Part shown: positions 1-64,000 of the stretch, piece by piece
How positions within the stretch are numbered: the stretch's first letter is position 1
How the letters are laid out: each line of letters opens with the position of its first letter
Origin: Scenedesmus sp. PABB004
Taxonomy: Eukaryota
Reading direction: 5' to 3'
Assembly: GCA_014905635.1 (NCBI GenBank)
Contig: CM026547.1
Location: 3,348,001 to 3,412,000, forward strand
DNA length: 64,000 nucleotides
Notes under the pieces: model-generated
Seen by the model: the letters and a program-made list of their open reading frames with translations, nothing else
Database searches by the model: none
Told to the model about the DNA's origin: nothing
Translations under genes and position numbers: made by a program

Positions 1-34
1 GGCTCCTCCCCCGGCCCCGGCAGGTCGAAATCCA

Positions 35-300
35 TCACGCGCAGGAAGGTTGGCGCGGCCGGCCCCGCCAGCGGGTTGCGCAGCGTGCCGGGCGCGGAGG
101 GGGGCTGCCGCTCGGCTCGTCGGGAAACGCCGCTGCGTCGTCGGCGGCGGTGATGCTGCCGCCGGCGGCCTCGAATGCCCCCAGAATGAGCTCCGCCAGC
201 TCCAGCGCGCTCGACGCCCCGGGCCAGGGCGCGGAGGGTGGGGCCTGGTCCGCATCGTTGACTGGCGCCGGGCAGGCAGGTGGCGCCGCCTGCTGGTTGG

Positions 301-356
<56 letters not shown>

Positions 357-978
357 GCTTGCTGCTGCTCCAGGAGGCGCTGCACCTCGGCCAGCACCGC
401 CGCCGCGCCGCCAGCCGCCGTGCCGTCACCCGTGCCGAGCGTGAGCGCCCCCGCCTGCACAGCTGCGTCGGCACGCGACAGCATGCGCGGCAGCAGGAGC
501 GGCCGCAGCGCGCTCGGCGCCGCAGCGCCGTCGTGCCCACCGAGGCTGGCGAGCGTGAGCTGCTGCAGCTGGGCGAGCAGGTCCGCCGCCATCGCCGCCG
601 CCGCACCGTCAACGCGCGGCGCGGCCTCCGCGCCGCCGGCCTGGGCGCGCGCGGGCCTGGTGCGGGCCTTGAGCTGCTGCAGCGCCGCCCACCTGCGGCT
701 CTTCACGGGGCTGGCCGGGAGGCGGCGCTGCAGGCGCACCGGCGAGTGCTGCCGGTGCTCCTGCCGCGCGCGCGGCGGCCCCGGCGCGCAAGCGTCAGCG
801 GGCACTGCGCTCGGGCGCTCAGCCGTCAGAGGCGCCTGCTGCTCGGGCGTCGCTGCTGGCTGCACCGCCGGGTCATGCTGGCCCTGATGCAACAGCGAGC
901 CCAGGAGCTGGGCCGCGCGCCAGCCCGCCGTCAGGAGGCCGCCGTCTGCTGGCGCCGCCGGCGGCGCGGCCCAGGGCG

Positions 979-1020
<42 letters not shown>

Positions 1021-2942
1021 GCCGCTGCTCCCCGCCGCGCCAGAGCTGCGCGTGCGTGCCCTCCGCCGGCGGCACCGCAGCGCCGCCGTCCTGGCAGAGC
1101 ACGCGCAGCACCTCGGGCTGCTCACGGCCGCCCTGCAGCCGCGCCACAGGCAGCCGCGCCAGCCACGGCCCCTTGCGCTCGCCCGCTGCCTGCAGCCGAG
1201 CGGGCGCTTCGCTGTTCAGCTGCTGCGGCCGCATCAGGCGCAGCTTGTTCGCCCGCTCCGGTCGCTCCGGCCGCAGCAGCTTCACGGCGGCCGCTGCTGG
1301 CGGCCAGGCCTCGCCCGGCAGCTCCCCCTCCAGGTCGCTGCTGCAGGCCTCTGCACTGCCTGCAAGTGCAGCGCCCTCGTCACTGCTGCTCGAGCCGCTG
1401 GCCAAGCTGGCGCCGCCAGGGCCAGGCCCACCGACGACGTGGCAAAGCCGACTGGCGCCTGCCCGCTCCGGGACCTCCGCGCCCGCCCGCCACAGCGCGC
1501 GCCCGGCGGGCTGGCCTGGTGCGCCCGGCACCTCATCCGCCTGCACTGCTGCATCCACACGCAGCACGGCCTCGGGTGCCGGCGCCGCCGCCAGCGCCGC
1601 CTCCAGCGCCGCCGCCGGCGCCAGCGCCGCCGCGGACGTCGGCGGCTCACTCGGCCGGAAGCTGCTGGGGTGCAGCCAGCCGGCCTGAGGCGCCAGCGCG
1701 GCGCTCGCGGCGTTCAGGTCCAGTGGCGGCTGCTGCTCCGGCTGCGGGGGCGCCGCCTGCGGCTGCACGCCGCCACCACCGCCGCCGCGGAGCATGCGCG
1801 CCTTGGCGGCGGCCGCGGCAGGCGACCAGCAGCCGTTGGCGCGCGCGCCCGCGCCGCCGGGCAGCCGCAGGGGGCTCGCGGCCGGACGAGGGCTGGGCGG
1901 TGCCTCGACCGTGCGGGCGGGCGAGCGCTCTGCCAGGAAGCCCTCGAGCGCGGCAGCGATGCGCTGCATGCTGCCGGCGAGTGCCCCCGCCAGCGGAGAC
2001 TCCAGCCCTGCTGGCGGCGGCAGTGGTGCAGGGGAATGCAGCGCGCACAGCTCGCCAGCTCCTGGGGCTGCTGCCGCCGCCGGCGGCGCCAGCGATGGCG
2101 GCACGTTGCACTCGACAGCCGCCACCGGCGACAGCGGCAGCGGCACGCCTGCGCCGCCGGTGGGGCTGCTGCCGGCGCTGGCGCCGGCGCCCTGCGCCTC
2201 GGAGGCGCCCGTGCTGGCAGCGCTGCTGGAGCGGCGCAGGAAGCTGAAGAGCTGCGCCGCGCGTGCGGCCGTGGGCGGCGAGCCCTCGGCGCAGCCGTCC
2301 AGCGAGCGCCGCGCCGCTCCCAACCGCTGCGCCGAGCTGCACAGCGGCGCAAAGTCGGCCTGCTGCGGCGGCGGTGGCTGGCGGTGGCTGGCGCCGAGGT
2401 CGCTGCTGCTGCGGCCCAGCTTGCCGAGCATGCGCTTCAGCAGCGCCTTGCCGCTGCCAGCGGCCCGCGGCTGCGCCGCGAGCGCCTCCCTCAGAGGCGG
2501 CTCCGATGGCCGCAGCGCCTCGAGCCCCAGCTGCTGCTGCTCTGGCTGCGGCGGCTCCTCCGGCCGCAGCGGCTCCTCCGACTGCAGCGGCTCCTCCGGC
2601 CGCAGCGGCTCCTCCGGCTGTGGCGGCTCCTCCGCCCGCAGCGGCTCCTCTGCCTGCACCGGCTCCTCCGCCTGCGCCGGCTCCTCCACCCGCGGCGGCT
2701 CCGGCTGCAGCGGCTGCTCCGGCTCATCCTGCGGCTCCTGCTGCGGGGTGCGTGGCTCGGGCGGCTGCGCCAGTGGCAGCGGCGCCCCCTCCTGCAACAC
2801 AAGCTCGCGCAGCTGGCTGCTGACCTCGCCGGCGTCGTCGCCCCCGGCCGGCTCGGCGGCGGGCGCGGTGCTGGCGCTCTTCCAGCTCAGCCGGCTCGGA
2901 CCATGCAGCAGCATGGCGCGCTTGTTTGCGGGTGGGTTGGGC

Positions 2943-2979
<37 letters not shown>

Positions 2980-3934
2980 CGCCCTGCTCGCCGGCCGGGC
3001 CCGCCTCTGGGCTGCGCTGCCGCGTGATGCTGGCCTGGCGGCTGGCGCTGCGGCTGTACACGCCCGGGTCTGCCCAGAAGCCCGACATGTCGGGCAGGCT
3101 GTCGCCACCGCTGCTGCGCCGCGCGGCCGCGGGGCTGCCGCCCGCGCTGCTGGACGCCCTGCTCAGCTGCCTGCTCCCGGGCGGCGGGCTGTAGCAGCCA
3201 AGGAACTCCGCCTCAAAGTCCCCCACCTCGCCCAGCCCCTGGCCCAGCTCGGGCCGCGCCGCCGGCCCGCCGCCGGTTGAGCCCGCGCGCGAGGCGCAGC
3301 TGCCGGGCGAGTCCGGCGGCGTCGCCGCGCCCGGACGCCCGCCGGCAGCGCCCGCCGGCAGCACCGACGCGCCGCCGGCAGCGCGGCCGGGCCCGGCCGT
3401 GACGCTGCCGTCGCTGCTGCGGGCGCCGCCCCACTCGCCCCACGCCGACGCGCAGCGGCCGCCGCCCCCGTGCTCCGCGCTCGCGCGCAGCAGCACGAGG
3501 CCGTCGGCCGCGCCCGCCGCGTCGGACAGCTCCACCATCGAGAAGCTGCGCGACAGCCCCGGCTGCGCGCCGAGCTCCGCGTGGGCAGGGCCCCCGGTGT
3601 CGGCGGCGCTGCTGGCGTCGGCGCCCGGCGGCTCCCCCAGAGCCGGGGTCAGGCCCTGCTCCAGCAAGGTGATGAACTCGGGCAGGTGCGCCGCGAGCAG
3701 CGCGTCGAGGCGCCCCCGCTGCGCGTCACCGAGCTTGCGCGGGCTCGCCGCGGCGCTGCCGTCGCCCGCCCCGGCCGCCGCCGCAGCCCAGGCCGCCGCG
3801 GCGTCGCCGTCCTCGCGCGCCTCGGCGCCCAGCGGCCCTGTGAGGCGCAGCGCGGCGCCGCCGGGCGCCGCGCCCCACTCGCGCGCCGCGCCGCGCCGGC
3901 AGCTCGCCTCCGGCTCGGCCGAGCGGCCGTGCAT
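35..3934 (-). CDS. Hypothetical low-complexity Ala/Pro/Gln-rich protein, ~1299 aa as a single ORF (3' end could be spliced or extend further)
   Basis: Long uninterrupted ORF with an ATG at 3934, divergent from the tryptophan synthase gene. Contains polyQ tracts and EEPxxx repeats; no domain recognised. Confidence 0.6.
2535..2715 (-). repeat. Coding 18-bp tandem repeat (EEPLRP/EEPPQP-type hexapeptide, ~9 copies)
   Basis: ggctcctcc recurs with 18-bp period; translation EEPAQAEEPVQAEEPLRAEEPPQPEEPLRPEEPLQSEEPLRPEEPPQPE. Confidence 0.85.
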
Positions 3935-4235
3935 GGGCGGGGGTCACGGCAGGGCGCGGGCGGGCATCGGGCGGGGAGAACGACCAGTTTGGCGCCCCCG
4001 GCTGTCGGCGCAAGTTTGCGCGGGGGCGGCCCGTTGGCCGCGCAGACGGGCTGTGATCCGGTCGCTGAGGCGGTGGGCGTGCCGGGGAGCGTGGGCAGCG
4101 ACGCGAATTCGCGGGGACCGCCTGTTCTGCTGCCCGCTCGCCGAACACACACAGCGGCCGAGCGCGGTTCACACGCGCCCTCTTTCCTCACGACGGCCTC
4201 ACCCACGCGCGCGGCAGGCAGGCCAGGACAGCGCC

Positions 4236-5645
4236 ATGCAGCTGAGCAGCAGCCTGCGCGGGCAGCAGGCGCTCGCGGGCGCCGCGGGCCCGCGCGCCGC
4301 GTCGGCGGTGGCGCTGCCGCGGCGATGCCGGGCGCGGGTGGCGGGCCCGCGCGCCACGGCGGCGCCTGAGGCGCCCCAGGCGGAGGCGCCTGCTGCCAAG
4401 TACCAGCGCCCCGACGGCGCGGGGCGCTTCGGCAAGTTCGGTGGCAAGTACGTGCCCGAGACGCTCATCCCCGCCCTGGCGGAGCTGGAGACCGCGTACA
4501 AGGCCGCCATGGCCGACCCCGCCTTCAAGGTGGGGCGCGATGCCGCCCCGCCGCGGCGCCCAGGGCCCCCCCGCGCCCCCGCGGCGCCCGCCCCCGGGCG
4601 CACCGCGCCACGGGCCAGCGAGGGCGCCCGCGGCGGCGGCGGCGCGGCGCCCGCCGCAGCGGCGGCGCGCCGCAGCAGCGGTTGCGAGGCCGCGACCGCC
4701 GTGTCCGCCGTGTCGGCGCGCGCGCGCGCGCGCCCGATTGCCGCCCCCGCCCGCGCCGTCGGCGCCGGGGAGTCCACTCAGCGCCCCACGCTGGCGCACG
4801 CCGCGCGCAGGCGGAGCTCGACTTTGCGCTCAAGGAGTACGTCGGCCGCGACACGCCGCTCTACTACGCGGAGCGCCTTTCGGAGCACTACAAGCGGTGC
4901 GCGCAGGCCCGGGGCGGAGGGCCCAGGGCGGCGGGCGGCGGCGGCGGCGGCGGCGGGGGAGGGGGCGCCTGTCCGGGGGGGGGGGGGGGCGCAAGGCGCG
5001 CGGCGGCGGCGCCGGCCGCCGGGCGGGCCGGCCCGCGCCGACGCGCGCCGACGCGGCCGGCCTGCTGCAGGGTGGACGGCAGCATGCCTCACATCTACCT
5101 GAAGCGCGAGGACCTCAACCACACGGGCGCGCACAAGATCAACAACGCGCTCGGCCAGGCGATGCTCTGCAAGCGCATGGGCAAGACGCGCATCATTGCC
5201 GAGACCGGCGCGGGGCAGCACGGCGTCGCGACGGTGCGGCCCGCGCCGCTGGACACGCCGCCGCCGCAGTGCCGCAGCGCCGGCGCCGGCGGCCGCGACC
5301 GCACCGCGCCCGCGCCGCGCGCCAGCGCGGCCACGCCGCGCGCCAGCGCGGCCACGCGCCCACGCGCGCGCGCCCGGTGCGCAGGCGACCGTGTGCGCGC
5401 GGCTGGGTCTGTCGTGCATCGTGTACATGGGCGCCAAGGACATGGAGCGCCAGTCGCTCAACGTCTTCCGCATGCGCCTCATGGGCGCGGAGGTGCGGCC
5501 GGTGTACTACGGCACCGCGACGCTCAAGGACGCGACGAGCGAGGCGATCCGCGACTGGGTGACCAACGTGGAGAGCACGCACTACATCCTCGGCAGCGCC
5601 GCGGGGCCGCACCCCTACCCCATGATGGTGCGCGGGGCCGCGGCA

Positions 5646-5694
<49 letters not shown>

Positions 5695-6727
5695 GGCGGG
5701 GCGGGGCGGCGGCGGGACGGGCGGCAGCGGGCGGGCCCCGCCGGCCGCGCGCACAGCGGGCGCCGAGCCCCGCCCCGCCCGCCCCGCGCCGGTTGCCGCG
5801 GCGCGCAGGTGCGCGACTTTCAGAGCGTCATCGGGCGCGAGACGCGCAAGCAGTGCCAGGAGCGCTGGGGCGGCAAGCCCGACGTCGTCGTCGCGTGCGT
5901 GGGCGGCGGCTCTAACGCGATGGGCATCTTCCACGAGTTTGTGGACGACGAGGACGTGCGCCTGGTCGGCGTCGAGGCGGGCGGCGAGGGCGTGAGCACG
6001 AGCAAGCACGCCGCGACGCTGACCAAGGGCACGCCCGGCGTGCTGCACGGCAGCTTCAGCTACCTGCTGCAGGACGCGGAGGGCCAGGTCATCGACCCCC
6101 ACAGCATCAGCGCGGGGTGAGACCCCGCGCCGCCGCCGCCGCCGCCGCCGCGCGGGGCATCCGCCGCGCGGGGGCAGCCGCCGCGCGGGGGCAGCCGCCG
6201 CGCCGGCGCGTCTGCCGGGCGCCCCGACGCGGCGCGCCTGCCCCGGCCCCGCTGAGCCCCGCTGCTCCTCCTCCCTGCGCCCCGCCAGGCTGGACTACCC
6301 GGGCATCGGGCCGGAGCACTCCTTCCTCAAGGACGTGGGCCGCGCCGAGTACTTTGCCGTGACCGACGCGGAGGCGCTCGAGGCGTTCCAGCGGCTCAGC
6401 CAGCTGGAGGGCATCATCCCCGCGCTCGAGACGAGCCACGCGCTCGCGTACCTCGAGGCACGCGCGCGCGCTTGGCGAGCCGCAGGCGGCGCGCCGCGGC
6501 CAGGCGGCGCGGCGGCGGCGGCGGCCGGCGCGGCCCGCGCAGCCCGCGCCCCCCCCCCCCCCCTGGGCCCTCGCGCCGAACGCCCGCCGCCGCCGCCCGT
6601 GCCGCCCGCCGCCGCGCAGAAGCTGTGCCCTACGCTGGCGGACGGCACCAAGGTCGTGCTGAACCTCAGCGGCCGCGGCGACAAGGACGTCAACACCGTG
6701 ATCAAGCTGCTGCCCGGCATGATGTGA
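4236..6727 (+). CDS. trpB: Tryptophan synthase beta subunit, probably plastid-targeted, 7 exons
   Basis: Exons ~4236-4529, 4811-4896, 5071-5233, 5385-5627, 5809-6116, 6289-6457, 6620-6727. They give [15 protein letters not shown], the PLP-lysine motif [45 protein letters not shown] and NLSGRGDKD. The N-terminus is Ala/Arg/Ser-rich, like a transit peptide. Confidence 0.97.
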
Positions 6728-7071
6728 CCGCGCGCCGTGCGGTCCCCTCTTCCTTTTTGCCACCGCAGTGCGCGCAGCGGGCCTCTTTGTCTGTTGGTTT
6801 GTCGGGCGGGTAACGTCGGCACGTGCGCCGGCGGTGCAGCGGCCGGCGGCGCAGCGGCCGGCGGTGCAGCCGCACTGCTCCCACGGCAGCGCCGGTTGTG
6901 CCACAGCACACCGCACAGCCCCGCCCGCTCCTTACTCCGGTCTGGCCGAGCAGCAGTAGGCGCGCCCAACCGCCCGCGCCTCCTGGCCCGTCGGTCCACC
7001 GGCAGGCCTTCACGCACTTCGCCCCGTTGCCAGAGCCGCAGCATCAGCAGCTTGGAGGCGGCCGCGGCGCG

Positions 7072-10000
7072 ATGGGCGGCCTGGATGTTGCGCAGCTGAT
7101 GCCCTCCTCGCTGTGGCAGGAGGTGCGCCGGGCGCTGCCCGCGGCGCGGCGCCCGCGGCGCCAGCTGCCGCGCACGGCGCGCTGCGCGCGCAGAAGGCCC
7201 CACTGCGGTGCGGCAGCCCGCCGGCGGGGGGCTGCGGCGGCCGCCGACCCGACGCCGCTGCGCCGGGCGCAGGGCCCCACGCCGGGCGCGCTGCAGGAGA
7301 TGCTGGACGCGCTGGACAAGGAGACCGAGCAGGCGCGCAAGAAGCGCGGATGAGCGGGGGCCGCGCATCGCTGGCGCCGCTGGCAGCGCGCCTCCAACGC
7401 CAGCGCCGCCGCTGCCGCCGCTGCTGCGCCGCAGGTGCGCGCGGGGCTGTTCTCCAGCATGCTGCGCAGCGTGTCGGAGGCGCCCGACCACAAGGTCCTC
7501 GCGGCGATGGCGAGCCTGGGGCAGGCGGGGCACTGCCTCTCGTCGAGCACGGGCACGGAGCAGTGGGTCGCGCAGTGCGCCGACAAGTTCCTGTGAGCCG
7601 CGCCGCCGCGGCGCTGCTGGCCGCGCATGCGCACGTGCACTTGCGCGCGCCGGCTTGCCGGCCGCCGGCTGACACACACTCGCCCTGTGCCCCTGGCGCC
7701 TGGCCGTGGCGCGCGGGGCCCGCGCAGGGAGATGCAGCGCTACGTTGAGTCGCTGCAGGCGGAGCTCAAGGCCGCGCAGGCGGCCGCCGACCTTGAGGCC
7801 ACGCTGCGGGAGTTTCGGGGCTACCTGGAGAACGGTGCGCGCGCGGCGGCGGGCCAGGCAGAGGCAGCGGGCTGGCTCCGGGCGGGCCGCCGCGGCGCCG
7901 CGGCGCAGGCGTTCGATGGACGGCCCGCGCCGTCCCAGGCGCGCGCCTGCCACCGCGCCGCCCTCGGCCGCTCACCCGCTCCGCCGCCCTCCTCGCGCCG
8001 CGCGCGCAGGCCAGTTCCGGGACGCGGCGTATCACCTGGTGCAGCTGCGCAAGATCCTGGAGGACGCGGGGCCCAAGCCGGCGGCCGAGCACGGCGCGCT
8101 GCAGCAGGCGTGCGCCGCGTGCGCCCGCGACCTGGAGGAGGTGCGGAGGCCCCTCGCACGTACCTGCAGCGGCGGCGGCGGCAGCGGTGGCACGCGCACG
8201 TTCTCGCTGCCGCGCAGCCGCCGCCGCCGACGGCCCCGCCCGCACCGTAGGCGCTCGAGTCGAGCCTGGGCGAGGCGTTTGACGTGTCGCTGGAGCAGGG
8301 CGTCGTGACCATCACAGCCAGCCTGCCCAGCGGCGGCGACGTGGGCGAGCTGTGGGAGGCCATGGAGCTGGCGGGCCTCGCGGAGCGGCACCTCGCCGCC
8401 ATCGCCGGTGCGGCCGGGGGCTGCCGCGCCGCCGGGGCGCCGCTGCGCCCACGCCGGCGGCGGCGGCGGCGCGCTGAGCCGCCGCGCCGCGCCGCGCCGC
8501 GCCGCGCCCCGCCGCGCGTCGCAGACACGTTCCTGACCCACGTGCTGCCGCACGTGCTCAACGGCAGCGCGGTGCTCGAGGCGCACAGCTCGGGCGAGGG
8601 CAGCGCCCTCATCCGCTGGGGCGCCGCGGCGCCGCTGCCGAGCGGCGCGTTCTCGACGGAGCACGTGGAGGCGCAGTGCAGCGCGCTGCTGGCCGTGCTC
8701 GCGGCGGCGCTGTTCCGGCAGCGCCCGTCCACGCTCGCCGCGTTTGGCTCTGCGTTCTGGGGCCGCTTCGTGGCGGCCTACCGCGCCGCGTTCCTCGCGG
8801 GCGTGACTGGCGGCAGCGTGTCGGAGCTGCAGGCGCGCCAGGCGGCGGCGCGCGACATGGAGGCCGCCGCCGTCGCGCTGAACCTCGCGGAGCCGGGTGC
8901 GGCGCGCGCCCCCTGGCCACGCGCGCGCTCGCTCGCCACGCGCACGCGCGCCGCCGTCGCACAAACGCCGCCGCTGGCTGGGCCCGCCGCCGCAGGCTCC
9001 GACCTGGGCAGCGCGCTGAGCCGCGCAATCGCCGCGAGCTACCACGTGGCGCAGGAGCGCTACCTGTGCGAGGCGCGCGACCTGCTGCTCGCGCACGACC
9101 CGCACGCGCCGCCCGCGGTCGTGGGGCAGGCGCTGCCGCTCGACGCCGCCTTTTACGCGCGGTACAAGGAGGGCAAGGTCAAGGTGCGCGCCCGCCGCCA
9201 CACGGCCGGCCGCCGGCGGGGACCGCGGCGCGACGCGCGCGCGCGCGCCGCCCGTCACGCCGCGCCGCGCCGCGCCGCGCAGGCGTGGGAGGTGCTCGAC
9301 CCGCCGAGCGGCTGGGACGCGTCGGGGCCGGTGCTCGCGACGGGGCTGTACGGCGTGAGCGGCACCGCGCTGGCGCTGGTGATGCAGGTCGACGACGCGC
9401 TCGCGCACGCGTGCGCGCAGGGCGAGCCCGCGCTCGCCCAGGCGATCGTGGGCGCGGTGGCCAAGATGGCGGCCATGTTTGCGACCATGCTGCCCGCGCC
9501 GCCCGCGGCCGACGCGCCGGGGCTGGCGCTCACGCGGCACAACGACCTCACCTACCTCGCCGACCACCTGCTGCTCGCGCCGTACCTCTTTGGCGCGGAG
9601 CTCGCGGCGCTGCTCGGCGTGAGCGTGTGGCTCGGCGACGACGCGCTGCGCCTGCGCGCCGCCGCGCGCGCGGCGCTGAACGACACGGTGCGCGCGCGCC
9701 GGCGGCGCGCGCGCGGCCGTGCCGGCAGGGCCGCGCCGGGGGTGTGCGGCGCGCCCGCGTGCCCGCGCGCTCGGCGCCGACGGCCGCCCCGCCCGCCTGC
9801 GCGCCCCCGGCCCGCCCGCAGCTCGGCGTGCAGCAGGCGGCGGTGCGCGAGTCGCTCGCGCCGCTGCTGCAGCTGTCCGCTGCGCTGTCCGCGGGCAAGC
9901 CGCCGCCTGCCAAGGAGGCCGAGTCCGCCGGCAGCTCGGGCCGCGCCGGCGCGCTCTACACGCTGCGCCGCGCGGGGCGCCTGCTCTGGGGCAGCCTCGC

Positions 10001-10714
10001 GCCGGCCGTCGCGCTCGAGGCCAGCCAGCAGCTGCTCGACCCCATGGCGGCGGCGCTGGTGGCCGACGTGCTGCACAAGCAGGTGCGCCGCGCGGCGGCG
10101 CCAGCGCGGCGGCGCCAGCGCGGCGGCGCCAGCGCGGCCGCGCCGCGCGCGCGGGCGCGCGCGCCCACGCCGCCCGCGCCCCGCGGCGGCGCCCGCAGGA
10201 CATCGGCGAGGCGGAGGCGAGCGAGCTGGTGCGGCTGTACCGCCCGCTGCTGGCGGCGGCGGTGCCGGAGCTGCTGGGCGACGCCGACCTGTCGGCGCAG
10301 GTCGCGGCGCTGCCGCCCGACGTCGACCTCAAGGAGCTGGTGTGTGTGTGTGGGGGGGGGGGGGCTGCTGCTGCGCGCACGCGGCCCCGCCGGCGCGGCC
10401 CCGACCGCGGCCGTGGCCCCGCGCGCTGCGTGTCGCCGGCCGGCGCGCGCCCACCGCGCCGCCGCCGCCCGCGCGCGCGCGCGCAGGTCGCGGCGGCGCT
10501 CGTGCACCGCTGCGGCGAGCTGCGCAAGCTCGACGCGGTGCTGGGCCTGCTCGAGGCGCGCCTGGCCGACATCGTGGGCGCGTGGGAGGCGGGGCAGCTG
10601 AAGGGCGCGGGGCTGGGGCTGCCCGAGGTGGGGCGGCTCGTGTGCGCGCTGTTTGAGGACACAGACTACCGCGCGCAGTGCCTGCAGCGCATGGAGGCCG
10701 CGGAGGGCTGGTGA
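7072..10714 (+). CDS. ZW10: Centromere/kinetochore protein ZW10-like (Dsl1/NRZ tether subunit), multi-exon
   Basis: C-terminal exon LDAVLGLLEARLADIVGAWEAGQLKGAGLGLPEVGRLVCALFEDTDYRAQCLQRM resembles the plant ZW10 C-terminus; internal motif HNDLTYLADHLL; about a dozen introns. Confidence 0.8.
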
Positions 10715-10920
10715 GGCCGCCGCGCACGGCCGAGCACGGCGGTGCACCTGCCGGCCGGTCGCGCGTGTGACGTGCTGGGGCGCACGCGGGCGTGTCGACC
10801 GTTTCCGACGGTCGTCGCCGCTGCCAGCATCTCGGGATGATGATCAGCGGCAGCAGCAGCACACAGCACACAGCGCGCGGCCGGCGAGGCAGCGCCGGCG
10901 AGGCAGCGCGGCCCCGCCGC

Positions 10921-11391
10921 TCAGCTGGCTGGGTAGCGTCCCTGGCCGTCGGGGCGCGGCATGTCGTAGAGCGCCGTGACGCGGCCGTACGTCACGCCGC
11001 CGAGGCGGCACACCGGCGCGAGCTTCACGGGGTCGACGACGACCTTGCCGCTCGGGCTGGCCCCCGTGACGGCGCGCGAGACGTGGAACATCACGACCTC
11101 CCCGATCACGATCGCGCTCGAGGGCTTCCCCCCCGCGTCGTCGTACTCCAGCACGCTGCGCAGCTTGCACTCCATCTGCACCGCCGCCTCGCGCACGCGC
11201 GGCGGCGCGACGACGTGCGACGCCGCCGGCTGCAGGCCCGACTGCTCAAACTCGTCCACGCCGGGCGCAAAGTCGCCGCACGTGTGGTTGGCCGCCTGCG
11301 CACGCGCGCGCGCGAGCACATCGGGGGCGGCGCGGGCGCGGTGCGCACTCGGTGAGCGTCCGCCGGCGCCTGTGCGCGGCGCCAGCGCCAG

Positions 11392-11422
<31 letters not shown>

Positions 11423-12171
11423 GCCGCGCACCTCCACAAACCACTCGCTCATTATGTTCACCACAAACTCGCTACGCGGCGGGCGGCGGGCGGCAGCGGC
11501 GCGTGGCCGCGGCGCGTGCGTCGAGCGGCGCGGCGCGCGCTGCGGGAGGGGCGGCGCGGGCCGCCCCCGCGGCGCGCAGCGCGCGGGTCCCCCCCCCCCC
11601 CCCCGCGCCGCGGCGGCGCACCCGGTGGCCTCGATGTTTGCGAGCGTGTCCTTCTTCCCGCCGCCGCGGCCGGGCGCGCGGCAGATGCCGAGCGCGAGCA
11701 GCGGCGGGCTGTGGCACATGATGTTGAAGTAGCTGTAGGGCGACAGGTTGGCCGCGCCGGCCGACGAGAGCGTGGACGTGAACCCGACCGGGCGCGGCAC
11801 GACCGCGCTGATCTGCGGCGGCAGGCGTGCGGGAGAGGGGGGAGGCGGGGGGGGGGGGCGTCGTGCGGCCGGGGCGCGGGGCGCGGCCGGCGGCGCGGTC
11901 GCCCGCGCACTCGGGCGGCGGCGCTCACCGCGAGGGCGTAGAGCGCGCCCCGGTCCAGCGCCGCGGGGTCGAGGTGCAGCATCGCGTCGGGGTCGTGCGG
12001 CGGCGGCTGGCGCGCCGGCGGCGCCCAGCCCGGGTGCGGCCGCGGCACGCGCGCCGCGGGCGCCCACGCGCGCCGGCGCGCGAGCGCAGCCGCGACGCCC
12101 GCCGCCGCGGCCGCGCCGGCGGCGAACGCGGCCGCGAGCTGCCCCAGCTGGGCCCCTTGCCGGTCGGGCAT
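10921..12171 (-). CDS. Flavin reductase-like FMN-binding split-barrel protein
   Basis: Spliced translation includes ISAVVPRPVGFTST, NLSPYSYFN, KKDTLANIEATGEFVVNIMSE, DEFEQSGL, PPRVREAAVQMECKL and RLGGVTY. The start codon is approximate. Confidence 0.88.
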
Positions 12172-12739
12172 CTGGCGTGCGTGCGCCCGCCGTGGCGCGG
12201 GGCGGCGGGTGCGCAGCGGCAGCAGCTGCGCGCGTGCGGGGGGCCGCGAGCAGGGCGCGTCTGCGGCGCGGCTGGCGGGCGGGGGATGGCTGTGGCAGGG
12301 CCGGGCGGCGCTGGCGCTCGTTCGGGGGCGGCGTGCGTCGCACCTCGCGACGGCGGCGGCGTCGTTTTTTGGCGAACCCCGGCGCAGGGGAACAGCTGGG
12401 ACAACCCGCACGCCGCGGGGCAGACCCGTGTGACAGCACCCCCGGCCCGGGCGCAGCAGGCGCGTGCGCACGCGGCGCAGCGGCAGCGGCCCGCGCAATC
12501 AACCGCCGCCGAGCAGCCGCGCGCGCCACGCCACGCCCGCACGCGCCCCTGATCGCCGCGTGGGAACGCACGTTCGACGACGCTCGCGGGAGGGCTGAGG
12601 CCCGCCGGCGCCAGCGCCGGCAGCGGCAGGAGCGCCGGCAGCAGCCGGAGCAGCGGCGGCAGCGGCAACCACCACCGACGACGCGCCGCCGGCGCCGCGG
12701 CTCGGCGCCGCGGCGGTCGGCTGCCTCGCGGCCGCTGCG

Positions 12740-15700
12740 ATGAGCGTCTTCTCCGAGGCCGTGAGCGTGTGCAGCCGCACGACCGACTTTACGTTCTGCC
12801 TCGACAACGCCGCGTTCAGCGATGCGGTGCTCGTGCTGCTCACGCGCCGCCCGCGCGCGCCGAGCGTCAGCCGGCGCCTCATCAGCAGCGTCGCGCAGCT
12901 CTGGCTCGCCGCCGCGACGGTCACCGCGTCGACGGTCGCGGCGCAGCTGCAGAGCGCGGCGCCCGCGGAGATGGTGCGCAAGTACGGCGCCGAGGCGGCG
13001 TCGCTGCTGACGCCGCGCGTCGTGGACGAGCTCGCCATCGCGGCGGCGTTCCAGGTCAACAGCGCCATCCTCGCCGCGAGCAGCCCCTACCTGCGCCAGC
13101 TCATCATGCACGCGGCGGCGCTGCTGCCGCAGCTCGCGCCGCTCGTGCCGGGCCTGTCGGCCGTCGCCGCGAAGCACCGCGGGCGCAAGCTGCTCGTCGT
13201 GGTCGTGCAGCAGCACCACCTCGCCGCCGCGGAGGCGGTCATCAGGCGCGGCGCGCCGCCCCGCGCCTGCGCCGCGCCGCGGCGGGCGTGCGCCGTGCCG
13301 CCCCGCTGTGCCCCGCCACTGCCCCCCCCCCTCCACACACACACGCGCACACACACTCACACACAACACCAACCCACGCACAGGTTCATGTTCACAAATG
13401 ACATCGCCCTGCGCAGCACCAAGGACGCGCTTGACGCGCTGCTCGTCGCGGAGCAGCTGCAGGCGCGCGCGCCGCGCCGCGCCGCGGCAGGGCAGCGGGC
13501 GCGCCCGTGCGACGCGCGACGCGCGACGCGCGGCGCGGGGGCGCCGACGCGCGTGCGCGCCGCCGCCTGCGCCCGCGCCGCAGGTGCCCGACTGCGCCGA
13601 GGTGTGCCAGCACTATGTGGAGGACTGCGCGACCATGGACTGGACCGTCGCGCTGCCGCTGGTCCACCTGGAGCACAGGCACCAGCAGGCGAAGCGGCAG
13701 CGCAGCGCCGCCGCGGCGGGCGGCGGCGGCGGCCCCGCGGCGCCGCCGCCGCCGCGCGCGCGCGCGGGTCCGGCTCCGCCGCGGCGCTCGCGGAGCGGCT
13801 GCAGGCGATGGGCGGCGCGACGACATACGTCAGCCGCCAGGCGTTTGCGGCGCTCTGGCCCGCCGGCGGCGGCCGCGCGGCGGCGGCCGAGGTCGTCGCG
13901 CCGCCGCTGCCGGTGCCGAGCGAGAGCGTGTACCTCCAGGCGCTGCTCGCGCGCGCGCAGGACTTCCTGGTCACCCAGTTTGCCGACCTCGAGGCCGTCA
14001 TGGACAGCGGCGAGGGCCGCGAGCGCCTGCTGCTGCTGCCCTACGACGCGCTGCGCAGCGTGCTCGCGCACCCGCGCCTGCGCGTCGCGAGCGAAAACAC
14101 CGCTGTCGCGGCCGCGGCGGCGTGGCTCGGCGCCAACGTCGCGGCCGCGGACAGCCTGCTGCTCGACGCCGCCGCGCCGGACGCGCGCGCGCAGCAGCGC
14201 GCCGGCGCCCCGCCCGCGCCGCCCGCGGGCGGCGGCGGCGGGGGCGCGGCGGGCGCGCGGCCGGCGCCGTCGGGCCTGGCCAACGGCAGCACGCCGGTTG
14301 AGAGCTACCTCGACAGCCTGCCCAGCCCCGGCGCGATGAGCCCGCGCGAGCCGCCGTTCAGCGGCGCGCCGAGCCGCGCGCTGTCCCCCATCATGAGCCC
14401 AGGGCCCGAACCGCCGCCCTCGCCGGGCGAGCCCGGCGCCGCCGCGCCCGGCGGCGGCGGCGGTGCTGCAGGCGCGGCCGCGCAGCCGCGGCCGGGCGAC
14501 GGCGCCGCCGCCAACGGCGCCGCCGCCGACAAGGCGCCCGGCGACGCCGCGCCGGCGGCCGGGGCGGGGGGCGCGCCCAAGGCGCCCGGCCTCACCAGCG
14601 GCGCCGCGGGGCTGCTGCGCGACCTGACCAAGGTATTGCGCCTGCGGCACTGCAGCTACACGTACGTCCTGCACGTGCTGCCCCACCTGCCCGGCTTCCG
14701 CGACCACCCAGGCCTCGTCTCGGCGCTGCAGTTCGACGTGCTGCGCTACCAGGCGGCCGGCCCGCTGCGCCAGCGCCGCCTCGCGCTCGCGGCGGCCGCG
14801 AGCGTGGGCCTCACGCAGCAGGCGCTCGCGGGCGTCGCGGAGGCGGCCGCCGGCGGCGGCGCCGCCGCGCCCGCGCCCGCGGCGCCCGCGCCGGCCGACG
14901 GCGGCTGGGCGGCGGCGGGGCGTGCGCCGCTGCCGGTCGGGGCCGACCTGCTCGCGGGCGCGCCGGCGCTGCTGCTGTTTCAGCGCCGCCCGGAGAGCGC
15001 CGTCGGCGCGCTGGACTTTGTCTTTGCGTTCGACCCCGCCGCGCTCGGCGCGGCGGCCGAGCCCAGCGCCAAGCCCGGCTCCGGCGGCGGCTGGAACGCG
15101 CGGTCGCTGCTCGAGGGCGCCGCCGCGGTGGCGGGCGGCGGCGGGCTGCTCGGCCTGCCGCGCCAGGCGCCCGACACGCTGCAGAGCGAGGGGCACTTCT
15201 TCGCCGGCTACGTGTGGGCCCTCGTCGTCGCGGCGGACGGCTTTGTGGGCGTGCACTGGCGTGTGCAGCTGCCCACCGCGGCGAGCCCCGGCAAGCTCGA
15301 CGAGGTACCGCTGCCGGCGGCGCCCGCCGGCGCCGACGGCGCCGACGGCGGCGACGGTGGCGGCGACGGCGCCGACGGCGGCGCGGGGCTGCTGGTGCCG
15401 GAGGTCGGCGTCACGTTTTCGATCGTCGCGCTGCAGGGCGGCGGCCTGGCGCTGCAGGGCAGCGGCCTGGCGCGCAGCACGCGCAACAGCAGCAGCAGCA
15501 GCTTCGCCGCGCTGGCCGCCGCGGGCGCGGCCTCCGCAGACGGCAGCGGCGCCCGCGGCGCTCCGCCCGGCGCCGCCGGCGGCGAGGGCAGCGGCGGCGG
15601 CGGCGGCGGCGGCCGCGCGCCTCTCCCGGCGGCGGCGGCGGCGGCGGCGGCAAACGGCGGCAGCGCGCCGTCGTCCAGCGGCGGCGCGAGCCCCAGCAAG

Positions 15701-15874
15701 GCCAAGGGCAGCAGCGGCGGCAAGCAGTACGGGAAGGCCTACACCGAGCCGCAGTTTGTGCCGCACGGCTGCGCGTGGGGCTTTGTGGGCTTCCCCGGCG
15801 CGGGCGGGTGGGAGGGCCTGAAGGGCCCCGACGGCCGCGTGTCGCTGCGGTGCGTGCTGAAGCACCGCGAGTAG
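12740..15874 (+). CDS. BTB/POZ-BACK domain protein
   Basis: DNAAFSDAVL...VNSAILAASSPYLRQL...AAEAVIRFMFT...DALLVAEQLQVPDCAEVC is BTB-like; LLLLPYDALRSVLAHPRLRVASENTA is BACK-like. Introns at 13246-13383 and 13463-13583; a frame discontinuity near 13690-13800 is unresolved. Confidence 0.8.
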   Translation: MSVFSEAVSVCSRTTDFTFCLDNAAFSDAVLVLLTRRPRAPSVSRRLISSVAQLWLAAATVTASTVAAQLQSAAPAEMVRKYGAEAASLLTPRVVDELAIAAAFQVNSAILAASSPYLRQLIMHAAALLPQLAPLVPGLSAVAAKHRGRKLLVVVVQQHHLAAAEAVIRRGAPPRACAAPRRACAVPPRCAPPLPPPLHTHTRTHTHTQHQPTHRFMFTNDIALRSTKDALDALLVAEQLQARAPRRAAAGQRARPCDARRATRGAGAPTRVRAAACARAAGARLRRGVPALCGGLRDHGLDRRAAAGPPGAQAPAGEAAAQRRRGGRRRRPRGAAAAARARGSGSAAALAERLQAMGGATTYVSRQAFAALWPAGGGRAAAAEVVAPPLPVPSESVYLQALLARAQDFLVTQFADLEAVMDSGEGRERLLLLPYDALRSVLAHPRLRVASENTAVAAAAAWLGANVAAADSLLLDAAAPDARAQQRAGAPPAPPAGGGGGGAAGARPAPSGLANGSTPVESYLDSLPSPGAMSPREPPFSGAPSRALSPIMSPGPEPPPSPGEPGAAAPGGGGGAAGAAAQPRPGDGAAANGAAADKAPGDAAPAAGAGGAPKAPGLTSGAAGLLRDLTKVLRLRHCSYTYVLHVLPHLPGFRDHPGLVSALQFDVLRYQAAGPLRQRRLALAAAASVGLTQQALAGVAEAAAGGGAAAPAPAAPAPADGGWAAAGRAPLPVGADLLAGAPALLLFQRRPESAVGALDFVFAFDPAALGAAAEPSAKPGSGGGWNARSLLEGAAAVAGGGGLLGLPRQAPDTLQSEGHFFAGYVWALVVAADGFVGVHWRVQLPTAASPGKLDEVPLPAAPAGADGADGGDGGGDGADGGAGLLVPEVGVTFSIVALQGGGLALQGSGLARSTRNSSSSSFAALAAAGAASADGSGARGAPPGAAGGEGSGGGGGGGRAPLPAAAAAAAANGGSAPSSSGGASPSKAKGSSGGKQYGKAYTEPQFVPHGCAWGFVGFPGAGGWEGLKGPDGRVSLRCVLKHRE

Positions 15875-16173
15875 GCAGGCGAGGGGGCGGGGCGCGAGGG
15901 CGCCGCCGCCGCCGCGCTCGCAAAGCTGCTCGCTCGCAAAGCTGCTCGGGCGAGCGGCCGTCAGCGCGGCGGCGGTGTTCCCGCGCCCGTGTACAAATGT
16001 GTGTGACTCGCTGAACTGTGACTCTCTCTGGGCTTTTGTGTCTGGGCTGTGCCCCAAACCCTGATCGCCGTCATGTGTGGCGGCTGTGCCGCAGACGTTG
16101 TAAAGCTGCCTGCCCTGCGCCCCCGTGCCCGAGTCCCACCACCACCGCTCCCCCCGAGGTGCGCTGCGCCGCC

Positions 16174-16688
16174 ATGGCCACAGCGGCGGTGGCGGCGCCG
16201 CACGCGCCGGCCGCGGTGGCGCTGCTGCCGGTCGGCGACGACCTGGAGCTGCTCCCCCCCGACGTCGACGTGGCCGACGTCCTGCAGGCGAGCGCCCGCG
16301 CCCGCGCAGGCGACCGGGCACGCCCCGCAGGCAGCAGCAGCGAAGCGCCTCCGCTGCCGCGCCGCAGGGCCCCACGCACGCGGTTCGCCTGAGCTGCGGG
16401 AGTCTCACCATGCACTGGTCATTTGCTGGCTACGAGACGGCCCTGGTGGGAGGCCGCGCAAACGAGCTGGCGAAAGCGGCGTGCGGCCGCGGCGTCCTAC
16501 AACGCTGCCGCCGCACCACCGCAGGTGAACGACGCGGCGTCCTCGCTGGCGCAGCAGCTTATCAAAGGCGACGCGGTCATCGTGCAGGCTGCGGACGCGC
16601 GCGGGAGCCTGCATGACCTGCTGCGGCGGCACAGCGGCCAACGCGGCGCCGCTGCCGCGCGACAGCAGGCGCAGCAGCAGCAGCAGCT

Positions 16689-16751
<63 letters not shown>

Positions 16752-17941
16752 GGGCACCACCGTCGCGCACGCGGAGCTCAAGCGCGTGCGCAGCTCGCAG
16801 CACATCGCGGCCGCAAACCGCACGCGGCAGCGCATCCTCTCGGGGCGCATGCCCCCAGCGCCGCCGCTGCCGCCCGCGGCGGGGCAGCTGCAGCGGTGCA
16901 GCGAGGCGCTGCCGCCGTGGGCCGCCGGCACCGCGCCGCTTGGCGCCGGGCGCCACCACTGCCGCAGCGACAGCAGCGGCGCCAACAACAATAACAGCGG
17001 CCGCGCCGCCATGGACTGGGAGCCGGCCGCGGCTGAGGACGCGCCGGGCGACGGCGGTAGCGGCAACGACGCCGCCGCGGCGCCGCCCGCGTGGGAGGAG
17101 CTGTCCGAGGACCTGGTGGCGCGCGTGGCGGGCTTTGTCGGCGCGCGGCTGCCGGACCTGATGCCGATGTATGGCACCTGCGCCTCCTGGCGGCGCGCGG
17201 TGCTGGAGGACGACACGCTGCTCGCCCGCCTCGCGTTCAGCCTCAACGCCTCGGCACCGCGCCCGCCGCTGCAGCGCCACCCCGCGCTGCTGGAGCGGGT
17301 GCGCGGGCGGCGCGCGGCGCGCCGTCGCCCTCGGCGTGCGCGCGGGGCCGGCGCTGCGCTGCCGCGCACGCTCACGCTGCAGGGCCCCAGCGCCCGCCCC
17401 CCTGACCGCGCGCCGCCGCGCCGCCGCCGCGCGCCGCCGCGCCCAGGCCGCGCGGCTGGGCAACGTGTCCGCGCTCGTGTGCCGCGCGCGGCTGCTCGAC
17501 GCCGCGGGCGCGCCGGACGAGGCGATGCGCTGCTGGCGGCGCGCGGCCAAGGGCGGCGACCTGGAGGGCCAGCTGCTGCTCGGCCTCGCCCTCTACCGCG
17601 GCGCCGCGGGGCTGGCGCAGGACCCGGAGGAGTGCCACCTCTGGCTCGTCAAGGCCTTCCGCGCCGCGCTCGCGGCCGAGGCGCGGCCCGCGGCCGCGGC
17701 GGGCGGCCCCGCGGCGGCGCCGGCCGGCGACGCCCGCGGCGGCGGCGGCGGCGGCGGCGGCGGGCTCGCCGCGCGCGTGGTGCAGCAGGCGGGGCTGGTG
17801 CTGGGCTACCTGTCGCTGGACGGCGAGGGCACGCGCGCCGATGTGCAGGAGGCGGTGCGGTTTCTAAAGGCGGCCGCGAGCGCGGGGAGCAGGGAGGCCG
17901 ACGGCTGCCTCGGCTGGATGTGGAACACGGGCCAGTACTAG
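16174..17941 (+). CDS. F-box protein with C-terminal Sel1-like repeats and polyQ
   Basis: F-box-like WEELSEDLVARVAGFV...GTCASWRRAV; Sel1-like AMRCWRRAAKGGDLEGQLLLGLALYRG and AVRFLKAAASAGSREADGCLGWMW. The structure of the 5' exons is less certain. Confidence 0.8.
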
Positions 17942-17995
17942 GTTCAATGATCATAAGCTGCGCAGCGCTGGCGCGCGCGCCTGCGCGCGGCTGGC

Positions 17996-18050
17996 GCGGC
18001 CTGTGCGGCGGCCGGCGCGGTGAAGGCGGAGCAGCGCTGGCGGTGTCGGG
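17996..18050 (+). repeat. ~55-bp dispersed element, copy 1 (inverted copy at 22712-22769)
   Basis: gcggcctgtgcggcggccggcgcgg-tgaaggcggagcagcgctggcggtgtcggg matches the reverse complement of 22712-22769 with one 3-nt indel and 2 mismatches. Confidence 0.85.
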
Positions 18051-18989
18051 GCGGCGCAGGTTACAGTCGACTCGCACGGCAACGCACGAGCGCGAGCAGC
18101 AGCAGTCAGTCGTGCAGATGCGGATGATGGCCAGTGCGACCCGTGGGGGCCTTGGGAGGCAGGAGAAGGGGCGGCCTGGCAAAACCAGGAAGGTGGTGCG
18201 GTGAAGGATGGATGGATGGCGGCGAAGCAGAAGCAGAAGCAGACCAAAGCAGTCTCGCAGGCGGCGGAGAGGCGGTGAGGATCCCGGTCCGACCACAGCA
18301 GCCGTGGGGCAACGGTCGCCCCCTCTTGCGACGTGGGTCGCCCGCGCCATCAGGTGTTGGGAAGGCCGCGGCAGGCGGCAAGCGCCGCGCGCCGGGCGAG
18401 CAAGCGGGCGGCGCGCCGCGCACCGGGCGGCGCGCCCAAAAGGTGCCTGAGACAAGGTGTGGCGGTGGGGCTGATGTGATGGTGATGATGGTGACGATGG
18501 TGATGAGCGGCGCCGTGCGGCCGCCGTGAATGCAAGGTGAGGGTCAATGGTTGCTGCGAGCCGCAACGGCGTTGTTTCGTTCCGCCGCCGGGGCTTGCGA
18601 CGCACCCGCCACAAGCGGCGGCGGCGCGGTGTTCCACGCTTGAGGTTTCCAGACACGGCAGTGCTTCGGCTGGGGCGCGCCCCGCCCCGCCCCGAGATGG
18701 TACTACTGTGCGTCGCGCGACGCGCGCACGCATGGCCGCGGGCGCGCACGATCTGGGCAGTGCACGCCAATCGGCTCCAAAGCAGTCCCCCCTCCCCTCC
18801 CCCCGGCGTGCACCGATGCACCGATTGGTTGAGTTGGTTGAGGTAGTTCAAACAGCTAAGCCAAAGCCCGCCCGCAAACGCGCGTGCGCCAGTGCCAGCG
18901 CACGGGTTTCGCGCGCGCATTGAAAGACCCCTCAACCACTCGCGGAGATTTGCCCACACGTTGCCCCCCGTGCCCGCCGCCCACGCGGC

Positions 18990-21900
18990 TCACGCCGGCG
19001 CCTCCAGCACGAGCTGCATCGCGGCCTCGACGTACGGCGCGAGCAGCTCGCTGCCCTCCGGGAAGCCCGTGAGCGAGGCCAGCGCGGCGGGCCAGGCGGG
19101 CAGCAGCCCCGCCGCGGCGCGGCTCGCGTAGAGCACGGCGACCGCGGCGACCGACGGCGGCACGCCCACAAACGCGGGGCTCGCAGCCGCGCGGCAGGCC
19201 ACCGCGAGCGCCTGGCCGGCGACGTGGCGCGTCGACGCGGCGTCGTCGCCCTCCACGCCGAGGCGCTCCACCAGCAGGCGCAGCACGCGCATCGCGCTGA
19301 TCGCGGCGCCGCGGCCGCCGAGCAGCGCGCGGACCTGGCCCGCCGCGAGCAGCAGCGCCTGCGGCGAGGCCTGGAAGACGGCGGCCAGCATGCCCATGCT
19401 GGAGGCGCCGCCCGGCGCGAGCAGCGCGAGGCACGCGCCCGCGAGCAGCCGGCCGCCGTCGCAGCTGGCCAGGCCGCTCGCGAGCACGCGGTCGAGCAGC
19501 TGCGCCGCGTCGTGCCCCGCCTCGGCCGGCAGGCCCAGGCAGGGCGCGGCGCGCAGGAGCAGCTGCACCAGCTCGCCGCGCTGCACCAGCAGCGCCGGCG
19601 GGATGGCCGCCGGGTCGACCCCGGCGTTCGCCTCGAAGGCCTGCACCGACAGCAGCGCCTGGCGGCACTTGATCTCGCGCTGCGCGTCCTCCTGCGCCGC
19701 CAGCATCCCGTCCACGCCGCGGCCGGGCAGGGCGAGCACGCCCAGCGCCGCCGCGAGCGCGCCGCCGCGCAGCCACTCGGCCACCGCCGGCGCGTCGGCG
19801 CCAAAGCGCAGCTCGTCCGCGCCGCCGGGCGCGGGCAGCAGCGTGAACGGCGCGCCCGTGGCGGCGAGCTGGCCGGCGAGCACGCGGTGCATCGCCGCCG
19901 CGTCCTGGCCCTGCAGCGCGAGGCGCAGCACGACCTTGGCCATCGCCGGCGCGGCGAGCGTGGCGGCGCCGTGGTTGCGCAGCTCGCGCAGCGCGTGCAG
20001 CAGGCCGATGAGCGCGACGTGGGGCGGGCCGCTGGGCAGCTGCACCTCCAGCAGGTTGCCCTCGGGGCAGGCCTGTGGGCGCGGCAGGCGGGGCCGCGTC
20101 GGTGGCGGCTCGCCGCGGCGTGCGGGGGGCTGTGCGCGCGGGCAGCGCGCGCGCGCGGCGTCCTCGCGCACCCGCTCAGCGACCGCGGCGTGGTGGAGCC
20201 CCTGCGCGTGCGCGGCGTCGTGCAGCTGCACCGCGTAGCGCTGCAGCTCCACCACGCCCGTCGCCCAGCACGCGTCCATCGCGGCGTCGCGGGCGGGCGG
20301 GTCGACGCACTGCCCGCCGCGCAGCAGGGCCTCGAGCACGTGCACCGCCTCGCGCGCCTTGCCGAGGCGGGCGTAGACGCACACGAGGGCGTTGAACGTC
20401 GCCGCGTCGGGCGTGGCCACGGCGCACATGCGCTCAAACAGCGCCTCGGCGCGCGCGGGCTGGCCGCCGCGCAGGCAGGCGGTCAACGCCGCCGTGAGGC
20501 ACGCCGTGCTCGGGCGGACGCCCTCGCGCTCCATCTGCTGCAGCAGCTCCAGCGCCACGTCCCACCTGCGCGGCGGCGGCGGTGCGCGCGCGTGTGTGTG
20601 GAGGTGGTGGGGGGGGGGGGGGCAGCTGGGCCGCCGCGCGCGTTGCGTCGCGCCGCGGCCGTGCACCGCGTCGCACCTGCCGGCGGGCTCACACGCGGCG
20701 AGGACGGCGGCGTACGCGCTCGCGCCGCGCTCGTGGCCGCGCGCCGCCATGATGCCAAAGAGCGACAGCGCCGCGTCGAGCTGGCCCGACCGCGCGTACG
20801 ACGTGAGCGCCGCGCCGTACGTCGCGGCGTTGGGCTCCACGCCCGCGGCCAGCATCGCCTCGTGCACGGCCGCGCCCTCGGCGTAGCGCCCCGCCGCGTT
20901 GCAGGTGTTGATGACCGCGTTGTACGCGCGCGCCTCGGGCTTGAGGTTCTGCTGCGGCGGGGCAGAGCGAGCGCCGCGCGGCGCGGCGCCGGCGTCAGCG
21001 CCCCGCGCGCGGCGCGGCGCGGCGACGGCGTGAGCGCCCCGCGCGCGGCGCGGTGCGGCGCGGCGGCCGGGCGCGCGGCGCGCGCGCGCGCCTGGTGGCG
21101 CAGCTGGTCCAGGATGGCGACCGCGTCGCCCCAGCGCCCGGCCTTGTGGTGGATGTCGAGCAGGGTGTTGAAGGTCACCAGGTTGGGCGCGCAGCCCTCG
21201 GCCAGCATCTGGGCGTACACATCCAGGCCCAGGTCGAGCTCGTTGGCCTTGAGGCACACGTTGAGCAGCGCGCTGTACGTGTGCACGTTCTGACGGCGGC
21301 AGCGGCGGCGGCGCGCGCGCGCGCGTGGGCGGCGCCCCAGCTCGCGCGGGCGGCGGCGGCGGCGGCGGTGCGAGCGGGCGCGCGGGCGCGCCGCCGCACC
21401 AGCGGCACGGCGCGGCTGCGCATCTCGGCGACGAGCTCGAGCGCGCGGCGCAGCTGGTGGTGGCTGTTGCACTGCGCGATCATGGTGGTGTAGGTGAAGA
21501 CGTCGGCCAGGCCGGACAGCTCGTGGTCGTGCGCGAGCGCCCTGCGCAGCGGCGTCGCGGGCCGTCGCACCCCGCCCGCCGCCGGGCCGCGGCCGGCGCG
21601 CGCGCTGCCGGGCGGCGCGCGCGCACCGCAGGAAGTCGAAAATCTCCACCGCGCGCGTGCCGAGGCCCGACTTGCCGAGGCCCTTGAGCAGCGCCGCGAC
21701 GGCGCGCGAGTCGAGGTAGGCGAGGCCCGGCGCGACCACGTCGACGGCGGAGGCGCCCGCCGGCGTCTGCTGCACCACCCGGATGAGGTCCTCAACCTGC
21801 GGCGCGCGCGCGCGGGTCCGCGGGGCGCGGCGGCGTCGGCGCGCGCGGCGGGCGGCGGGCGGCGGCTGGCGCGCGCGCAGCGTCGGCGCCAGCGCGGGCG

Positions 21901-22374
21901 TGCAGCGCGGCGCCGGCGCACCGTGACGTCCTCGCGGGCGCCGGACGAGTCGCCCAGGCGCTCGCCGCGCTGCACGCGCGACACCATCTGCCACAGGCGG
22001 CGGTAGCCCTGGCCCTTGCGCGGCGGCGCCGCGCCCGCCGGCGCGCCGCCGCCCGCCTTGACGGCCGCCGGCCCGGGCCGCGGCGCCGCGGGGCTGGGCG
22101 GGTGGGGCGAGCCTCGCTGCTCCGGCCGCGCGCGCGGCGTCGCGGCGCCGCTGCAGGCGCCCCCCGCGAGCGATTGCGCGCCGCCGACGAACGTCATGAA
22201 GGGCAGCGCCTCCACGCTGCTGACGTCCGAAGCGTCCAGGGACGATCGGGGCGGGCACGAGAGCACCGCGACGCCGGCCCGGCGCGCCTTGCCCGGGGGA
22301 AGGCCCCCCGCGAACAGCTGCGCCGCCACGCCCGCACCCTCCCAGGTCCCCGACATCACCGACAGCGCCGACAT
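18990..22374 (-). CDS. Pentatricopeptide-repeat protein with C-terminal cyclin-like domain (PPR-cyclin)
   Basis: PPR motifs DVFTYTTMIAQC, NVHTYSALLNVC, PNLVTFNTLLD, AYNAVINTC, PNAATYGAAL and PDAATFNALV. The cyclin-fold-like C-terminus reads HDAAQLLDRVL...AGACLAL...PPSVAAVAVLYASR. Confidence 0.88.
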
Positions 22375-22711
22375 GATAGCCGCGCGGCCGGGCGACGCGG
22401 CTGCGCCTGGCCGCCCGGGGTCGCGGTGCGCGCGCCTGCCTCCCCCGACGCGCGTGGTCTGCCTCTCGAGGCTCTGTGTGCTGGGGTGGTCTGCGCGCGG
22501 GCGCGTCCTTCGGTCTGGGCGGGCGTGCGGGGCGTGCGCCACGCTGTCTCAGAATTGAGCCTCGTCGGATTGGCGGGCACGGCGTCGTAAACCTCGCTTC
22601 ACGCACTGCGGCCGCGTCAGCCCGCATCACGCGTGCCGGCCGCCGCGTCGCCGCGTGGCGCGGGTGGCGCCCCGTAAGGGGCTCAAATCCGCGTAGTCAA
22701 ATCCGCGTAGT

Positions 22712-22769
22712 CCCGACGCCGCCAGCGCTGCTCCGCCTTGACCGCCGCGCCGGCCGCCGCACAGGCCGC
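22712..22769 (-). repeat. ~58-bp dispersed element, copy 2
   Basis: Reverse complement of 17996-18050; abuts the 14-bp tandem duplication tcaaatccgcgtag x2 at 22683-22710. Confidence 0.85.
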
Positions 22770-22821
22770 ACCCGCCGAGGTTTACAGCACGACACGCACC
22801 GCGTCGTGCCTGCGCGCCGCG

Positions 22822-23777
22822 TCAGCCGCCCTCGCTGCCCAGCGCCTCGGCGAGCCCGCCCCACAGCTCGGCGGCGGCGGCCGCGACCTGCGCCTGCGCG
22901 GCCGCGAATCGCCGCAGGTGCTGCCGGTAGTCGAGCGCTTGCTGCAGGCTCAGGCGGACGAGCTCGCTCTCGTTGCGGTCTTTGAGCAGCGCGTACGTCT
23001 GACGCGCGGCGTCGAGCCGTGCCTGCGCACGGCAAGCGGGCGTGACTGCGCAGCCCCACCGCCGCCGCCGCAGGCAGCCAGCGGCCGCGCCGCGCGCCGC
23101 CCGCGCCGCGCGCCGCGCACCTGCACCGCGTCCGCGGCGGCCCCCAGCGCCGCCAGCCGCCTGTCGCCCGGCGCGGCGGGCCCGAGCGCCGCGGCGGCGC
23201 GGGCGGCCGCGCCGCGCTTGTCCGCGAGCTCGTCGGCCAGGCGGTGCACCGCATCCAGCGCGGCCTCGCGCTCCTCTAGCGTGGCGACCGCCTCGGGCAC
23301 CAGAACCGCCCAGTCGTGCAGGAAGACCAGCGCCGCGCCGCCGCGCAGCACAAACTAGCGCGGCGCGGCGCGAGGCCGGGCGGGCGGCGCGGCCGGCGCG
23401 GGCGTTTCAGGGGAGGAGGGTCGAGGTGCGAGTCGGCCGCCGCTGCGGGTCGCGCGCCCGCGGCAGCGGCTGCGCGGCGACGCACACCGCTCCCGGACGG
23501 CCCCCCACAAGCGGCGCGGCGCCGCACCTGCTTCTCCACTGTGGCGTGCCGCGCCGCCACAAAGCCGAGCTGCTGCAGGTCGGCGGCGCGCTGCGAGCAG
23601 CCACTGCCGGCGGCCGTGTACCGGCCCTGCCGCGCAGCGGCGGCCTCCTCAGAGCGAGCCATGGCGTTGAACGCGCGGCCCAGATCGCCAAAGTCGTCGG
23701 CGCTCGCCTCCAGGTGGCCCACCAGGCTGCGCACGACCGCGACGCACGCAGAGAGGTGGCGCTGCAGCTCCCTGGCA

Positions 23778-23819
<42 letters not shown>

Positions 23820-25106
23820 TCAATTGCGCGCGCGAGCTCCGCGGTCAGGCGGCCGCGCACGGCCCCGGCAGCGCCTCGCGCCCGCACTTGAGCGACTCCT
23901 TGGCCTGGCGCAGCTGCAGCTCCTCCGCCGACAGCTCGTGCGCCGCCGCCCGCGGCTGCACCGCGCTGAGCAGGGAGTGCCGCATGCGCGCCATCACGCC
24001 CAGCCCGCCGCCGCCTGCCGGCTGCTGCGGCTGCGACGACTGCTGCTGCTGCTGCTGCTGCTGGCCGAGCAGGCCCATCAGCATGTCCAGCGCCGGGGTC
24101 GGCCGCGCGGCGAGCTGCTGCCAGCGCGCGCACACCGCCAGGTCGCCAGCGGAGGTGAGGAACAGCACGAGCTCCTCGCTGCTGACCAGCGCCGGGTGGT
24201 TTGCCACGGCGCAGATGTAAGCCTGCGCGGGGAGGGGGCGGAAGGGGAGGGGGAGGTCGGCGGGCGGCGCCGCGGGGCCGGCGCCGCGCGGCGGCCCGCG
24301 CGCGCCTGCAGGTCGGCGCGGCGCAGGAAGGTGTTGCGCTCAAAGACGCCGTCCAGCAGCAGCGGCGCGCCCTTGTCCGGCAGCGGCGGCAGGAACAGCC
24401 CCCGGTGGTGCGCGCGCAGCAGGCCGTGCAGGGCCGAAAAGTCGGCGAAGCGCCGGCGCACGTCAAACGCGGCGAGGCCGTCCGCATTGAGCGCCGCCGC
24501 GGGCGAGGCCGCCACGTAGGCGCTGGCCGTCGTGTGCGTGCGCACCAGGTAGGTCACGCCGCCGCCGCCGCCGAGCGCGGCGCCGACGCCGCCGCCGCCG
24601 CGGCGCTCGCCGCGCTCGGGGTCGCGCACCCACACCTTGACCTGCAGCTCGCTCGGGTCGCTGCCCCCGAGCGGCGGCGCTGCGTCCGGCGCGCCGCCGC
24701 CGCCGGGCAGCAGCGGCACCGCGCCCGGCGCGCCGCCGCCGCCGGGCAGCAGCGGCACCGCGCCCGGCGCGCCGCCGCCGCTGCTGCTGCTGCTGCCTGG
24801 TGGCGCGGCGGCGTCGGGCGCGCCGCCGCCGCTGCCCGGCGGCGCGGCTGCGTCCGGCGCGCCGCCGCCGCCGCCGCTGCTGCCGCCCGGCGGCGCGGCG
24901 CCCGCGGTGGATGGCCGTGCCGGCGGCGCTGGAGCAGGCAGGTCCGACTCGTCATCGGTCAGGCTGATGGTCGCCAGGCCCAGCTCCTGCTGCTGCGGCT
25001 CCCCGGGCGCGGCGGGCGCCGCGTCAGCGCCGGCGCCGAAAAAGGGGTTGGGGGCGCCTGGCGGCGGGCTGTCGTCGAGAGAGAACGCCGCCATCTGCCG
25101 CTCCAT
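22822..25106 (-). CDS. Sorting nexin (PX + BAR/Vps5-like)
   Basis: PX motif VWVRDPE...VTYLVRT...VRRRFADFSALHGLLRAHHRGLFLPPLPDK. BAR-like end ARQTYALLKDRNESELVRL...AELWGGLA; stop at 22822-22824 and TGTAA at 22786-22782. Confidence 0.88.
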
Positions 25107-25468
25107 GGCCGCGAGCGGCGGGGGTGACCGCGTGCGGCGGAGCGCGCGGCGGGACGCGGCAGCAGCAGCAGCACGCCGCGCTGCGGGGCGTGGCGGTGCC
25201 GGCGCGACCCGGGGGCCACCGCTCGCCGACGAAGGGGATGTGGACTGCGGACCACGGCCCGTGCGACAGCGGCGGCACCCGGCGGCGCTCGGCCAGGGTG
25301 TGGCGGCGCAAAGTCTCGCCGCGCGGTCGCCGCGCGCAACAGCGGCCGCCCCGCAAGCTTTCCCAGGCCACAGCACGATCGCCTGACCTTCTCCACCCTC
25401 CTCCTTTTGCACGCGAGCGAACGCGAGCTCGGCCCCCGCTCTTGGGCGCCTGCGCGCGCCGGGGCGCC

Positions 25469-27382
25469 ATGGCGGCCCCCGACATGATCTACACGCGGGG
25501 CGCGCCGGGCGACGCGGACAACCGCGGCGAGTCGCTGGTGCGCCGCGCGGCGCGGCGCCGGCGCCGGCGGCGCCGGCGGCGGCGCCGGCGGCCGCGCGCT
25601 GCTGCGCTGCTGCGCCGCCCCGGCCCCGCTGCCCGCCCAGCGCCGAGCCCAGGCGCCCCGCAGCGCACCCCCGGCCCGGCGGCGGCGCCGGCGCGCCGGC
25701 TGCGTTGCCGCAGCTCGCTGCTCGCGGCGGGCCGCCCACGCCGCCGCTGCCGCCGCCGCCCGCGCGGCGCCCCGCAGGTCCAGCAGCACGCGGCCAAGGT
25801 GCAGCAGCAGAAGGAGACGGTGGCCATGGAGAAGCTGCGCCAGCTGATGCCGCAGCAGGGCGACGTTGTGCGCGCGCTCGCGCTCGCCAAGGCGGAGTGG
25901 GACATCGACCGCGCGGTCGCGATGCTGCGCAGCTTCCAGGTCGCGCACCTGGACAAGGTCAACGCCCTCAACAAGGTGCGTACCCCTGCGCGCGCGGCGG
26001 CGCAGGTGCCGCGCGGCGGCCACCGGCGCCGCCTGCGCCGCCTGCCCTGCGCGCCGCGCGCCGCGCCCACGCGCGCCGCGCCCACGCGGGGTCGCGCAGA
26101 AGCGCAAGAAGATCCGCGAGGCGATCGAGGGCTACGACAGCGGCGCAGAGGACGGCGGCGGCGGGCCCGCGCCGAGCAAGAGCAGCGGCAGCAGCGACGA
26201 CGGCGGCAGCGGCAGCGACAGCGACGGCAGCAGAGGCGACAAGAAGGCGCGCGCGCCGCGCCGCGGCGGCGGCGGTGCGCGGGCGCGCGGGCGCGGCGCT
26301 GCTGCGGCCGCGCGGCGGCGCGCCCACGCCGCCGCGGCGCGCCCCGCGCGCGCAGGGCAAGGAGAGCCGGCGGCGGCGCAGCAGCAGCAAAAAGGAGAAA
26401 AAGGACAAGAAGGACAGGAGCAAGAGCAGCAAGCGTGGCAAGGAGAAGAAGGAGAAGCGGGACAGGCGCAAGAAGCGGCGGCACGACGGCAGCAGCTCCG
26501 ACGACGACGGCGGCGGCGACCGCAAGGCGCGCCAGAAGCTCACGCACACCGAGGTGCGGCGCCGCCGCGCCGGGGCAGCGCGCCCCGCCGACGCCTCGCT
26601 CACGCCCTCGCCTCCCTTCCACGCCCCCCGCCCCCGTCCCGCCCCGCGCCGCGCGCGCGCGCGCGCGCGCAGGACTTTGGTCGCTACGGCTACCTGCGCG
26701 AGGGCGACCAGCACACCAAGGAGGCGGAGTTCATGCTCTGGGCGACCGAGGCAAAGGGCGCCAACCTGGAGGTGCTGGGCAAGGCCGACGAGAAGGCGCT
26801 GTGGGCGCAGTACGTCGAGGACTTCAACACCGGCACGCTGCCAGACAAGTGCGCCGCGGCGGGGCACAGGGCGGCGGGGCGCGCGCGACGCGCCGCTGGC
26901 GGCGCAGGCGAGCGCCAGGCCAGCGCCGAGCGCCCCCCGCCCCGTGCCGCCGCGCAGGAAGTACTACGACCTGGACGCGTGGCAGCGCAGCGAGGCGGCC
27001 AAGGCGCGCGGCGCGGGCGGCGCCGCCGCCGGCGCGGGCGCGGGCGCCGCGTTTGACGCGCGCGCGGACGAGGCGGCGCTCGCAAAGGCGCGCGCCGAGG
27101 AGCGGCGGCGCATCGCGGAGGGGCGGCTGAACGAGGCGTACGTGGTGCTGAAGCACACCGACCGCGCCAAGGACATGCGCGACCAGGAGGTGCGGCTCGC
27201 TCGGGCGGCGGCGGGGGCGCGCGCTGCCGGCCAGGGCTGGCCGGCCGACGCCGCGCCGCTCCGCGCCCCGCCCCGCGCAGCTGCTGCGCGCGGAGATGAC
27301 GCTGGCGTACAAGACCGGCGACAAGGCCAAGGCGCAGCGCATCTACGAGCGCCTGCTGCCCGACGATCAGAAGAAGAAGTGA
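25469..27382 (+). CDS. Conserved hypothetical nuclear protein with UBA-like N-terminus and Lys-rich tract
   Basis: UBA-like VVRALALAKAEWDIDRAVAML; KKEKKDKK tract; block FGRYGYLRE...EFMLWATEAK...YVEDFNTGTLPDKKYYDLDAW resembles uncharacterised eukaryotic proteins. Confidence 0.75.
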
Positions 27383-27776
27383 TCGTCGTCGGCAGCGGGC
27401 GCGCGGCGCGGCGGCGTGCGCTGCGGCCGCGCCAGGCGCGGCGGGCGCTCCCCTCCCCGCCGCCGCTCGAGCGAATCTGGCGGCGTGCGCCGAGTCGACG
27501 GTGACGGCCTGTGGTCCGCGAAGACGCGCTCACTCCGCGTTTAGGCCTCCGCCGCGCTTTGGGCGCGGGGCGTCAACTCCCCGCCGCCGCCCGCTGGAGT
27601 GCTGCTGCGCGCTGCGGCCGCCGCCGCTCAGTCCTGCACCCCAGCAGACACCCCGCAGACCCATCGCGCCCCACGCCCACGCCGCCAGAAAGCCCAGGCA
27701 GCTCTCCCCAGGCAGCAGCCCCCGCCTGGCCCGCTGAGCGCGCGCAGGCCCGCGCGGCCGCGCGGGAGACGGCGCC

Positions 27777-28944
27777 ATGACGGACTCGACCGATGACTTT
27801 GGCTACGCGGCCACCAACTACAACCTGGCGGGCCTGGTCGACGACTGCAACCTGCTCGGCGCGGTGCTCGACGACTGCGTCAAGGCCGAGGTCGGCACGG
27901 AGCTGTTCAGCAAGATCGAACGCATCCGCAGCCTCGCACAATGCGCGGCGCAGCTGGCCAACAAAAACGATGCGGTGCGGGCCATCACCGGGCGCAGAGC
28001 AACAGCCCTAGGGGCCCCACGCGCCAGCGCGCGCCCCCAGCGGCGCGTGGAGGCCTGGCCGTCCCCCGCGCCGCAGCTGGGCCGCGCCGCGGCCCGCCTA
28101 GGCCACGGGCGGCGCCTGAGTGCCCCGGGCATCTGCTGCTGCTGCCGCCCCGCAGGGCGCCTCGCGCATGCTCTCGCAGCGCATGGCCGACGAGCTCATG
28201 AACATGAGCCTGGATGAGGCCATGCCCCTCACGCGCGCGCTGGGGCACTACCTGAGCCTCACGAGCATCGCCGAACTGCACCACAGGCGCGGCGCGGCGC
28301 GGCGCGCCGAGCGCGGCGGCGGCACGCAGGCGGCGCCAGCAGCGCCAGCAGTGCTAGCTCCGCCAGCAGCGCCGGCGCCCGCGCTCAGCGCCCGCGGCCG
28401 GCCTCCTGCGCAGGGTGCGGCGCGCGCGCAACGAGGGCAAGAACCCCAAGACCTGCGACGAGACGTTTGAGCGCCTCGTGACGGAGGGCGTCGACCCGGA
28501 CGACCTCTACCACGAAATCACACACCAGGCGCGCACACCTGCCGGCGGGCGCGCAGCTGCCGGCGGCGCGCCCGGCGGCGCAGCCGGGCGGGCCGCGCGT
28601 GCTGGTGGGCCGCAGCAGGCGCCGGCGCGCCCCGCTGACCCTGTCCGCCCGCCCGCCCGCCCGCTCCTCCGCGCGGCGCCGCAGACCGTGGAGATCGTGC
28701 TGACGGCGCACCCGACCCAGGTCAACCGCCGCACGCTGCAGTACAAGCACAGCAAGATCGCGGCGCTGCTCACGCAGCACGACCGGCCCGACCTGACCTC
28801 GGAGGAGCGGGACAGCGTGATCCAGGACCTCGTGCGCGAGGTCACGGCGCTGTGGCAGACCGACGAGCTGCGCCGCCAGCGCCCCACGCCCGTGGATGGT
28901 GAGCGCCGGCGGCGGCGGCGGCGCTTGCAGCGGCGGCGGCTGGC

Positions 28945-28992
<48 letters not shown>

Positions 28993-31900
28993 GCCCACCG
29001 CGCACGCGCGCGCCCCCGCCCGCAGAGGCGCGCGGCGGGCTGCACGTGGTGGAGCAGAGCCTGTGGGCGGCGGTGCCGTCGTTCCTGCGCCGCCTGAGCG
29101 CGGCGCTGAAGAAGCACACGGGGCGGGAGCTGCCGCTCAACGCGACGCCGATCAAGTTTGGCAGCTGGATGGGCGGCGACCGCGACGGCAACCCCAACGT
29201 CACCGCGCAGACGACGCACCACGTCGTCGCGCTCAGCCGCTGGATGGCCGCCGACCTCTACCTGCGCGAGGTCGATGTGCTGCGCTTCGAGGTGCGCGCC
29301 AGCCAGCCAGCGCCCGCCCGCCCGCGCGCGCGCGCGCCGCGCCGCGTGCTGCGCGCCGCGCCGCCGGCGGGCCGTGTGCTGCGCGCCGCGCCGCCGGCGG
29401 ACCGTGTGCTGCGCGCCGCGCGCCCTGGCCCATGCGTGCCGCCCGCGCCGCGCGCCGCCCGCGCCCGCTGCAGCTGTCGATGAGCCAGTGCAGCGACGAC
29501 GTGTGGCGCATGGCGCGGGAGATCATGGACGACGCGCGGCACCGCGACGACGTCGTCGACGCGGCGGCGCAGAAGCTCGCCATGTTCACGCACGCCGCCA
29601 ACAGCGACGGCCAGCTGCCCGACGGTGCGCGCGCGCGTGCGCTCGCAGCGGCCGCGACGGCAGCGGCGGCGGCGGCGGCTGCTGCGCCGCCCCCGCCGCG
29701 CGCCGCTCAGGCCTCCCCGCCGCGCCGCGCCGCGCGGCAGGCATGGTCATGGGCACGCGGCCCGGCGCGGCGGGCGAGAGCGTGGCGCTGGCGAGCGAGG
29801 CGAGCGTGACCGTGCCGCACGAGCTGCCGGGCCAGGACCCCGAGGGCGGCAGCGAGGTCAACTTTGCGCTGGGCGGCGACGACTCGAGCAGCGCCGCCGC
29901 GACGCCGCGCGCCGACCCCTCGTCCTCGGGCGGCGGCGCCACGTTCTCCTCGGCCGGCGGCGCCGCCGAGGACGGCCCGCTCTCGCCGCCGTCCCAGGTC
30001 CCCGCGCTCGCCGGCGCGGCGGGCGGCGCGAGCGACGACGGCGCCGGCCCCGGCCTCGGCGGCAGCTGGCAGGACCTGCACAAGCTGCGCTCGCAGAGCG
30101 TGCGCGTCAACGCGCTGCAGGCGCACTTCACCGGCGACGCCGCGCCGCCGACGGGCGCGGAGCGCCGGCGCTTCTACAGCCGCACCACGACCGAGGCGCT
30201 GAAGAAGGCGCACAAGCAGCACCACACCGGCGCGCACCCCTACCGCGTGGTCCTGGGCGAGGTGCGGCGCAAGCTGCTCAACACGCGGCGCCGCATGGAG
30301 GAGATGCTCAACGGCGCCGCCGACGGGCCCCTGCACGGCGGCGGCGACGACGACGACGACTGGTACTCCCACGAGCAGCAGCTCGCGCAGCCCCTGCTTG
30401 CCGTCTACTGGTGCGCGGCGCGCGCGGGGGCGCGGGCGGGCCGCGCGGGGCGCGCTGCGCGGCGCGCGGGGCCACCCCGGCCGGCGCGGGGCCCCTCGGC
30501 CGGCGGCGCTGCCGCCGCGCGCGTGCCGCGCGTCACGCGCGTCCCCCCGCCCGCGCGCCGCGCGTCGCCGGCGTCACGCAGGTCGCTGTGGGAGTGCGGG
30601 GGCGGCATGATCGCCGACGGGCGGCTGCTGGACCTCATCCGCCGCGTGTACAGCTTCGGCATGTCCCTGCTCAAGCTGGACATACGCCAGGAGTCGACGC
30701 GCCACGCCGACGCGCTCGACGCGGTCACCACGCACCTGGGGTACGGCTCGTACAAGGCCTGGGACGAGGACACCAAGTGCGAGTGGCTCACGCGCGAGCT
30801 CGAGACGCGGCGGCCCCTCATCCCCCTCAACATGCCCATGACAGACGAGGTGGGGCGTCAGAGCGGCGCGGCGGCGGCACGGCGCGGCGGCGGCGCTTTG
30901 GTGGCGGCGCGGCGCGCCTGCTGCCGCCCGCGCGCCGGGGCCGACGCGCGCGCCGCTGCCGGCGCGCCGCGCCGCGCAGGTGCGCGAGGTGCTGGACACG
31001 TGCCGCGTCGCGGCGCGCCTCGGCACGAGCAGCCTCGCCGCGTACGTCATCAGCATGAGCCAGGCCGCGAGCGACGTGCTGGCGGTGGAGCTGCTGCAGA
31101 AGGAGGCGCGCCTCATGGTGCGCCGCGCCGCGCCGCGCCGCGCCGCGCCGCGCGCCCGCCCGGCCGCGCGCCCACCCGCGACCCGCGGCGCCCGCGCGGC
31201 GCAGGTCGCGGCGGAGACGGGCAAGGCGCCGGACCACGCCAACTCGCTGCGCGTGGTGCCGCTGTTTGAGACGCTCGGCGACCTCGACGCCTCGGCGGGC
31301 GTCATGCGGCGCCTGTTTGACAACCCCTGGTACCGCGCCCACCTGCGCACCGTGCACGACAACCACCAGGAGGTCATGCTCGGCTACAGCGACAGCGGCA
31401 AGGACGCCGGCCGCCTCGCCGCCAACTGGGCGCTCTACCGGTGCGCGACGCCTGCGCCAGCGCATGCCCGCGCCAGCGCCAGCAGCCGGCCGCGCGCGGC
31501 GCGCGCGCAGCGGCCGCGCGCGCGCGCCCGCCCGCCCTGCACGCCCTGCCCTCTCCCCAACACCCCTCCCGCCGCCTCGCCCGCCCGCTCCCGCCCGCCT
31601 CTCCCGCGCGCAGCGCCCAGGAGAGCCTCGTGTCGATCGCCAAGGGCGCGGGCGTGAAGCTCAACCTCTTCCACGGCCGCGGCGGCACGGTCGGCCGCGG
31701 CGGCGGGCCGACGTACCTCGCGATCCAGTCGCAGGCCCCCGGCAGCGTGGAGGGCCAGTTCCGCATCACCGAGCAGGGCGAGATGGTGCAGGCCAAGTTT
31801 GGCATCCCCATCGTCGCGCAGAACCAGCTCGAGATCTACACCACCGCCGTGCTGCTCGCGAGCATCAAGCCCCCGAGCGCGCCGCGCGTCGAGGCGTGGC

Positions 31901-33402
31901 GCGACAACATGAACCTGCTCGGCGACCTCTCGTGCCGCGCATACAGGCGCGCCGCGCCGCCGCGGGCGCGGCCGCGCCGCAGCACGGAGCACACACAGCA
32001 CGCGCGGAGCGCAGCACAGCACACGTGCGCCGTCGCTGACGCGCCGCTGCCGCGCGCTCACGTGCCGCGCGCTCGCCGTGCCGCGCCGCGCAGGTCGGTC
32101 GTGTTTGAGCACCCCCACTTCATCAGCTACTTCAGCGCCGCGACGCCCGAGAGCGAGCTGGGCAACCTTAACATCGGCTCCCGCCCCGCGCGGCGCAAGG
32201 TCGGCGCGAGCGTGCACAACCTGCGCGCCATCCCCTGGATCTTTGCCTGGACGCAGACCCGCCTCATCCTGCCCAGCTGGCTCGGCGTCGGCGACGCGCT
32301 CAACCAGCTCATCAAGGAGGTGCGCGCGAGCAAAAACGACCGTTCCAGCAGCGCCCACGCGCAGCGGCGCCTCCTGGGGCAAGGAGGCGGGCCGCCGCAC
32401 GCCTCCACGCGCAGCAGCGCGCGCCGCGGGGGCCCGGCCGCCGCGCGGCGCCCGTTCCCTCCGCCGGGCCGCCGCCAGCGCCGCCGCGCGGCCGCGCCGG
32501 CACCTCGGCAGCGCCGGCGATGCGCGAGGCAGCGCACGGCGCCCAGCGCGGCCCGTCGCACTCGGCGCGCGGGCGCGCGGGGCTGGGGGAGACCGCGAGT
32601 GCCCGGGTCGGGCGGGCCGCGCAGCGCCGGTTCGCCGCGCCCCGTCGGCGTCCAAGAGCTCCCGTGCGGCCCCGCTGCCCTCTCACCTCTCCCCGCGCCC
32701 CGCCCCGCCCCTGCCCCGCGTGCGCCGCGCCGCGCGCAGGGCAAGAAGGCGGAGCTGCAGAAGATGTACGAGGAGTGGCCCTTCTTTGCGGCGACGGTGG
32801 ACCTGATTGAGATGATCCTGGCCAAGGCCGACATGCGCATCGCGGGCCTCTACGACGACGTGCTCGTCGACGATGCCGCCGGCAAGAAGCTCGGCAGCGA
32901 GCTGCGCCAAAAGTTCACAGACACCGTGCGCGCGATCTGCGAGGTGCGTGCGGCGCGCGGCGCGCCCGCGGCGGGGGCCGGCCCTCCCGGCCGCCGCCCT
33001 GCGAGGCCCGGCCGGCGCGCGCGCCTGACAGAACTCGACCCGGCCCGGCCCGCACGGCGCGCGCCGCGCGCAGGTGACGGGCCACGAGCGGCTGCTGCAG
33101 GACAACCCCGCGCTGCGGCGGCTGATTGAGATGCGCAACCCCTACATCGACCCGATCAACATCCTGCAGGTGAGCGCACGCACGCATGGAAACGGGGCCG
33201 CGCCGCGCCGCGCCGCGCCGCGCCACGTGCGCTGCCGCTCGGCCGCTGCGGCGCGCCGTGCGGCCGGCGCCCACCCGCCGCCGCGCCGCCGCAGGTGGAG
33301 GTGCTGCGCCGCGCGCGCGCCGACCCGCGCAACGCGCGGCTGCGCGAGGCGCTGCTCATCACCATCAACGGCATCGCCGCGGGCATGCGCAACACGGGCT
33401 GA
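27777..33402 (+). CDS. ppc: Phosphoenolpyruvate carboxylase, bacterial-type (Ppc2/BTPC class)
   Basis: [70 protein letters not shown], and C-terminal [14 protein letters not shown]. N-terminus is MTDSTDD; long disordered insert. Confidence 0.97.
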
Positions 33403-33661
33403 GCGCGAGCGCGCGGGCCCTGACGGGGCGTCGACCTGGCGCACGGCAGGGGGGAGGGGGCGGCAGGCGCGGCGGGCGCAGCGTGGCGCGCAGCAGAGTA
33501 TTCATTGGCATTGACATGCACATTTCGGGGGCGGCAGGCGAGGGCGGGCGGCACCGGCGTCGGCCGGGCGCGGGCCGCCGGCAGGGATGGCGGGGCCGAG
33601 CGTCCGTCAGGCGCTGCAGTGCACCCACCGCATGGCGTGCAAGCACGCGCAGCTGGCCGGC

Positions 33662-33666
33662 TGTAA
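33662..33666 (+). promoter_or_regulatory. TGTAA green-algal polyadenylation signal (PEPC)
   Basis: TGTAA 260 nt after the PEPC stop. Equivalent signals occur at 16099-16103 (+), 51809-51813 (+), 22782-22786 (-), 45934-45938 (-) and 18061-18065 (-). Confidence 0.65.
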
Positions 33667-33841
33667 CGCACGAATGCTCGAGCCTCGCGCGACGGCTCGG
33701 CGTGAGTGGCGCCGGAGCGCGAGTTGACTGCGCGCTGAGTTTGACCACGGGTTGACTGCGCGCCGGAGCCTCACGCTCGGCAGCCGCCCGCCGCGCGCCG
33801 TCGGCCCGCGCCCTGGACTGCGCTCCAGCGGACGACGGTCC

Positions 33842-34308
33842 TGCCTGGACGCAGACCCGCCTCATCCTGCCCAGCTGACTCGGCGTCGGCGACGCGCTCA
33901 ACCAGCTCATCAAGGAGGTGCGCGCGAGCAAAAACGACCGTTCCAGCAGCGCCCACGCACAGCGGCGCCTCCTGGGGCAAGGAGGCGGGCCGCCGCACGC
34001 CTCCACGCGCAGCAGCGCGCGCCGCGGGGGCCCGGCCGCCGCGCGGCGCCCGTTCCCTCCGCCGGGCCGCCGCCAGCGCCGCCGCGCGGCCGCGCCGGCA
34101 CCTCGGCAGCGCCGGCGATGCGCGAGGCAGCGCACGGCGCCCAGCGCGGCCCGTCGCACCCGGCGCGCGGGCGCGCGGGGCTGGGGGAGACCGCGAGTGC
34201 CCGGGTCGGGCGGGCCGCGCAGCGCCGGTTCGCTGCCCCCCGCCGGCGTCCAAGAGCTCCCGTGCGGCCCCGCTGCCCTCTCACCTCTCCCCGCGCCCGC
34301 CCCGCCCC
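33842..34308 (+). pseudogene. Direct duplicate of a PEPC exon end plus most of the following intron (source ~32244-32710)
   Basis: Near-identical ~467 bp. The copy has TGG>TGA in the LPSW codon and several other substitutions, and lacks the intron acceptor. Confidence 0.92.
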
Positions 34309-34400
34309 GCGCGCCCCCGCGCCCGCGCCCGCGCCCGCCCGCGCCCGCCTCCGCGGCCCGCCGGCCCCGCCCCTCACCCTCACCCCACCCAACCCACGCC

Positions 34401-35800
34401 ATGGCTCCCACCCTCTCCCTGCACGCGGCGCTGGCCGTGCTGCTGCTGGCGGCGGCCGCGCCGCGCCCGGGCGCCGCCTGGAAGCGCGGCCGCGCGACGT
34501 TCTACGGCAACGAGCCCTGGTACTGGAGCATCCACCACGGCAGTGAGCGCGCTGTGCCGGCGGCTGCCGACGGCGCGGCGGCGCGCCCGCCGCCGCGCGC
34601 GCAAGCCTGGCCCGCCGGCGCTCCCCGACCGTCTGCCGCCCCGCCCCGCCCCCGCTGGCCAGGCTGCGGCCTGGGCTACCAGTGGCCCGACCAGGGCACG
34701 GGCTGGAACGTCGCGGCGCTGGCCGACACGCACCCCGACTACCGCGGGAGCTGCGGCGCGTGCTACGAGGTGCGCTGCGACAGCGCCGTGCTGCGGGACG
34801 GCTACGGCGACTCCATCGACCGCACCGGCGCCTGCCGCGACCCCGAGGCCTCGGTGATTCTCAAGATCACAGACACCTGCCCCTGCACCTACAGGCGCGC
34901 GCGCTGCCGCGCGCCCGTCGCCGCGCGCCGCGCGCGCGCCGCCCCGCCGCCGCTGCCGCGGTCGCCCAGCCACGGCCGCGGCTGGCTCGCTCGCTGGCTA
35001 CAGGAACAACTACTACTCCAACAAGCGCTGGTGCTGCGGCGACATGGTGCGCGCCGCGCTGGGTGGCACGCGCGCGCGCGCGCGCGCACCGGTGCCGCGC
35101 CCAGCGCGCGACGCGCGCCACCGGCCGAGCGCGGCGCCCGCCCCGCCCCGCCCCGCCCGCGGCGCGCCAGGACCACATGGACGTGTCTGTCTGGGTGTTT
35201 CAGGCCCTCACCGACATGAAGTGGGGTGAGCGCCGCGCGCCGCCGCCGCCGCGCGCCGCGGCCTCGCGCTGGCGCCGGCCCACGCCCGCCGCCCGCCGCC
35301 TCGCCGCCGCCTCGCCGCCGCCGCGCCCGCGCCTGCGACCAGGCGTGGTGCCGATCGAGTACCGGCGCGTGGACTGCGGCGCGCAGCCCGCCAAGCGCGC
35401 GGGCGGCGCGAACTTCCCCGGCGAGTGAGTGTCACTGGCTGGACGCCCCCCCCCCCCCCCCGCGCCGCCCTGGCCTGGCCCGCGTGCCGCGCCGCCGCCG
35501 CGGGCGGCCCACCCGCGCCCGCGCGCCGCGCCGCCGCCGTGGGCGGCCCACCTCGGCCCGCCCGCCTGCCCGCCCGCCTGCTGCGCGCGCGCATCGCCGC
35601 GCGCCAGGTTCCCACCCAAGGCCCTCGCCGGCAGCCGCCCGGGCTTCGACTGGCACAAGGCCTTCCCCAGCGGCGGCTACCTCAACGCCCACGCCGGCGA
35701 CGGCAGCAAACTCGTGAGCGTCGATGATTTCCTGCGCATGGCCGGCCGCGCCAGCGGCGGGGGTGGCGGCGGCGGCGGGTACGCGCAGTTTGGCAAGTGA
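34401..35800 (+). CDS. Secreted expansin-like (DPBB/RlpA-fold) protein, 6 exons
   Basis: Signal peptide MAPTLSLHAALAVLLLAAAAP, then WKRGRATFYG, GCGLGY, GSCGACYEVRC, ITDTCPC, WCCGDMDHMDVS and GVVPIEYRRVDC. Confidence 0.88.
35425..35607 (+). repeat. Intron of the expansin-like gene, homologous to ODC intron 38482-38608
   Basis: Shared GTGAGTG..TCACTG.CTGG.CGC, ccgccctggcctggcc, gccgcgccgccgccgcgggcggcccacccgcgcccgc and terminal cgcgccAG. Confidence 0.8.
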
Positions 35801-37344
35801 GGCTGCGCCGCGGGGGCCTCTGAGTCTCAGAGTCTGAGAGGGGACAAGAGGGGGCAGGCCCAGCACACAGCGCCCGCCAGGCAGACAGGGCAGTAGGGTC
35901 GCTGCGCACTTGGATTCGCCGCGTGCGCGTGTGTCGGTGCGCGTTGCTTGCTCACCGTGCGTTTTTGGCCAGGTGTGGGGCGAGGGGGCGCGGCGCGCCG
36001 CTGCGGCCGCCGCTGCTTGGGCTCTTGCGCTGCCAGCAGTGCTGCTGCGCCGGCGGCGGCCGGCTGAAGAAATGGGACAAGCTGATCAGGATTCATGAAT
36101 CCGGCACGGCACGCGCGCCGCGCGCGGCCCCCCTCCGCTGGGCGGCGGCGCGCGCGGCGGGCCGCTGCGAGCACCGCCCATCACACCGCACCTCTCTTTG
36201 CGCGAGATCACACGCCGCGCACGGGACCTCACAGGCCACCGGCCGCCCCGCGTGGGGCGGCGGGCGGGGCTGCGACACACTTGAGCGAGTAACCAGCGCG
36301 AGTTGAGCGAGTAACCGAGCGGCAGCCAGCAGAGCGGGTCGGCGCTCGGCGGCTGCAACGATTGCCTGGCGACAATCGATCGATCGCGGGGGTCCGAGGG
36401 GGCTTTGTTACCTTGCTCACCAGCCCCGCACGCTGAACCGCGGCGCGATCGGTCGGTCGCGCGCCGCACAGACGGCGGCGGCCCGCACGCCGAGCGCGCG
36501 CGCTGCAGCGTGAAATGAGAGGATGACGACAGTCAGTCCTGCAGACACGCGGCAGTTCCTCCGCGGCGGCCCCCTGACGAGACGTGGCGCGGAGCCTAAA
36601 ACCGCCAGGCGGGCCACTGCGCGGGCCCAAGGCCGCGCCGGGCCGCGCGCGCACGCGCGTGCGGCGGCTCGCGGCGGGCGCGAATGCACCAGGTGCGAAT
36701 GCACCAGGTGCGAGAGAGCTCAAGTCCTGCAGCCGTCGCGCGGGCGGGCGGCGCGGGCACGCGCGCGCGTGTGCGCGCGCGGGAGCGCCGCCGGCCCGTG
36801 CGACCCCTGGCCCTGCAAAAACGCTGCCGCAGGGTGCCGTGCTGTTGCCAGGCGGCAGCGCGCCGGCGGCCCGTGCGCGCCGGCGGCTGTGCACTGCGCT
36901 AGCTACGCCGTTGCCGACGCCCCCCGGGAGCCGGGGAGCCCATCCCCACAGTGAGAGCCAACCAGCCGGCGACGCCAAACCCCACGCACCATACCAGCGC
37001 GCGCCAGCGCTGCGCAGGCGCGCCGAGACGCGCCGCGCAGCGCCGCGCTGGCGGCGCCCCGCGGGATCACAGGGGCGCCGCCGCGCGCATGAATCCCTGC
37101 ATAATTGCTCCGACGCGCGGCGCCGGCGCGTGGCGCGCACGCGGCGCGGCGCGTCGCGCCGCGCCCCCCGCCGCCGGCCGCCGCGCCGGTGCGCGCGGGC
37201 CGGCGCGCGGGGTGCGCGCCCAGCGCCGGCCGCGAAACAAACGAATGCGCTCCCGCGCGCGGCGCCGCGCTCTCCGCGCGGTTGCGCACGGGCTGCCGTC
37301 TCGGGGCGCCGCCGCCGCCGCCGCCGCTGCCGCGCCGCGCCGCG

Positions 37345-39047
37345 TCACGCGGCGGCGGGCTCGGCGGCGGGCTCGGCCGGCGTGGGGTCGGCGGGCGCGT
37401 CGCTGGTGTGGTCGCTGTAGACATAGAAGAAGCGCGGCGTGGTCATGGCGATGCCGTTGAAGTCGCACGCGCCCGCGACGGTGTACGCGCCGGCGTTGGG
37501 GAAGGCGAGCCAGTCGCCGTTGCGCAGCAGCGGGAGCGGGACGTCCTTGTAGACGCAGTCGGCGCTGTCGCAGGTCGGGCCCCACAGCGTGCTCGTGAAC
37601 ACCGGCGGCGCGCCAACGAGGGCTGGCAGCTCCGGCGAGCGCAGCACCATGTACTCGGGGTTCTGCCCATCGTACCTGCGCGCCACGCGCGCGGCGGCGC
37701 GGCGGCGGCGGCGGCGTCAGCGCGCGCTGCGCGTGCAGTGCCCGCGCGGCGCGGCGCCAGCGGCGCCAGCGGGGCGCCGCGGGGCCAGCGCAGCGGGCGG
37801 CTGCGGCTCACAGGATGCAGTTGAAGCTGCCGTAGAGGCCGTCGGTGATCCAGTAGTCCTTCTTGATGCCCCCCGCGCCGTCGACGCGGTCGCGGGTGCC
37901 GTAGACCGGGGTCAGCAGTGTTCCAGCTGTCTCCGCAAAGTAGCGCCCCGGCTCGGCGATGACCTGCACCCCGCTCTCGGGAGGGAAGTGGGCGGCCAGC
38001 GCGCCGTTGATGGTCGTGGCGATGTCGCCAAACATGACGTTGCCGCAGCTGTCAAAGTGGCCTGTGAAGCCGCCGCCGATGTCCAGCAGGCCCATGGCAA
38101 AGCCCATCTCCTTGCCCAGGTCGAAGATCTGGGCGCGGGGCCGCGGCGGGGAGGGGGCGGGGCGAGGGGCGAGGGGGTCGGCACGGCCGGGGCGTGGGCG
38201 CGCGCCGTGCCCGCGGGGGCGGCGGCCGCGCCGCGCGCCTGCGCAGGCGCCCCTGCAAGCGCGCGCGCGCGCGCCGCACCTCGCGGGCCTTCTCGATCGC
38301 CGCGCTGTACGCGGCCAGGTTCTTGCACGCGCTGCCGACGTGGAAGCTCACGCCCACGACCTCCAGGCCCAGGCGCTGCGCGGTCGCGAGCAGGCGCGGC
38401 GCCTCCTCGGGGTTGGCGCCGTACTTGAGCCCCAGCGGCACGCGCGCCTCGGGGTCGTCCGCGCGGATGCGCAGCACGCACCTGGCGCGGCGCGGCGCGG
38501 GCGGGCGGGCGCGGGTGGGCCGCCCGCGGCGGCGGCGCGGCGCGCGGGGCCAGCAGGCCAGGCCAGGGCGGTGGGGCGGGGGCGCGCCCAGGCAGTGAGG
38601 GCACTCACTTGAAGGCGCGGTTGAAGTTGGCGACCTTGGCGAGCTCGCTCTCGGTGTCAAACGTGGTGAGCCCCACGCCGTGCTCGCGCGCGTAGCGGAT
38701 GTCGCACGGCCGCTTGCACGGGTGTGCAAAGATGATGCGGCTCGGCGACACGCCCAGCTCCAGCACCTGGCGCACCTCGCCCAGGCTCGCGCAGTCAAAG
38801 CCCGCGCCCAGGGCGGCGAGCAGGCGCACCATGCCCGCGTTGGGGTTGCACTGCGCGCGGCGGCGGCGCGCGGGTGGGCGCGGGCCGGCCGGGAGGCTGC
38901 GGCCGTGCCGCGGCGCATGGGGCGCAGCGCGCGGCGCACCTTGATGGCGTAGAAGGGCAGCACGCGCGGCATGGCGGCGCGCCACGCCTGCGCGCGCACA
39001 GAGAGGGGGGGGGGGCAGGTCAGCGCCCGGCGCGCGGCACGCTAGGG

Positions 39048-39080
<33 letters not shown>

Positions 39081-39477
39081 AGCTGCTGCTGCTGAGACTG
39101 CAGCAGCTGCTGCTGGCGCTGCGCGCGTGCGCGCCTTGTAGAGGCGCACGACGTTGGCGAGGTCCATGACGTAAAACGTGTCGTCGAGCTGGTGCGCGCT
39201 GATGAGCTTGGAGGCCTCGGCCTTGAGGCCCTCCGGCCCGCCGTCGACGATGCGCTGGACCTGCAGGTCCATCAGCACCGCCGCCGCGCCGGGCTTGCCC
39301 GTGGCGGACAGCTGCCAGCTGCCGCGCGTCTTGGCGAGCGCGGCGGCGTCGGGCGCGCGGTCAAACTCGCCCGAGAAGCGCTCCAGGGCCTTGTCGCCGC
39401 GCTTGTGGCCCTGCGGCGCGGCGGGGCGCGCGGAGAGTGTGAGGCGGCGCGGCTGCCGCCGGCTGCCATGCATGCGC

Positions 39478-39512
<35 letters not shown>

Positions 39513-39695
39513 CGCCGCGGCGCCGCGCGGGCGCACATGGCCGGGCTTGAGGTGCTCCAGCGAGCCCGCGCGCGGGCTCAAGGCGTCCAGGCAGTCGCTG
39601 GCATGGCTGCTGAGCTTGGGCGAGAGCAGGCAGGCGTCGGGGCACCCCCCGTCCAGGCTCGGGCTGGGGCGCAGCAGCGACGCCGACGAGCTCAT
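37345..39695 (-). CDS. ODC: Ornithine decarboxylase (fold-III PLP enzyme)
   Basis: FYVMDLANV, PRVLPFYAIKCNP, GFDCAS, FAHPCK, LGLKYGA, GVSFHVGS, LLDIGGGF, AEPGRYF, DGLYGSFNC, WGPTCDSAD and GAYT..ACDFNG. Confidence 0.96.
38482..38608 (-). repeat. ODC intron homologous to expansin intron 35425-35607
   Basis: Reverse complement starts gtgagtgccctcactgcctgggcgc and ends cgcgccgcgccag; it aligns with the expansin intron. Confidence 0.8.
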
Positions 39696-40270
39696 GCCTG
39701 CCGAGCGGCGGCGGCGCCGGCGGGCGACCCGGGTGAGTCGGGCGGCACGCCAGGCGTCCGCCGGGCCGCGCGGCCTGGCCCGGGGCGCGCCGGCTGTGTC
39801 CCGCCCGCGGCCAGCTGGCGTGGGGCATGCCGCAGCGCCGCGGCCCGCCCGCTGCCGTGCCCGCCTGGCCCCGCCGGGCGCGCCCCGAGGGCCTGCCGCC
39901 CGCCAGAGCACGCGGGGACGGCGCGCGGTGCCGCCGGCCGCCGGCAACTGCAGGCGGGGGCGTGCGCGCCCCGCCGGCGCCGCGCCCCCGCTGCCCGCGC
40001 CCGCAGCGCCGCCGCGGGCGGCTGACGCGCAGGGTCGGCCAGCTGTCGAGGGGGGGCGCGCCTGGAACGCGCGCGCGGGCAGCACAGAAGCTGCCCCGAT
40101 TGCGGGCGCAGCCCTGCCCCGCCTCGCCCGCGCGCCGCCGACGCGCCCGGAAGCGTGAACCAGGGGGGCCCTCACCTCCTCCCGGTGGGCGGGACCGGCC
40201 GCGCGAAGCCCGTACACGGCCTGGGGAGCGGGGGCGGGTCAACCAGCTCCGCGGCCCACTCTAGCACCAC

Positions 40271-40333
40271 CTAGCGCCCGAAAGGGGGCTTGGGGCCTTT
40301 GAACACGACGGCGTGGGTGGTCGTTGCGCGCAT
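40271..40333 (-). promoter_or_regulatory. Candidate upstream ORF (MRATTTHAVVFKGPKPPFGR*) in the ODC 5' leader
   Basis: ATG at 40333, TAG at 40273-40271. It is followed by the donor GAG|GTGAG at 40175 and an acceptor CAG at 39698, 2 nt before the ODC ATG. Confidence 0.55.
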
Positions 40334-40730
40334 TTGTCTTGGGGTGACTGGCGGCGCCTCGGGCGGGGCTGCCCTTTCGCCGGGCGAGCCTCGGGAATTC
40401 CTCCGGGCGCAGCACGGTCTCACACTCCAGCGCGCAGCTGCTCTCGGCTCAGGGCCGGCACACGCTCCCGCGGGACGGCGCGCCGCGCAGACCCGGGCCG
40501 GCGGCGGGCGCCCGGGCCGGCGGCGGGCGCCCGACCAGCGGCGCACGGCACGTGCCGCGCGCGCCGCCGCGCACCACCGGTGCGCGACCGGCAGCTCCCT
40601 GCCGCCCGCCAGTCGCCTCCTTACCAGTTCAGCGGATCAAATCTGGGCCGAATGCGGCACGCGCAGACTCGGCGGTGACCGCTACGCCAAAACCCAGCGC
40701 TGGTGCCCGCGGCTCCGACGCCGGCCTCGC

Positions 40731-42489
40731 TCAGCAGCCGCCGTCGCCGCCGCCGCCGCCGCCCGAGCTGGCCGCCAGCAGGCCCACCAGGCGCGGCCAC
40801 TGCTCGTGCGTCATCCACGCCACCTGCTGCTCCGCCGCGGCGTGCGCGGCGGCCTCCCAGCCCACGCCCAGGCGGCAGAGCTGCCCCGGCTCGCCGTCCA
40901 GCAGCAGGCGCTGCAGCACGCGGCCCCGGGCCTCCTGCGCGACCGCGTCGGCGAGCTCGCCGTGCAGCAGCGACAGCAGCGGCTGCAGGCAGCCGCGGCT
41001 GGCAGCAGCTGCGGCGGCGCCAGGGCTGGCCGCGAGCATGGCGCCATCCACGGGCTGCTCGCTGAACGCGGTCAGCTCTGCCTGCAGCCGCGACAGTGCC
41101 GCCCCCAGCGCGGCGGCCGCGTGCTCGCCGCCGGCATGCAGATCCTGCAGGCCCACGCCGAGCACGCGCCGCAGCGCGGCGTCGTGGACCTCCAGCGCCT
41201 CGCCCTCGCTCTCCTCCTCGCTGGCCTCCTCCTCGCTGACCTTCTCGCTGGCCTCCTCGCTAGCCTCGCGCCCGCGGCCCTCCTCGTCCTCCCTGCCCGA
41301 ACGCGGGCTGGCTGGCTCCAGGCTCGTCGGCGAGGCTGACCGGGCGCCGCCGGCGCCCCGCAGGTCGTGCTCCGCGGCGCCCAGCAGCCCCAGCGCGGCG
41401 GCCGGCAAGGCCGTGTGGTACAGGGCGTTGCTGGTCCAGCGCGCGGGCGAGCCGAGCTGAGCCGGGCGCGGCGCGCCCGGCGCCAGCAGCCCGTGCACCG
41501 GGGCGGCGGCCTGCGGTGCGTGGACACGCAGCGCCGGCGTGAGCTGGTGCGAGGCACCTCCCCTCCCTGAGCCCCCGTGGTGCGTCCCCCGGCTCACCTC
41601 GCCCCTGAAGCGCCGCGACAGGCTGCTGAGCTTCATGGCCAGGGACAGCAGCAGCGCGGTGTCGTCGCTCGCGTCCAGCATCGACTGCAGCTGCCCCGGC
41701 GGCGGCGCCGGCTGCAGCTCTGCTCCGCCGCGCTGCAGGAGTGCGGCGGCGCTGGCCGACGGCGGCGCCGCCCCTGCGTCGTCCGGCAGCTGTGCGCTGG
41801 GCAGGCCGCTGCCCGCTGGCGACTGCCGCGCTGGCATCACCCCGCCCGCTGGCGAGGCCGTGCCTGCTGTGCAGCTGCTGCTGTCACGGCCGCTGGCAGC
41901 AGCCGGCGAGGCAGTCGCGCTGGCGCCTCCCCCCGTCCCGCAGCTGCTGACGGCTTCGCCAGCACCTGACTGCACTTCCGGCGCCCCCGCTGCCGACGCG
42001 GCCTCCTGCAACGCCGCCTGCGAGACCACCGCCTCGAGCTCGGCCGCGGCCGGCGTGCTGCCTGCCGCGCCTGCCTCCTGCAGCCGCTCTGAGATCCGGC
42101 GCAGCCAGTCACGAGCGCTTGAGCTGGCCTGACGCTCGCCTCCGTCCTCGCTGGGCGCCGCCACCACGCCGCCGCCGCCGTCGGCCGTGTCCGCGCCTGG
42201 CAGCGCCACGCTTGCCGCCCGGCTCGGCCTAGCGGACGCCGCCTGGCTCCAGGCCGCGCTGGCCTCGGTGCTGCCAATGGTCTGGAGCGTGCTGCGCAGC
42301 GTCTGCAGCTTGGCCAGGGCACGCTCGACCTGGGACGGCCCCGCCGCGCCGTCGTCAGCGGTGGGCGCTGGCGCTGCGCTGGCATCGCCTGCGGCGCCCA
42401 GCTGCGCGCTGCCCTCGCCGCCAGCCTGGAACAGGCTGTTCAGCTGGAGCAGCACGCCCTGCTCGCTGCCCAGCTCTGGCTGCAGCTCG

Positions 42490-42525
<36 letters not shown>

Positions 42526-45500
42526 CCGTCGGTCGCCGCCGGCGGCGCCGCCTCGCCCCGGCAGGCAGCGGCGCCGTCAGGCGCCGGCACGTCGGACTGG
42601 CTGGCGGTACGGGACATGCCCGACGCCGAGCGCGCAACCTGCCGGCCGGGCGACGCAGCCGCGCACGGGCCGGTCGTGCACGGGACAGCAGCAGCGGGCG
42701 GGCCCGTCGCTGCGTCCTCGCCCAGCTGGCCCTCGCCGGCCTGCGACAGCTGCTGCAGCGAGGCGAGCAGCTTGAGGCTCTCTGCCCTGCTCGCCTCGGG
42801 GCTGCCGGGGACTGCCGGCGGCTGCGGCGGGCCCAGCTGGCGCTGCCCGCCCGCCCCGCGCTGCTCCACGCCGCCGCTGCCGCCCACGTCGTCGCCAGCG
42901 GACGGCTCGCGGCTCGCGCCGCCGGTCTGGTGGCTCAGAGACTCGAGCAGCCCCTGCACGCGCGCGCCCACGCTGCGCAGCAGCTCCAAGCTGCTGCCGC
43001 CCTCGCGGCCGTTGCGCGAGCCCTGCCTGCTCGCGCCCCTGCTCAGCTCCCGCGCTCGCAGGCGGCCGCTGCTGCAGCGGCTGCTGCTGCGGCTGCGCGG
43101 GTCGGCGAGCACCGGGCTGGGCACCCACGCCACCTCGGGCGTCGCCGCCTCGACAACCGCGCCAGCCACGGTGGGCACCTGCCAGCGCTGCCGCGCACGG
43201 CGCGCGTGCCCGTCGTCCCCGGCGGGGCTGCCAGCGCTGCTGCAGGAAGCCTCCCGCAGCGGGTCCGCCTGCTGCGGAGCCGCGAGCGCTGCGCGGTCAG
43301 CGGGGCCGCCCGCTGCATCTGCAGGCTCGCTGCGGAGCGCGCCCAGGGGCTCGTCCCAAGGGGCGGCCGCAACGGCGGCCGCTGCCGCTGCTTCCGTCCC
43401 GCCTGCTGCGTCTGCTGCGCCCGCCGCGCCGGCGGCAAGGCCGGGCTGCTCGGCGTGCGGCAGCGCTGAGAAGCTGGCCTCCGCAGCAGGGCTGTGACCG
43501 CCGCCAGGCGCGTGCCACTGCTCCTGCGGCGCCCAGCCGCAGCTGCCTGCGACCGGCCCGCGACCGCCGCCGGGCGCGTCCGCGCCGCCCGGCGGCGCCG
43601 CGCTGCCAGTGGCTGCAGCGAACGCGGCCGCTGCGGCCGCGGCGGCCGCCGCCGCGGCGCCCTCCTGGCCACGCAGGGGCGAGCCGTGCGGGCTGCTGAT
43701 TGTGATGCCCAGCTCCACGCGGCCGTGCACGTGGTGCGAGACCTCGAGGCGCGCGGGGCCGAGCTGCCCCTGGTCCAGCACGTGCAGCGCGTCGCCCGCC
43801 GCCGCCGACAGCGGCGAGCCCGGCGCCGCAAAGCCAAAGTGCTGCTGGACGCCCGAGCACGCGCCTGCGAGCGGCGAGTGCACGGTGTAGGGCTGGTCCG
43901 GCTGCGCGGCGCTGCACGTCTGCGACGCCGCGTCCGCGTTGGGCTTGTCGGCGAGCGCCAGCCGCCGCGGGGGGCTCTGGTCCTGCCCGCCGCACTCGTG
44001 CGGCGCGTCGCCGGGCGCCGCCGCCGCCGCCGGTGCGGGCGGCTCAGGCTCGGGCCGCCGCGGCAGCGAGGGCGGCGCAAACACCTGGATACCAAAGTCC
44101 AGCGCCTCCCCCGCGGCGTGGCGGGGCCGCGTGAAGCGCGGCGCCGTGCCAGAGCTGCGGCCGGGCGGGCGCGCACGCGTGAGCCTGCGTGCCACGGCGG
44201 CCCCGTCGAGCGGGCTGGGGCAGGGCAGCGCGCGCAGCGCCCCACCTGGACGAGGCGCGCGCGCTCGCGGGCCGGCCGCCGCCGCCGCCGCCGCTCGTGG
44301 AGCCGCGCGCGCCGCCAGCGCTGCCCGCGGCGCTCGCGCGGGCGCGCCGCCCCGGCGCGCCCGCCACGGGCGTGACGGGCTCCGCCGCCGCCGCGGCGGG
44401 GCCGAGCTCGGGCGGCGGCGGGTCGGGCAGCGCGTGGAGCGCCTCCAGCGCGGCGGCCGCGGCCGCCCGCACTGCAGGGATCTTGTCGTAACGCACCTCC
44501 TCCAGCGCCTGGGGGGAGGGGGATGCAGCCGAGAACTGAGGCGGCTGTGCGCGCCTCGCTGCCGGCCCAGCCGGCGCCGTGCGCGGGCGCGCGCGGCGGC
44601 CGCGGCGCTGCTGCTGTGGCGGCGGCCCACCTTGAGGGCCTGGGGCTTGCGCGCGACCAGCGCGTCGAGCCCCGGCATGGCCAGCGCCGCCTCGCCGCCG
44701 GGCGTGCCCAGCACCGCACCCGCCAGCACGGCCAGGGTGTGCAGGGCGTCCCGGCGCACCTGCCAGCACTCCTTGGCGGCCGCGCCCCTGACGCACAGCG
44801 CAAGCAGCCGCCTGGCGTCCCCCCCGTCCGTGGACGGCCCCAGCACCTCCACGCAGGTGCACGCGGGCAGCAGCACGCCCGGCACGCGCGGCCCGGGCGC
44901 GCCGCCGCCCGCCAGCAGCTGCAGCATGAGCGCCAGGCAGCGCCGCACCGCGCCCACGACCGCCTCGGACGCCGCGTACGCGCGCAGCACCTCCAGCGCG
45001 CCCAGCAGCACCGCGCTGCCCGCGCCCACGCGCGCGGCCTCCGGGTCGCGCAGCGTGCTCGTGATGATCGGCAGCAGCAGCGCGTCGCACGCCGCCGCCG
45101 CCGCGCCGCCGCCGCGCAGCGCCGGCGGCGCGCCGGCGTCGCCGCCGGGCGGCTCGTGCAGCAGCTTGGCGAGCGTCGACGACACGAGCGCCGCGAGCGC
45201 GGCGACGCACTCGCCGTGCTGACGGTTCCGCGACAGCACGCCGCCCGCGCACTGCTGCCCCGCCAGCAGCGGCAGCAGCGCTGGCAGCTGCGCCCGCGGC
45301 GCGCACTTGAGGACGGTCCACTCGGCCAGCTGCAGGCGCAGCTTCACCGCGCGGCGCCCGCTGGCCTCCAGGCCGGCGCAGAGCTCGACCAGCGCCGCGC
45401 GAACCAGCGCCGGCTCCCGCTCCAGGCCCGCGAGCAGCATGCGCACGGCGCCCACGGCCTGGGCGTCCAGGTCCCGGCTCTCCAGGCCCGCCAGCTCATA

Positions 45501-45602
45501 CTTTAGGCGCTGCCGCAGCGCAAACGGCGTCAACGCGTGCTGCTCGCCGCTGCTGCGCGCCGCCGCCGCCGCCGCCGCCGGCCAGGGCGCGGCCGGCTGC
45601 AT
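40731..45602 (-). CDS. TORTIFOLIA1/SPIRAL2-like HEAT-repeat protein with long disordered C-terminal region
   Basis: N-terminal helical repeats, including ECWQVRRDALHTLAVLA and ALEEVRYDKIPAVRAAA (similar to the TOR1-family RFDKVKPVR). Two introns near 44155-44245 and 44510-44630. Confidence 0.65.
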
Positions 45603-45995
45603 GGCGACGACTCAGGAGGCTCGAGGGCCACGGCGTCACGGCATGGCCCACCCCCGCGCGTGCGCGGTGTGTCGTGGGCTGCAGAGCGGTGCAACAACCG
45701 ACTGTGTCGTCCAGAGCTGGCGCGCGCTGGCGGTGCGGGACGACGCAGACGAGAGCGACGGGAGTGGCGTCAGCGGGCCGGGGGCGCCAGCCTGGCTGAG
45801 GCGAGCGCGCGCCGCCGTTTGCGCGCGTAACGCCGCCGCGTTTTGCGGCGGCATGGAGGCAGCCGTTGAGCCATCCCCCAGATCGCCCACCGACCAGGGC
45901 CTGACACGCGCCGCCGCACGGGCGCGGCAAGCCTTACACGGCGCCGGCAGCGCGCGCAGCACACGGCGTGCCCCAACGCCCCGCGCGCGCGGCGC

Positions 45996-48900
45996 TCACA
46001 GCCCGCCGGGCGCGGCCATGGCCCGCACGGCGCCGCGGACCTCGGGGAAGACGGCGACGAGGCTCGTCTCCATGAGCGTGAGGCCGAGGTGGTACATGAG
46101 CGTGCGGCTCTGCAGCACGCCGATCACGTCGCCGAGGCCGCGCAGCCACGCACCGCGCCCGAGCAGCGCGAGCAGCGGGCCCGGCACGGTCGCGCCAAAG
46201 AGCGCGGCCCGGAGCGCGGCCGCCACGGCCTCGGCGTCGGCGGGCGGGCCCCACTCGAGGAAGCGCTCCGCGGCGATGGGCGGCCCGCGCGGCGGCGGGC
46301 CGCCGCCCGCGTTGGCGCGCGCAAACCACACGCCGCCGGGCCAGAGCTGCGCCTGCAGGCGCGCGAGGTGGCGCACGAGCGCGGCCTCGCCCAGCCCCGC
46401 CGAGAGGGTGCGCTGCATGAAGTCGTCGATCGCGCCGCCGGCGAGCAGCGACAGCAGCTGCCGCGCGAGCGAGATGACCGGCCGCCGCACAAAGCTGCGG
46501 CCGTCGAGCTCAAACACGCAGCTCACCACCTCGTACAGCGGGCCGATCAGGCCGGTGCTGTCCGCGGCCTCGCCCCAGGCGTCGTCGTCGAGCCAGCCGG
46601 AGCCGGCCCCGCCCGGCGGGGCGGGGCTGGGCGGGCACTCGGCGTCGTCCGCCGCCGACGCAGCCGCCGCAGCTGCAGCAGCCGCAGCTGCAGCAGCCGC
46701 AGCTGCAGCAGCCGCAGCAGGCGCCGGGACGGCGACCCCCGCCGCCTGCGCGCCGGCGCCGGCAGCGGGCGGCGCCGCGGCGGCGCCCGCCGCGCCGACG
46801 GACCTGGGCGCTGAGAGCCGCGACGCGCTGGCGCCGCGCGCGGCGGCGGGGCTCGCGGTGGGGCTGCCGCTCGGCGCCACGCCTGCCCGCGGAGCGCCAA
46901 CGATGCTGGCGGAGCCGCCCCGGCTGCTGGAGCCGGGCACGCTCGCTGCCGGCGGTGCGGCGGCCGCGCCCGCGCCCGCCGGCAGCGCCGCCACGCCGCC
47001 GGCCGACCTGCCCCCGCGGCCGGCGGCGCCCGGCAGGCCGCCGCCGCCGCTGCCGGCGGGCGCTGGCCGGCCCAGCAGCGAGGGCGGCGGCGGCCCGTCC
47101 GCCTGCCGCGCCGGCTCCGCGTCCCGCCCGCCCGGCTGCCGCCACGACTCCACGCTCTCTAGGGCCAGGGAGGGCTCTGGCAGAATCTTGTTCGGCACCG
47201 GCGGCGAGCTCGGCTGCAGCAGCCCCGCGCTGGCCTGCGCCGCCCCCAGGAAGCCCGGCTCGACGCTGTCCAGCGTCTCCAGCTGCTGCGCACCGCTCGG
47301 CTGCCGCCGCAGCAGCGCGACCTGCAGCAGCGGCGGGTCGGCGCCGCGCGCAACGCGCCGCTGCAGCAGGCCTGGCTGCTGGTGCTGCGGCAGCGGCTGC
47401 GGCGCCACGGGGCTGCCGTGCCGCTCCGCCTGCTGCTCCTGCTGGTCCTGCGCGCTGCTGCCAGACCGCGCTGCAATCTCGCTCGACTGTACAGTTCCGC
47501 CCTGCCCCTGCCGCTGCTGCTGTGGCAGCGGCGGCGTGGCAGTTTGCTGCTGGCCGCCAGCCGCCACTCCTGGCTCGCCCGCGCAGCCAGCCTCTGGCTT
47601 GCCTCCAGCATCGTTAGCTGCCGCCGGCCCCGCACGGGCGGGCGCGCTGCGCTCGCTGGCGCTGGCGCAGGCGCTGGCGCTGGCTCCGCAGCAGCAGCTG
47701 CTGCCACTGCCGCTGCTGCTGCACGGACCCGATCTGCCGTCGCTGCAGCTGGGGGCGCCGCTGCTGCCTGCGCCGGCCAGGCACGGGCCCGCGGCGCCGC
47801 CGCCGTCGGCACACGCGCCGAGCTCCGGCGCGCCCGCGCCGCGCAGGCGGGCGCAGCTGACGCTGTGCGGGGACGGCAACGGCTGCGGCTCGCCCTCGGC
47901 CGCCGCCGCCGCGGCCGCGGCCGCGAGGCGCCAGCACGCGACGCCGCTGACGTCCTCGGAGCGCGTGCGCTGCCCGAGCGCCAGCCCGAGCTCCGCCTCG
48001 TCGTCGGGCGGGCGGATGCCCTGCGCGCCGTCCGCGGCGGCGGCCATGCCGTACACCTCGCTCGTCTGGCTGAGGAACTGGCGCACCTCGCCGTGGCGCG
48101 CGAGGAAGGGGCTGGCCAGCAGGGCCTGCAGGAACGCGTCGAGCTCGTCGCGGCGGCGCATCACAAACGGCGCGTCGCGCGCGGTGAGCAGGCGCTTGGG
48201 CGGCAGCCCCGCGCGCAGGTCCTTGTACTGCGGCGCGTCGCGCAGGCGCTTGTGCAGCGCCTCAAAGTGGCGGTACCTGCCAGCCGCGGCGGCGGGGCGG
48301 CGCGGCGCGGTGGTCGTCCGGCCAGCCGCAGCAGGGCGTGCGGCGGAGGCTCTGGAGGGGCGCGCGGCACGGCGCGGCGCGCGCCCTGCCGGCGCGGCGC
48401 CCCCCCCCCCCCCCCCCCCTGCACCTGCGCGTGACGGTCCACTCGCCGCGGTCGTCTGCGACGCGGACCTTGTACACGATGCAGTCCTTGCCCTCCAGCG
48501 CGAGCATCTCAGCCGTCACGACCTGCGCCCGCAGCCAGCCGTGCCGCGGCGCGAGGTCGTCCGCGAGGCAGCCCGAGGCCGTGGCCAGCAGCGCCGCGGG
48601 GCCGCGCCCCAGGCCGCACAGCGCCGACACCGCGGGCGACCGCCCCGCCGCGGGCGGCCAGCCGCGCTCCGCGGCGCCGCCGCGGCCGCCCCAGCTGGGC
48701 GAGCCGCCGTCGCCGCACGACGCGGCGCCGCCCGCGCTCATCGCGCGCCCGCCCGCGCCGCCGCCGCGGTGGCCGGCAAAGCGCTCGGGGCTGCCGCCCG
48801 CGTCGACGGTGCTCCAGCTGCGCGGCGAGTCGGGGCCGAGCGACGAGGCGGGGCTGCAGCTGCCAGGCGCGGCCGCGCCGCAGAGCAGCGTGCCGCGCTG

Positions 48901-50720
48901 CCGACCGCTGCCCAGTCGGCCGTCCGAGCCGAGTCGGCGGCGCAGCGAGAGCTGCTGCGCCGCTGCGCGCATCGCGGCGACGCCGCCAGGGCTGCTGCCC
49001 TGTTGCGACGGCCCGGGGCTGCCCCGCGCGGCCTCGGTGGCGCGGCGCGCTGCGCCGGGCTCGCGCCGGGGCTTTGCAGAGGTCAAGCTGAAGCCCGACA
49101 GCGCCACGCCCGCCCTGACGTCGCCGTGGCTCTGGCTGCGCTTGATGGCCGTGCTGAACGGCGAGGCCTGCGGCCCGCACGGCAGGTCAGCGGGGCGGAG
49201 GCCTGCCCGGGCGGCCGGCGCGGCAGCTGCAGCCGGCGCGCGCGCTCACCCGCAAGAGCGCCTGCTGCGCCAGCACGGCGCCGCCGCCGCCCAGCAGCGA
49301 CCGCCGCGACCGGCGCTCGGCGCGCTGCCTGCAGCACGGCGCGGCGCGGGGCGGTCAGCGACGCGCCCACGGCGCGTGCTGCGCCGCGCCCTGCGAGGCG
49401 CGCGGCCGCCGCGCCAAACTCACTGCTGCAGCGCGTCCGCCTCGGCGCGGCTGCTCGCGCGGCCGCGAGCCTCAAACTCGGCCGCCGCCGCCGCCATGTC
49501 CGCGGTGACCGGGCGCTGCGCGGACGTGCCGGCCATGATGTTGAGCAGCATCTGCGCGGCGCGCGGCGCGGGGCCGCTCGGCGCGGCGCGCGCGGGCGAG
49601 CGGGGCCGCGCTGCGCTGGGGGCCGGGCCACGCGGCGCGCGCCGGCGGCGCACCCGGTTGATGCTGTAGGGCGCGAGCGAGGCGATGCTGCTGCGCAGCA
49701 CGCACGTCGCCAGCAGCTCGCGCAGCATGGCGCGCGTGAGCGGGCACGCGCGCTCCTCGGCCGGCAGCACGTGCGACAGCAGCGCCTCTGACAGCCGCCG
49801 GCACACGCGGTACTGGCCGTCGGGCCGGGACAACGCGGGGTGCAGCGCGCGCGACTGCGACAGCACCGCCCGGATCGCCGCGTCCGCCTCGGCCGCCGGC
49901 ATGCCGCGCAGCGTGTCGCCGCCCAGCGCGTCCGCGGCGCGGCGGTACAGCGCCAGCGTGGAGCACAGCGCCGCCGAGCCGTCGCGCACGAGCAGCGCCG
50001 TCCAGTCCACGCGCTTGGCGCGGCGCGCGGCCTGGCCGAACGCGTGGTTGAGCAGCCAGCGGACCTCGGCCGGGAAGTCGCGGTCGGGGCTGAGCTGGCT
50101 GAACCAGGAGTCGTAGATGAACTGGCGCGCGCGCGGGTGGCGTCGGGCACGTGCGTGCGTGCGGCCCGTCAGCGCCGGCGCCGGCGCCGCCGCCCGGCCG
50201 GCCGGCCGCGGCGCGCGCGCCGGCGTGCGGTGCGCACCTCCTGGACGATGCAGTTGCACAGCCGCTCCCACGCCGCCGCCACCGGCTCGCTGCCCACCAG
50301 CCTGCGCCAGGCATCCCGGTCGCGCGGCGCGCGCCCCGCGCGCGCAGCGCCGTCAGCTGCGCCCGCCGCGTCGCCGCCGGCGCCGCTGGGCGGCGCGCGG
50401 GGCCGCAGGCGACGCCGCACGTCCAGGGCGCCGGCCAGCAGCCTGGCAGACACCACCAGGCCCACGGCCACCGCCCAGCGGGCCGGGCCAGTCGCGCAGC
50501 CTGCGGGCAGCAGTAGAGATGCTGAGCAACGCCCGCCCAGCGCGCACGGCGGCGCTGCGGCGCAGCGGCGAGTGCCACCGGCTCGTACGCGAGTCAACTC
50601 ACATTTCAGTAGGCCCGCAACGACCAGGCACAGCCCCGCCAGGCGGGCGAGGCCCAGAGCAGCGCCGGCCAGGGCTGACCGCCGCTGGCCGCACGCTCCA
50701 GCTCGCTCGCCGGGCGTCAT
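45996..50720 (-). CDS. PXA-PX-PXC (Nexin_C) sorting nexin, SNX13/14/Mdm1-like, with N-terminal TM helices
   Basis: PXA AWERLCNCIVQEFIYDSWFSQLSPDRDFP; PX VYKVRV...WTVTRRYRHFEALHKRL...LPPKR; PXC GAIDDFM...LQAQLWPGGVWF; hydrophobic N-terminus; TGTAA at 45938-45934. Confidence 0.88.
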
Positions 50721-51430
50721 TGGCTCGCGCCAGGGGGTGGCATGCGCGGCGCGTCGCGGCGCGCGCGCGCCGTGCCGGCGCGGCGCCCCTCCTGTACTGC
50801 CCCCTCGCTGCTGCTGCCGGCGCGCGGACGGCGCGGGCGGTCGGGTCGCAGCGCGGCTGCGTCACCAGCGCCGCACCGCGCGCGACGCGTAGGGACGAGC
50901 GCCGCGCCCGGCGTGCGCCGCACCCGCCGAGGTTCACGCCCGACAGCCAGCTCGCGGCCCCCCGCCCAGCCAGGGCGCCGCGCCCTGCGCCGCGGCACTC
51001 GTCCAGCGCGCCAGCCAGCGCCGCCCGACCGCCCGACACGCGCGACAGGATCGCCCGCACGCCGCACGGCACCCCGCCAGGCACTCGCAGCCCGCGGCGC
51101 CCGCCCAGCATGGAGAAGGCCGACGCGCACGCCGTGAAGATCAGCCACCACGCCAACGAGCACAAGGCGCACCTGGACGCCAAGTCCGGGCGCCAGGAGC
51201 GCCACAGCGGTGCGCGCCCGAGGGCGCCGAGCCGCGCCGCGGCGCCCACGGCGCGCTGGAGCGCGCCCGGCAGCGCGCTTCGGGGGCGGCGTGGCGCCCG
51301 CCCCGTCACGGCCGCGCGCTCCGAAACGCCCGCGCCGCGGAGGCGCCGGGCGGGCCGGGGATCTCCCGGCGCCGCTGCTGCCGCGGCGCGCCGCCGCACC
51401 GCCGCCGCGGCGGGCGGGGCCGCCGCGCCG
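50704..51430 (+). repeat. Source arm of a ~725-bp inverted duplication (bidirectional promoter + exon 1 + part of intron)
   Basis: Near-identical to the reverse complement of ~53972-54693. Confidence 0.92.
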
Positions 51431-51622
51431 GGCTGCCTGCGAATTCAGCTGGACGCTGTCGGGCGGTCCTGTGCGCTCGCGCCCACACGCGCCGCCGCGC
51501 CGCCGGCGCTGCCGCGCGCAGGCACCGGCCGCGGCCTCAAGGAGGGCCCCAAGAAGGCCGGCGGCGGCTCCGGCAACTGGGGCAGCCTCAAGGACGAGAT
51601 TGACGAGGCCCGCCAGATGTGA
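51110..51622 (+). CDS. 66-aa protein with SERBP1/Stm1/HABP4-type motif, 2 exons (51110-51209, 51522-51622)
   Basis: MEKADAHAVKISHHANEHKAHLDAKSGRQERHSGTGRGLKEGPKKAGGGSGNWGSLKDEIDEARQM; GT-AG intron; TGTAA at 51809. Confidence 0.8.
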   Translation: MEKADAHAVKISHHANEHKAHLDAKSGRQERHSGARPRAPSRAAAPTARWSAPGSALRGRRGARPVTAARSETPAPRRRRAGRGSPGAAAAAARRRTAAAAGGAAAPGCLRIQLDAVGRSCALAPTRAAAPPALPRAGTGRGLKEGPKKAGGGSGNWGSLKDEIDEARQM

Positions 51623-51914
51623 TGCCTGCCCTGCCAGCAGCAGCAGCCGCCGGTAGCCAGCCGCACGACCGCGGACAGTTTTGAGGGGGGCGGGGGGCTG
51701 CGCCTGCCCCGACTGACTTCAGCTAGCCTGACCTGACGGCGCGCGGAACTTGATTGGTTGCTCACGCATCGCGACAGCCCCCGGGCGATGGCGCTGACAT
51801 TCGCAGACTGTAACAGCATTCCGCCAGCACGCTCACGCGCAGGCGCTCCCGCCGGCGTTGCGCGCGCGCCGCGCCACACCCGGGCTCGCCGGCGGCGGGC
51901 GCGCACCCGCCGCC

Positions 51915-52671
51915 TCAACCCACGAGGCCGTTGGACGCCAGGAATGCGAGCGTGAGCGCCGCCAGCAGCGCCGCGAAGCCGCCTGCGCCCCGCGGCGCGC
52001 GGGCGGCGCGGCGGGCCCGGTCACGGCTGGCTGACCGCGCGGCTGCAGGGTCAGCACTCTGCGCGCAGTGCAGGGGCGCACCTGCGAGCTGCAGACTGCG
52101 CTTCAGCATGTCCGCGCTCGACGCGGCGTTGTCCTCGCGCACGTCCGTCGTCAGCAGGCCCGCGTAGTAGCCAGCGCCCCGCGCGCCGTCGCCGCTTCTG
52201 CTGCCGCGGCTGTCGCCGCCGCCGCCGGCGCCGCTGCTGCTGCTGCTCGCCGCCGCGCCGGGCGCTGCCGCTCCTGCGGCAGCGCTCGCCTCGCCGGGCG
52301 CGCCGGCGCTGCCGGCCGCCGGCGGCGCGCTCATCGCGTTGATGGCCTCGCTCATGTTGTAGAGGTCGGGGCAGCCTGGCGCGGCGCACGGGGCGGCGAG
52401 GGCCGTCGCGGCGCCGCACGCACGCGCGCGTGCGCGGCGGCGGCAGCGGCGCCGGGGCCGCTCGCCGCGCCCGCACCAATTGCGCGGCCGCCGCCGCCGA
52501 CGCTGCTGCTGGTGATGCCCGAGCCTTCATCACCGGCGCCGGCGCGCGGCGCGGGCAGCGGGCGGCGGCGCGGGCCCCCGCAGCGCGTGGTGGCCGGCAG
52601 CAGGAGCGCGGCGCCGCCGGCAGCGGCTGCGCCGCGGCGGGCGCTGGTGGCGTCCGGAACAGCTGCAGCAT
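51915..52671 (-). CDS. Small hypothetical membrane protein, possibly plastid
   Basis: C-terminal YYAGLLTTDV...DMLKRSLQLAG|GFAALLAALTLAFLASNGLVG*. The N-terminus looks like a transit peptide, but the frame of the 5' exon is unresolved. Confidence 0.5.
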
Positions 52672-53141
52672 CGTGGCGGCATGCACCGGGCGGGGCGGTG
52701 TGCGGCGCGGGCAGCGCGACGCGGGAGCTGGCCTGCGGTGCAGCGCCGCTCAACCCCTGCGCCGCGGCGCCGCCGCTCCTCGCCCCGCAGCCGAGCGACG
52801 GTTCCGGCCAGCCAGCGCCGGAAGCCTGCACAGCAACCGCCCAGCAGCAACCGCGCGCCGCCTCGCTGTCCCGGCCTGCCCGGCCTGCCCGGCCGGCAGT
52901 GCTGCCCAGGGCCCTCGCCGCCGCCTACACACAGCGCCACCGACACCCTCACCTGCCCGCGCAGACGCACAGACGCAGCTCGGCGGCGGCGTGCGCGCAC
53001 GCGGGGCAGCAGCGGCCGCGCCGCGCCGGCGCGGCGCCGGCGGCGCGGCGCGGCTCCCCGCAGGCGCGGCCTCTCACCCGCCTCTGACCGGGCAGCAGTG
53101 CCGCGGCGCCGTCCCGCCTGGCAGCGGGACAGCGCGGCGGC

Positions 53142-53908
53142 ATGGACGGCGGGGGCGGCTACAGCAGCAGGCGCGCGGCGGCGGGGCCGGCGCGGGGCCG
53201 CCTGGCCGGCTCCGGCTGCACCTGCGCCGGCCACGGCGCCGGCGGCAGCGGCGTGCGCGGCGCGCGCGCGCGCGGGACCGCGGCGCCCGCTCGGCGCGCG
53301 CGCGCCGACCCCCGGGCCCGCCGCCGCCGCCCGCCGGCGGCGCGCAGGGGCGGCCTGCGGCCGCGGCAGGACCACGTGCAGATCAGCGTTGAGAAGTTTG
53401 ACTACGAGGCCCAGGTCTCGGAGCTGCGCGGCGACGTCGCGCGCATCAAGCAGGCGCGGCGCCACAGGGGGCGCGGGCGGCGTGCCGGCTGCGGCCGAGC
53501 CGGAGCGCCGGCGCCGCCGCGCGTGCGCGCCGCGCCCGCGCGCGCCGACGCCGACGCCCGCGCGTGCGCGCCCGCCCGCAGCTCGCGTACGCCATCGACG
53601 AGGAGCGCAAGCTGCAGGGTGCAGACATCAACTCGCTGGTGCGCCACCGCGCCGCGCAGCCGCGGGCGCCCGCGCGCCGCTCCCGCCGCCGCCGCCAAAC
53701 GCGCCGGCCGCCGCGCGCCGTGAGCGCGCAGGAGGAGGCCATGGACCGCGCCAAGCTGATGATGGGCAAGGCGATGCGGCGGCTGAACGTGGTGTACAAG
53801 CAGAGCCGCAGCAACCTCATGCTCTGGGTCACGCTCTTCATCATCGGCATCTTCATGCTCGTCTACACCCTCAAAAAGCTCTACCACATCGGCCGCATGA
53901 TCGCCTGA
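53142..53908 (+). CDS. Bet1/SFT1-like Qc-SNARE, 4 exons
   Basis: MDGGGGYSSR|GGLRPRQDHVQISVEKFDYEAQVSELRGDVARIKQ|LAYAIDEERKLQGADINSL|EEAMDRAKLMMGKAMRRLN..., ending in the TM segment LMLWVTLFIIGIFMLVYTL. Confidence 0.85.
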
Positions 53909-53971
53909 GCCCGTGGGCCGCGCCGGCGGGCCGCGCCGGCGGCGCGGGAGAGCTCGGGGCGCGCACGGCGG

Positions 53972-54693
53972 CGGCGCGGCGGCCCCGCCCGCTGCAGTGG
54001 CGGTGCGGCGGCGCGCCGCGGCAGCAGCGGCGCCGGGAGATCCCCGGCCCGCCCGGCGCCTCCGCGGCGCGGGCGTTTCGGAGCGCGCGGCCGTGACGGG
54101 GCGGGCGCCACGCCGCCCCCGAAGCGCGCTGCCGGGCGCCGCCGTGGGCGCCGCGGCGCGGCTCGGCGCCCTCGGGCGCGCACCGCTGTGGTTCTCCTGG
54201 CGCCCGGACTTGGCGTCCAGGTGCGCCTTGTGCTCGTTGGCGTGGTGGCTGATCTTCGCGGCGTGCGCGTCGGCCTTCTCCATGCTGGGCGGGCGCCGCG
54301 GGCTGCGAGTGCCTGGCGGGGTGCCGTGCGGCGTGCGGGCGATCCTGTCGCGCGTGTCGGGCGGTTGGGCGGCGCTGGCTGGCGCGCTGGACGAGTGCTC
54401 GCCGCGGCGCAGGGCGCGGTGCCCTGGCTGGGCGGGGGGCCGCGAGCTGGCTGTCGGGCGTGAACCTCGGCGGGTGCGCCGCACGCCGGGCGCGGCGCTC
54501 GTCCCTGCGCGTCGCGCGCGGTGCGGCGCTGGTGACGCAGCCGCGCTGCGACCCGACCGCCCGCGCCGTCCGCGCGCCGGCAGCAGCAGCGAGGGGGCAG
54601 TACAGGAGGGGCGCCGCGCCGGCACGGCGCGCGCGCGCCGCGACGCGCCGCGCATGCCGCCCCCTGGCGCGAGCCAATGACGCCCGGCGAGCG
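53972..54693 (-). pseudogene. Inverted partial duplicate of the 51110-51622 gene (promoter + exon 1 at 54283-54184; exon 2 missing)
   Basis: Encodes MEKADAHAAKISHHANEHKAHLDAKSGRQENHSG (2 aa changes), then the same GT donor; truncated inside the intron. Confidence 0.9.
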
Positions 54694-55748
54694 TGGTCCT
54701 CGAAGCTCCAGCTGTCTCGGCCAACCCTCGGGACCGCCTTCCTGCGCTCGCCGCAGCCCGCGCGCCGCCCCCGACCCCGCGCGAGCTGGTGCCGGCGCGC
54801 TGCCGCGCGCCCGCCGCCGCCGCTGCGGAGGGCGCCGGGCCTCCGCCGCGCGCAAAGGGGCGTTTCCAGTCGCAAGGCAGCCGTTCTGAGCGTCGGGGGC
54901 GCGCTGGCCGTCCGGTCGAGCAGTCTGTTACTGTGGCCAGTCAACCCCGCCTCCCAGCCGCTCCTCCCCTCCTCGCGCCCCGGCGCCGCGCCTGAGCACC
55001 GCGCGCCATCTCACGGGTGGGAAAAAGCCCGCCGCAGCCGCACAGCACGCACCCGTGGCGCCCGCAGCACTACAGGGGGCCCGCCGCAGCAGCCCGGCGC
55101 CGGGCGGCCACCAGGCGACGCCGTAGCACATGAGGAGCCCCGGCTATGCCCACCCACCGCCCTGCTGGGGCAGGAGGCGCGCGCAGGCCAGCGCCGGTGG
55201 CAGCCTCGCGGCTGGCAGGTGCGCTGCGGGCCACGGGACGCGCCGGGGGGCCGACTTGGAGGCCTCCGGGCCTCTAGCCGTCGCGCCGCGGCGAGCGGGG
55301 GCCGCCCGGCGCCGGCAGCACGCGGCGCAGCTCGGCCGTGCTGCAGCGGCCTACCCGCCGTGGCGGCGCCGGGCCCCGGCGAGGCCCGTGACGCTCGCTG
55401 ACGAGCTCGGCAGCGTCGTGGCCGGCGCGGCGCGCCCCGCGGCCCCGCGGCCGCGCGGGCCGGGCGCAGCAGCAGGCTGTTGGCGCCGCCTGGCGCGCGC
55501 TGCGGCGTGGACAGCGCCAGCGGGGCGGCCCGGGGCGCGCTAGGGGTGGCGGGCCAGGCCTGGCGCGCGCCAGGGGCCGGCCCGTGGCCCCTGGCGCCCG
55601 GCAGCGGCGTTCAACGCGGTCGCGCCATGCCTCGCGGCCGCCCCTGGCGCGCCGGCGACAGCACGCCGCCTGCCCGCCGCCCCGGACCGCGGAGCGCCCG
55701 CCCACAAACCCGCGGGCGCCCCCCGCCGCGCCGCAGGTGACGAGCCCC

Positions 55749-58700
55749 ATGGGGCAGGGCAGCAGCACCAGGAGAGGCCCCTTTGACGACGAGGGATTCG
55801 CGTCCAGCCCAGGTGCGCCGCGCAGGGCCTCAGCAGGGCCAGCCTGCAGCGCAGCGCACGCTGAGCGCCGTGCCGGCGCCGGCGCGCCGCCCACGCCGCG
55901 CGCCGCTGCGCGCCACCCGCGCGTCCCCGCCCCGCGCAGGCACGGAGCCCCGGCGCTCGGAGCAGCAGACTAGTAGTAGCGGCAGCCAGCCCGGCACCCC
56001 AGTAGGAGCAGGCGACCCCGCAGCGGCAGCGACGCCGCTGGCCAGCAGCGGCGGCGGGAGCGCAGCGGGAGCGGCGGCGGTCGGCGGCACGCAGCAGGTG
56101 CGTCGGCGGGGGCCCGGCGCGCGCGCGCGCGCGGCCGCAGGGCGGCCAGCACAGGGCGCTCCCGCGCGCGTGCGCTGCTGCGCGCAGCGGGGGCCCGCTG
56201 CGCCGGCAGCCGCCGACGCGCGCCCCCCGCCCCCGCGCCCGCAGGCGCCCGCCATGGCGGCGCAGCAGCCGGCGGCGGCGGCGGCGCAGCCCGCGGCGGC
56301 GGCGGCGACGGCGGCGGCCGCGCCGCGCCCGGTGGCGGTGCACAAGAGCACGGCCATCATCCCGGGCTGGTCGCGGCCGCTGTCGTCGCAGGCGCTCACC
56401 ATCGAGTGCCAGAAGATCACGCAGCCCGGCCGCGCGGCGGCGGCCAAAGAGAGCTACGGCGTGATGGAGCTGGAGGTCATGAAGTTCGTGGCCTACTGCG
56501 GCGGCCTCACCATCAAGCTGCGCGTCGACGACCTGCAGCACGGCCCCGTGGAGAGGTGCGGCGCGCGCGCACGCGCGGGCGCAGGCAGCGGCCGGCCGCC
56601 AGCCTGGCGCCCGCCCGTGGCGCGGCGGCCGCGCAGCAGCGCCGCCCCGGCGCGCCCCGGCTGACCCGCGCCGCGCGCGCGCGCGCAGCATCACGTGGGG
56701 CCTCGCGGCGATGCGGCCCTGCCACGCGCTCGCCGTGGCCGGCGGCGGCGCGGCGGCCAGCCCCGGCGCCGGCTCGCCCGACCGCCGCGCGGGCACGCCG
56801 ACCGGCGGCCGGCCGAGCGGCGGCAGCAGCAGCGGCAGCGCCGTGCCGGGCGCGGGCAGCGGCGCCAACCGCGCGCACCCGACCACGCCCGTGAGCGTGG
56901 ACAACCCCTCGCGCAAGCCGCTGTACGCGATCTGCACGACCGCCACGGTCGCGCGCGCGGCCAAGGGCGACGTGCTGTCGATGGACCTCAGCCCCAAGGA
57001 GGACGGCCAGCCCGTCATCATGGTCACGCTCGCGCACAACGACGCGGTGCTGCTGCGCGCCGCGCTGCCGTGCGCGAGCATCGCGGCGCTGCAGATGTAC
57101 CCCTTTGTCACGGTCCTGGTGCGCCGCGCGCGCGGCCGGGCCGCCGCCGCCGCCGCCGCGCCCCGCGCCGCCGCCGCACACCGCGCGCGCGCGCGCCGCC
57201 CCGCGCGCCCGCGCCGCCCCGCAGCCGGGCATGGTGGTGTCGCTGCACGAGGCGCTGACGCCGAGCCCGCTCTTCACCTGGTACTCGCCGACCAGCGCGA
57301 CGGCGGACATCCAGATGGCCGACCTGGACACGTGCGTCAAGTACAACACCGCCGCGACGACCATCAGCAACGGCGTCAGCGAGTTCCACGGCTCCACGAC
57401 CTTCACCGGCGGCCGGCACCGCTGGACGGTGCAGCTGGACAACATGGGGCAGCTGCCGGGGCACATCTTTGTGGGCCTGGTCAACGCGGAGCCCAGCCAG
57501 GCGCCGAGCAGCAGCATCCTGGCGTCGGCGCTGCCGGCGGCCATCAGCAGCCGCATGATGGGCCTGCCGGGCTCGCCCATGCTCGCGGCGTCGCCTGCAG
57601 CGGCAGGCAGCGCCTCGCCGGGCGGCGGCCCGGGCGCCACGCCGAGCCCCGGCGGCGCCGCGGGGCTGGCGGGCGAGGCGGCGGCGGCCGCCGCCGCGGT
57701 CGCGGCGGCCGGCACTCCCACGCTGGGGCACCTGGGGCCAGCGGGGCCCCTGCAGCGCCGCTGGGGTGTGTGGGTCAAGCTGCCGGGCGCGCCCACGCCG
57801 GGCGGCGCGGCGCCGGCGGGCAGCGGCGCGGTGCCGCCCAAGCTCGGCGACGTGCAGTTTGTGGAGAGCGTGAACAACCACTGCTGCATCACGGTCGACC
57901 TGGACCTCATCGGCGGCTACGCCAAGTTCTTCAGGAACGGCCACCTGCTGGGCCAGGCCTTCACCGGCCTCACCGCGCCCATCAGCCCCGCGCTCGCGTT
58001 CATGCAGGTGAGCCGGCCGCGGCGCAGCTGCGCCGGCCCGCCGCGCCCGGCCCGCCGCCCGCCACGGCCGCCACGGCCGCCCGCCGCGCGCTCCCCGCTC
58101 ACCGCGCCGTGCGCGCCGCGCCGCGCCGCGCGCCGCCGCAGGGCACCAACCAGCACCTGCAGGCGGGCCTGGTGAACATCACCAAGCTGCAGCAGCTCGA
58201 CCTCGAGTGGAACGCCGAGGCGTGCAGCGGCGACCTGCGCGTGAGCGGGCGCGTGGTGCAGAAGGTGTCCGAGGTCTTTGGCGACTACAGCACCGTGCTC
58301 GCCAACCAGGGCTTCATCAGCGGCGTGCACCTCTGGCTCATCAAGGTCAACAACCTGTCCGAGCCGGACAGCATCTTCATCGGCGTCTGCCGCGGCTGCA
58401 TGCCGCTCGACCAGGACCCCCAGGACCTGCGCGACCGCACCTACTACCTCAGCAACGGCGTCATCCGCGTCGGCGGCCGCCGCGTCGCGACCAACGCCGC
58501 GTCCTTCACCAAGGGCGACATCGTGGGCGTGGTGCTCGACGCCGACCAGGGCGAGATCGTGTTCCTGCGCAACGGCATCGAGCAGGGCCGCGCGCGCGGC
58601 ATCCGCGGCCGCCTCTACCCCTTTGTCTCGTTCGACAGCGAGCAGGACCAGATCACGCTGCTGGGTGAGCGCGCCGCGCGCGCTCGCCGGCTGGCCGCGC

Positions 58701-61700
58701 GCGCTGGCCGCGCTGGCTCGCCGCGCCGCCCGGGCCGCCGCGCCGGCGGCGGCGGCGCGCGTCTGATGCTGTGCTGCCCCCGCCCGCCCGCCTCACTGCC
58801 CGCGCGCCTCGCCTGCCCCGCCCCGCCCGCGCGCGCGCAGGCTCCTACACGCTGCCGCTCAACCGCACGCCGCGCACGCTCGCCGACATGGAGTGGGACA
58901 CCGTGGGGCGCAGCGCCGACGTCGAGCTGTCCAGCAACTGCCTGACCGCGACCAAGACGAGCAGCGCCGCGCCCAGCACGGTGCGCGGCACCATCCTGTA
59001 CGGCGACCTGGGCTGCCACGAGTTCCACGTCATCCTGGACAGCCTCGGCCCCGACGGCATCTGGGTCGGCGTCGCGCGGCCCGACATGGACCCCGCCAAG
59101 TGCGTCGGCGACGTCGGCGCGGGCTGGGCGCTGCACAGCGACGGCGACCGGCGCTTCAACGGCCGCGAGGAGGAGTTCACGAGTGAGACGCCGGCGGCGG
59201 CGCGCGCGCGCGGCGCCCCTTGGCCCGCGGAGGGCGGCGGGCGGCTCGGCGCCCGGCGCTCCTCTGCGCGCGCGCGCGCGCGCGTGCGCGCGTGCCCGCT
59301 GACCTCTGCCGCGCCGCGCTGCGTTGCGCCCCGCGCGCAGGCCCGTTCAAGAACGGCGACGTGCTGACCGTGGGCATGGACCTCACCAACGGCGTGCTGC
59401 GCTTCAGCCGCAACGGCATCCACCTCGGCGACGCCTTCACCGGCGTGACGGGCCCGCTCGTGGCGGTCGTGACGCAGGCCAGCGAGGAGAGCAAGGTCAC
59501 GATCCAGAACCGCCCCACCGTGCTCAACATGGGCGAGTACACGGGCGAGCTGAGGTGCGCGGCGCGGCGGCGCGGGGCAGCAGGCCGCGCGCGCGCGCGG
59601 CGCGGGGCTGCAGGCTGCAGGCTGCGGCGGCTCACGCGCTGCGGCCCCGCGCGCCCCGCGCGCCCACGCGCGCCAGGTGGGACGAGGTGCGCGCGGGGCG
59701 CGACCTCCACGTCATCGACGGCCTCACCGTGACCAAGATGTCCAACGAGGGCGGCGACTACGCGACCGTGCTGGGCACGCTCTGCATCGCGAGCGGGCAG
59801 CACACGTGGAACGTGTACGTCAACCACGTGGAGGACTCCAACCTCTTCATCGGCGTCACCGTGGGCGGGCACGACCTCAACGCCGACCCCCAGGAGATGA
59901 AGAGCCGCACCTACTACCTCAGCAACGGCACCATCCGCGTCGCGGGCAAGCTCGTCACGCGCTGCGCGGAGCCGTACGCCGAGGGCGACCTCGTGACGGT
60001 GCAGCTCGACATGGAGCAGCACCACATCTCCTTCTACAAGAACGGCGTCCTCCAGGGCGCCGGCGACGGCCTGCCGGGTGCGCCGCGGCGGCGGCGGCGG
60101 CGGTGGGGCGGGCGCCGGCCCGCCCGCTCCGCCCGGCGCCGCAGCCGCAGGCGCGCGCGCTCACGCCCCGTGCCGCTGCCGCCGTGCGCGCGCAGAGGAG
60201 GTGTGGCCGTATGTGTCGCTGGACAACATCATGGACAGCATCACGCTGCACAGCAGCAACATGTTCCTGGACCTCGCGCACAGCCTCAAGTGGAACGGCG
60301 CCAAGTGCTGCCAGTGGATCCAGATCAGCGAGGAGGGCACGACCGCGAGCCTCAAGCCGCATGCGCAGTTTGACTCCTTCCTCGGCCAGGCCACGGTGCT
60401 GGGGCTGCGCGAGTACAGCCGCACCGAGGTTCACAGCTGGGTCGTGCGCCTGGCGCAGGTGCGTGCGCGCGGCGCGGGCATGCGCGTGCGTGCGGCCGAC
60501 GCGGCGAGCGCGGTCAGCAGCTGGGCAGTCCCGCGTTCAGCGTCCCCGCCGCGCTGCCCGCCCGCCGCTCACGCGCGCGCCGCCGTGCCGCCGCCGCCGC
60601 CGCCGCCAGCCCGCCGGCACCGCAATCGCCAACTTCCTGGTCGGCGTCGCGCCCGCGGGCATGGACCTCAACCACTCCATCGGCCAGGAGGGCTGCGGCA
60701 TCGGGCTGGACTACTACGGCTACATCTACATCAACGGCAAGTACTTCCACGTCTCCAACCTCTCCAACTGGCAGTCGGTGGCCAAGCCCTGCCGCGGCTC
60801 CACCGCGCGGCACAAGGGCAAGGCGGGGCCGATGTTCCGCTTCCTCGAGGGCAAGTGCGAGGTCACGCTCACGCTCGACCTCAAGGAGGGCACGCTGCGC
60901 TTCAGCAGCGGCGGGCACAGCATCGGCACGCTCGCCAACATCACCGGCCCCCTGCACGCGGCGCTCACGCTGACCAGCACCAAGCAGACCGCGCAGATCG
61001 CCGCGGGTGAGCCGCGGCGCCGCGCGGCGCGGCGCGGCGCGGCGCCGCGCGGCGCGGCGCGGCGCGGCGCGGCAGGCGCGCGCCTGCTGCAGGCAGACCC
61101 GCCGCCAGCGCGCGCGCCGGGGCCACGCGCCCGGGCAGCCGCCGACGCGCCGCCCGCCGCCCGCCGCCACGCGCGCCGCCGCCGCCGCGCAGGGCCCATC
61201 GGCAACACCGAGCACACCGCGGAGGAGCTGGTCAACATCCTGCAGTCCAAGGGCCACCTGAGCAACCCGCGCGCCGAGGCGGCGATGCTGGTGGTGCCGC
61301 GCGACCTCTTTGTGCCGCGCGACCGCCACCGCGAGGCGTTCCGCGACCAGAAGGTCACCGTGCGCATGCCGGACGGCTCCACGCTCATCATGCCCAACCC
61401 CAGCTTTGTGGCGCTCGCGCTGGAGCGCCTCGACCTGCAGCCCGGGAGCAGCTTCCTCGACGTCGGCTGCGGCAGCGCGTACGTCACCGCCGTCGCGGCG
61501 TGCATGATCGGGCCGTCGGGCGTCGTGCACGGCATCGAGTGCCTCTCCAGCCGGCTCGAGGCGGGGCGCAACAACCTGCGCCTGCTGCGCGAGCGGCTGC
61601 CGCCGGAGCACGTGGTCAAGCACCTCGCGCTCGCGGGCAGCGTGCAGGCGGCGCTCGGCGCGGTGCACCTGAGCCTCACGAACGTGCTCATCCCCGAGTG

Positions 61701-63940
61701 CACCGACGGCGTGCTGTACGACGCGCTCTACTGCGACAACGCGCTGAGCGAGGAGGACCTGCCCGCCTTCCTCTCGCTGCTCAAGCCCCAGGGCCGCATG
61801 GTGGTGGTCATCGAGGAGGACATGCTGCTCATCACGCGCAGCGGCAGCGACGCGCACGACTACGCGCGCGAGAGCCTCACCAAGATCAGCGGCGACTTTG
61901 GCGAGCTCGAGGACCCCACGCCCTGGGAGGTGCAGGAGGCGGTGCAGCGCATCAAGGCGCGCGAGCTGCAGAAGGGCCTCAACCAGGCCAAGGTGCGCGG
62001 CGGCGGGGGCGGGCGCGCGGGCGTGCGGAGAGCGGCAGCGGCGACGCGCGGCAGCCAGCTGGGCAGCGGGCTTCAGCCCACCGCCAGCAGCCCTGCAGCG
62101 CTCACCCGCCGCCGCCGCCGCCCGGCCCGCGCGCGCGCAGAGCGAGGTCGGCAGCCTGCGCAGCAACGAGCTCGCCGACATGCACGCGCGCATGGGCGTC
62201 GCGATGCAGCGCATCGCCGAGCTCGAGGCGGCGGTGCAGCGCGGCGGCGGCGGCGCCGGCGCCGGCCCCAGCCGGCCCAACGGCAACGACGACACGCGCG
62301 CCGTGATCCGGGACAACAAGTTCCGGCGCACGCCGCGCATCTCCCCGCACGGCAGCGCGCGCAGCCCCGGCGCGGAGCCGGCGCTCTTTGCCGGCGGCGG
62401 CGCCGGCGGCGGCGCGGACAACGTCAAGATGCGCACGCGCCAGGTGCTGGACGACAGCGAGGAGCCGCTCATCCGCTCCGACAAGGCCTGCCTGGAGGAG
62501 CGGCTCAGCGGCCGCATCGGCACGTCGCTCGCGGCGAGCGCGGGCGACATCATGACCGCGCTCGGCGTGCAGACGCTCACGCCCGCCCAGGTCGCGGCGA
62601 TCGTGGCGGGCGCGCCGCCCGCGAGCCGCGCCGGCTTCACCCTCTACACGGGCCTCTTCCGCGGCACGCGCGTGTCGGCGTGGCGGCTGACCATCGCGCA
62701 GCCCGTCAACGTGCTGGAGGTGCACCGCGCGTACTCGCGCTTCAGTGCCGCCCACCCCAACGTCTGCGCCGTGATGGGCATCTGCATCGAGCCGCTCGAC
62801 ACCGCGGAGCCGATGGACGAGGACGGCTGCGGCAGCCCCAGCCGCGGCGGCGCCGGCGCCGGCGCCGGCGCGCCGGCGGGCGGCGCCGACGTGGAGGAGG
62901 GCGGCTGCCACCTCTGGGTGCTGGAGGAGCACCACGGCGGCCAGACGCTCGCGCAGCGCGTCGAGCGCGGCCTGCTGAGCTGGCAGCACGTGCTGGGCAT
63001 CGCGCAGGACGTCGGCGCGGCGCTCGCGTACCTGCAGTCGCTGCGCCGCATCTGCCCGCTCGCCGACGGCGGCGGCGGCGAGCTCAGCGACAGCAACGCG
63101 CTCGCGGCGCCGCTGTCGCCGCTCGCGGTGGCGCAGATGCTGGTGCTGGAGAACGTGCAGGTCAGCGCGGCCGCCACGGCCAAGCTGAGCCTCGTGCCGG
63201 CGCTGCTCACGCAGCTCGAGTTTGCGCTGTGCGTCGCGCCCGACGCGCAGCGCGTGGCCGAGGTCAGCAGCCTGCTGCTGCCCTACATCCACCCGGGCAG
63301 CATGTTCAGCGGCGGCGGCGGCGGCGCCGGCGGGCAGGCCTTTGACGGCCTGTACAGCTACGGCGTGGTGCTGCTGCAGCTGCTCACCGAGCGTTGCGCG
63401 CCCGGCCTGCTGGGCACGGTGCAGGCGGCCATCGCGCAGCGCGCGCTCGGCAACCTCGTGCCGCGCACGCCGGCGGCGGGGCCGGAGAGCGAGCAGCTGG
63501 CCGCCGACCTGGCGGCCCTCGCGCTGCGCTGCTGCGGCGTGCAGCAGCCGGCGTGCGGCGCGGCGGCCGGGCCTGCAGGCGCAGGCGCCGGCGAGGCCGG
63601 CAGCAGCAGCGGCGCCGGCGCAGCGGGCGGCCAGCAGCAGGCGCCGTCGCTGGACCAGCAGGTGCTGCCGGCGCTGGCGGCGCTGCAGCGCAAGCTCGAG
63701 TCGCTGGGCACGTCGACGATGTCGTGGGAGCAGGTGGAGGAGCTGCTCATGATGCCACTGCAGCCGAGCACGAGCAGCAGCGACCCCACGACGCGGCGCT
63801 GGGTGCGGCAGGACTTCAAGATGCGCCGCAAGCTCTTCCTGGAGGAGGTGGCCAAGATGGCGGTTGAGGGGCCGATCCACAAGATCGAGGTCCGCCGCAG
63901 CCGCTGCTTCAAGGACAGCGTGGCCACCTTCAGCGGCAAG
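55749..63940 (+). CDS. Giant multidomain protein: 5 SPRY domains, PIMT/PCMT-like methyltransferase domain, coiled coil, pseudokinase, start of probable HECT domain (incomplete, runs off window)
   Basis: Starts MGQGSSTRR. SPRY repeats include GDIVGVVLDADQGEIVFLRNG...LYPFVS. PIMT-like exon 61193-61992 contains FLDVGCGSAY. Exon 62141-63940, in a frame absent from the ORF track, is kinase-like and ends HKIEVRRSRCFKDS. Confidence 0.85.
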
Positions 63941-64000
63941 GTGCGCGTCGGGCTGGGGCCGGCGTTGGGAACGGAGGGCTGGCGCTGGCTTGGCTCGGCC

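Follow-up and report, generated by a model that had tools for sequence, protein, structure and literature searches.

The origin of new spliceosomal introns is a long-standing question, and most young introns have no recognisable source. The locus described here raises this question in a particular form, given that two neighbouring genes of Scenedesmus sp. PABB004 carry introns that resemble each other along their length, and it must be asked how they came to be alike. The analysis covered a stretch of 64,000 nucleotides (64 kb), referred to as the window.

Two introns in adjacent, convergent genes

The genes and their introns, of which the two alike are called A and B, lie as follows (a slash marks a splice site).

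34401..35800, + strand: expansin-like (DPBB / EG45-like) gene, with exon peptides located and intron boundaries mapped
34543-34662 (e1), 34895-35003 (e2, GC-AG), 35047-35170 (e3), 35226-35342 (e4), + strand: further introns of the expansin-like gene
35425..35607, + strand: intron A, 183 nt, phase 2, GA/GTGAGTG...GCCAG/GT, the last intron of the expansin-like gene
37345..39179, - strand: mapped part of the ornithine decarboxylase (ODC) gene, N-terminal end not delimited
39134-38988 (o1, GC-AG, CAG repeat), 38939-38851 (o2), 38279-38129 (o4), 37811-37676 (o5), - strand: further introns of the ODC gene
38482..38608, - strand: intron B, 127 nt, phase 2, AA/GTGAGTG...GCCAG/GT, in the ODC gene

The two genes are adjacent, convergent and unrelated. 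Two Pfam profiles match the expansin-like gene with scores short of their gathering cut-offs, DPBB_1 (E = 1.4e-4) and EXPB1_D1 (E = 2.2e-3), and one of its exons is 100% identical to NCBI HT031_000662. Twin introns in these genes, both of phase 2 and in the context A/GT...AG/GT, had been proposed in a sequence-only reading of this DNA, and the sequences, the phase and the context were all found there as described.

The splice junction of A is reproduced by an NCBI model (P0001), which joins ...GANFPGE/FPPKALAGS... across the intron, and the exon downstream has the periodicity of coding sequence (GC1/2/3 of 0.70/0.59/0.90, with introns at 0.85-0.95 at all three positions). For B, the open reading frames on either side match positions 25-101 and 104-182 of the Pfam Orn_Arg_deC_N profile, which continues across the gap. 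At this junction, seven of the eight green-algal homologues fetched read ungapped through ...FKCVLRIRADD..., and the eighth (P0065), with the divergent GVGLVLRVRCDD, is also ungapped. Judged from these reading frames, A and B are predicted to be GT-AG spliceosomal introns whose removal restores the coding or conserved frame, and both are presumably spliced. Their lengths are ordinary for the locus, where the neighbouring introns (n=8) measure 89-151 nt. The introns here are C-rich, with 88-92% GC except for the CAG-repeat intron o1 (76%), in a genome of 39.8 Mb and 78.5% GC.

The annotation of these genes is uneven. P0001 reads through introns e1 and e2, and no deposited protein was found to match the ODC exons at 100% identity; the ODC gene with intron B appears to be missing from the deposited proteins.

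Extent and limits of the similarity

A and B are colinear from GTGAGTG through CCAG, as the claim of a donor-to-acceptor likeness had it. The best local alignment covers 108 columns at 84% identity and 93 bits, and a global, gap-tolerant alignment places 116 of the 127 bases of B colinearly on A. Three blocks that the sequence-only reading had singled out are diagnostic for the pair. The 5' block GTGAGTG(0-3 nt)TCACTG[G/C]CTGG[A/G]CGC is found at the two donors and nowhere else in the window, and in none of 100 shuffles; GTGAGTG itself is rare, with four occurrences on both strands of the window, two of them being the donors of A and B. The block CCGCCCTGGCCTGGCC is confined, within the window, to A and B. 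The identical block of 30 or more nucleotides proved to be an exact 37-mer, located at:

35486..35522, + strand: 37-nt core in A
38505..38541, - strand: 37-nt core in B

Even with up to three mismatches this core has only these two matches in the window, and none in 100 shuffles. In B, it contains an adenine 34 nt from the 3' splice site, and no other adenine lies between 2 and 89 nt from that site.

A resemblance arising by chance or convergence between C-rich, low-complexity introns constrained by splice signals would be conceivable from the base composition given above, and CCCAC-type motifs do recur upstream of the acceptors of e4, o2 and o4. The shuffle control that the sequence-only reading had called for speaks against it: when the window was put through 100 block-wise dinucleotide shuffles, top scores came to 38.8 +/- 3.5 bits with A (maximum 50.7) and 40.0 +/- 3.3 bits with B (maximum 48.8), so that the 93 bits of the A/B pair lie beyond chance. 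Real sequence gives the same picture, with best off-target matches of 39.1-48.8 bits for seven other introns of the two genes. When 142 segments with a GC content of 87% or more were compared, only two segmental duplications ranked above the A-B pair (89-91 bits), which stands over a background of at most 60-66 bits. Together with the three separate blocks unique to the pair, these scores effectively refute a chance origin, which is left as a highly improbable explanation.

The similarity does not extend into the exons. As had been stated, the flanking exons are unrelated (local scores of 8 and 6 for the 60 nt on each side), and none of the BLAST matches of A and B with E <= 1e-4 falls in the adjacent exons. 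A and B are homologous, and their homology ends at the splice sites. Intron gain by tandem duplication of an exon segment containing AGGT was considered and set aside, A and B having no match to adjacent exon.

Divergence between the copies is uneven. All 17 differing columns of the local alignment fall outside the core, and by simulation a perfect run of at least 37 has P = 0.0067 given 17 differences in 108 columns. A further difference is a tandem duplication in A:

35478..35555, + strand: 39-nt tandem duplication in A (units 35478-35516 and 35517-35555; direct repeat, spacing 39)

Its two units differ from each other at 5 of 39 positions, unit 1 differing from B at two and unit 2 at five. 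Besides substitutions, the copies also differ by a 3-nt indel, a 6-nt indel, a C16 run and an expansion of GCCCGCCT in A.

Copy number, surroundings and age

The window holds two clear copies of this type, 2,874 nt apart, and one marginal antisense fragment; the three diagnostic blocks revealed no further copy in it beyond A and B. The fragment is the following:

30413..30491, - strand: candidate C, an antisense match to the 3' two-thirds of A/B, in the 5' half of the PEPC intron 30411-30581 (+)

Candidate C aligns to A with 58.4 bits and to B with 66.1, exceeding all 100 shuffles, but it is barely above the background of real sequence (60 bits or less) and has no 5' blocks; it was left as marginal rather than counted as a third member. 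The half of the PEPC intron that contains it has a G>C skew of +0.21, whereas nine other introns give -0.25 to +0.06 for their first halves.

Features typical of mobile elements were looked for in both introns. No terminal inverted repeats were found among their repeat pairs, RNA folding showed no excess stability over shuffles (z = -0.45 for B, +1.11 for the first 150 nt of A), and Rfam applied to 30000-40000 returned no family in A or B, merely two sub-threshold miRNA-model matches on the CAG repeat. The suggestion of a 2-bp target duplication holds in so far as GT is compatible with it, but this GT is not separable from ordinary splice context. The flanking repeat is limited to GT in A or GTG in B, and one of eight other introns (o5) likewise has GT directly after it. 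AG was rejected as the duplicated pair, since its duplication would give the spliced mRNA one extra base.

Searches outside the window covered proteins and metagenomes. A profile of the A/B translation compared with 1.84 billion proteins gave one match (E = 6.2e-5), to an unrelated repeat protein. A 28-mer core pattern had no match in metagenome contigs and viral contigs; the window's own loci were also unmatched there, so that the organism is apparently absent from those collections and the blanks are uninformative on copy number. One freshwater metagenome (X1) contained 7% of the sampled window words and, over 28001-48000, short low-depth contigs of a close relative as well as many GC-rich chance pieces, and none of the eight pieces listed out of 892 spans A or B.

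At the genome level, an annotation-based all-versus-all intron screen of GCA_014905635.1, with a threshold of at least four introns in different paralogy groups, lists zero introner families (PMC12130899, supplement file 7). Intron A is present in annotation of the kind that such a screen would use. Given the poor annotation, and that no protein identical to the ODC exons was found, B probably lay outside the intron set screened. PMC12571836 reports a repeat content of 1.31% for the genome.

The surroundings of A and B contain other repeats that span short distances. The four strongest non-microsatellite repeats between loci of the window are all short-range, 1.6-4.7 kb apart: a 731-bp inverted repeat with a 2.5-kb gap, a 468-bp direct repeat at 1.6 kb, A/B, and a 66-nt inverted pair at 4.7 kb. 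The direct repeat is:

33842..34308, + strand: PEPC copy, 468 bp, 98.5% identical to the PEPC gene sequence 32244-32711, between the PEPC and expansin-like genes

It bears a PEPC-like peptide at 33840-33875 and shows that DNA has been copied over a short range at the A/B locus itself.

The age of the B position was judged from open-reading-frame fragments of relatives, at the protein level and with orthology unproven, 16 of 50 matches having been fetched. Eight are continuous across the site, two break at it, and six break upstream and are uninformative. The closest relative (P0122, 84%) is uninterrupted, two more distant homologues (P0126 and P0127) are interrupted at the position, and no break is seen there in the metagenome loci L001 and L020. 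A sequence that is 90% identical in the next exon (P0004) reads through o4 and ends at o5, but shows no break at o2 or B; it may derive from genomic DNA or from a partly spliced transcript.

How the introns came to be alike

Homology that stops at the splice sites fits both a mobile intron family and a copy templated by a neighbour, the two options that the sequence-only reading had put forward. The templated copy fits the evidence better, and none of the features tested supports the mobile family. The reading preferred here, tentatively and at a probability of about 45%, is that one copy was made locally, in a single event, and that the two introns then diverged, A gaining its 39-nt tandem duplication. 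One intron would have been copied once, boundary to boundary, into the convergent neighbour gene 2.9 kb away, and inverted in the DNA, which would give it the sense orientation in both genes; the copy may have made a new intron or overwritten an older one at the recipient position. The likeliest route would be at the DNA level, by templated repair or a replication template switch with the nearby intron as template, and the A shared before the intron and the GT shared after it could have provided the microhomology for the switch on either side. Only a copy that splices out exactly would have been retained by selection. Substitutions and slippage would then have separated the copies, the 37-nt core staying identical; this core carries the sole plausible branch-point adenine of B, which may be its role. 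We infer the single event, the direction of copying, the DNA-level route and this role of the core.

A local copy is favoured because all four of the strongest non-microsatellite repeats of the window are short-range, and the 468-bp copy directly adjoins the expansin-like gene. It agrees with a homology that spans the first to the last intron base without exon extension, at a score far over chance and real-intron background, and with just two clear copies lying 2,874 nt apart in the window. The zero families of the published screen (PMC12130899), the low repeat content reported in PMC12571836, the lack of terminal inverted repeats, of unusual folding (z -0.45/+1.11) and of an Rfam family, and the A/.../GT flanks common to both copies also point in this direction. 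Nonetheless, the copy count refers to 64 kb only and leaves room for a dispersed family, and the published screen rests on visibly poor annotation, as the reading of P0001 through e1 and e2 illustrates. Nothing inherent in copying at the DNA level makes it begin and end precisely at splice sites, a feature that is better explained by RNA-mediated reverse splicing or by a transposon with defined ends. With 17 of 108 columns different, the event lies some way back, and later change may have blurred its traces. Flanks of A and GT are also what splice sites ordinarily have, and the marginal antisense match in the next gene would suit an element that inserts in either orientation.

A and B could instead belong to an introner-like family, in which a non-autonomous element with splice sites of its own or recruited ones is dispersed in the genome or hops locally; the published screen would have missed it owing to poor annotation and low-complexity GC-rich sequence. 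A and B show two defining properties of introners, namely similarity in non-paralogous genes that reaches both boundaries but not the exons; their common context is compatible with a 2-bp GT duplication, the adjacent PEPC gene may hold an antisense fragment, and PMC9860276 describes introners as over-represented in aquatic organisms. Two copies per 64 kb, if typical of the 39.8-Mb genome, would amount to about a thousand. Hundreds of copies, however, should give at least four annotated members, and the screen lists no family even though A is annotated. The lack of terminal inverted repeats, the ambiguous target-site duplication, the want of a further window copy of any of the three diagnostic blocks, the 1.31% repeat content reported in PMC12571836, and copies diverged by many indels, unlike those of a recently active family, make this explanation rather unlikely. 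The precision at the splice sites would follow more directly from RNA-mediated transposition, in which an excised intron is reverse-spliced into another transcript, reverse-transcribed, and recombined into the genome as cDNA. The homologous unit is indeed the spliced unit from GT to AG, in sense in both genes; it brought no exon sequence with it and lacks inverted repeats. According to PMC3443670, this is the classical signature of 14 events in Mycosphaerella and Oikopleura that are credited to this route. This route is decidedly unlikely here, given that it provides no reason for the genes to be neighbours or for the other strong repeats to be short-range, that it does not require the sharing of the flanking A and GT, and that the same source regards reverse splicing in vivo as undemonstrated and very rare.

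No intron gain at all would be needed if ectopic gene conversion between inverted neighbours had made two old, unrelated introns alike. The very uneven divergence, with its perfect 37-nt run, might reflect a patch of recent conversion, the B position may be old, being interrupted also in P0126 and P0127, and strong GC-biased conversion is plausible in a genome of this composition. Conversion needs pre-existing homology, however, and scores between unrelated introns of this locus do not exceed about 49 bits. The whole-intron similarity, including the rare GTGAGTG donor and the 5' blocks, goes beyond an internal patch, and half of the 16 relatives' fragments inspected, the closest among them, are uninterrupted at the B site; we regard conversion as improbable.

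Comparison with known systems

If this genome copied introns locally, A and B would represent an intron gain with both donor and recipient identifiable, 2.9 kb apart. Should more neighbouring twin introns exist, they would define a short-range, DNA-templated route of gain, distinct from transposon-type introners and from reverse splicing. That the genome actively copies whole introns into nearby genes, or that it holds a low-copy introner family missed by annotation-based screens, is unlikely. Copies in adjacent genes beside short-range duplications make DNA-templated and RNA-mediated routes directly testable, and the apparently undeposited ODC gene with B illustrates how poor gene models can let such cases escape annotation-based introner screens.

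With the introners of Micromonas, Aureococcus and dinoflagellates, as described in PMC9860276 and PMC12130899, A and B share similar introns in unrelated genes, homology ending at both splice sites, the same splicing orientation and an aquatic algal host. The published families comprise from 5 to more than 2,000 copies, at least four members being required by definition, in contrast to two clear copies 2.9 kb apart and one marginal copy, counted in the 64-kb window only. A and B differ also in having no terminal inverted repeats, an ambiguous target-site duplication and diverged copies, and in the zero families listed for the assembly. The introner-like elements of fungi (PMC3609843) are likewise spliceosomal introns that multiply, and they then degenerate to ordinary-looking introns, but they have an unusually stable structure and extra length, neither of which is found in A or B. 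Known insertions of the microhomology type resemble A/B in their very short direct repeats (GT/GTG here), local origin and lack of transposon features; the source of their insert is usually untraced, whereas for A/B the template would be an identifiable neighbour intron, copied whole.

Another parallel is the intron transposition inferred in Oikopleura and Mycosphaerella, for which a 2012 review (PMC3443670) counts 14 events in two genera. There, too, pairs of one or few copies lie at unrelated positions and the copied unit is exactly the intron; A and B likewise correspond to the excised intron, in sense and without flanking donor sequence. Those pairs belong to other organisms, and A and B differ from them by lying in adjacent convergent genes beside short-range DNA duplications. 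A and B look like one more case of a type of intron copying that is known but has seldom been documented.

Gene structure and splicing at the locus

The GC content is 75-81% all along the window, in an assembly (GCA_014905635.1) for which the published description gives 39.8 Mb, 77 contigs, 78.5% GC and 1.31% repeats (PMC12571836). Pfam scans on stop-to-stop ORFs, performed for 24-46 kb of the window, detected three genes, the last two of which are convergent.

Genes detected by Pfam and the two introns compared
~28.1-33.4 kb, +, PEP carboxylase (PEPC) gene, multi-exon
34401-35800, +, DPBB/expansin-like gene (DPBB_1, E = 1.4e-4; EXPB1_D1, E = 2.2e-3; both short of the curated cut-offs)
~39.2 kb down to 37345, -, ornithine decarboxylase (ODC) gene
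35425-35607, +, intron A, the last of the expansin-like gene (183 nt)
38608-38482, -, intron B, of the ODC gene (127 nt)

Two other introns, e2 of the expansin-like gene (34895-35003, +) and o1 of the ODC gene (39134-38988, -), can be drawn with GC-AG ends only and both begin with GCGCGC; o1 contains a long CAG/CTG repeat.

Both A and B appear to be spliced, judging from the coding sequence around them. The ORFs flanking B match the Orn_Arg_deC_N profile over 25-101 and 104-182, and seven of the eight green-algal ODC homologues fetched, transcript-derived ones included, read FKCVLRIRADDPEARVPLGLKYGA without a gap across the B site, where the window has NFNRAFK, the intron and then CVLRIRADDPEARVPLGLKYGA; the eighth (P0065) is a divergent form, likewise ungapped. 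Without splicing of A, the frame ends at a TGA within the donor. The 189-nt exon 3' of A has GC1/GC2/GC3 of 0.70/0.59/0.90, resembling confirmed exons, whereas eight introns have 0.80-0.97 GC at each of the three codon positions. The Scenedesmus sp. PABB004 protein HT031_000662 (NCBI, 4.85-Mb contig), which is 100% identical to one exon of the expansin-like gene, comes from a deposited model that also splices A out (GANFPGE|FPPKALAGS).

This model is nonetheless poor, given that e1 and e2 are translated through and the exons NNYYSNKRWCCGDM and HMDVSVWVFQALTDMKWG are missing from it. For the ODC gene, no deposited protein with 100% identity to two of its exons was found, and B is therefore probably absent from the deposited annotation. 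For these reasons, the annotation of this genome is unreliable for intron studies.

Similarity and divergence of the two introns

The similarity between A and B is real. BLASTN aligns them with 93 bits and 84% identity over 108 columns, and in a global alignment 116 of the 127 bases of B are colinear on A. Block-wise dinucleotide shuffling of the window, repeated 100 times, gave best matches of 38.8 +/- 3.5 bits for A (maximum 50.7) and 40.0 +/- 3.3 for B (maximum 48.8), and the top off-target matches of seven other real introns from both genes were of 39.1-48.8 bits; those of an eighth, o1, are CAG microsatellites. The 142 segments with at least 87% GC span 20.8 kb; in their ranking the A-B pair, at 89-91 bits, comes next below two segmental duplications, and a background continuum extends from 60 bits down (median 44.9). 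The 5' block and an identical core of 37 nt (35486-35522, + and 38505-38541, -) are confined to A and B within the window and do not occur in the 100 shuffles. The 16-mer CCGCCCTGGCCTGGCC is also found only in these two introns within the window, and 34 of the 100 shuffles had at least two matches to it at up to two mismatches. The donor heptamer GTGAGTG occurs four times on both strands of the window, two of them being A and B, while GTGAGC has 64 occurrences and GTGCGC 218; given this rarity, the homology extends to the first intron base. Outside the introns it ceases, with scores of 8 and 6 for the 60-nt exon flanks. The twin introns described in the sequence-only reading, with an identical block of more than 30 nt, unrelated flanking exons and a common phase 2 context A|GT...AG|GT, are thus borne out.

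Intron A corresponds to B enlarged by slippage-type additions. They are a C16 run, a tandem duplication of the core with 39-nt units (starting at 35478 and 35517) and, close to the 3' end, an expansion of GCCCGCCT; B has two insertions, of 3 and 5 nt, relative to A. The C16 run lies at 35445-35460 (+), and the corresponding site in B is CGCCCCCGCCCC. Over the 39 positions, unit 1 and B have 2 differences, and unit 2 has 5 against each of B and unit 1. The divergence is uneven: if 17 differences were spread at random over 108 columns, an unbroken stretch of 37 or more identical positions would arise with P = 0.0067. Of just five adenines in B, a single one falls between 2 and 89 nt from the acceptor; it lies 34 nt away, within the core. 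Either selection acting on a branch-site region or a conversion patch of later date could account for the identical core. Compared with shuffles, neither intron has a more stable fold (z = -0.45 for B, +1.11 for the first 150 nt of A), and neither has terminal inverted repeats or matches an Rfam family.

Origin of the pair

A search with exon 3 retrieved 50 short fragments of ODC proteins, and 16 of them, with orthology presumed, were inspected to explore the age of the B site. Eight are continuous across the site, two (P0126 and P0127, 68-70% identity) break exactly there, and six have an upstream break that is uninformative. The closest relative among those inspected (P0122, 84% identity) is continuous at the site and breaks 7 codons downstream. 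The site is uninterrupted in two metagenomic loci, L001 and L020 (the latter with 73% GC, on a 51.9-kb contig). In the fragments P0122-P0143, from green-algal relatives, five break places (after ESELxK, at GF[K/R], after CVLRIR, after CVLRIRA and after DDPE) fall within ~60 nt, or ~20 codons, around the B site (window ~38450-38640, -), which suggests rapid intron turnover or sliding, as read from protein fragments.

The sequence-only reading offered a mobile intron family or the templating of one intron from its neighbour; the repeats of the window favor the second, and the first, which is unsupported, is less probable. Indeed, short-range copying occurs in the window independently of A and B, which are 2,874 nt apart, and each of the four strongest non-microsatellite repeats, A/B included, has its partner less than 5 kb away.

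Other short-range repeats of the window
50704-51430 / 53972-54693, inverted pair, 731 bp, 96.7%, 2.5-kb gap
32244-32711 -> 33842-34308, +, direct copy of PEPC gene sequence, 468 bp, 98.5%, 1.6 kb away
17988-18050 (-) / 22712-22777 (+), inverted pair, 66 nt, 89%, 4.7 kb apart

The 731-bp pair carries ORFs lacking a Pfam family, bar a weak HABP4_PAI-RBP1 match on 50117-51619. The 468-bp copy is located downstream of the PEPC stop, and 93 nt separate its end from the start codon of the expansin-like gene; it includes a GC-rich intron-like stretch and a 12-residue PEPC peptide. The 66-nt pair has lower-GC, apparently non-coding surroundings and does not seem to be a pair of introns.

A spacing of 2,874 nt between two copies in 39.8 Mb would be expected only under local copying or with a very large family, and the latter is contradicted by the published screen, where supplement file 7 of Gozashti et al. 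2025 gives 0 introner families for this assembly (PMC12130899). Given that A is annotated, a family of hundreds should have appeared there; a mere pair, or a family of very few members, would escape, since B is probably unannotated and the method requires at least four introns from different paralogy groups that resemble each other up to the boundaries. Within the 64-kb window no additional copy of any diagnostic block was found. A third match, C (30413-30491, -), is partial and antisense and falls within the first half of a PEPC intron (30411-30581, +); its 58-66 bits exceed all shuffles and barely exceed the real-sequence background, so that C is a marginal candidate. That PEPC intron is also of phase 2 and followed by GT (TG|GT...CAG|GT), and the G-richness of its 5' half (skew +0.21) is not shared by the corresponding halves of nine other introns. 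A 28-mer of the core had 0 matches in metagenome and viral collections, from which PABB004 itself seems absent, so that these blanks are uninformative, and a protein-level profile search with the A and B translations returned nothing related.

The best explanation is a single local copying event, with a probability of about 0.45. Templated repair or a template switch would have used the neighboring intron as template, and the shared flanking A and GT would be the junction microhomologies of this event. Its weak point is precision, given that a DNA-level copy has no intrinsic reason to begin and end at splice sites. For this reason two substantial rivals are kept. An element with defined ends, of an introner-like family, has such a reason built in, but with copies beyond the pair not found in the window and 0 families in the published screen it is less likely than a local copy. 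Reverse splicing (RNA-mediated intron transposition) is inherently exact at splice sites, and we regard it as quite improbable.

Comparison with known kinds of intron gain

Like introners, A and B are similar introns in non-paralogous genes, with homology up to the boundaries and not past them. They differ from introners in the TIR/TSD features. As to number, the 64 kb contain two clear copies and the marginal C, and an introner family is counted from at least four introns in a genome. They are also unlike a fungal introner-like element, given that they have no stable structure and an ordinary length. A full-text search found no paper joining "introner" with "Scenedesmus" and, judged by titles, none of the 9 papers naming strain PABB004 appears devoted to introns. 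The classical signature of intron transposition, to which a 2012 review ascribes 14 events in Mycosphaerella and Oikopleura (PMC3443670), is present in the pair, which adds a new case to a known kind that has seldom been documented.

Follow-up and report, generated by a model that had tools for sequence, protein, structure and literature searches.

A short proline-containing reading frame upstream of an ornithine decarboxylase gene in Scenedesmus: most likely a conventional uORF in a plausibly spliced leader

The rate of polyamine synthesis is limited by ornithine decarboxylase (ODC). In animals and fungi, ODC homologues are controlled via upstream peptide-coding frames, a kind of control not reported for the ODC of green algae, and a conserved upstream open reading frame (uORF) with two adjacent prolines would extend this theme to the green lineage. 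A candidate was found in a 64,000-nt stretch of Scenedesmus sp. PABB004 (contig CM026547.1, positions 3,348,001 to 3,412,000; hereafter the window), in which G+C content is 74-81% throughout. A preliminary description of this DNA had read the PKPPF near the end of a 20-codon frame as the algal counterpart of a PPW motif, and hence as a candidate polyamine sensor; the upstream conserved coding region (uCC) of AZIN1, with its PPW, was reportedly described by Ivanov et al. in 2008 and 2018. The locus thus raises the question of whether this frame belongs to the ODC leader and what it would do there. By the tests run, the feature is most likely an ordinary, conventional uORF.

The gene downstream of the frame is, judged by its domains and its relatives, a chlorophycean ODC, that is, a eukaryotic ornithine decarboxylase of the group IV PLP decarboxylases. 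Its coding parts are the following (slashes in motifs mark splice junctions throughout).

39135..39695, minus strand: ODC coding exon 1, 187 codons, with the conserved N-terminal extension MSSSASLL (GC3, codon score, alignments)
37345..38987, minus strand: span of ODC exons 2-6 with the stop (boundaries read off the sequence, Pfam, exon 5 identity)
38987-38940, minus strand: ODC exon 2
38850-38609, minus strand: ODC exon 3
38481-38280, minus strand: ODC exon 4
38128-37812, minus strand: ODC exon 5
37675-37345, minus strand: ODC exon 6 with the stop

In a Pfam scan, exons 3-6 matched PF02784 (E 1e-24, 3e-15 and 4e-14) and PF00278 (E 1e-12), the Orn_Arg_deC_N and Orn_DAP_Arg_deC domains. Exon 5 shares 92% identity with a EukProt chlorophyte ODC and 79% with the Chromochloris enzyme, and ornithine decarboxylase is the name carried by most of the source-named protein matches. 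The ATG at 39695 (minus strand) is the true and conserved ODC start, as indicated by the onset of codon periodicity, the codon score of the exon and the alignment of its N-terminus. From this ATG on, GC3 is 0.97 with a strong codon periodicity that is absent upstream, and coding exon 1 scores 248 bits (P = 0.000). The sequence MSSSASLL, which begins at Met 39695, can be aligned with the motif M[ST][ST]xx[VI]L[ST] at the N-terminus of chlorophycean ODCs having the same extension, with MSSSVSLL of Tetradesmus obliquus, and with MSSSASLLRPSPSLDG of the relative P0122, in which the first 16 residues are identical.

The profile-free protein search returned 56 proteins at E <= 0.001, among them the close exon-1 relatives P0122 and P0173. 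With the full exon 1 as query, a protein search gave no match, as it was swamped by low-complexity words; residues 118-187 were used instead and retrieved one protein, a fused Tetradesmus model. Five ODCs of Chlorophyceae in the database (P0002, P0004, P0010, P0026 and P0001) begin at MPRV within exon 2 or have intron-like N-termini, and many database ODCs of this class are probably truncated or intron-retaining models without the conserved N-terminal extension. The five introns of the ODC coding region are about 90-150 nt each and very G+C-rich. The first of them (39134-38988, minus strand) is apparently of the GC-AG type (AAG/GCGCGC...GCGCAG/GCG), since the invariant K-A-W junction permits no GT donor, and it contains a long repeat of the CAG/CTG type. 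The modest gain at this level is a corrected gene model, in which the start of ODC is placed, a leader intron is likely and the first coding intron is of the GC-AG type.

Upstream of ODC lies the end of another gene.

40731..45611, minus strand: terminal open frame of the upstream neighbour, a PX/Nexin_C homologue, with its stop at 40733-40731

The fused model P0121 (Tetradesmus obliquus OEZ85_008607) joins a PX/Nexin_C protein to ODC exon 1, and its halves match 40731-45611 and 39135-39695, respectively. Both halves thus match adjoining genes of the window, which points to a conserved gene order and makes the public model probably a merger of two genes: ODC and its upstream neighbour adjoin here, yet they share one gene model in T. 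obliquus.

Between these two genes, the frame in question was present exactly where the preliminary description had placed it.

40271..40333, minus strand: AUG uORF, MRATTTHAVVFKGPKPPFGR followed by a stop, with Pro-Pro at residues 16-17 of 20 (read directly)

It consists of 20 sense codons, starting with the ATG at 40333-40331, and a TAG at 40273-40271; its peptide ends in GPKPPFGR, and its AUG lies about 640 bases ahead of the ODC start in genomic DNA. The start context is ACAAatgC. The C at -3 is as previously noted, but it cannot be called weak here, as had been proposed, because in three of six relatives the main ODC AUG is itself preceded by a pyrimidine at -3. Three of the 20 codons are very rare (GCA, AAA and CCT), and CCT accounts for only 1 of the 344 proline codons of the training set. 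The frame had been reported open to at least 40546 and is open further, to 40636, giving a stop-to-stop length of 121 codons; the 121-residue frame ending in the uORF (the part before the TAG) had no Pfam match. A non-AUG extension of the uORF, considered possible in the preliminary description, was rejected: upstream of the AUG there is no coding signal and the codon score drops steadily.

Whether ODC translation meets this frame depends on the leader, for which a non-coding first exon and a 5'UTR intron ending just before the ODC ATG are plausible on indirect evidence from the following elements.

40176..40450, minus strand: candidate non-coding ODC exon 1, its 5' limit guessed from the G+C profile (island of about 70% G+C, single ATG)
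40171..40177, minus strand: donor motif AG/GTGAG (over-represented in the window)
39698..40175, minus strand: putative 478-nt 5'UTR intron, ending ...ccgccgccgctcggcag (85-90% G+C, no codon periodicity)
39361..39828, minus strand: 155-codon frame from ATG 39828, inside the putative intron, overlapping the ODC start out of frame

A spacer of 95 nt (40270 to 40176) separates the uORF stop from the putative donor GAG/GTGAGG, whose GT lies at 40175-40174, and the candidate exon would end at 40176. An AG stands at 39699-39698, next comes GC and then the ODC ATG at 39695 (...ctcggcag/gcATG). A TAG at 40263-40261 would be in frame with this ATG if 40176 were spliced to 39697. The spacer and donor, the acceptor two bases before the ATG and the in-frame TAG had all been described correctly. 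Additionally, the segment 40450-40180 has about 70% G+C between stretches of 85-90%, and 40175-39700, at 85-90%, resembles the five ODC introns. The window holds 10 copies of the heptamer AGGTGAG, with 3.6 expected; none of 100 shuffles reached this count, and one copy is the putative donor. The whole 1035-nt intergenic stretch contains only two ATGs: that of the uORF, the sole one in candidate exon 1, and that at 39828. The latter would begin a 155-codon frame running across the ODC start out of frame and, lying in the putative intron, would be spliced out. This depletion of ATGs is not significant in the intergenic stretch (2 vs 3.4 expected, P = 0.24). In the open frame of the close relative P0173, MSSSASLL is preceded by ...FFSCVLQVEV, which could, when back-translated, represent a pyrimidine tract plus CAG. 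The length of the putative intron counts against the model, at 3-5 times that of the coding-region introns. In favour of the model, the fold of candidate exon 1 is less stable than that of its shuffles (z = +2.0). Rfam gave no matches at E <= 1 across 39500-40900. The structural part of the preliminary model was upheld (an ODC starting at 39695, with a plausible non-coding exon 1 and 5'UTR intron), while the polyamine-sensor function assigned to it was not.

Among metagenomic relatives, one locus, L017, shows a matching leader layout without sequence similarity.

L017 2196-2348: uORF with KRPPP
L017 2381-2867: putative 487-nt leader intron

The order there is a 50-codon AUG uORF, 32 nt, G/GTGAGT, about 487 nt, CACAG/, 42 nt and the ODC ATG; the splice sites are predictions, from a single locus whose ODC shares 48% identity in the portion of exon 1 that could be matched. 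Its putative intron, close in length to the 478 nt of the window, encloses two overlapping ATGs, and its uORF contains many A/T-ending codons and has the PPP 31 codons before the stop, that is, away from the C-terminus. DNA alignment of the two exon-1 candidates revealed no convincing similarity. In another metagenomic locus, L001, the 575 nt upstream of ODC have no clear donor, and an exon 1, if any, may lie beyond the contig.

We favour, with slightly less than even confidence, a leader composed of a non-coding exon 1 (about 40450-40176) and a 478-nt 5'UTR intron, carrying a conventional 20-codon uORF that would constitutively lower ODC translation. From the arrangement of sequence elements we infer the transcription start, the splicing, the translation of the uORF and its effect. 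Removal of the intron (40175-39698) would place the ODC start codon two bases into exon 2 and the stop of the uORF, which begins at the sole exon-1 AUG, 97 nt before the ODC AUG in the spliced mRNA. Part of the scanning ribosomes would translate the uORF, and a fraction of these would resume scanning and reinitiate at ODC, while the remaining ribosomes would scan past the uORF AUG. The net outcome, if the uORF is translated, would be a constitutive reduction of ODC translation. Counting against a plain, non-selected uORF is a codon-like G+C periodicity that extends from its AUG to the donor.

An unlikely though substantial alternative is that the uORF lies outside the ODC mRNA altogether, as a chance frame that belongs either to intergenic DNA or to the 3'UTR of the PX/nexin-like gene upstream, with ODC transcription starting downstream of 40271. 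Only 397 nt separate the stop of the upstream gene (40731) from the uORF AUG, and lengths of several hundred nt are frequent among chlorophycean 3'UTRs; when the intergenic stretch is shuffled, 88% of the shuffles contain a closed AUG ORF of at least 10 codons, and every splice and exon call here is a prediction. The end of the upstream gene also has no TGTAA, the chlorophyte poly(A) signal. As a marker of 3' ends, TGTAA was discarded as too rare: it occurs only 7 times on both strands of the window, and 3' ends in this DNA must frequently rely on variants. Against this alternative, a GTAA at 40624 has a G+C shift from 69% to 85% across it, and the resemblance to the TGTAA site at 18064 suggests that the upstream gene ends near 40610; both sites lie at a drop-then-rise in G+C. 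Furthermore, a transcription start within 40175-39829 would leave ATG 39828 to block ODC translation. A start would then be left to the 132 nt before the ODC ATG, where G+C is 88-90% (up to the AG), unlike six relatives, in which the ODC ATG is directly preceded by 50-80 nt of C/A-rich sequence with 54-66% G+C. The enriched donor motif falls exactly where the lower-G+C island ends, and the matching layout of L017 likewise speaks for a spliced leader. With a much lower probability, the uORF could be the truncated front of a once longer frame (a run of 52 sense codons between ATG 40333 and the donor, interrupted by the TAG) or a decayed coding exon.

40172..40270, minus strand: uORF frame beyond its TAG, 32 codons, then a TGA overlapping the donor (codon-like G+C periodicity)

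Across 40333-40175, G+C by codon position is 0.68/0.62/0.89, best in the uORF frame (P = 0.0024, mononucleotide shuffles), and the cumulative codon score falls as far as the AUG and then climbs by about 27 bits to 40225, straight through the TAG; this signal past the TAG hints weakly that the frame was once longer, and the analogous uORF of L017 has 50 codons. However, the maximal-segment codon score of 28 bits (40321-40223) is matched by 13-19% of dinucleotide shuffles, and its density of about 0.85 bit per codon compares with 1.54 in real coding sequence. The run holds six very rare A/T-ending codons, the uORF of L017 lacks such a codon bias, and the Pfam scan of the 121-residue frame up to the TAG was empty.

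The polyamine sensor itself is also held to be improbable. It would require that translation of K-P-P-F needs eIF5A, that high spermidine impairs this step and that the ribosome, stalled near the end of the uORF, blocks or queues scanning ribosomes, and consequently ODC synthesis would fall. According to PMC2811004, two adjacent prolines near the C-terminus are the one feature common to almost all uCCs of ODC homologues. In addition, the uORF AUG is the only one of candidate exon 1, the codon-like signal begins at it, and the putative exon 1 of L017 likewise has an AUG uORF, containing KRPPP. The Pro-Pro, however, is within chance in DNA of 79% G+C such as this (P 0.06-0.19): among the window's ATG ORFs of 10-60 codons, 14 of 170 (8%) have PP in the last 8 residues, and dinucleotide shuffling produced at least one closed AUG ORF of 10 or more codons with this feature in 19% of trials when applied to the 1035-nt intergenic stretch, and in 5.6% when applied to the 275-nt exon-1 candidate. 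The proline pair would also be accidental in its position near the end if the frame was formerly longer. Conservation of the peptide, the check put forward in the preliminary description, was not above chance upstream of ODC in nine relatives, L017 among them: Smith-Waterman comparison of the uORF with the three-frame translation of 1 kb gave P = 0.58, while the 32 codons that follow the TAG gave 0.45 and a third frame 0.92, in loci of which none is more than 54% identical in ODC exon 1, which makes this a weak test of conservation. The nearest relatives (P0122, P0173, P0001 and Tetradesmus) are represented by their proteins. The metagenome scan had yielded 23 ODC loci, with the ODC start placeable in 11; no shared upstream peptide was seen in these 11, and tblastx of the leader against all 23 gave only low-complexity Ala/Pro/Arg matches. 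BLASTP of the uORF against that of L017 produced no alignment at E <= 100, and the PPP of the latter is distant from its stop. Most simply, the Pro-Pro near the uORF end is a by-product of sequence with 72-80% G+C and not a tuned polyamine/eIF5A sensor; with proline pairs at chance frequency, no peptide conservation detected and KPPFGR before the stop, the counterpart of PPW initially proposed is unsupported. A broader version, to which we likewise assign little probability, is that chlorophycean ODCs carry an exon-1 AUG uORF with K/R-P-P that responds to polyamines via eIF5A-dependent stalling while the remaining peptide is free to drift, and such drift outside the Pro-Pro would be the reason why the uORFs of the window and L017 do not align. 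If true, control of ODC homologues by Pro-Pro uORFs would have arisen independently a fifth time, and for the first time among green organisms.

PMC2811004 describes uCCs of ODC homologues from animals, Pezizomycotina, Basidiomycota and Zygomycota, with independent origins in four groups; these frames run to 22-100 codons, start mostly at non-AUG codons and have a conserved C-terminus with two adjacent prolines. Initiation is described there at a conserved near-cognate AUU, UUG or ACG in good context, with a minority of AUG starts, such as the versions of vertebrate ODC and AZI2 (PMC2811004). In animals the C-terminal motif is given as PPWxxPS before the stop (excerpts of PMC10855120), and the stall is stated to enhance initiation at the upstream AUU (excerpts of PMC9082881). 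The uORF of the window resembles these uCCs in being short, lying upstream of an ODC homologue and having two adjacent prolines near its C-terminus. It differs in starting with AUG, with C at -3, and not with a near-cognate codon in good context, in its 20 codons, below the range of 22-100, and in its green algal host (excerpts of PMC2811004); its end, KPPFGR, is neither PPWxxPS nor PS before the stop (excerpts of PMC10855120), and no peptide conservation was detected across the nine loci (at most 54% identity in ODC exon 1).

Conventional uORFs are reported besides uCCs in many leaders of ODC homologues, and the mammalian ODC uORF in particular, as described in the excerpts of PMC2811004, shares with ours a single short AUG uORF, a long G+C-rich leader and the absence of a conserved peptide. 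A uORF of the mammalian type is expected to repress the main ORF moderately (excerpts of PMC2811004), and the same would be expected here; the lineages differ, and the uORF of the window lies in a putative separate 5' exon followed by the 478-nt leader intron. The tiny and small uORF pair of plant and green-algal AdoMetDC is a further parallel within the polyamine pathway and the Viridiplantae, with a proline near the C-terminus, but it belongs to a different gene, and its small uORF is conserved in sequence, runs to 48-55 codons and has Pro as the penultimate residue (excerpts of PMC2811004), unlike our uORF, which is single, ends in GR and has no overlapping partner. Full-text literature searches turned up no paper describing a uORF before the ODC of a green alga.

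A repeat was also observed in the spacer between the upstream gene and candidate exon 1.

40471..40533, no strand assigned: 19-nt tandem repeat in the G+C-rich spacer from the upstream gene to the exon-1 candidate

It comprises 2.2 perfect or 3.1 imperfect copies and may lie within the promoter region.

Follow-up and report, generated by a model that had tools for sequence, protein, structure and literature searches.

In the last part of a 64,000-nucleotide stretch of the Scenedesmus sp. PABB004 genome (the window), this very GC-rich chlorophycean alga has a single nuclear gene of which the first 13 exons are covered, encoding 2162 of about 2540 residues. The gene product is probably (probability roughly 0.6) a giant HECT-type ubiquitin ligase with recruitment by SPRY domains, a non-enzymatic PCMT-like module, a scaffold pseudokinase and a myristoylated start, these functions being read from motifs and folds. 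From the N-terminal MGQGSS onward, the protein comprises a divergent SPRY-like module, five SPRY domains and a PCMT/PIMT-like Rossmann domain; a long helix and a disordered linker lead on to an RLK/Pelle-type pseudokinase, which a helical linker connects to HECT. This SPRY-PCMT-pseudokinase-HECT architecture is real, conserved and uncharacterised, and is a variant among HECT ligases. The HECT cysteine would accept ubiquitin from an E2 and transfer it to substrates, which the SPRY array would recruit.

The 13 exons have in-frame GT..AG borders and join on the forward strand (55749-63940) into one stop-free frame of 2162 amino acids, which opens with the ATG at 55749 and runs up to the GTGCGC donor at 63941. 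The SPRY domains, PIMT-like exon, helix, kinase-like region and HECT entry that an earlier note had read from the DNA letters were all found close to where it had placed them. Exon 1 (55749..55812, +) carries the start codon and the N-terminus MGQGSS, and its frame continues through the other exons. Exon 2 (55940..56097, +; GCGCAG acceptor, GTGCGT donor) encodes a low-complexity Ser/Ala/Gly-rich linker. The public protein KAF8073005.1 (P0094, Scenedesmus sp. PABB004, annotated "TOM1-like"), to which exon 1 corresponds from residue 193 onward and exon 2 is identical, matches the model letter for letter over its residues 193-1488 and 1551-2416. The sole interruption is the retained intron 11 (61007..61192, +), which is 186 nt long, in frame and stop-free with GTGAGC...CGCAG borders, and is treated as coding in the public annotation. 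Its 62 extra Arg/Ala-rich residues are absent in all seven orthologues examined, which run ...A(P/A/L)GPIGK... at this point. The 5' end of P0094 is over-merged, its 192 added residues coming from an upstream SNARE-like gene with its own stop codon. An MGQ(G/V)PS N-terminus is found in the Volvox and C. reinhardtii orthologues and in P0090 and P0098, and in Tetradesmus at an internal Met. The MGxxxS start, which we take to be an N-myristoylation-type motif, suggests that the protein may be anchored to membranes via myristoylation.

The end of exon 13 (63806..63940, +) encodes the first ~45 HECT residues (DFKMRRKLF...IHKIEVRRSRCFKDSVATFSGK), which align to the N-lobe starts of TOM1 and HUWE1. 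The exon had been thought to end at ...CFKDS. The true end is seven codons later (VATFSGK), at a consensus donor AAG/GTGCGC at 63940/63941, and P0094 and all orthologues have the same end after ...SGK. The window holds only the start of the HECT domain, and the full domain and its catalytic Cys are known via the identical public protein. The earlier note had predicted a probable HECT ligase and proposed extending the gene past 64000 with a Pfam check; P0094 indeed continues directly into a complete HECT domain (residues 2448-2788, PF00632 E 3.9e-69) with the catalytic Cys (AHTCF) just past the window. In P0044, too, ...SGK is followed by a full HECT domain, which matches HUWE1 HECT at E 6.4e-54, Cys motif included. 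The HECT domains of P0094 and an orthologue align end to end with those of HUWE1/TOM1 and the NEDD4 family (E 6e-54 to 1e-50), and the algal protein has both DF..R..F....I.VRR..F.DS at the domain entry and ..AHTCF..LDLP.Y as the catalytic motif. Unlike HUWE1 HECT, the algal N-lobe has a ~45-residue insert, and the N-terminal domains of HUWE1 (DUF908/913, UBA, WWE) and NEDD4 (C2, WW) are absent in P0094, where Pfam finds SPRY, PCMT and HECT only.

Between the linker and the PCMT-like exon lie the modules R1 to R6, all on the forward strand. R2 is encoded by exon 5 (57225..58007) and has a ~100-aa low-complexity insert, R3 by exon 6 (58142..58664), R4 by exons 7-8 (58841..59554; 58841-59182 and 59341-59554) and R5 by exon 9 (59677..60077). 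Exons 10-11 (60196..61006; 60196-60458 and 60610-61006) encode the end of R5 and then R6. Pfam SPRY is above cut-off in three exon-level open reading frames, in R3 (E 5.1e-9), the second half of R4 (E 4.4e-6) and R5 (E 3.8e-7), and in three stretches of P0094 (E 4.5e-37). R2 has no Pfam match on its own. In profile-profile comparison of orthologue alignments by hhalign, seven of the ten pairs among R2-R6 are linked at a probability of 88% or more: R2 with R4 (96%) and R6 (92.5%), R3 with R5 (99.8%), R4 (98%) and R6 (88%), and R4 with R6 (98.8%), among others. Therefore, these are five SPRY repeats, as had been proposed from hand splicing.

A possible degenerate sixth SPRY near the N-terminus had also been suggested. 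R1 (exons 3-4, 56245..57118; 56245-56555 and 56689-57118) is a divergent SPRY-like beta-sandwich with a disordered insert, and is conserved in nine orthologues. The fold supports the suggestion: the core of its AlphaFold model has a pLDDT of 80-93, SPRY/B30.2 structures are its best VIA-align matches (Z 8.9-7.5; 8 of the top 11 titled SPRY or PRYSPRY), and the best Foldseek match is the HERC1 SPRY (E 0.0095). A sequence-level link is missing, however, as none of the five hhalign pairs of R1 with R2-R6 exceeds 1%. With moderate confidence, R1 is modelled as a sixth, divergent SPRY-like module.

Exon 12 is exactly the PIMT-like exon that had been recognised (61193..61992, +; Pfam PCMT, PF01135, E 1.2e-19). 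It encodes a PCMT/PIMT-like seven-beta-strand methyltransferase fold and a conserved C-terminal extension (GDFGELEDPTPWEVQEA). Its best PDB match is human PCMTD1 (9oma; E 1.8e-12 with the single sequence, 3.3e-16 with the profile), which covers the whole fold and ranks ahead of true PIMTs. For this reason, common ancestry of a PCMTD-like module and convergence are equally likely, and the earlier description of the protein as convergent is doubtful. According to the available part of PMC12590147, PCMTD1 is a substrate receptor of a CUL5 cullin-RING ligase (PDB 9oma/9omf). In PCMTD1 as in the algal protein, a PIMT fold with intact AdoMet motifs is physically coupled to ubiquitin-ligase machinery. 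While PCMTD1 has 357 aa and a SOCS box recruiting ElonginBC and CUL5, the algal domain lies inside a ~2540-aa HECT ligase. It also differs from PCMT1/PIMT (PF01135) in being embedded in a multidomain ligase, in an insert between post-motif I and motif II, and in the C-terminal extension (~50 residues).

The cofactor site is largely kept. Motif I (LDVGCG) is found in 14/14 aligned sequences, the post-motif-I acidic residue is retained, and the AdoMet contacts are retained or conservatively replaced (D, S, V, E and C at PCMTD1 N86, T91, L94, E112 and L113). Scenedesmus sp. PABB004 has Ala instead of the third Gly of motif I (GCGSA), and its cofactor binding might be weaker for that. The isoaspartyl pocket of PCMT1 and PCMTD1 is lined by pre-motif I (PMC12590147, available part), which in the algal family is remodelled yet strongly conserved. 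In place of the Ser of the PIMT 'SAP', 13 of the 14 aligned sequences have Pro in a P-x-P motif, only a Volvox PCMT+BTB paralogue retaining ISAPH, and P67 and P69 are invariant in 13/13 family members. The position of Thr in PCMT1 and His in PCMTD1 is Ile in Scenedesmus sp. PABB004 and T, S or I in its relatives, with Thr as the family consensus; PCMTD1 thus combines 'SAP' with His, whereas the algal family combines Pro-x-Pro with T/S/I. Motif II has changed from YDAIHVGAA to YDALYCD. Since the AdoMet motifs are kept and the substrate pocket is remodelled, the domain is most likely a non-enzymatic, cofactor-bound module with a ligand-binding or regulatory role in the manner of PCMTD1, and isoaspartate would not necessarily be the ligand.

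The earlier note had called the protein a candidate damage-reading ligase. On this view, which is possible though rather unlikely, the domain would depend on AdoMet for attaching to damaged (L-isoaspartyl) proteins and would pass them to HECT, as a single-chain counterpart of CRL5-PCMTD1. The PCMTD1 match and the conserved AdoMet contacts are consistent with such a role, as is the strong conservation of the changed pre-motif I, expected for a working pocket. PCMTD1 itself lacks methyltransferase activity and needs AdoMet in order to bind isoAsp peptides (PMC12590147, available part). The claim as worded is not borne out by the remodelled pre-motif I, the invariant Pro in place of the 'SAP' Ser, the Ile at the Thr/His position and the changed motif II. 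It is less probable still that the domain is an active methyltransferase, modifying carboxyl or other groups, either on substrates or on the ligase, and so coupling methylation to ubiquitination. The consensus Thr, where the His of PCMTD1 blocks the channel, would allow this. However, the channel position is Ile in Scenedesmus sp. PABB004, the conserved Ser is lost, and PCMTD1, the nearest solved relative, is inactive also as a His-to-Thr mutant (both PCMTD1 points from the same part of PMC12590147).

Exon 13 starts with a long helix (62141..62245, +; residues 2-35 of the exon in the AlphaFold model), whose profile weakly matches the kinesin heavy-chain coil (E 3.5e-4). Of the coiled coil noted earlier, the helix is modelled and the coiled-coil nature is putative. 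The middle of the exon (62543..63551, +) encodes an RLK/Pelle-IRAK-type pseudokinase domain, as Foldseek and hhalign indicate. Foldseek matches its fold to LYK3, SYMRK, BSK8, IRAK4 and plant pseudokinases (E 1e-9, target TM 0.6-0.74), and hhalign matches it to plant kinase+U-box proteins (99.5%, E 1.6e-22). The catalytic Lys, the alphaC Glu, the HxD Asp and DFG are all replaced, in agreement with its first reading as a pseudokinase. The kinase domain of plant kinase+U-box E3 ligases (P0070, Rubroshorea leprosula) is homologous, with a common C-lobe signature LLQLLT...LALRCC, and in both proteins the E3 catalytic module directly follows this domain. VAIK, HGD and DFG are intact in the plant proteins, which have a U-box at the end, whereas the algal domain shows W, Q and LVP at these sites and precedes HECT. 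The dead kinase domain beside HECT, in the position of the active plant kinase, would serve as a scaffold or regulatory surface.

Another reading takes the PCMT-like and pseudokinase domains as ligand-free structural relics (spacers or dimerisation surfaces), with specificity only in the SPRY array. A pseudokinase without any catalytic residue and a remodelled PCMT pocket would fit this. It is nevertheless quite improbable: few parts of the gene are as well conserved as the PCMT-like exon (59-90% identity, from Dunaliella to close relatives), and the invariant motif I would be needless in a mere spacer.

The earlier note had proposed to look for the architecture across chlorophytes; SPRY+PCMT+HECT is found in 11 of 18 matches at E<=1e-10. 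Full-length orthologues exist across Chlorophyceae, among others in Tetradesmus, Volvox, Haematococcus, Dunaliella and C. reinhardtii (Cre10.g433900). P0090 is collinear with model residues 1-2162. P0090 and P0092 are open reading frames of 2415 and 2381 aa on Logan contigs of ~8.4 kb, which are intron-free and therefore presumably cDNA-like. In a Flechtneria transcriptome, one open reading frame (P0077, 69% identity) contains the pseudokinase C-lobe and a full HECT domain. Together with the collinear frame and the identical public protein, the orthologues and Logan contigs bear out the single polypeptide first proposed.

RNA contigs of a relative that is ~90-95% identical (three runs of one study) show eight of the 12 introns in the window, either as joints or as contiguous pieces; introns 1-3 and 11 are absent among the RNA joints listed. 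A single 1792-nt contig joins 58558-61001, and the contigs also include the introns flanking exon 5, the exon 7-8 splice and the junction of the PCMT exon to the helix exon. The only run identical to the window (X3) has unspliced pieces and looks like DNA. That two or three adjacent genes (SPRY, PIMT-like, pseudokinase-HECT) were falsely fused is highly improbable: the public model is over-merged at its 5' end and the SPRY6-to-PCMT intron is the unlisted intron 11, but no junction has an in-frame stop, the SPRY6-PCMT junction is contiguous in 7/7 orthologues, the eight introns confirmed in the relative's RNA include that between the PCMT and helix exons, the Logan frames are presumably cDNA-like, and the Flechtneria frame joins the pseudokinase to HECT.

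SPRY is exclusive to class I HECTs according to the available part of Grau-Bove et al. 2013 (PMC3673628). In these proteins (HERC1, KIAA0614/HECTD4) SPRY is N-terminal to HECT, as in the algal protein. HERC1/HECTD4-type ligases have one SPRY with RLD, WD40 or other domains, whereas the algal protein has six in tandem with PCMT and a pseudokinase. The words PCMT, methyltransferase, Pkinase, Chlamydomonas and Volvox have no occurrences in the main text of this survey. The earlier note did not recognise the architecture from characterised proteins, and a literature search likewise found no paper on the SPRY+PCMT+pseudokinase+HECT architecture or on a characterised protein having it. Cre10.g433900 is mentioned in two gene lists only, and the public relatives are annotated as 'TOM1-like' or 'HUWE1'.

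The stretch is about 79% G+C throughout (74-81% in each 2-kb bin), which is extreme for a eukaryotic nuclear genome. Across the whole window, every reading frame of the introns and linkers gives runs of Arg/Ala/Pro/Gly, so that many spurious long ORFs appear on both strands. On the plus strand from 55.7 to 64.0 kb, recognisable protein segments lie in stop-free frames with Arg/Ala/Pro-rich stretches between them, and such stretches are typical of GC-rich introns. All GT/GC..AG combinations that preserve an open frame were enumerated for each gap, and exactly one pair per gap fits the local consensus G/GTG[CA][GA]...[CG]CAG/ (slashes mark the cuts). The resulting plus-strand model has 13 exons: 55749-55812, 55940-56097, 56245-56555, 56689-57118, 57225-58007, 58142-58664, 58841-59182, 59341-59554, 59677-60077, 60196-60458, 60610-61006, 61193-61992, and 62141-63940. 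Including the two short 5' exons, it comprises 2162 codons with zero stops and ends at a GTGCGC donor (63941). The earlier note had described this arrangement by hand splicing, as SPRY domains followed by a PIMT-like exon and a kinase-like region, and its observation is confirmed with one small correction. The last exon, taken to end at ...CFKDS, runs seven codons further to the consensus donor after ...VATFSGK. The start at 55749 is upheld, as the orthologues begin at, or contain, a matching MGQG(P/S)S... methionine. An alternative start at ATG 56254 was dropped after exon 2 (55940-56097) was placed and the orthologue N-termini agreed.

In a search of sequencing runs, none covers half of the stretch; four RNA runs come from a relative (organism B), and another run, X3, from the window's own organism. 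RNA contigs from three organism-B runs (one study, ~90-95% identical) were compared with 55000-64000. Five joints are found at 57118/57228, 58003/58138 (cut +4), 58663/58840 (cut +1), 59181/59346, and 59551/59674, with shorter sides of 66-243 letters. A single 1792-nt record spans both 60074/60195 and 60458/60626, and another connects 61967 with 62152 through 36 letters, which are just the 25+11 exonic letters that the model predicts there. In total, at least eight of the 12 in-window introns are supported by organism-B RNA; introns 1-3 and 11 are absent among the joints listed. Many further joints span kilobases with sides as short as 20-26 letters (e.g., 56133/59189); they were taken for low-complexity artefacts and set aside. 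Five of the eight X3 pieces listed have zero mismatch. Two of these five cross donor sites (55812 and 63940) unspliced, so this run looks like DNA and is no evidence of transcription.

The window holds just the first ~45 residues of the HECT N-lobe. The in-window DFKMRRKLFLEEVAKMAVEGPIHKIEVRRSRCFKDS aligns with the beginnings of the TOM1 and HUWE1 HECT N-lobes, and the last 60 window residues match no Pfam family at E<=1. The remainder of the protein is found in KAF8073005.1 (P0094), a "TOM1-like" public protein of 2792 aa recovered by a search with an orthologue. It is identical to the last exon at 600/600 residues, and its residues 193-1488 and 1551-2416 are identical to the spliced window model. 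These identities make it most likely that the window derives from the strain of this protein, Scenedesmus sp. PABB004, or from one almost identical. Residues 2417-2792, past the window end, form a full HECT domain (PF00632 at residues 2448-2788, profile 3-303 of 306, E 3.9e-69). The C-lobe catalytic Cys, defined here as lying ~35 residues before the C-terminus, is present and aligns with HUWE1 LPSAHTCFNQLDLPAY via the orthologue P0044. The HECT domain of P0044 matches HUWE1 and NEDD4-family HECT domains with E 6e-54 to 1e-50, with the Cys motif covered. A HECT ligase had been proposed earlier from the entry segment, and both the segment and the proposal are borne out by the full domain with its catalytic Cys in this identical protein. 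At the level of sequence, membership in the HECT E3 family is confirmed, and formation of a ubiquitin thioester and ubiquitination of substrates are predicted.

The N-terminus of the ligase reads MGQGSS (55749-55766) and MGQGPS in Volvox and Chlamydomonas. N-myristoylation follows the pattern Met-Gly-x-x-x-Ser, which MGQGSS fits as a candidate site. Exon 1 matches no Pfam family at E<=1. After a divergent N-terminal module (R1), five SPRY repeats follow (R2-R6). In Pfam, three exon-level matches pass the SPRY threshold (PF00622; 27.2-36.7 bits, cut-off 26.3 bits), and P0094 has three SPRY stretches at E 4.5e-37. When slices of a 9-species alignment are compared by hhalign, seven of the 10 pairs among R2-R6 score at least 88%; the weaker pairs are R2-R3 (50%), R2-R5 (23%), and R5-R6 (12%). 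R2 and R6 are tied to the Pfam-scored repeats at 88-98.8%. The five repeats are thus established, three by Pfam and all of R2-R6 by their joining in hhalign. A degenerate sixth copy had also been suspected. All five hhalign pairs of R1 with R2-R6 are below 1%, and structural support for R1 is gained from its predicted model (pLDDT 62 on average, 80-93 in the core blocks, and below 50 at 99 residues). Foldseek places SPRY/B30.2 domains first (E 0.0095-0.05), the best being the HERC1 SPRY. VIA-align against 48,161 chains gives SPRY/PRYSPRY titles in eight of the top 11 rows at Z 8.9-7.5, which is borderline since Z 7-8 is possible without relatedness. Judged from the model, R1 is probably a sixth SPRY.

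Exon 12 (61193-61992) encodes the PCMT/PIMT-like domain. It matches PF01135 with E 1.2e-19 (71.4 bits, cut-off 20.3 bits) over profile positions 3-124 of 210, and the orthologues match positions 3-174/176. A similar-length search with this domain gives 36 matches, all of them exon-sized fragments of the same algal family and none PCMT1 or PCMTD. The best solved match is human PCMTD1 (9oma), the PIMT-fold substrate receptor of a CUL5 ligase, with E 1.8e-12 for the single sequence and E 3.3e-16 for a 13-sequence family profile (chain residues 10-207). The next solved matches are archaeal PIMTs (3e-13) and human PCMT1 (8e-8). AdoMet motif I (xLDxGxGxG) and the acidic post-motif I residue are kept as FLDVGCGSAYV and VHGIEC; LDVGCG occurs in 14/14 aligned sequences, and the site of the third Gly holds A, G or S. 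The reported AdoMet contacts of PCMTD1 are N86, T91, L94, E112, and L113 (PMC12590147), and the algal domain has D, S, V, E, and C there. Judging from these motifs, AdoMet binding by the algal domain is plausible.

Isoaspartate recognition is a separate question. In PIMT, pre-motif I is T-I-S-A-P, and its conserved Ser sits in the isoaspartyl pocket. The window has T-L-I-M-P-N-P instead, without this Ser, and the algal family has T-(L/M)-(I/T/S)-(M/L)-P-(N/P)-P. Whether the alignment is with PCMTD1 or with archaeal PIMT, a Pro stands opposite the 'SAP' Ser, and P67 and P69 are invariant in 13/13 family members. PCMTD1 is reported to have His in pre-motif I where PCMT1 has Thr (PMC12590147). 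While PCMTD1/2-type receptors carry this His, the algal family is without it, the position being Ile in the Scenedesmus window and T, S or I across the family; the fold and the AdoMet motifs are common to both. CRL5-PCMTD1 is reported to bind isoaspartyl peptides only with AdoMet and to be devoid of methyltransferase activity (PMC12590147, 2025). PCMTD1/2 reach ElonginBC-CUL5 through a C-terminal SOCS box, whereas Pfam finds none in the algal protein, whose ligase module is HECT. The only Pfam families in P0094 are SPRY, PCMT, and HECT, plus HABP4 from its mis-merged 5' end. Isoaspartate recognition by the algal domain is neither supported nor excluded by its sequence. Its role as a damage reader, as the earlier note imagined it, stays hypothetical: the loss of the Ser and the altered pocket weaken the idea, and the resemblance to PCMTD1 and the strong conservation sustain it. 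The "convergent" origin proposed for such a ligase is questionable.

A paralogue is found in Volvox carteri (VOLCADRAFT_92375, P0013, 759 aa). In it, a canonical-looking PIMT domain (Pfam PCMT E 4e-25) is combined with BTB/POZ (E 1.5e-7), a domain typical of cullin-3 adaptors. Of the aligned sequences, only this one retains ISAPH and YDAVHVGGA.

After the PCMT-like exon comes a single 34-residue helix and then the kinase-like region (62543-63551), both within exon 13. The kinase-like exon matches no Pfam family at E<=0.01, and its fold is recognised only by profile and structure methods. The family profile finds RKS1, TGFBR2, and IRAK4 weakly and collinearly. The AlphaFold model of exon 13 (600 residues) has a mean pLDDT of 64, with 76-94 in the kinase core. 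The kinase-like part of the model matches plant RLK, BSK, IRAK4, and plant pseudokinase structures in Foldseek (E 1e-9). There are at least 500 matches at E<=0.001, and each of the best 50 is a kinase or pseudokinase domain, with TM on target 0.59-0.74. By hhalign, the region matches a small plant kinase family at 99.5% (E 1.6e-22). In this alignment the beta3 Lys is replaced by Trp, the alphaC Glu by Ala, the HGD Asp by Gln, and DFG by LVP. Since all catalytic residues are replaced on a bilobed kinase fold, this is an RLK/Pelle-IRAK-group pseudokinase, as the earlier note had it. The active proteins closest to it are plant kinases; one of them, P0070 from Rubroshorea leprosula, has a U-box right after the kinase. 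The kinase of P0070 thus holds the same position relative to its E3 catalytic module as the algal pseudokinase does to HECT, hinting at an old kinase-E3 pairing in which the E3 module may have been exchanged.

Among 1.84 billion representatives, no more than 63 proteins match the pseudokinase/HECT-entry exon at E<=0.001; the stronger matches are mostly fragments of the same family, and the weak ones examined are ordinary kinases or unrelated proteins. An orthologue search yields 18 proteins at E<=1e-10, and SPRY, PCMT, and HECT occur together in 11/18. Named members come from Tetradesmus obliquus, Scenedesmus sp. PABB004, Volvox africanus, Haematococcus lacustris, Chlamydomonas incerta, and Dunaliella salina, and further species enter as cluster members, namely V. 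reticuliferus, C. schloesseri, and C. reinhardtii (CHLRE_10g433900). The combination is found in Dunaliella, Volvox, Haematococcus, Chlamydomonas, and Tetradesmus, the search across chlorophytes having been suggested earlier. Two orthologues, P0090 (2415 aa) and P0092 (2381 aa), are ORFs of 8.4-8.5-kb Logan contigs, here taken to be spliced transcripts; P0090 aligns to model residues 1-2162. In a Flechtneria rotunda transcriptome, one ORF holds the pseudokinase C-lobe together with a complete HECT domain. Family proteins are named "hypothetical", "HECT-type E3 ubiquitin transferase", "TOM1-like", or "HUWE1" in their sources.

A 2013 survey of HECT ligases reports SPRY as exclusive to class I, and its main text mentions no PCMT, methyltransferase, Pkinase, Chlamydomonas or Volvox (PMC3673628). 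No paper describing the SPRY+PCMT+HECT architecture was found, the Chlamydomonas SPRY/HECT papers being judged by titles and abstract openings. In the literature found, the C. reinhardtii orthologue Cre10.g433900 appears in two papers, each time as a table row only. It is expressed, as the row "Ube3-5" of an expression table (PMC7838096), and a screen of insertion mutants that require acetate lists it, without validation, among its 253 higher-confidence candidates for photosynthesis (PMC8448359). The architecture is conserved, already deposited but uncharacterised, and Chlamydomonas makes it accessible to experiment.

A HECT ligase takes its identity from what its N-terminal parts recognise. 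Here three unusual modules are placed on a HECT domain and conserved in model green algae: an array of five and probably six SPRY copies, an AdoMet domain resembling PCMTD1, and a dead kinase of RLK type. A second, unrelated E3 chassis with a PIMT fold, together with a third (Volvox PCMT+BTB), would suggest that the PIMT fold serves the ubiquitin system generally as a reader. In the broadest form of this idea, an AdoMet-loaded PIMT-fold pocket would be a recurrent degron or metabolite reader on three E3 chassis, namely SOCS-box/CUL5 (animal PCMTD1), BTB (Volvox P0013), and HECT (all core Chlorophyceae). The algal HECT ligase would then sense proteins with spontaneous, isoAsp-type damage or the AdoMet/AdoHcy state of the cell, linked to photoautotrophic growth. 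This reading is speculative, and its probability is put at roughly one in five. The question is directly testable through the Chlamydomonas orthologue, which is both expressed and a hit in the acetate-requiring mutant screen (PMC7838096, PMC8448359).

Two things in the public gene model of the locus should be corrected: its 5' end is fused to a SNARE-like gene, and one intron is retained. Intron 11 (61007-61192, 186 nt) is in frame and stop-free, so its retention would add 62 residues without breaking the protein; KAF8073005.1 keeps it as 62 Arg/Ala-rich residues. All seven orthologues examined are contiguous across this site (...A[P/A/L]GPIGK...). At its 5' end, KAF8073005.1 has 192 extra residues from exons at 51110-53863. 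These belong to an upstream plus-strand gene (51110-53908) with a HABP4/PAI-RBP1-like start (Pfam E 2e-7 in P0094) and a SNARE-like last exon (Pfam SNARE E 8e-4, below cut-off) that encodes a C-terminal hydrophobic tail. The last upstream exon merged into KAF8073005.1 has its own stop codon ~40 nt beyond, and the splicing of this gene onto the ligase is probably an annotation fusion. Note that an inverted repeat of ~730 nt (50704-51430 and 53972-54693; three adjoining pairs, 95-99% complementary) flanks 2.5 kb here. It copies the first coding exon of the upstream gene (MEKADAHA.KISHH...) onto the opposite strand at 54283-54182, and may reflect either recent inverted duplication or an error of assembly.
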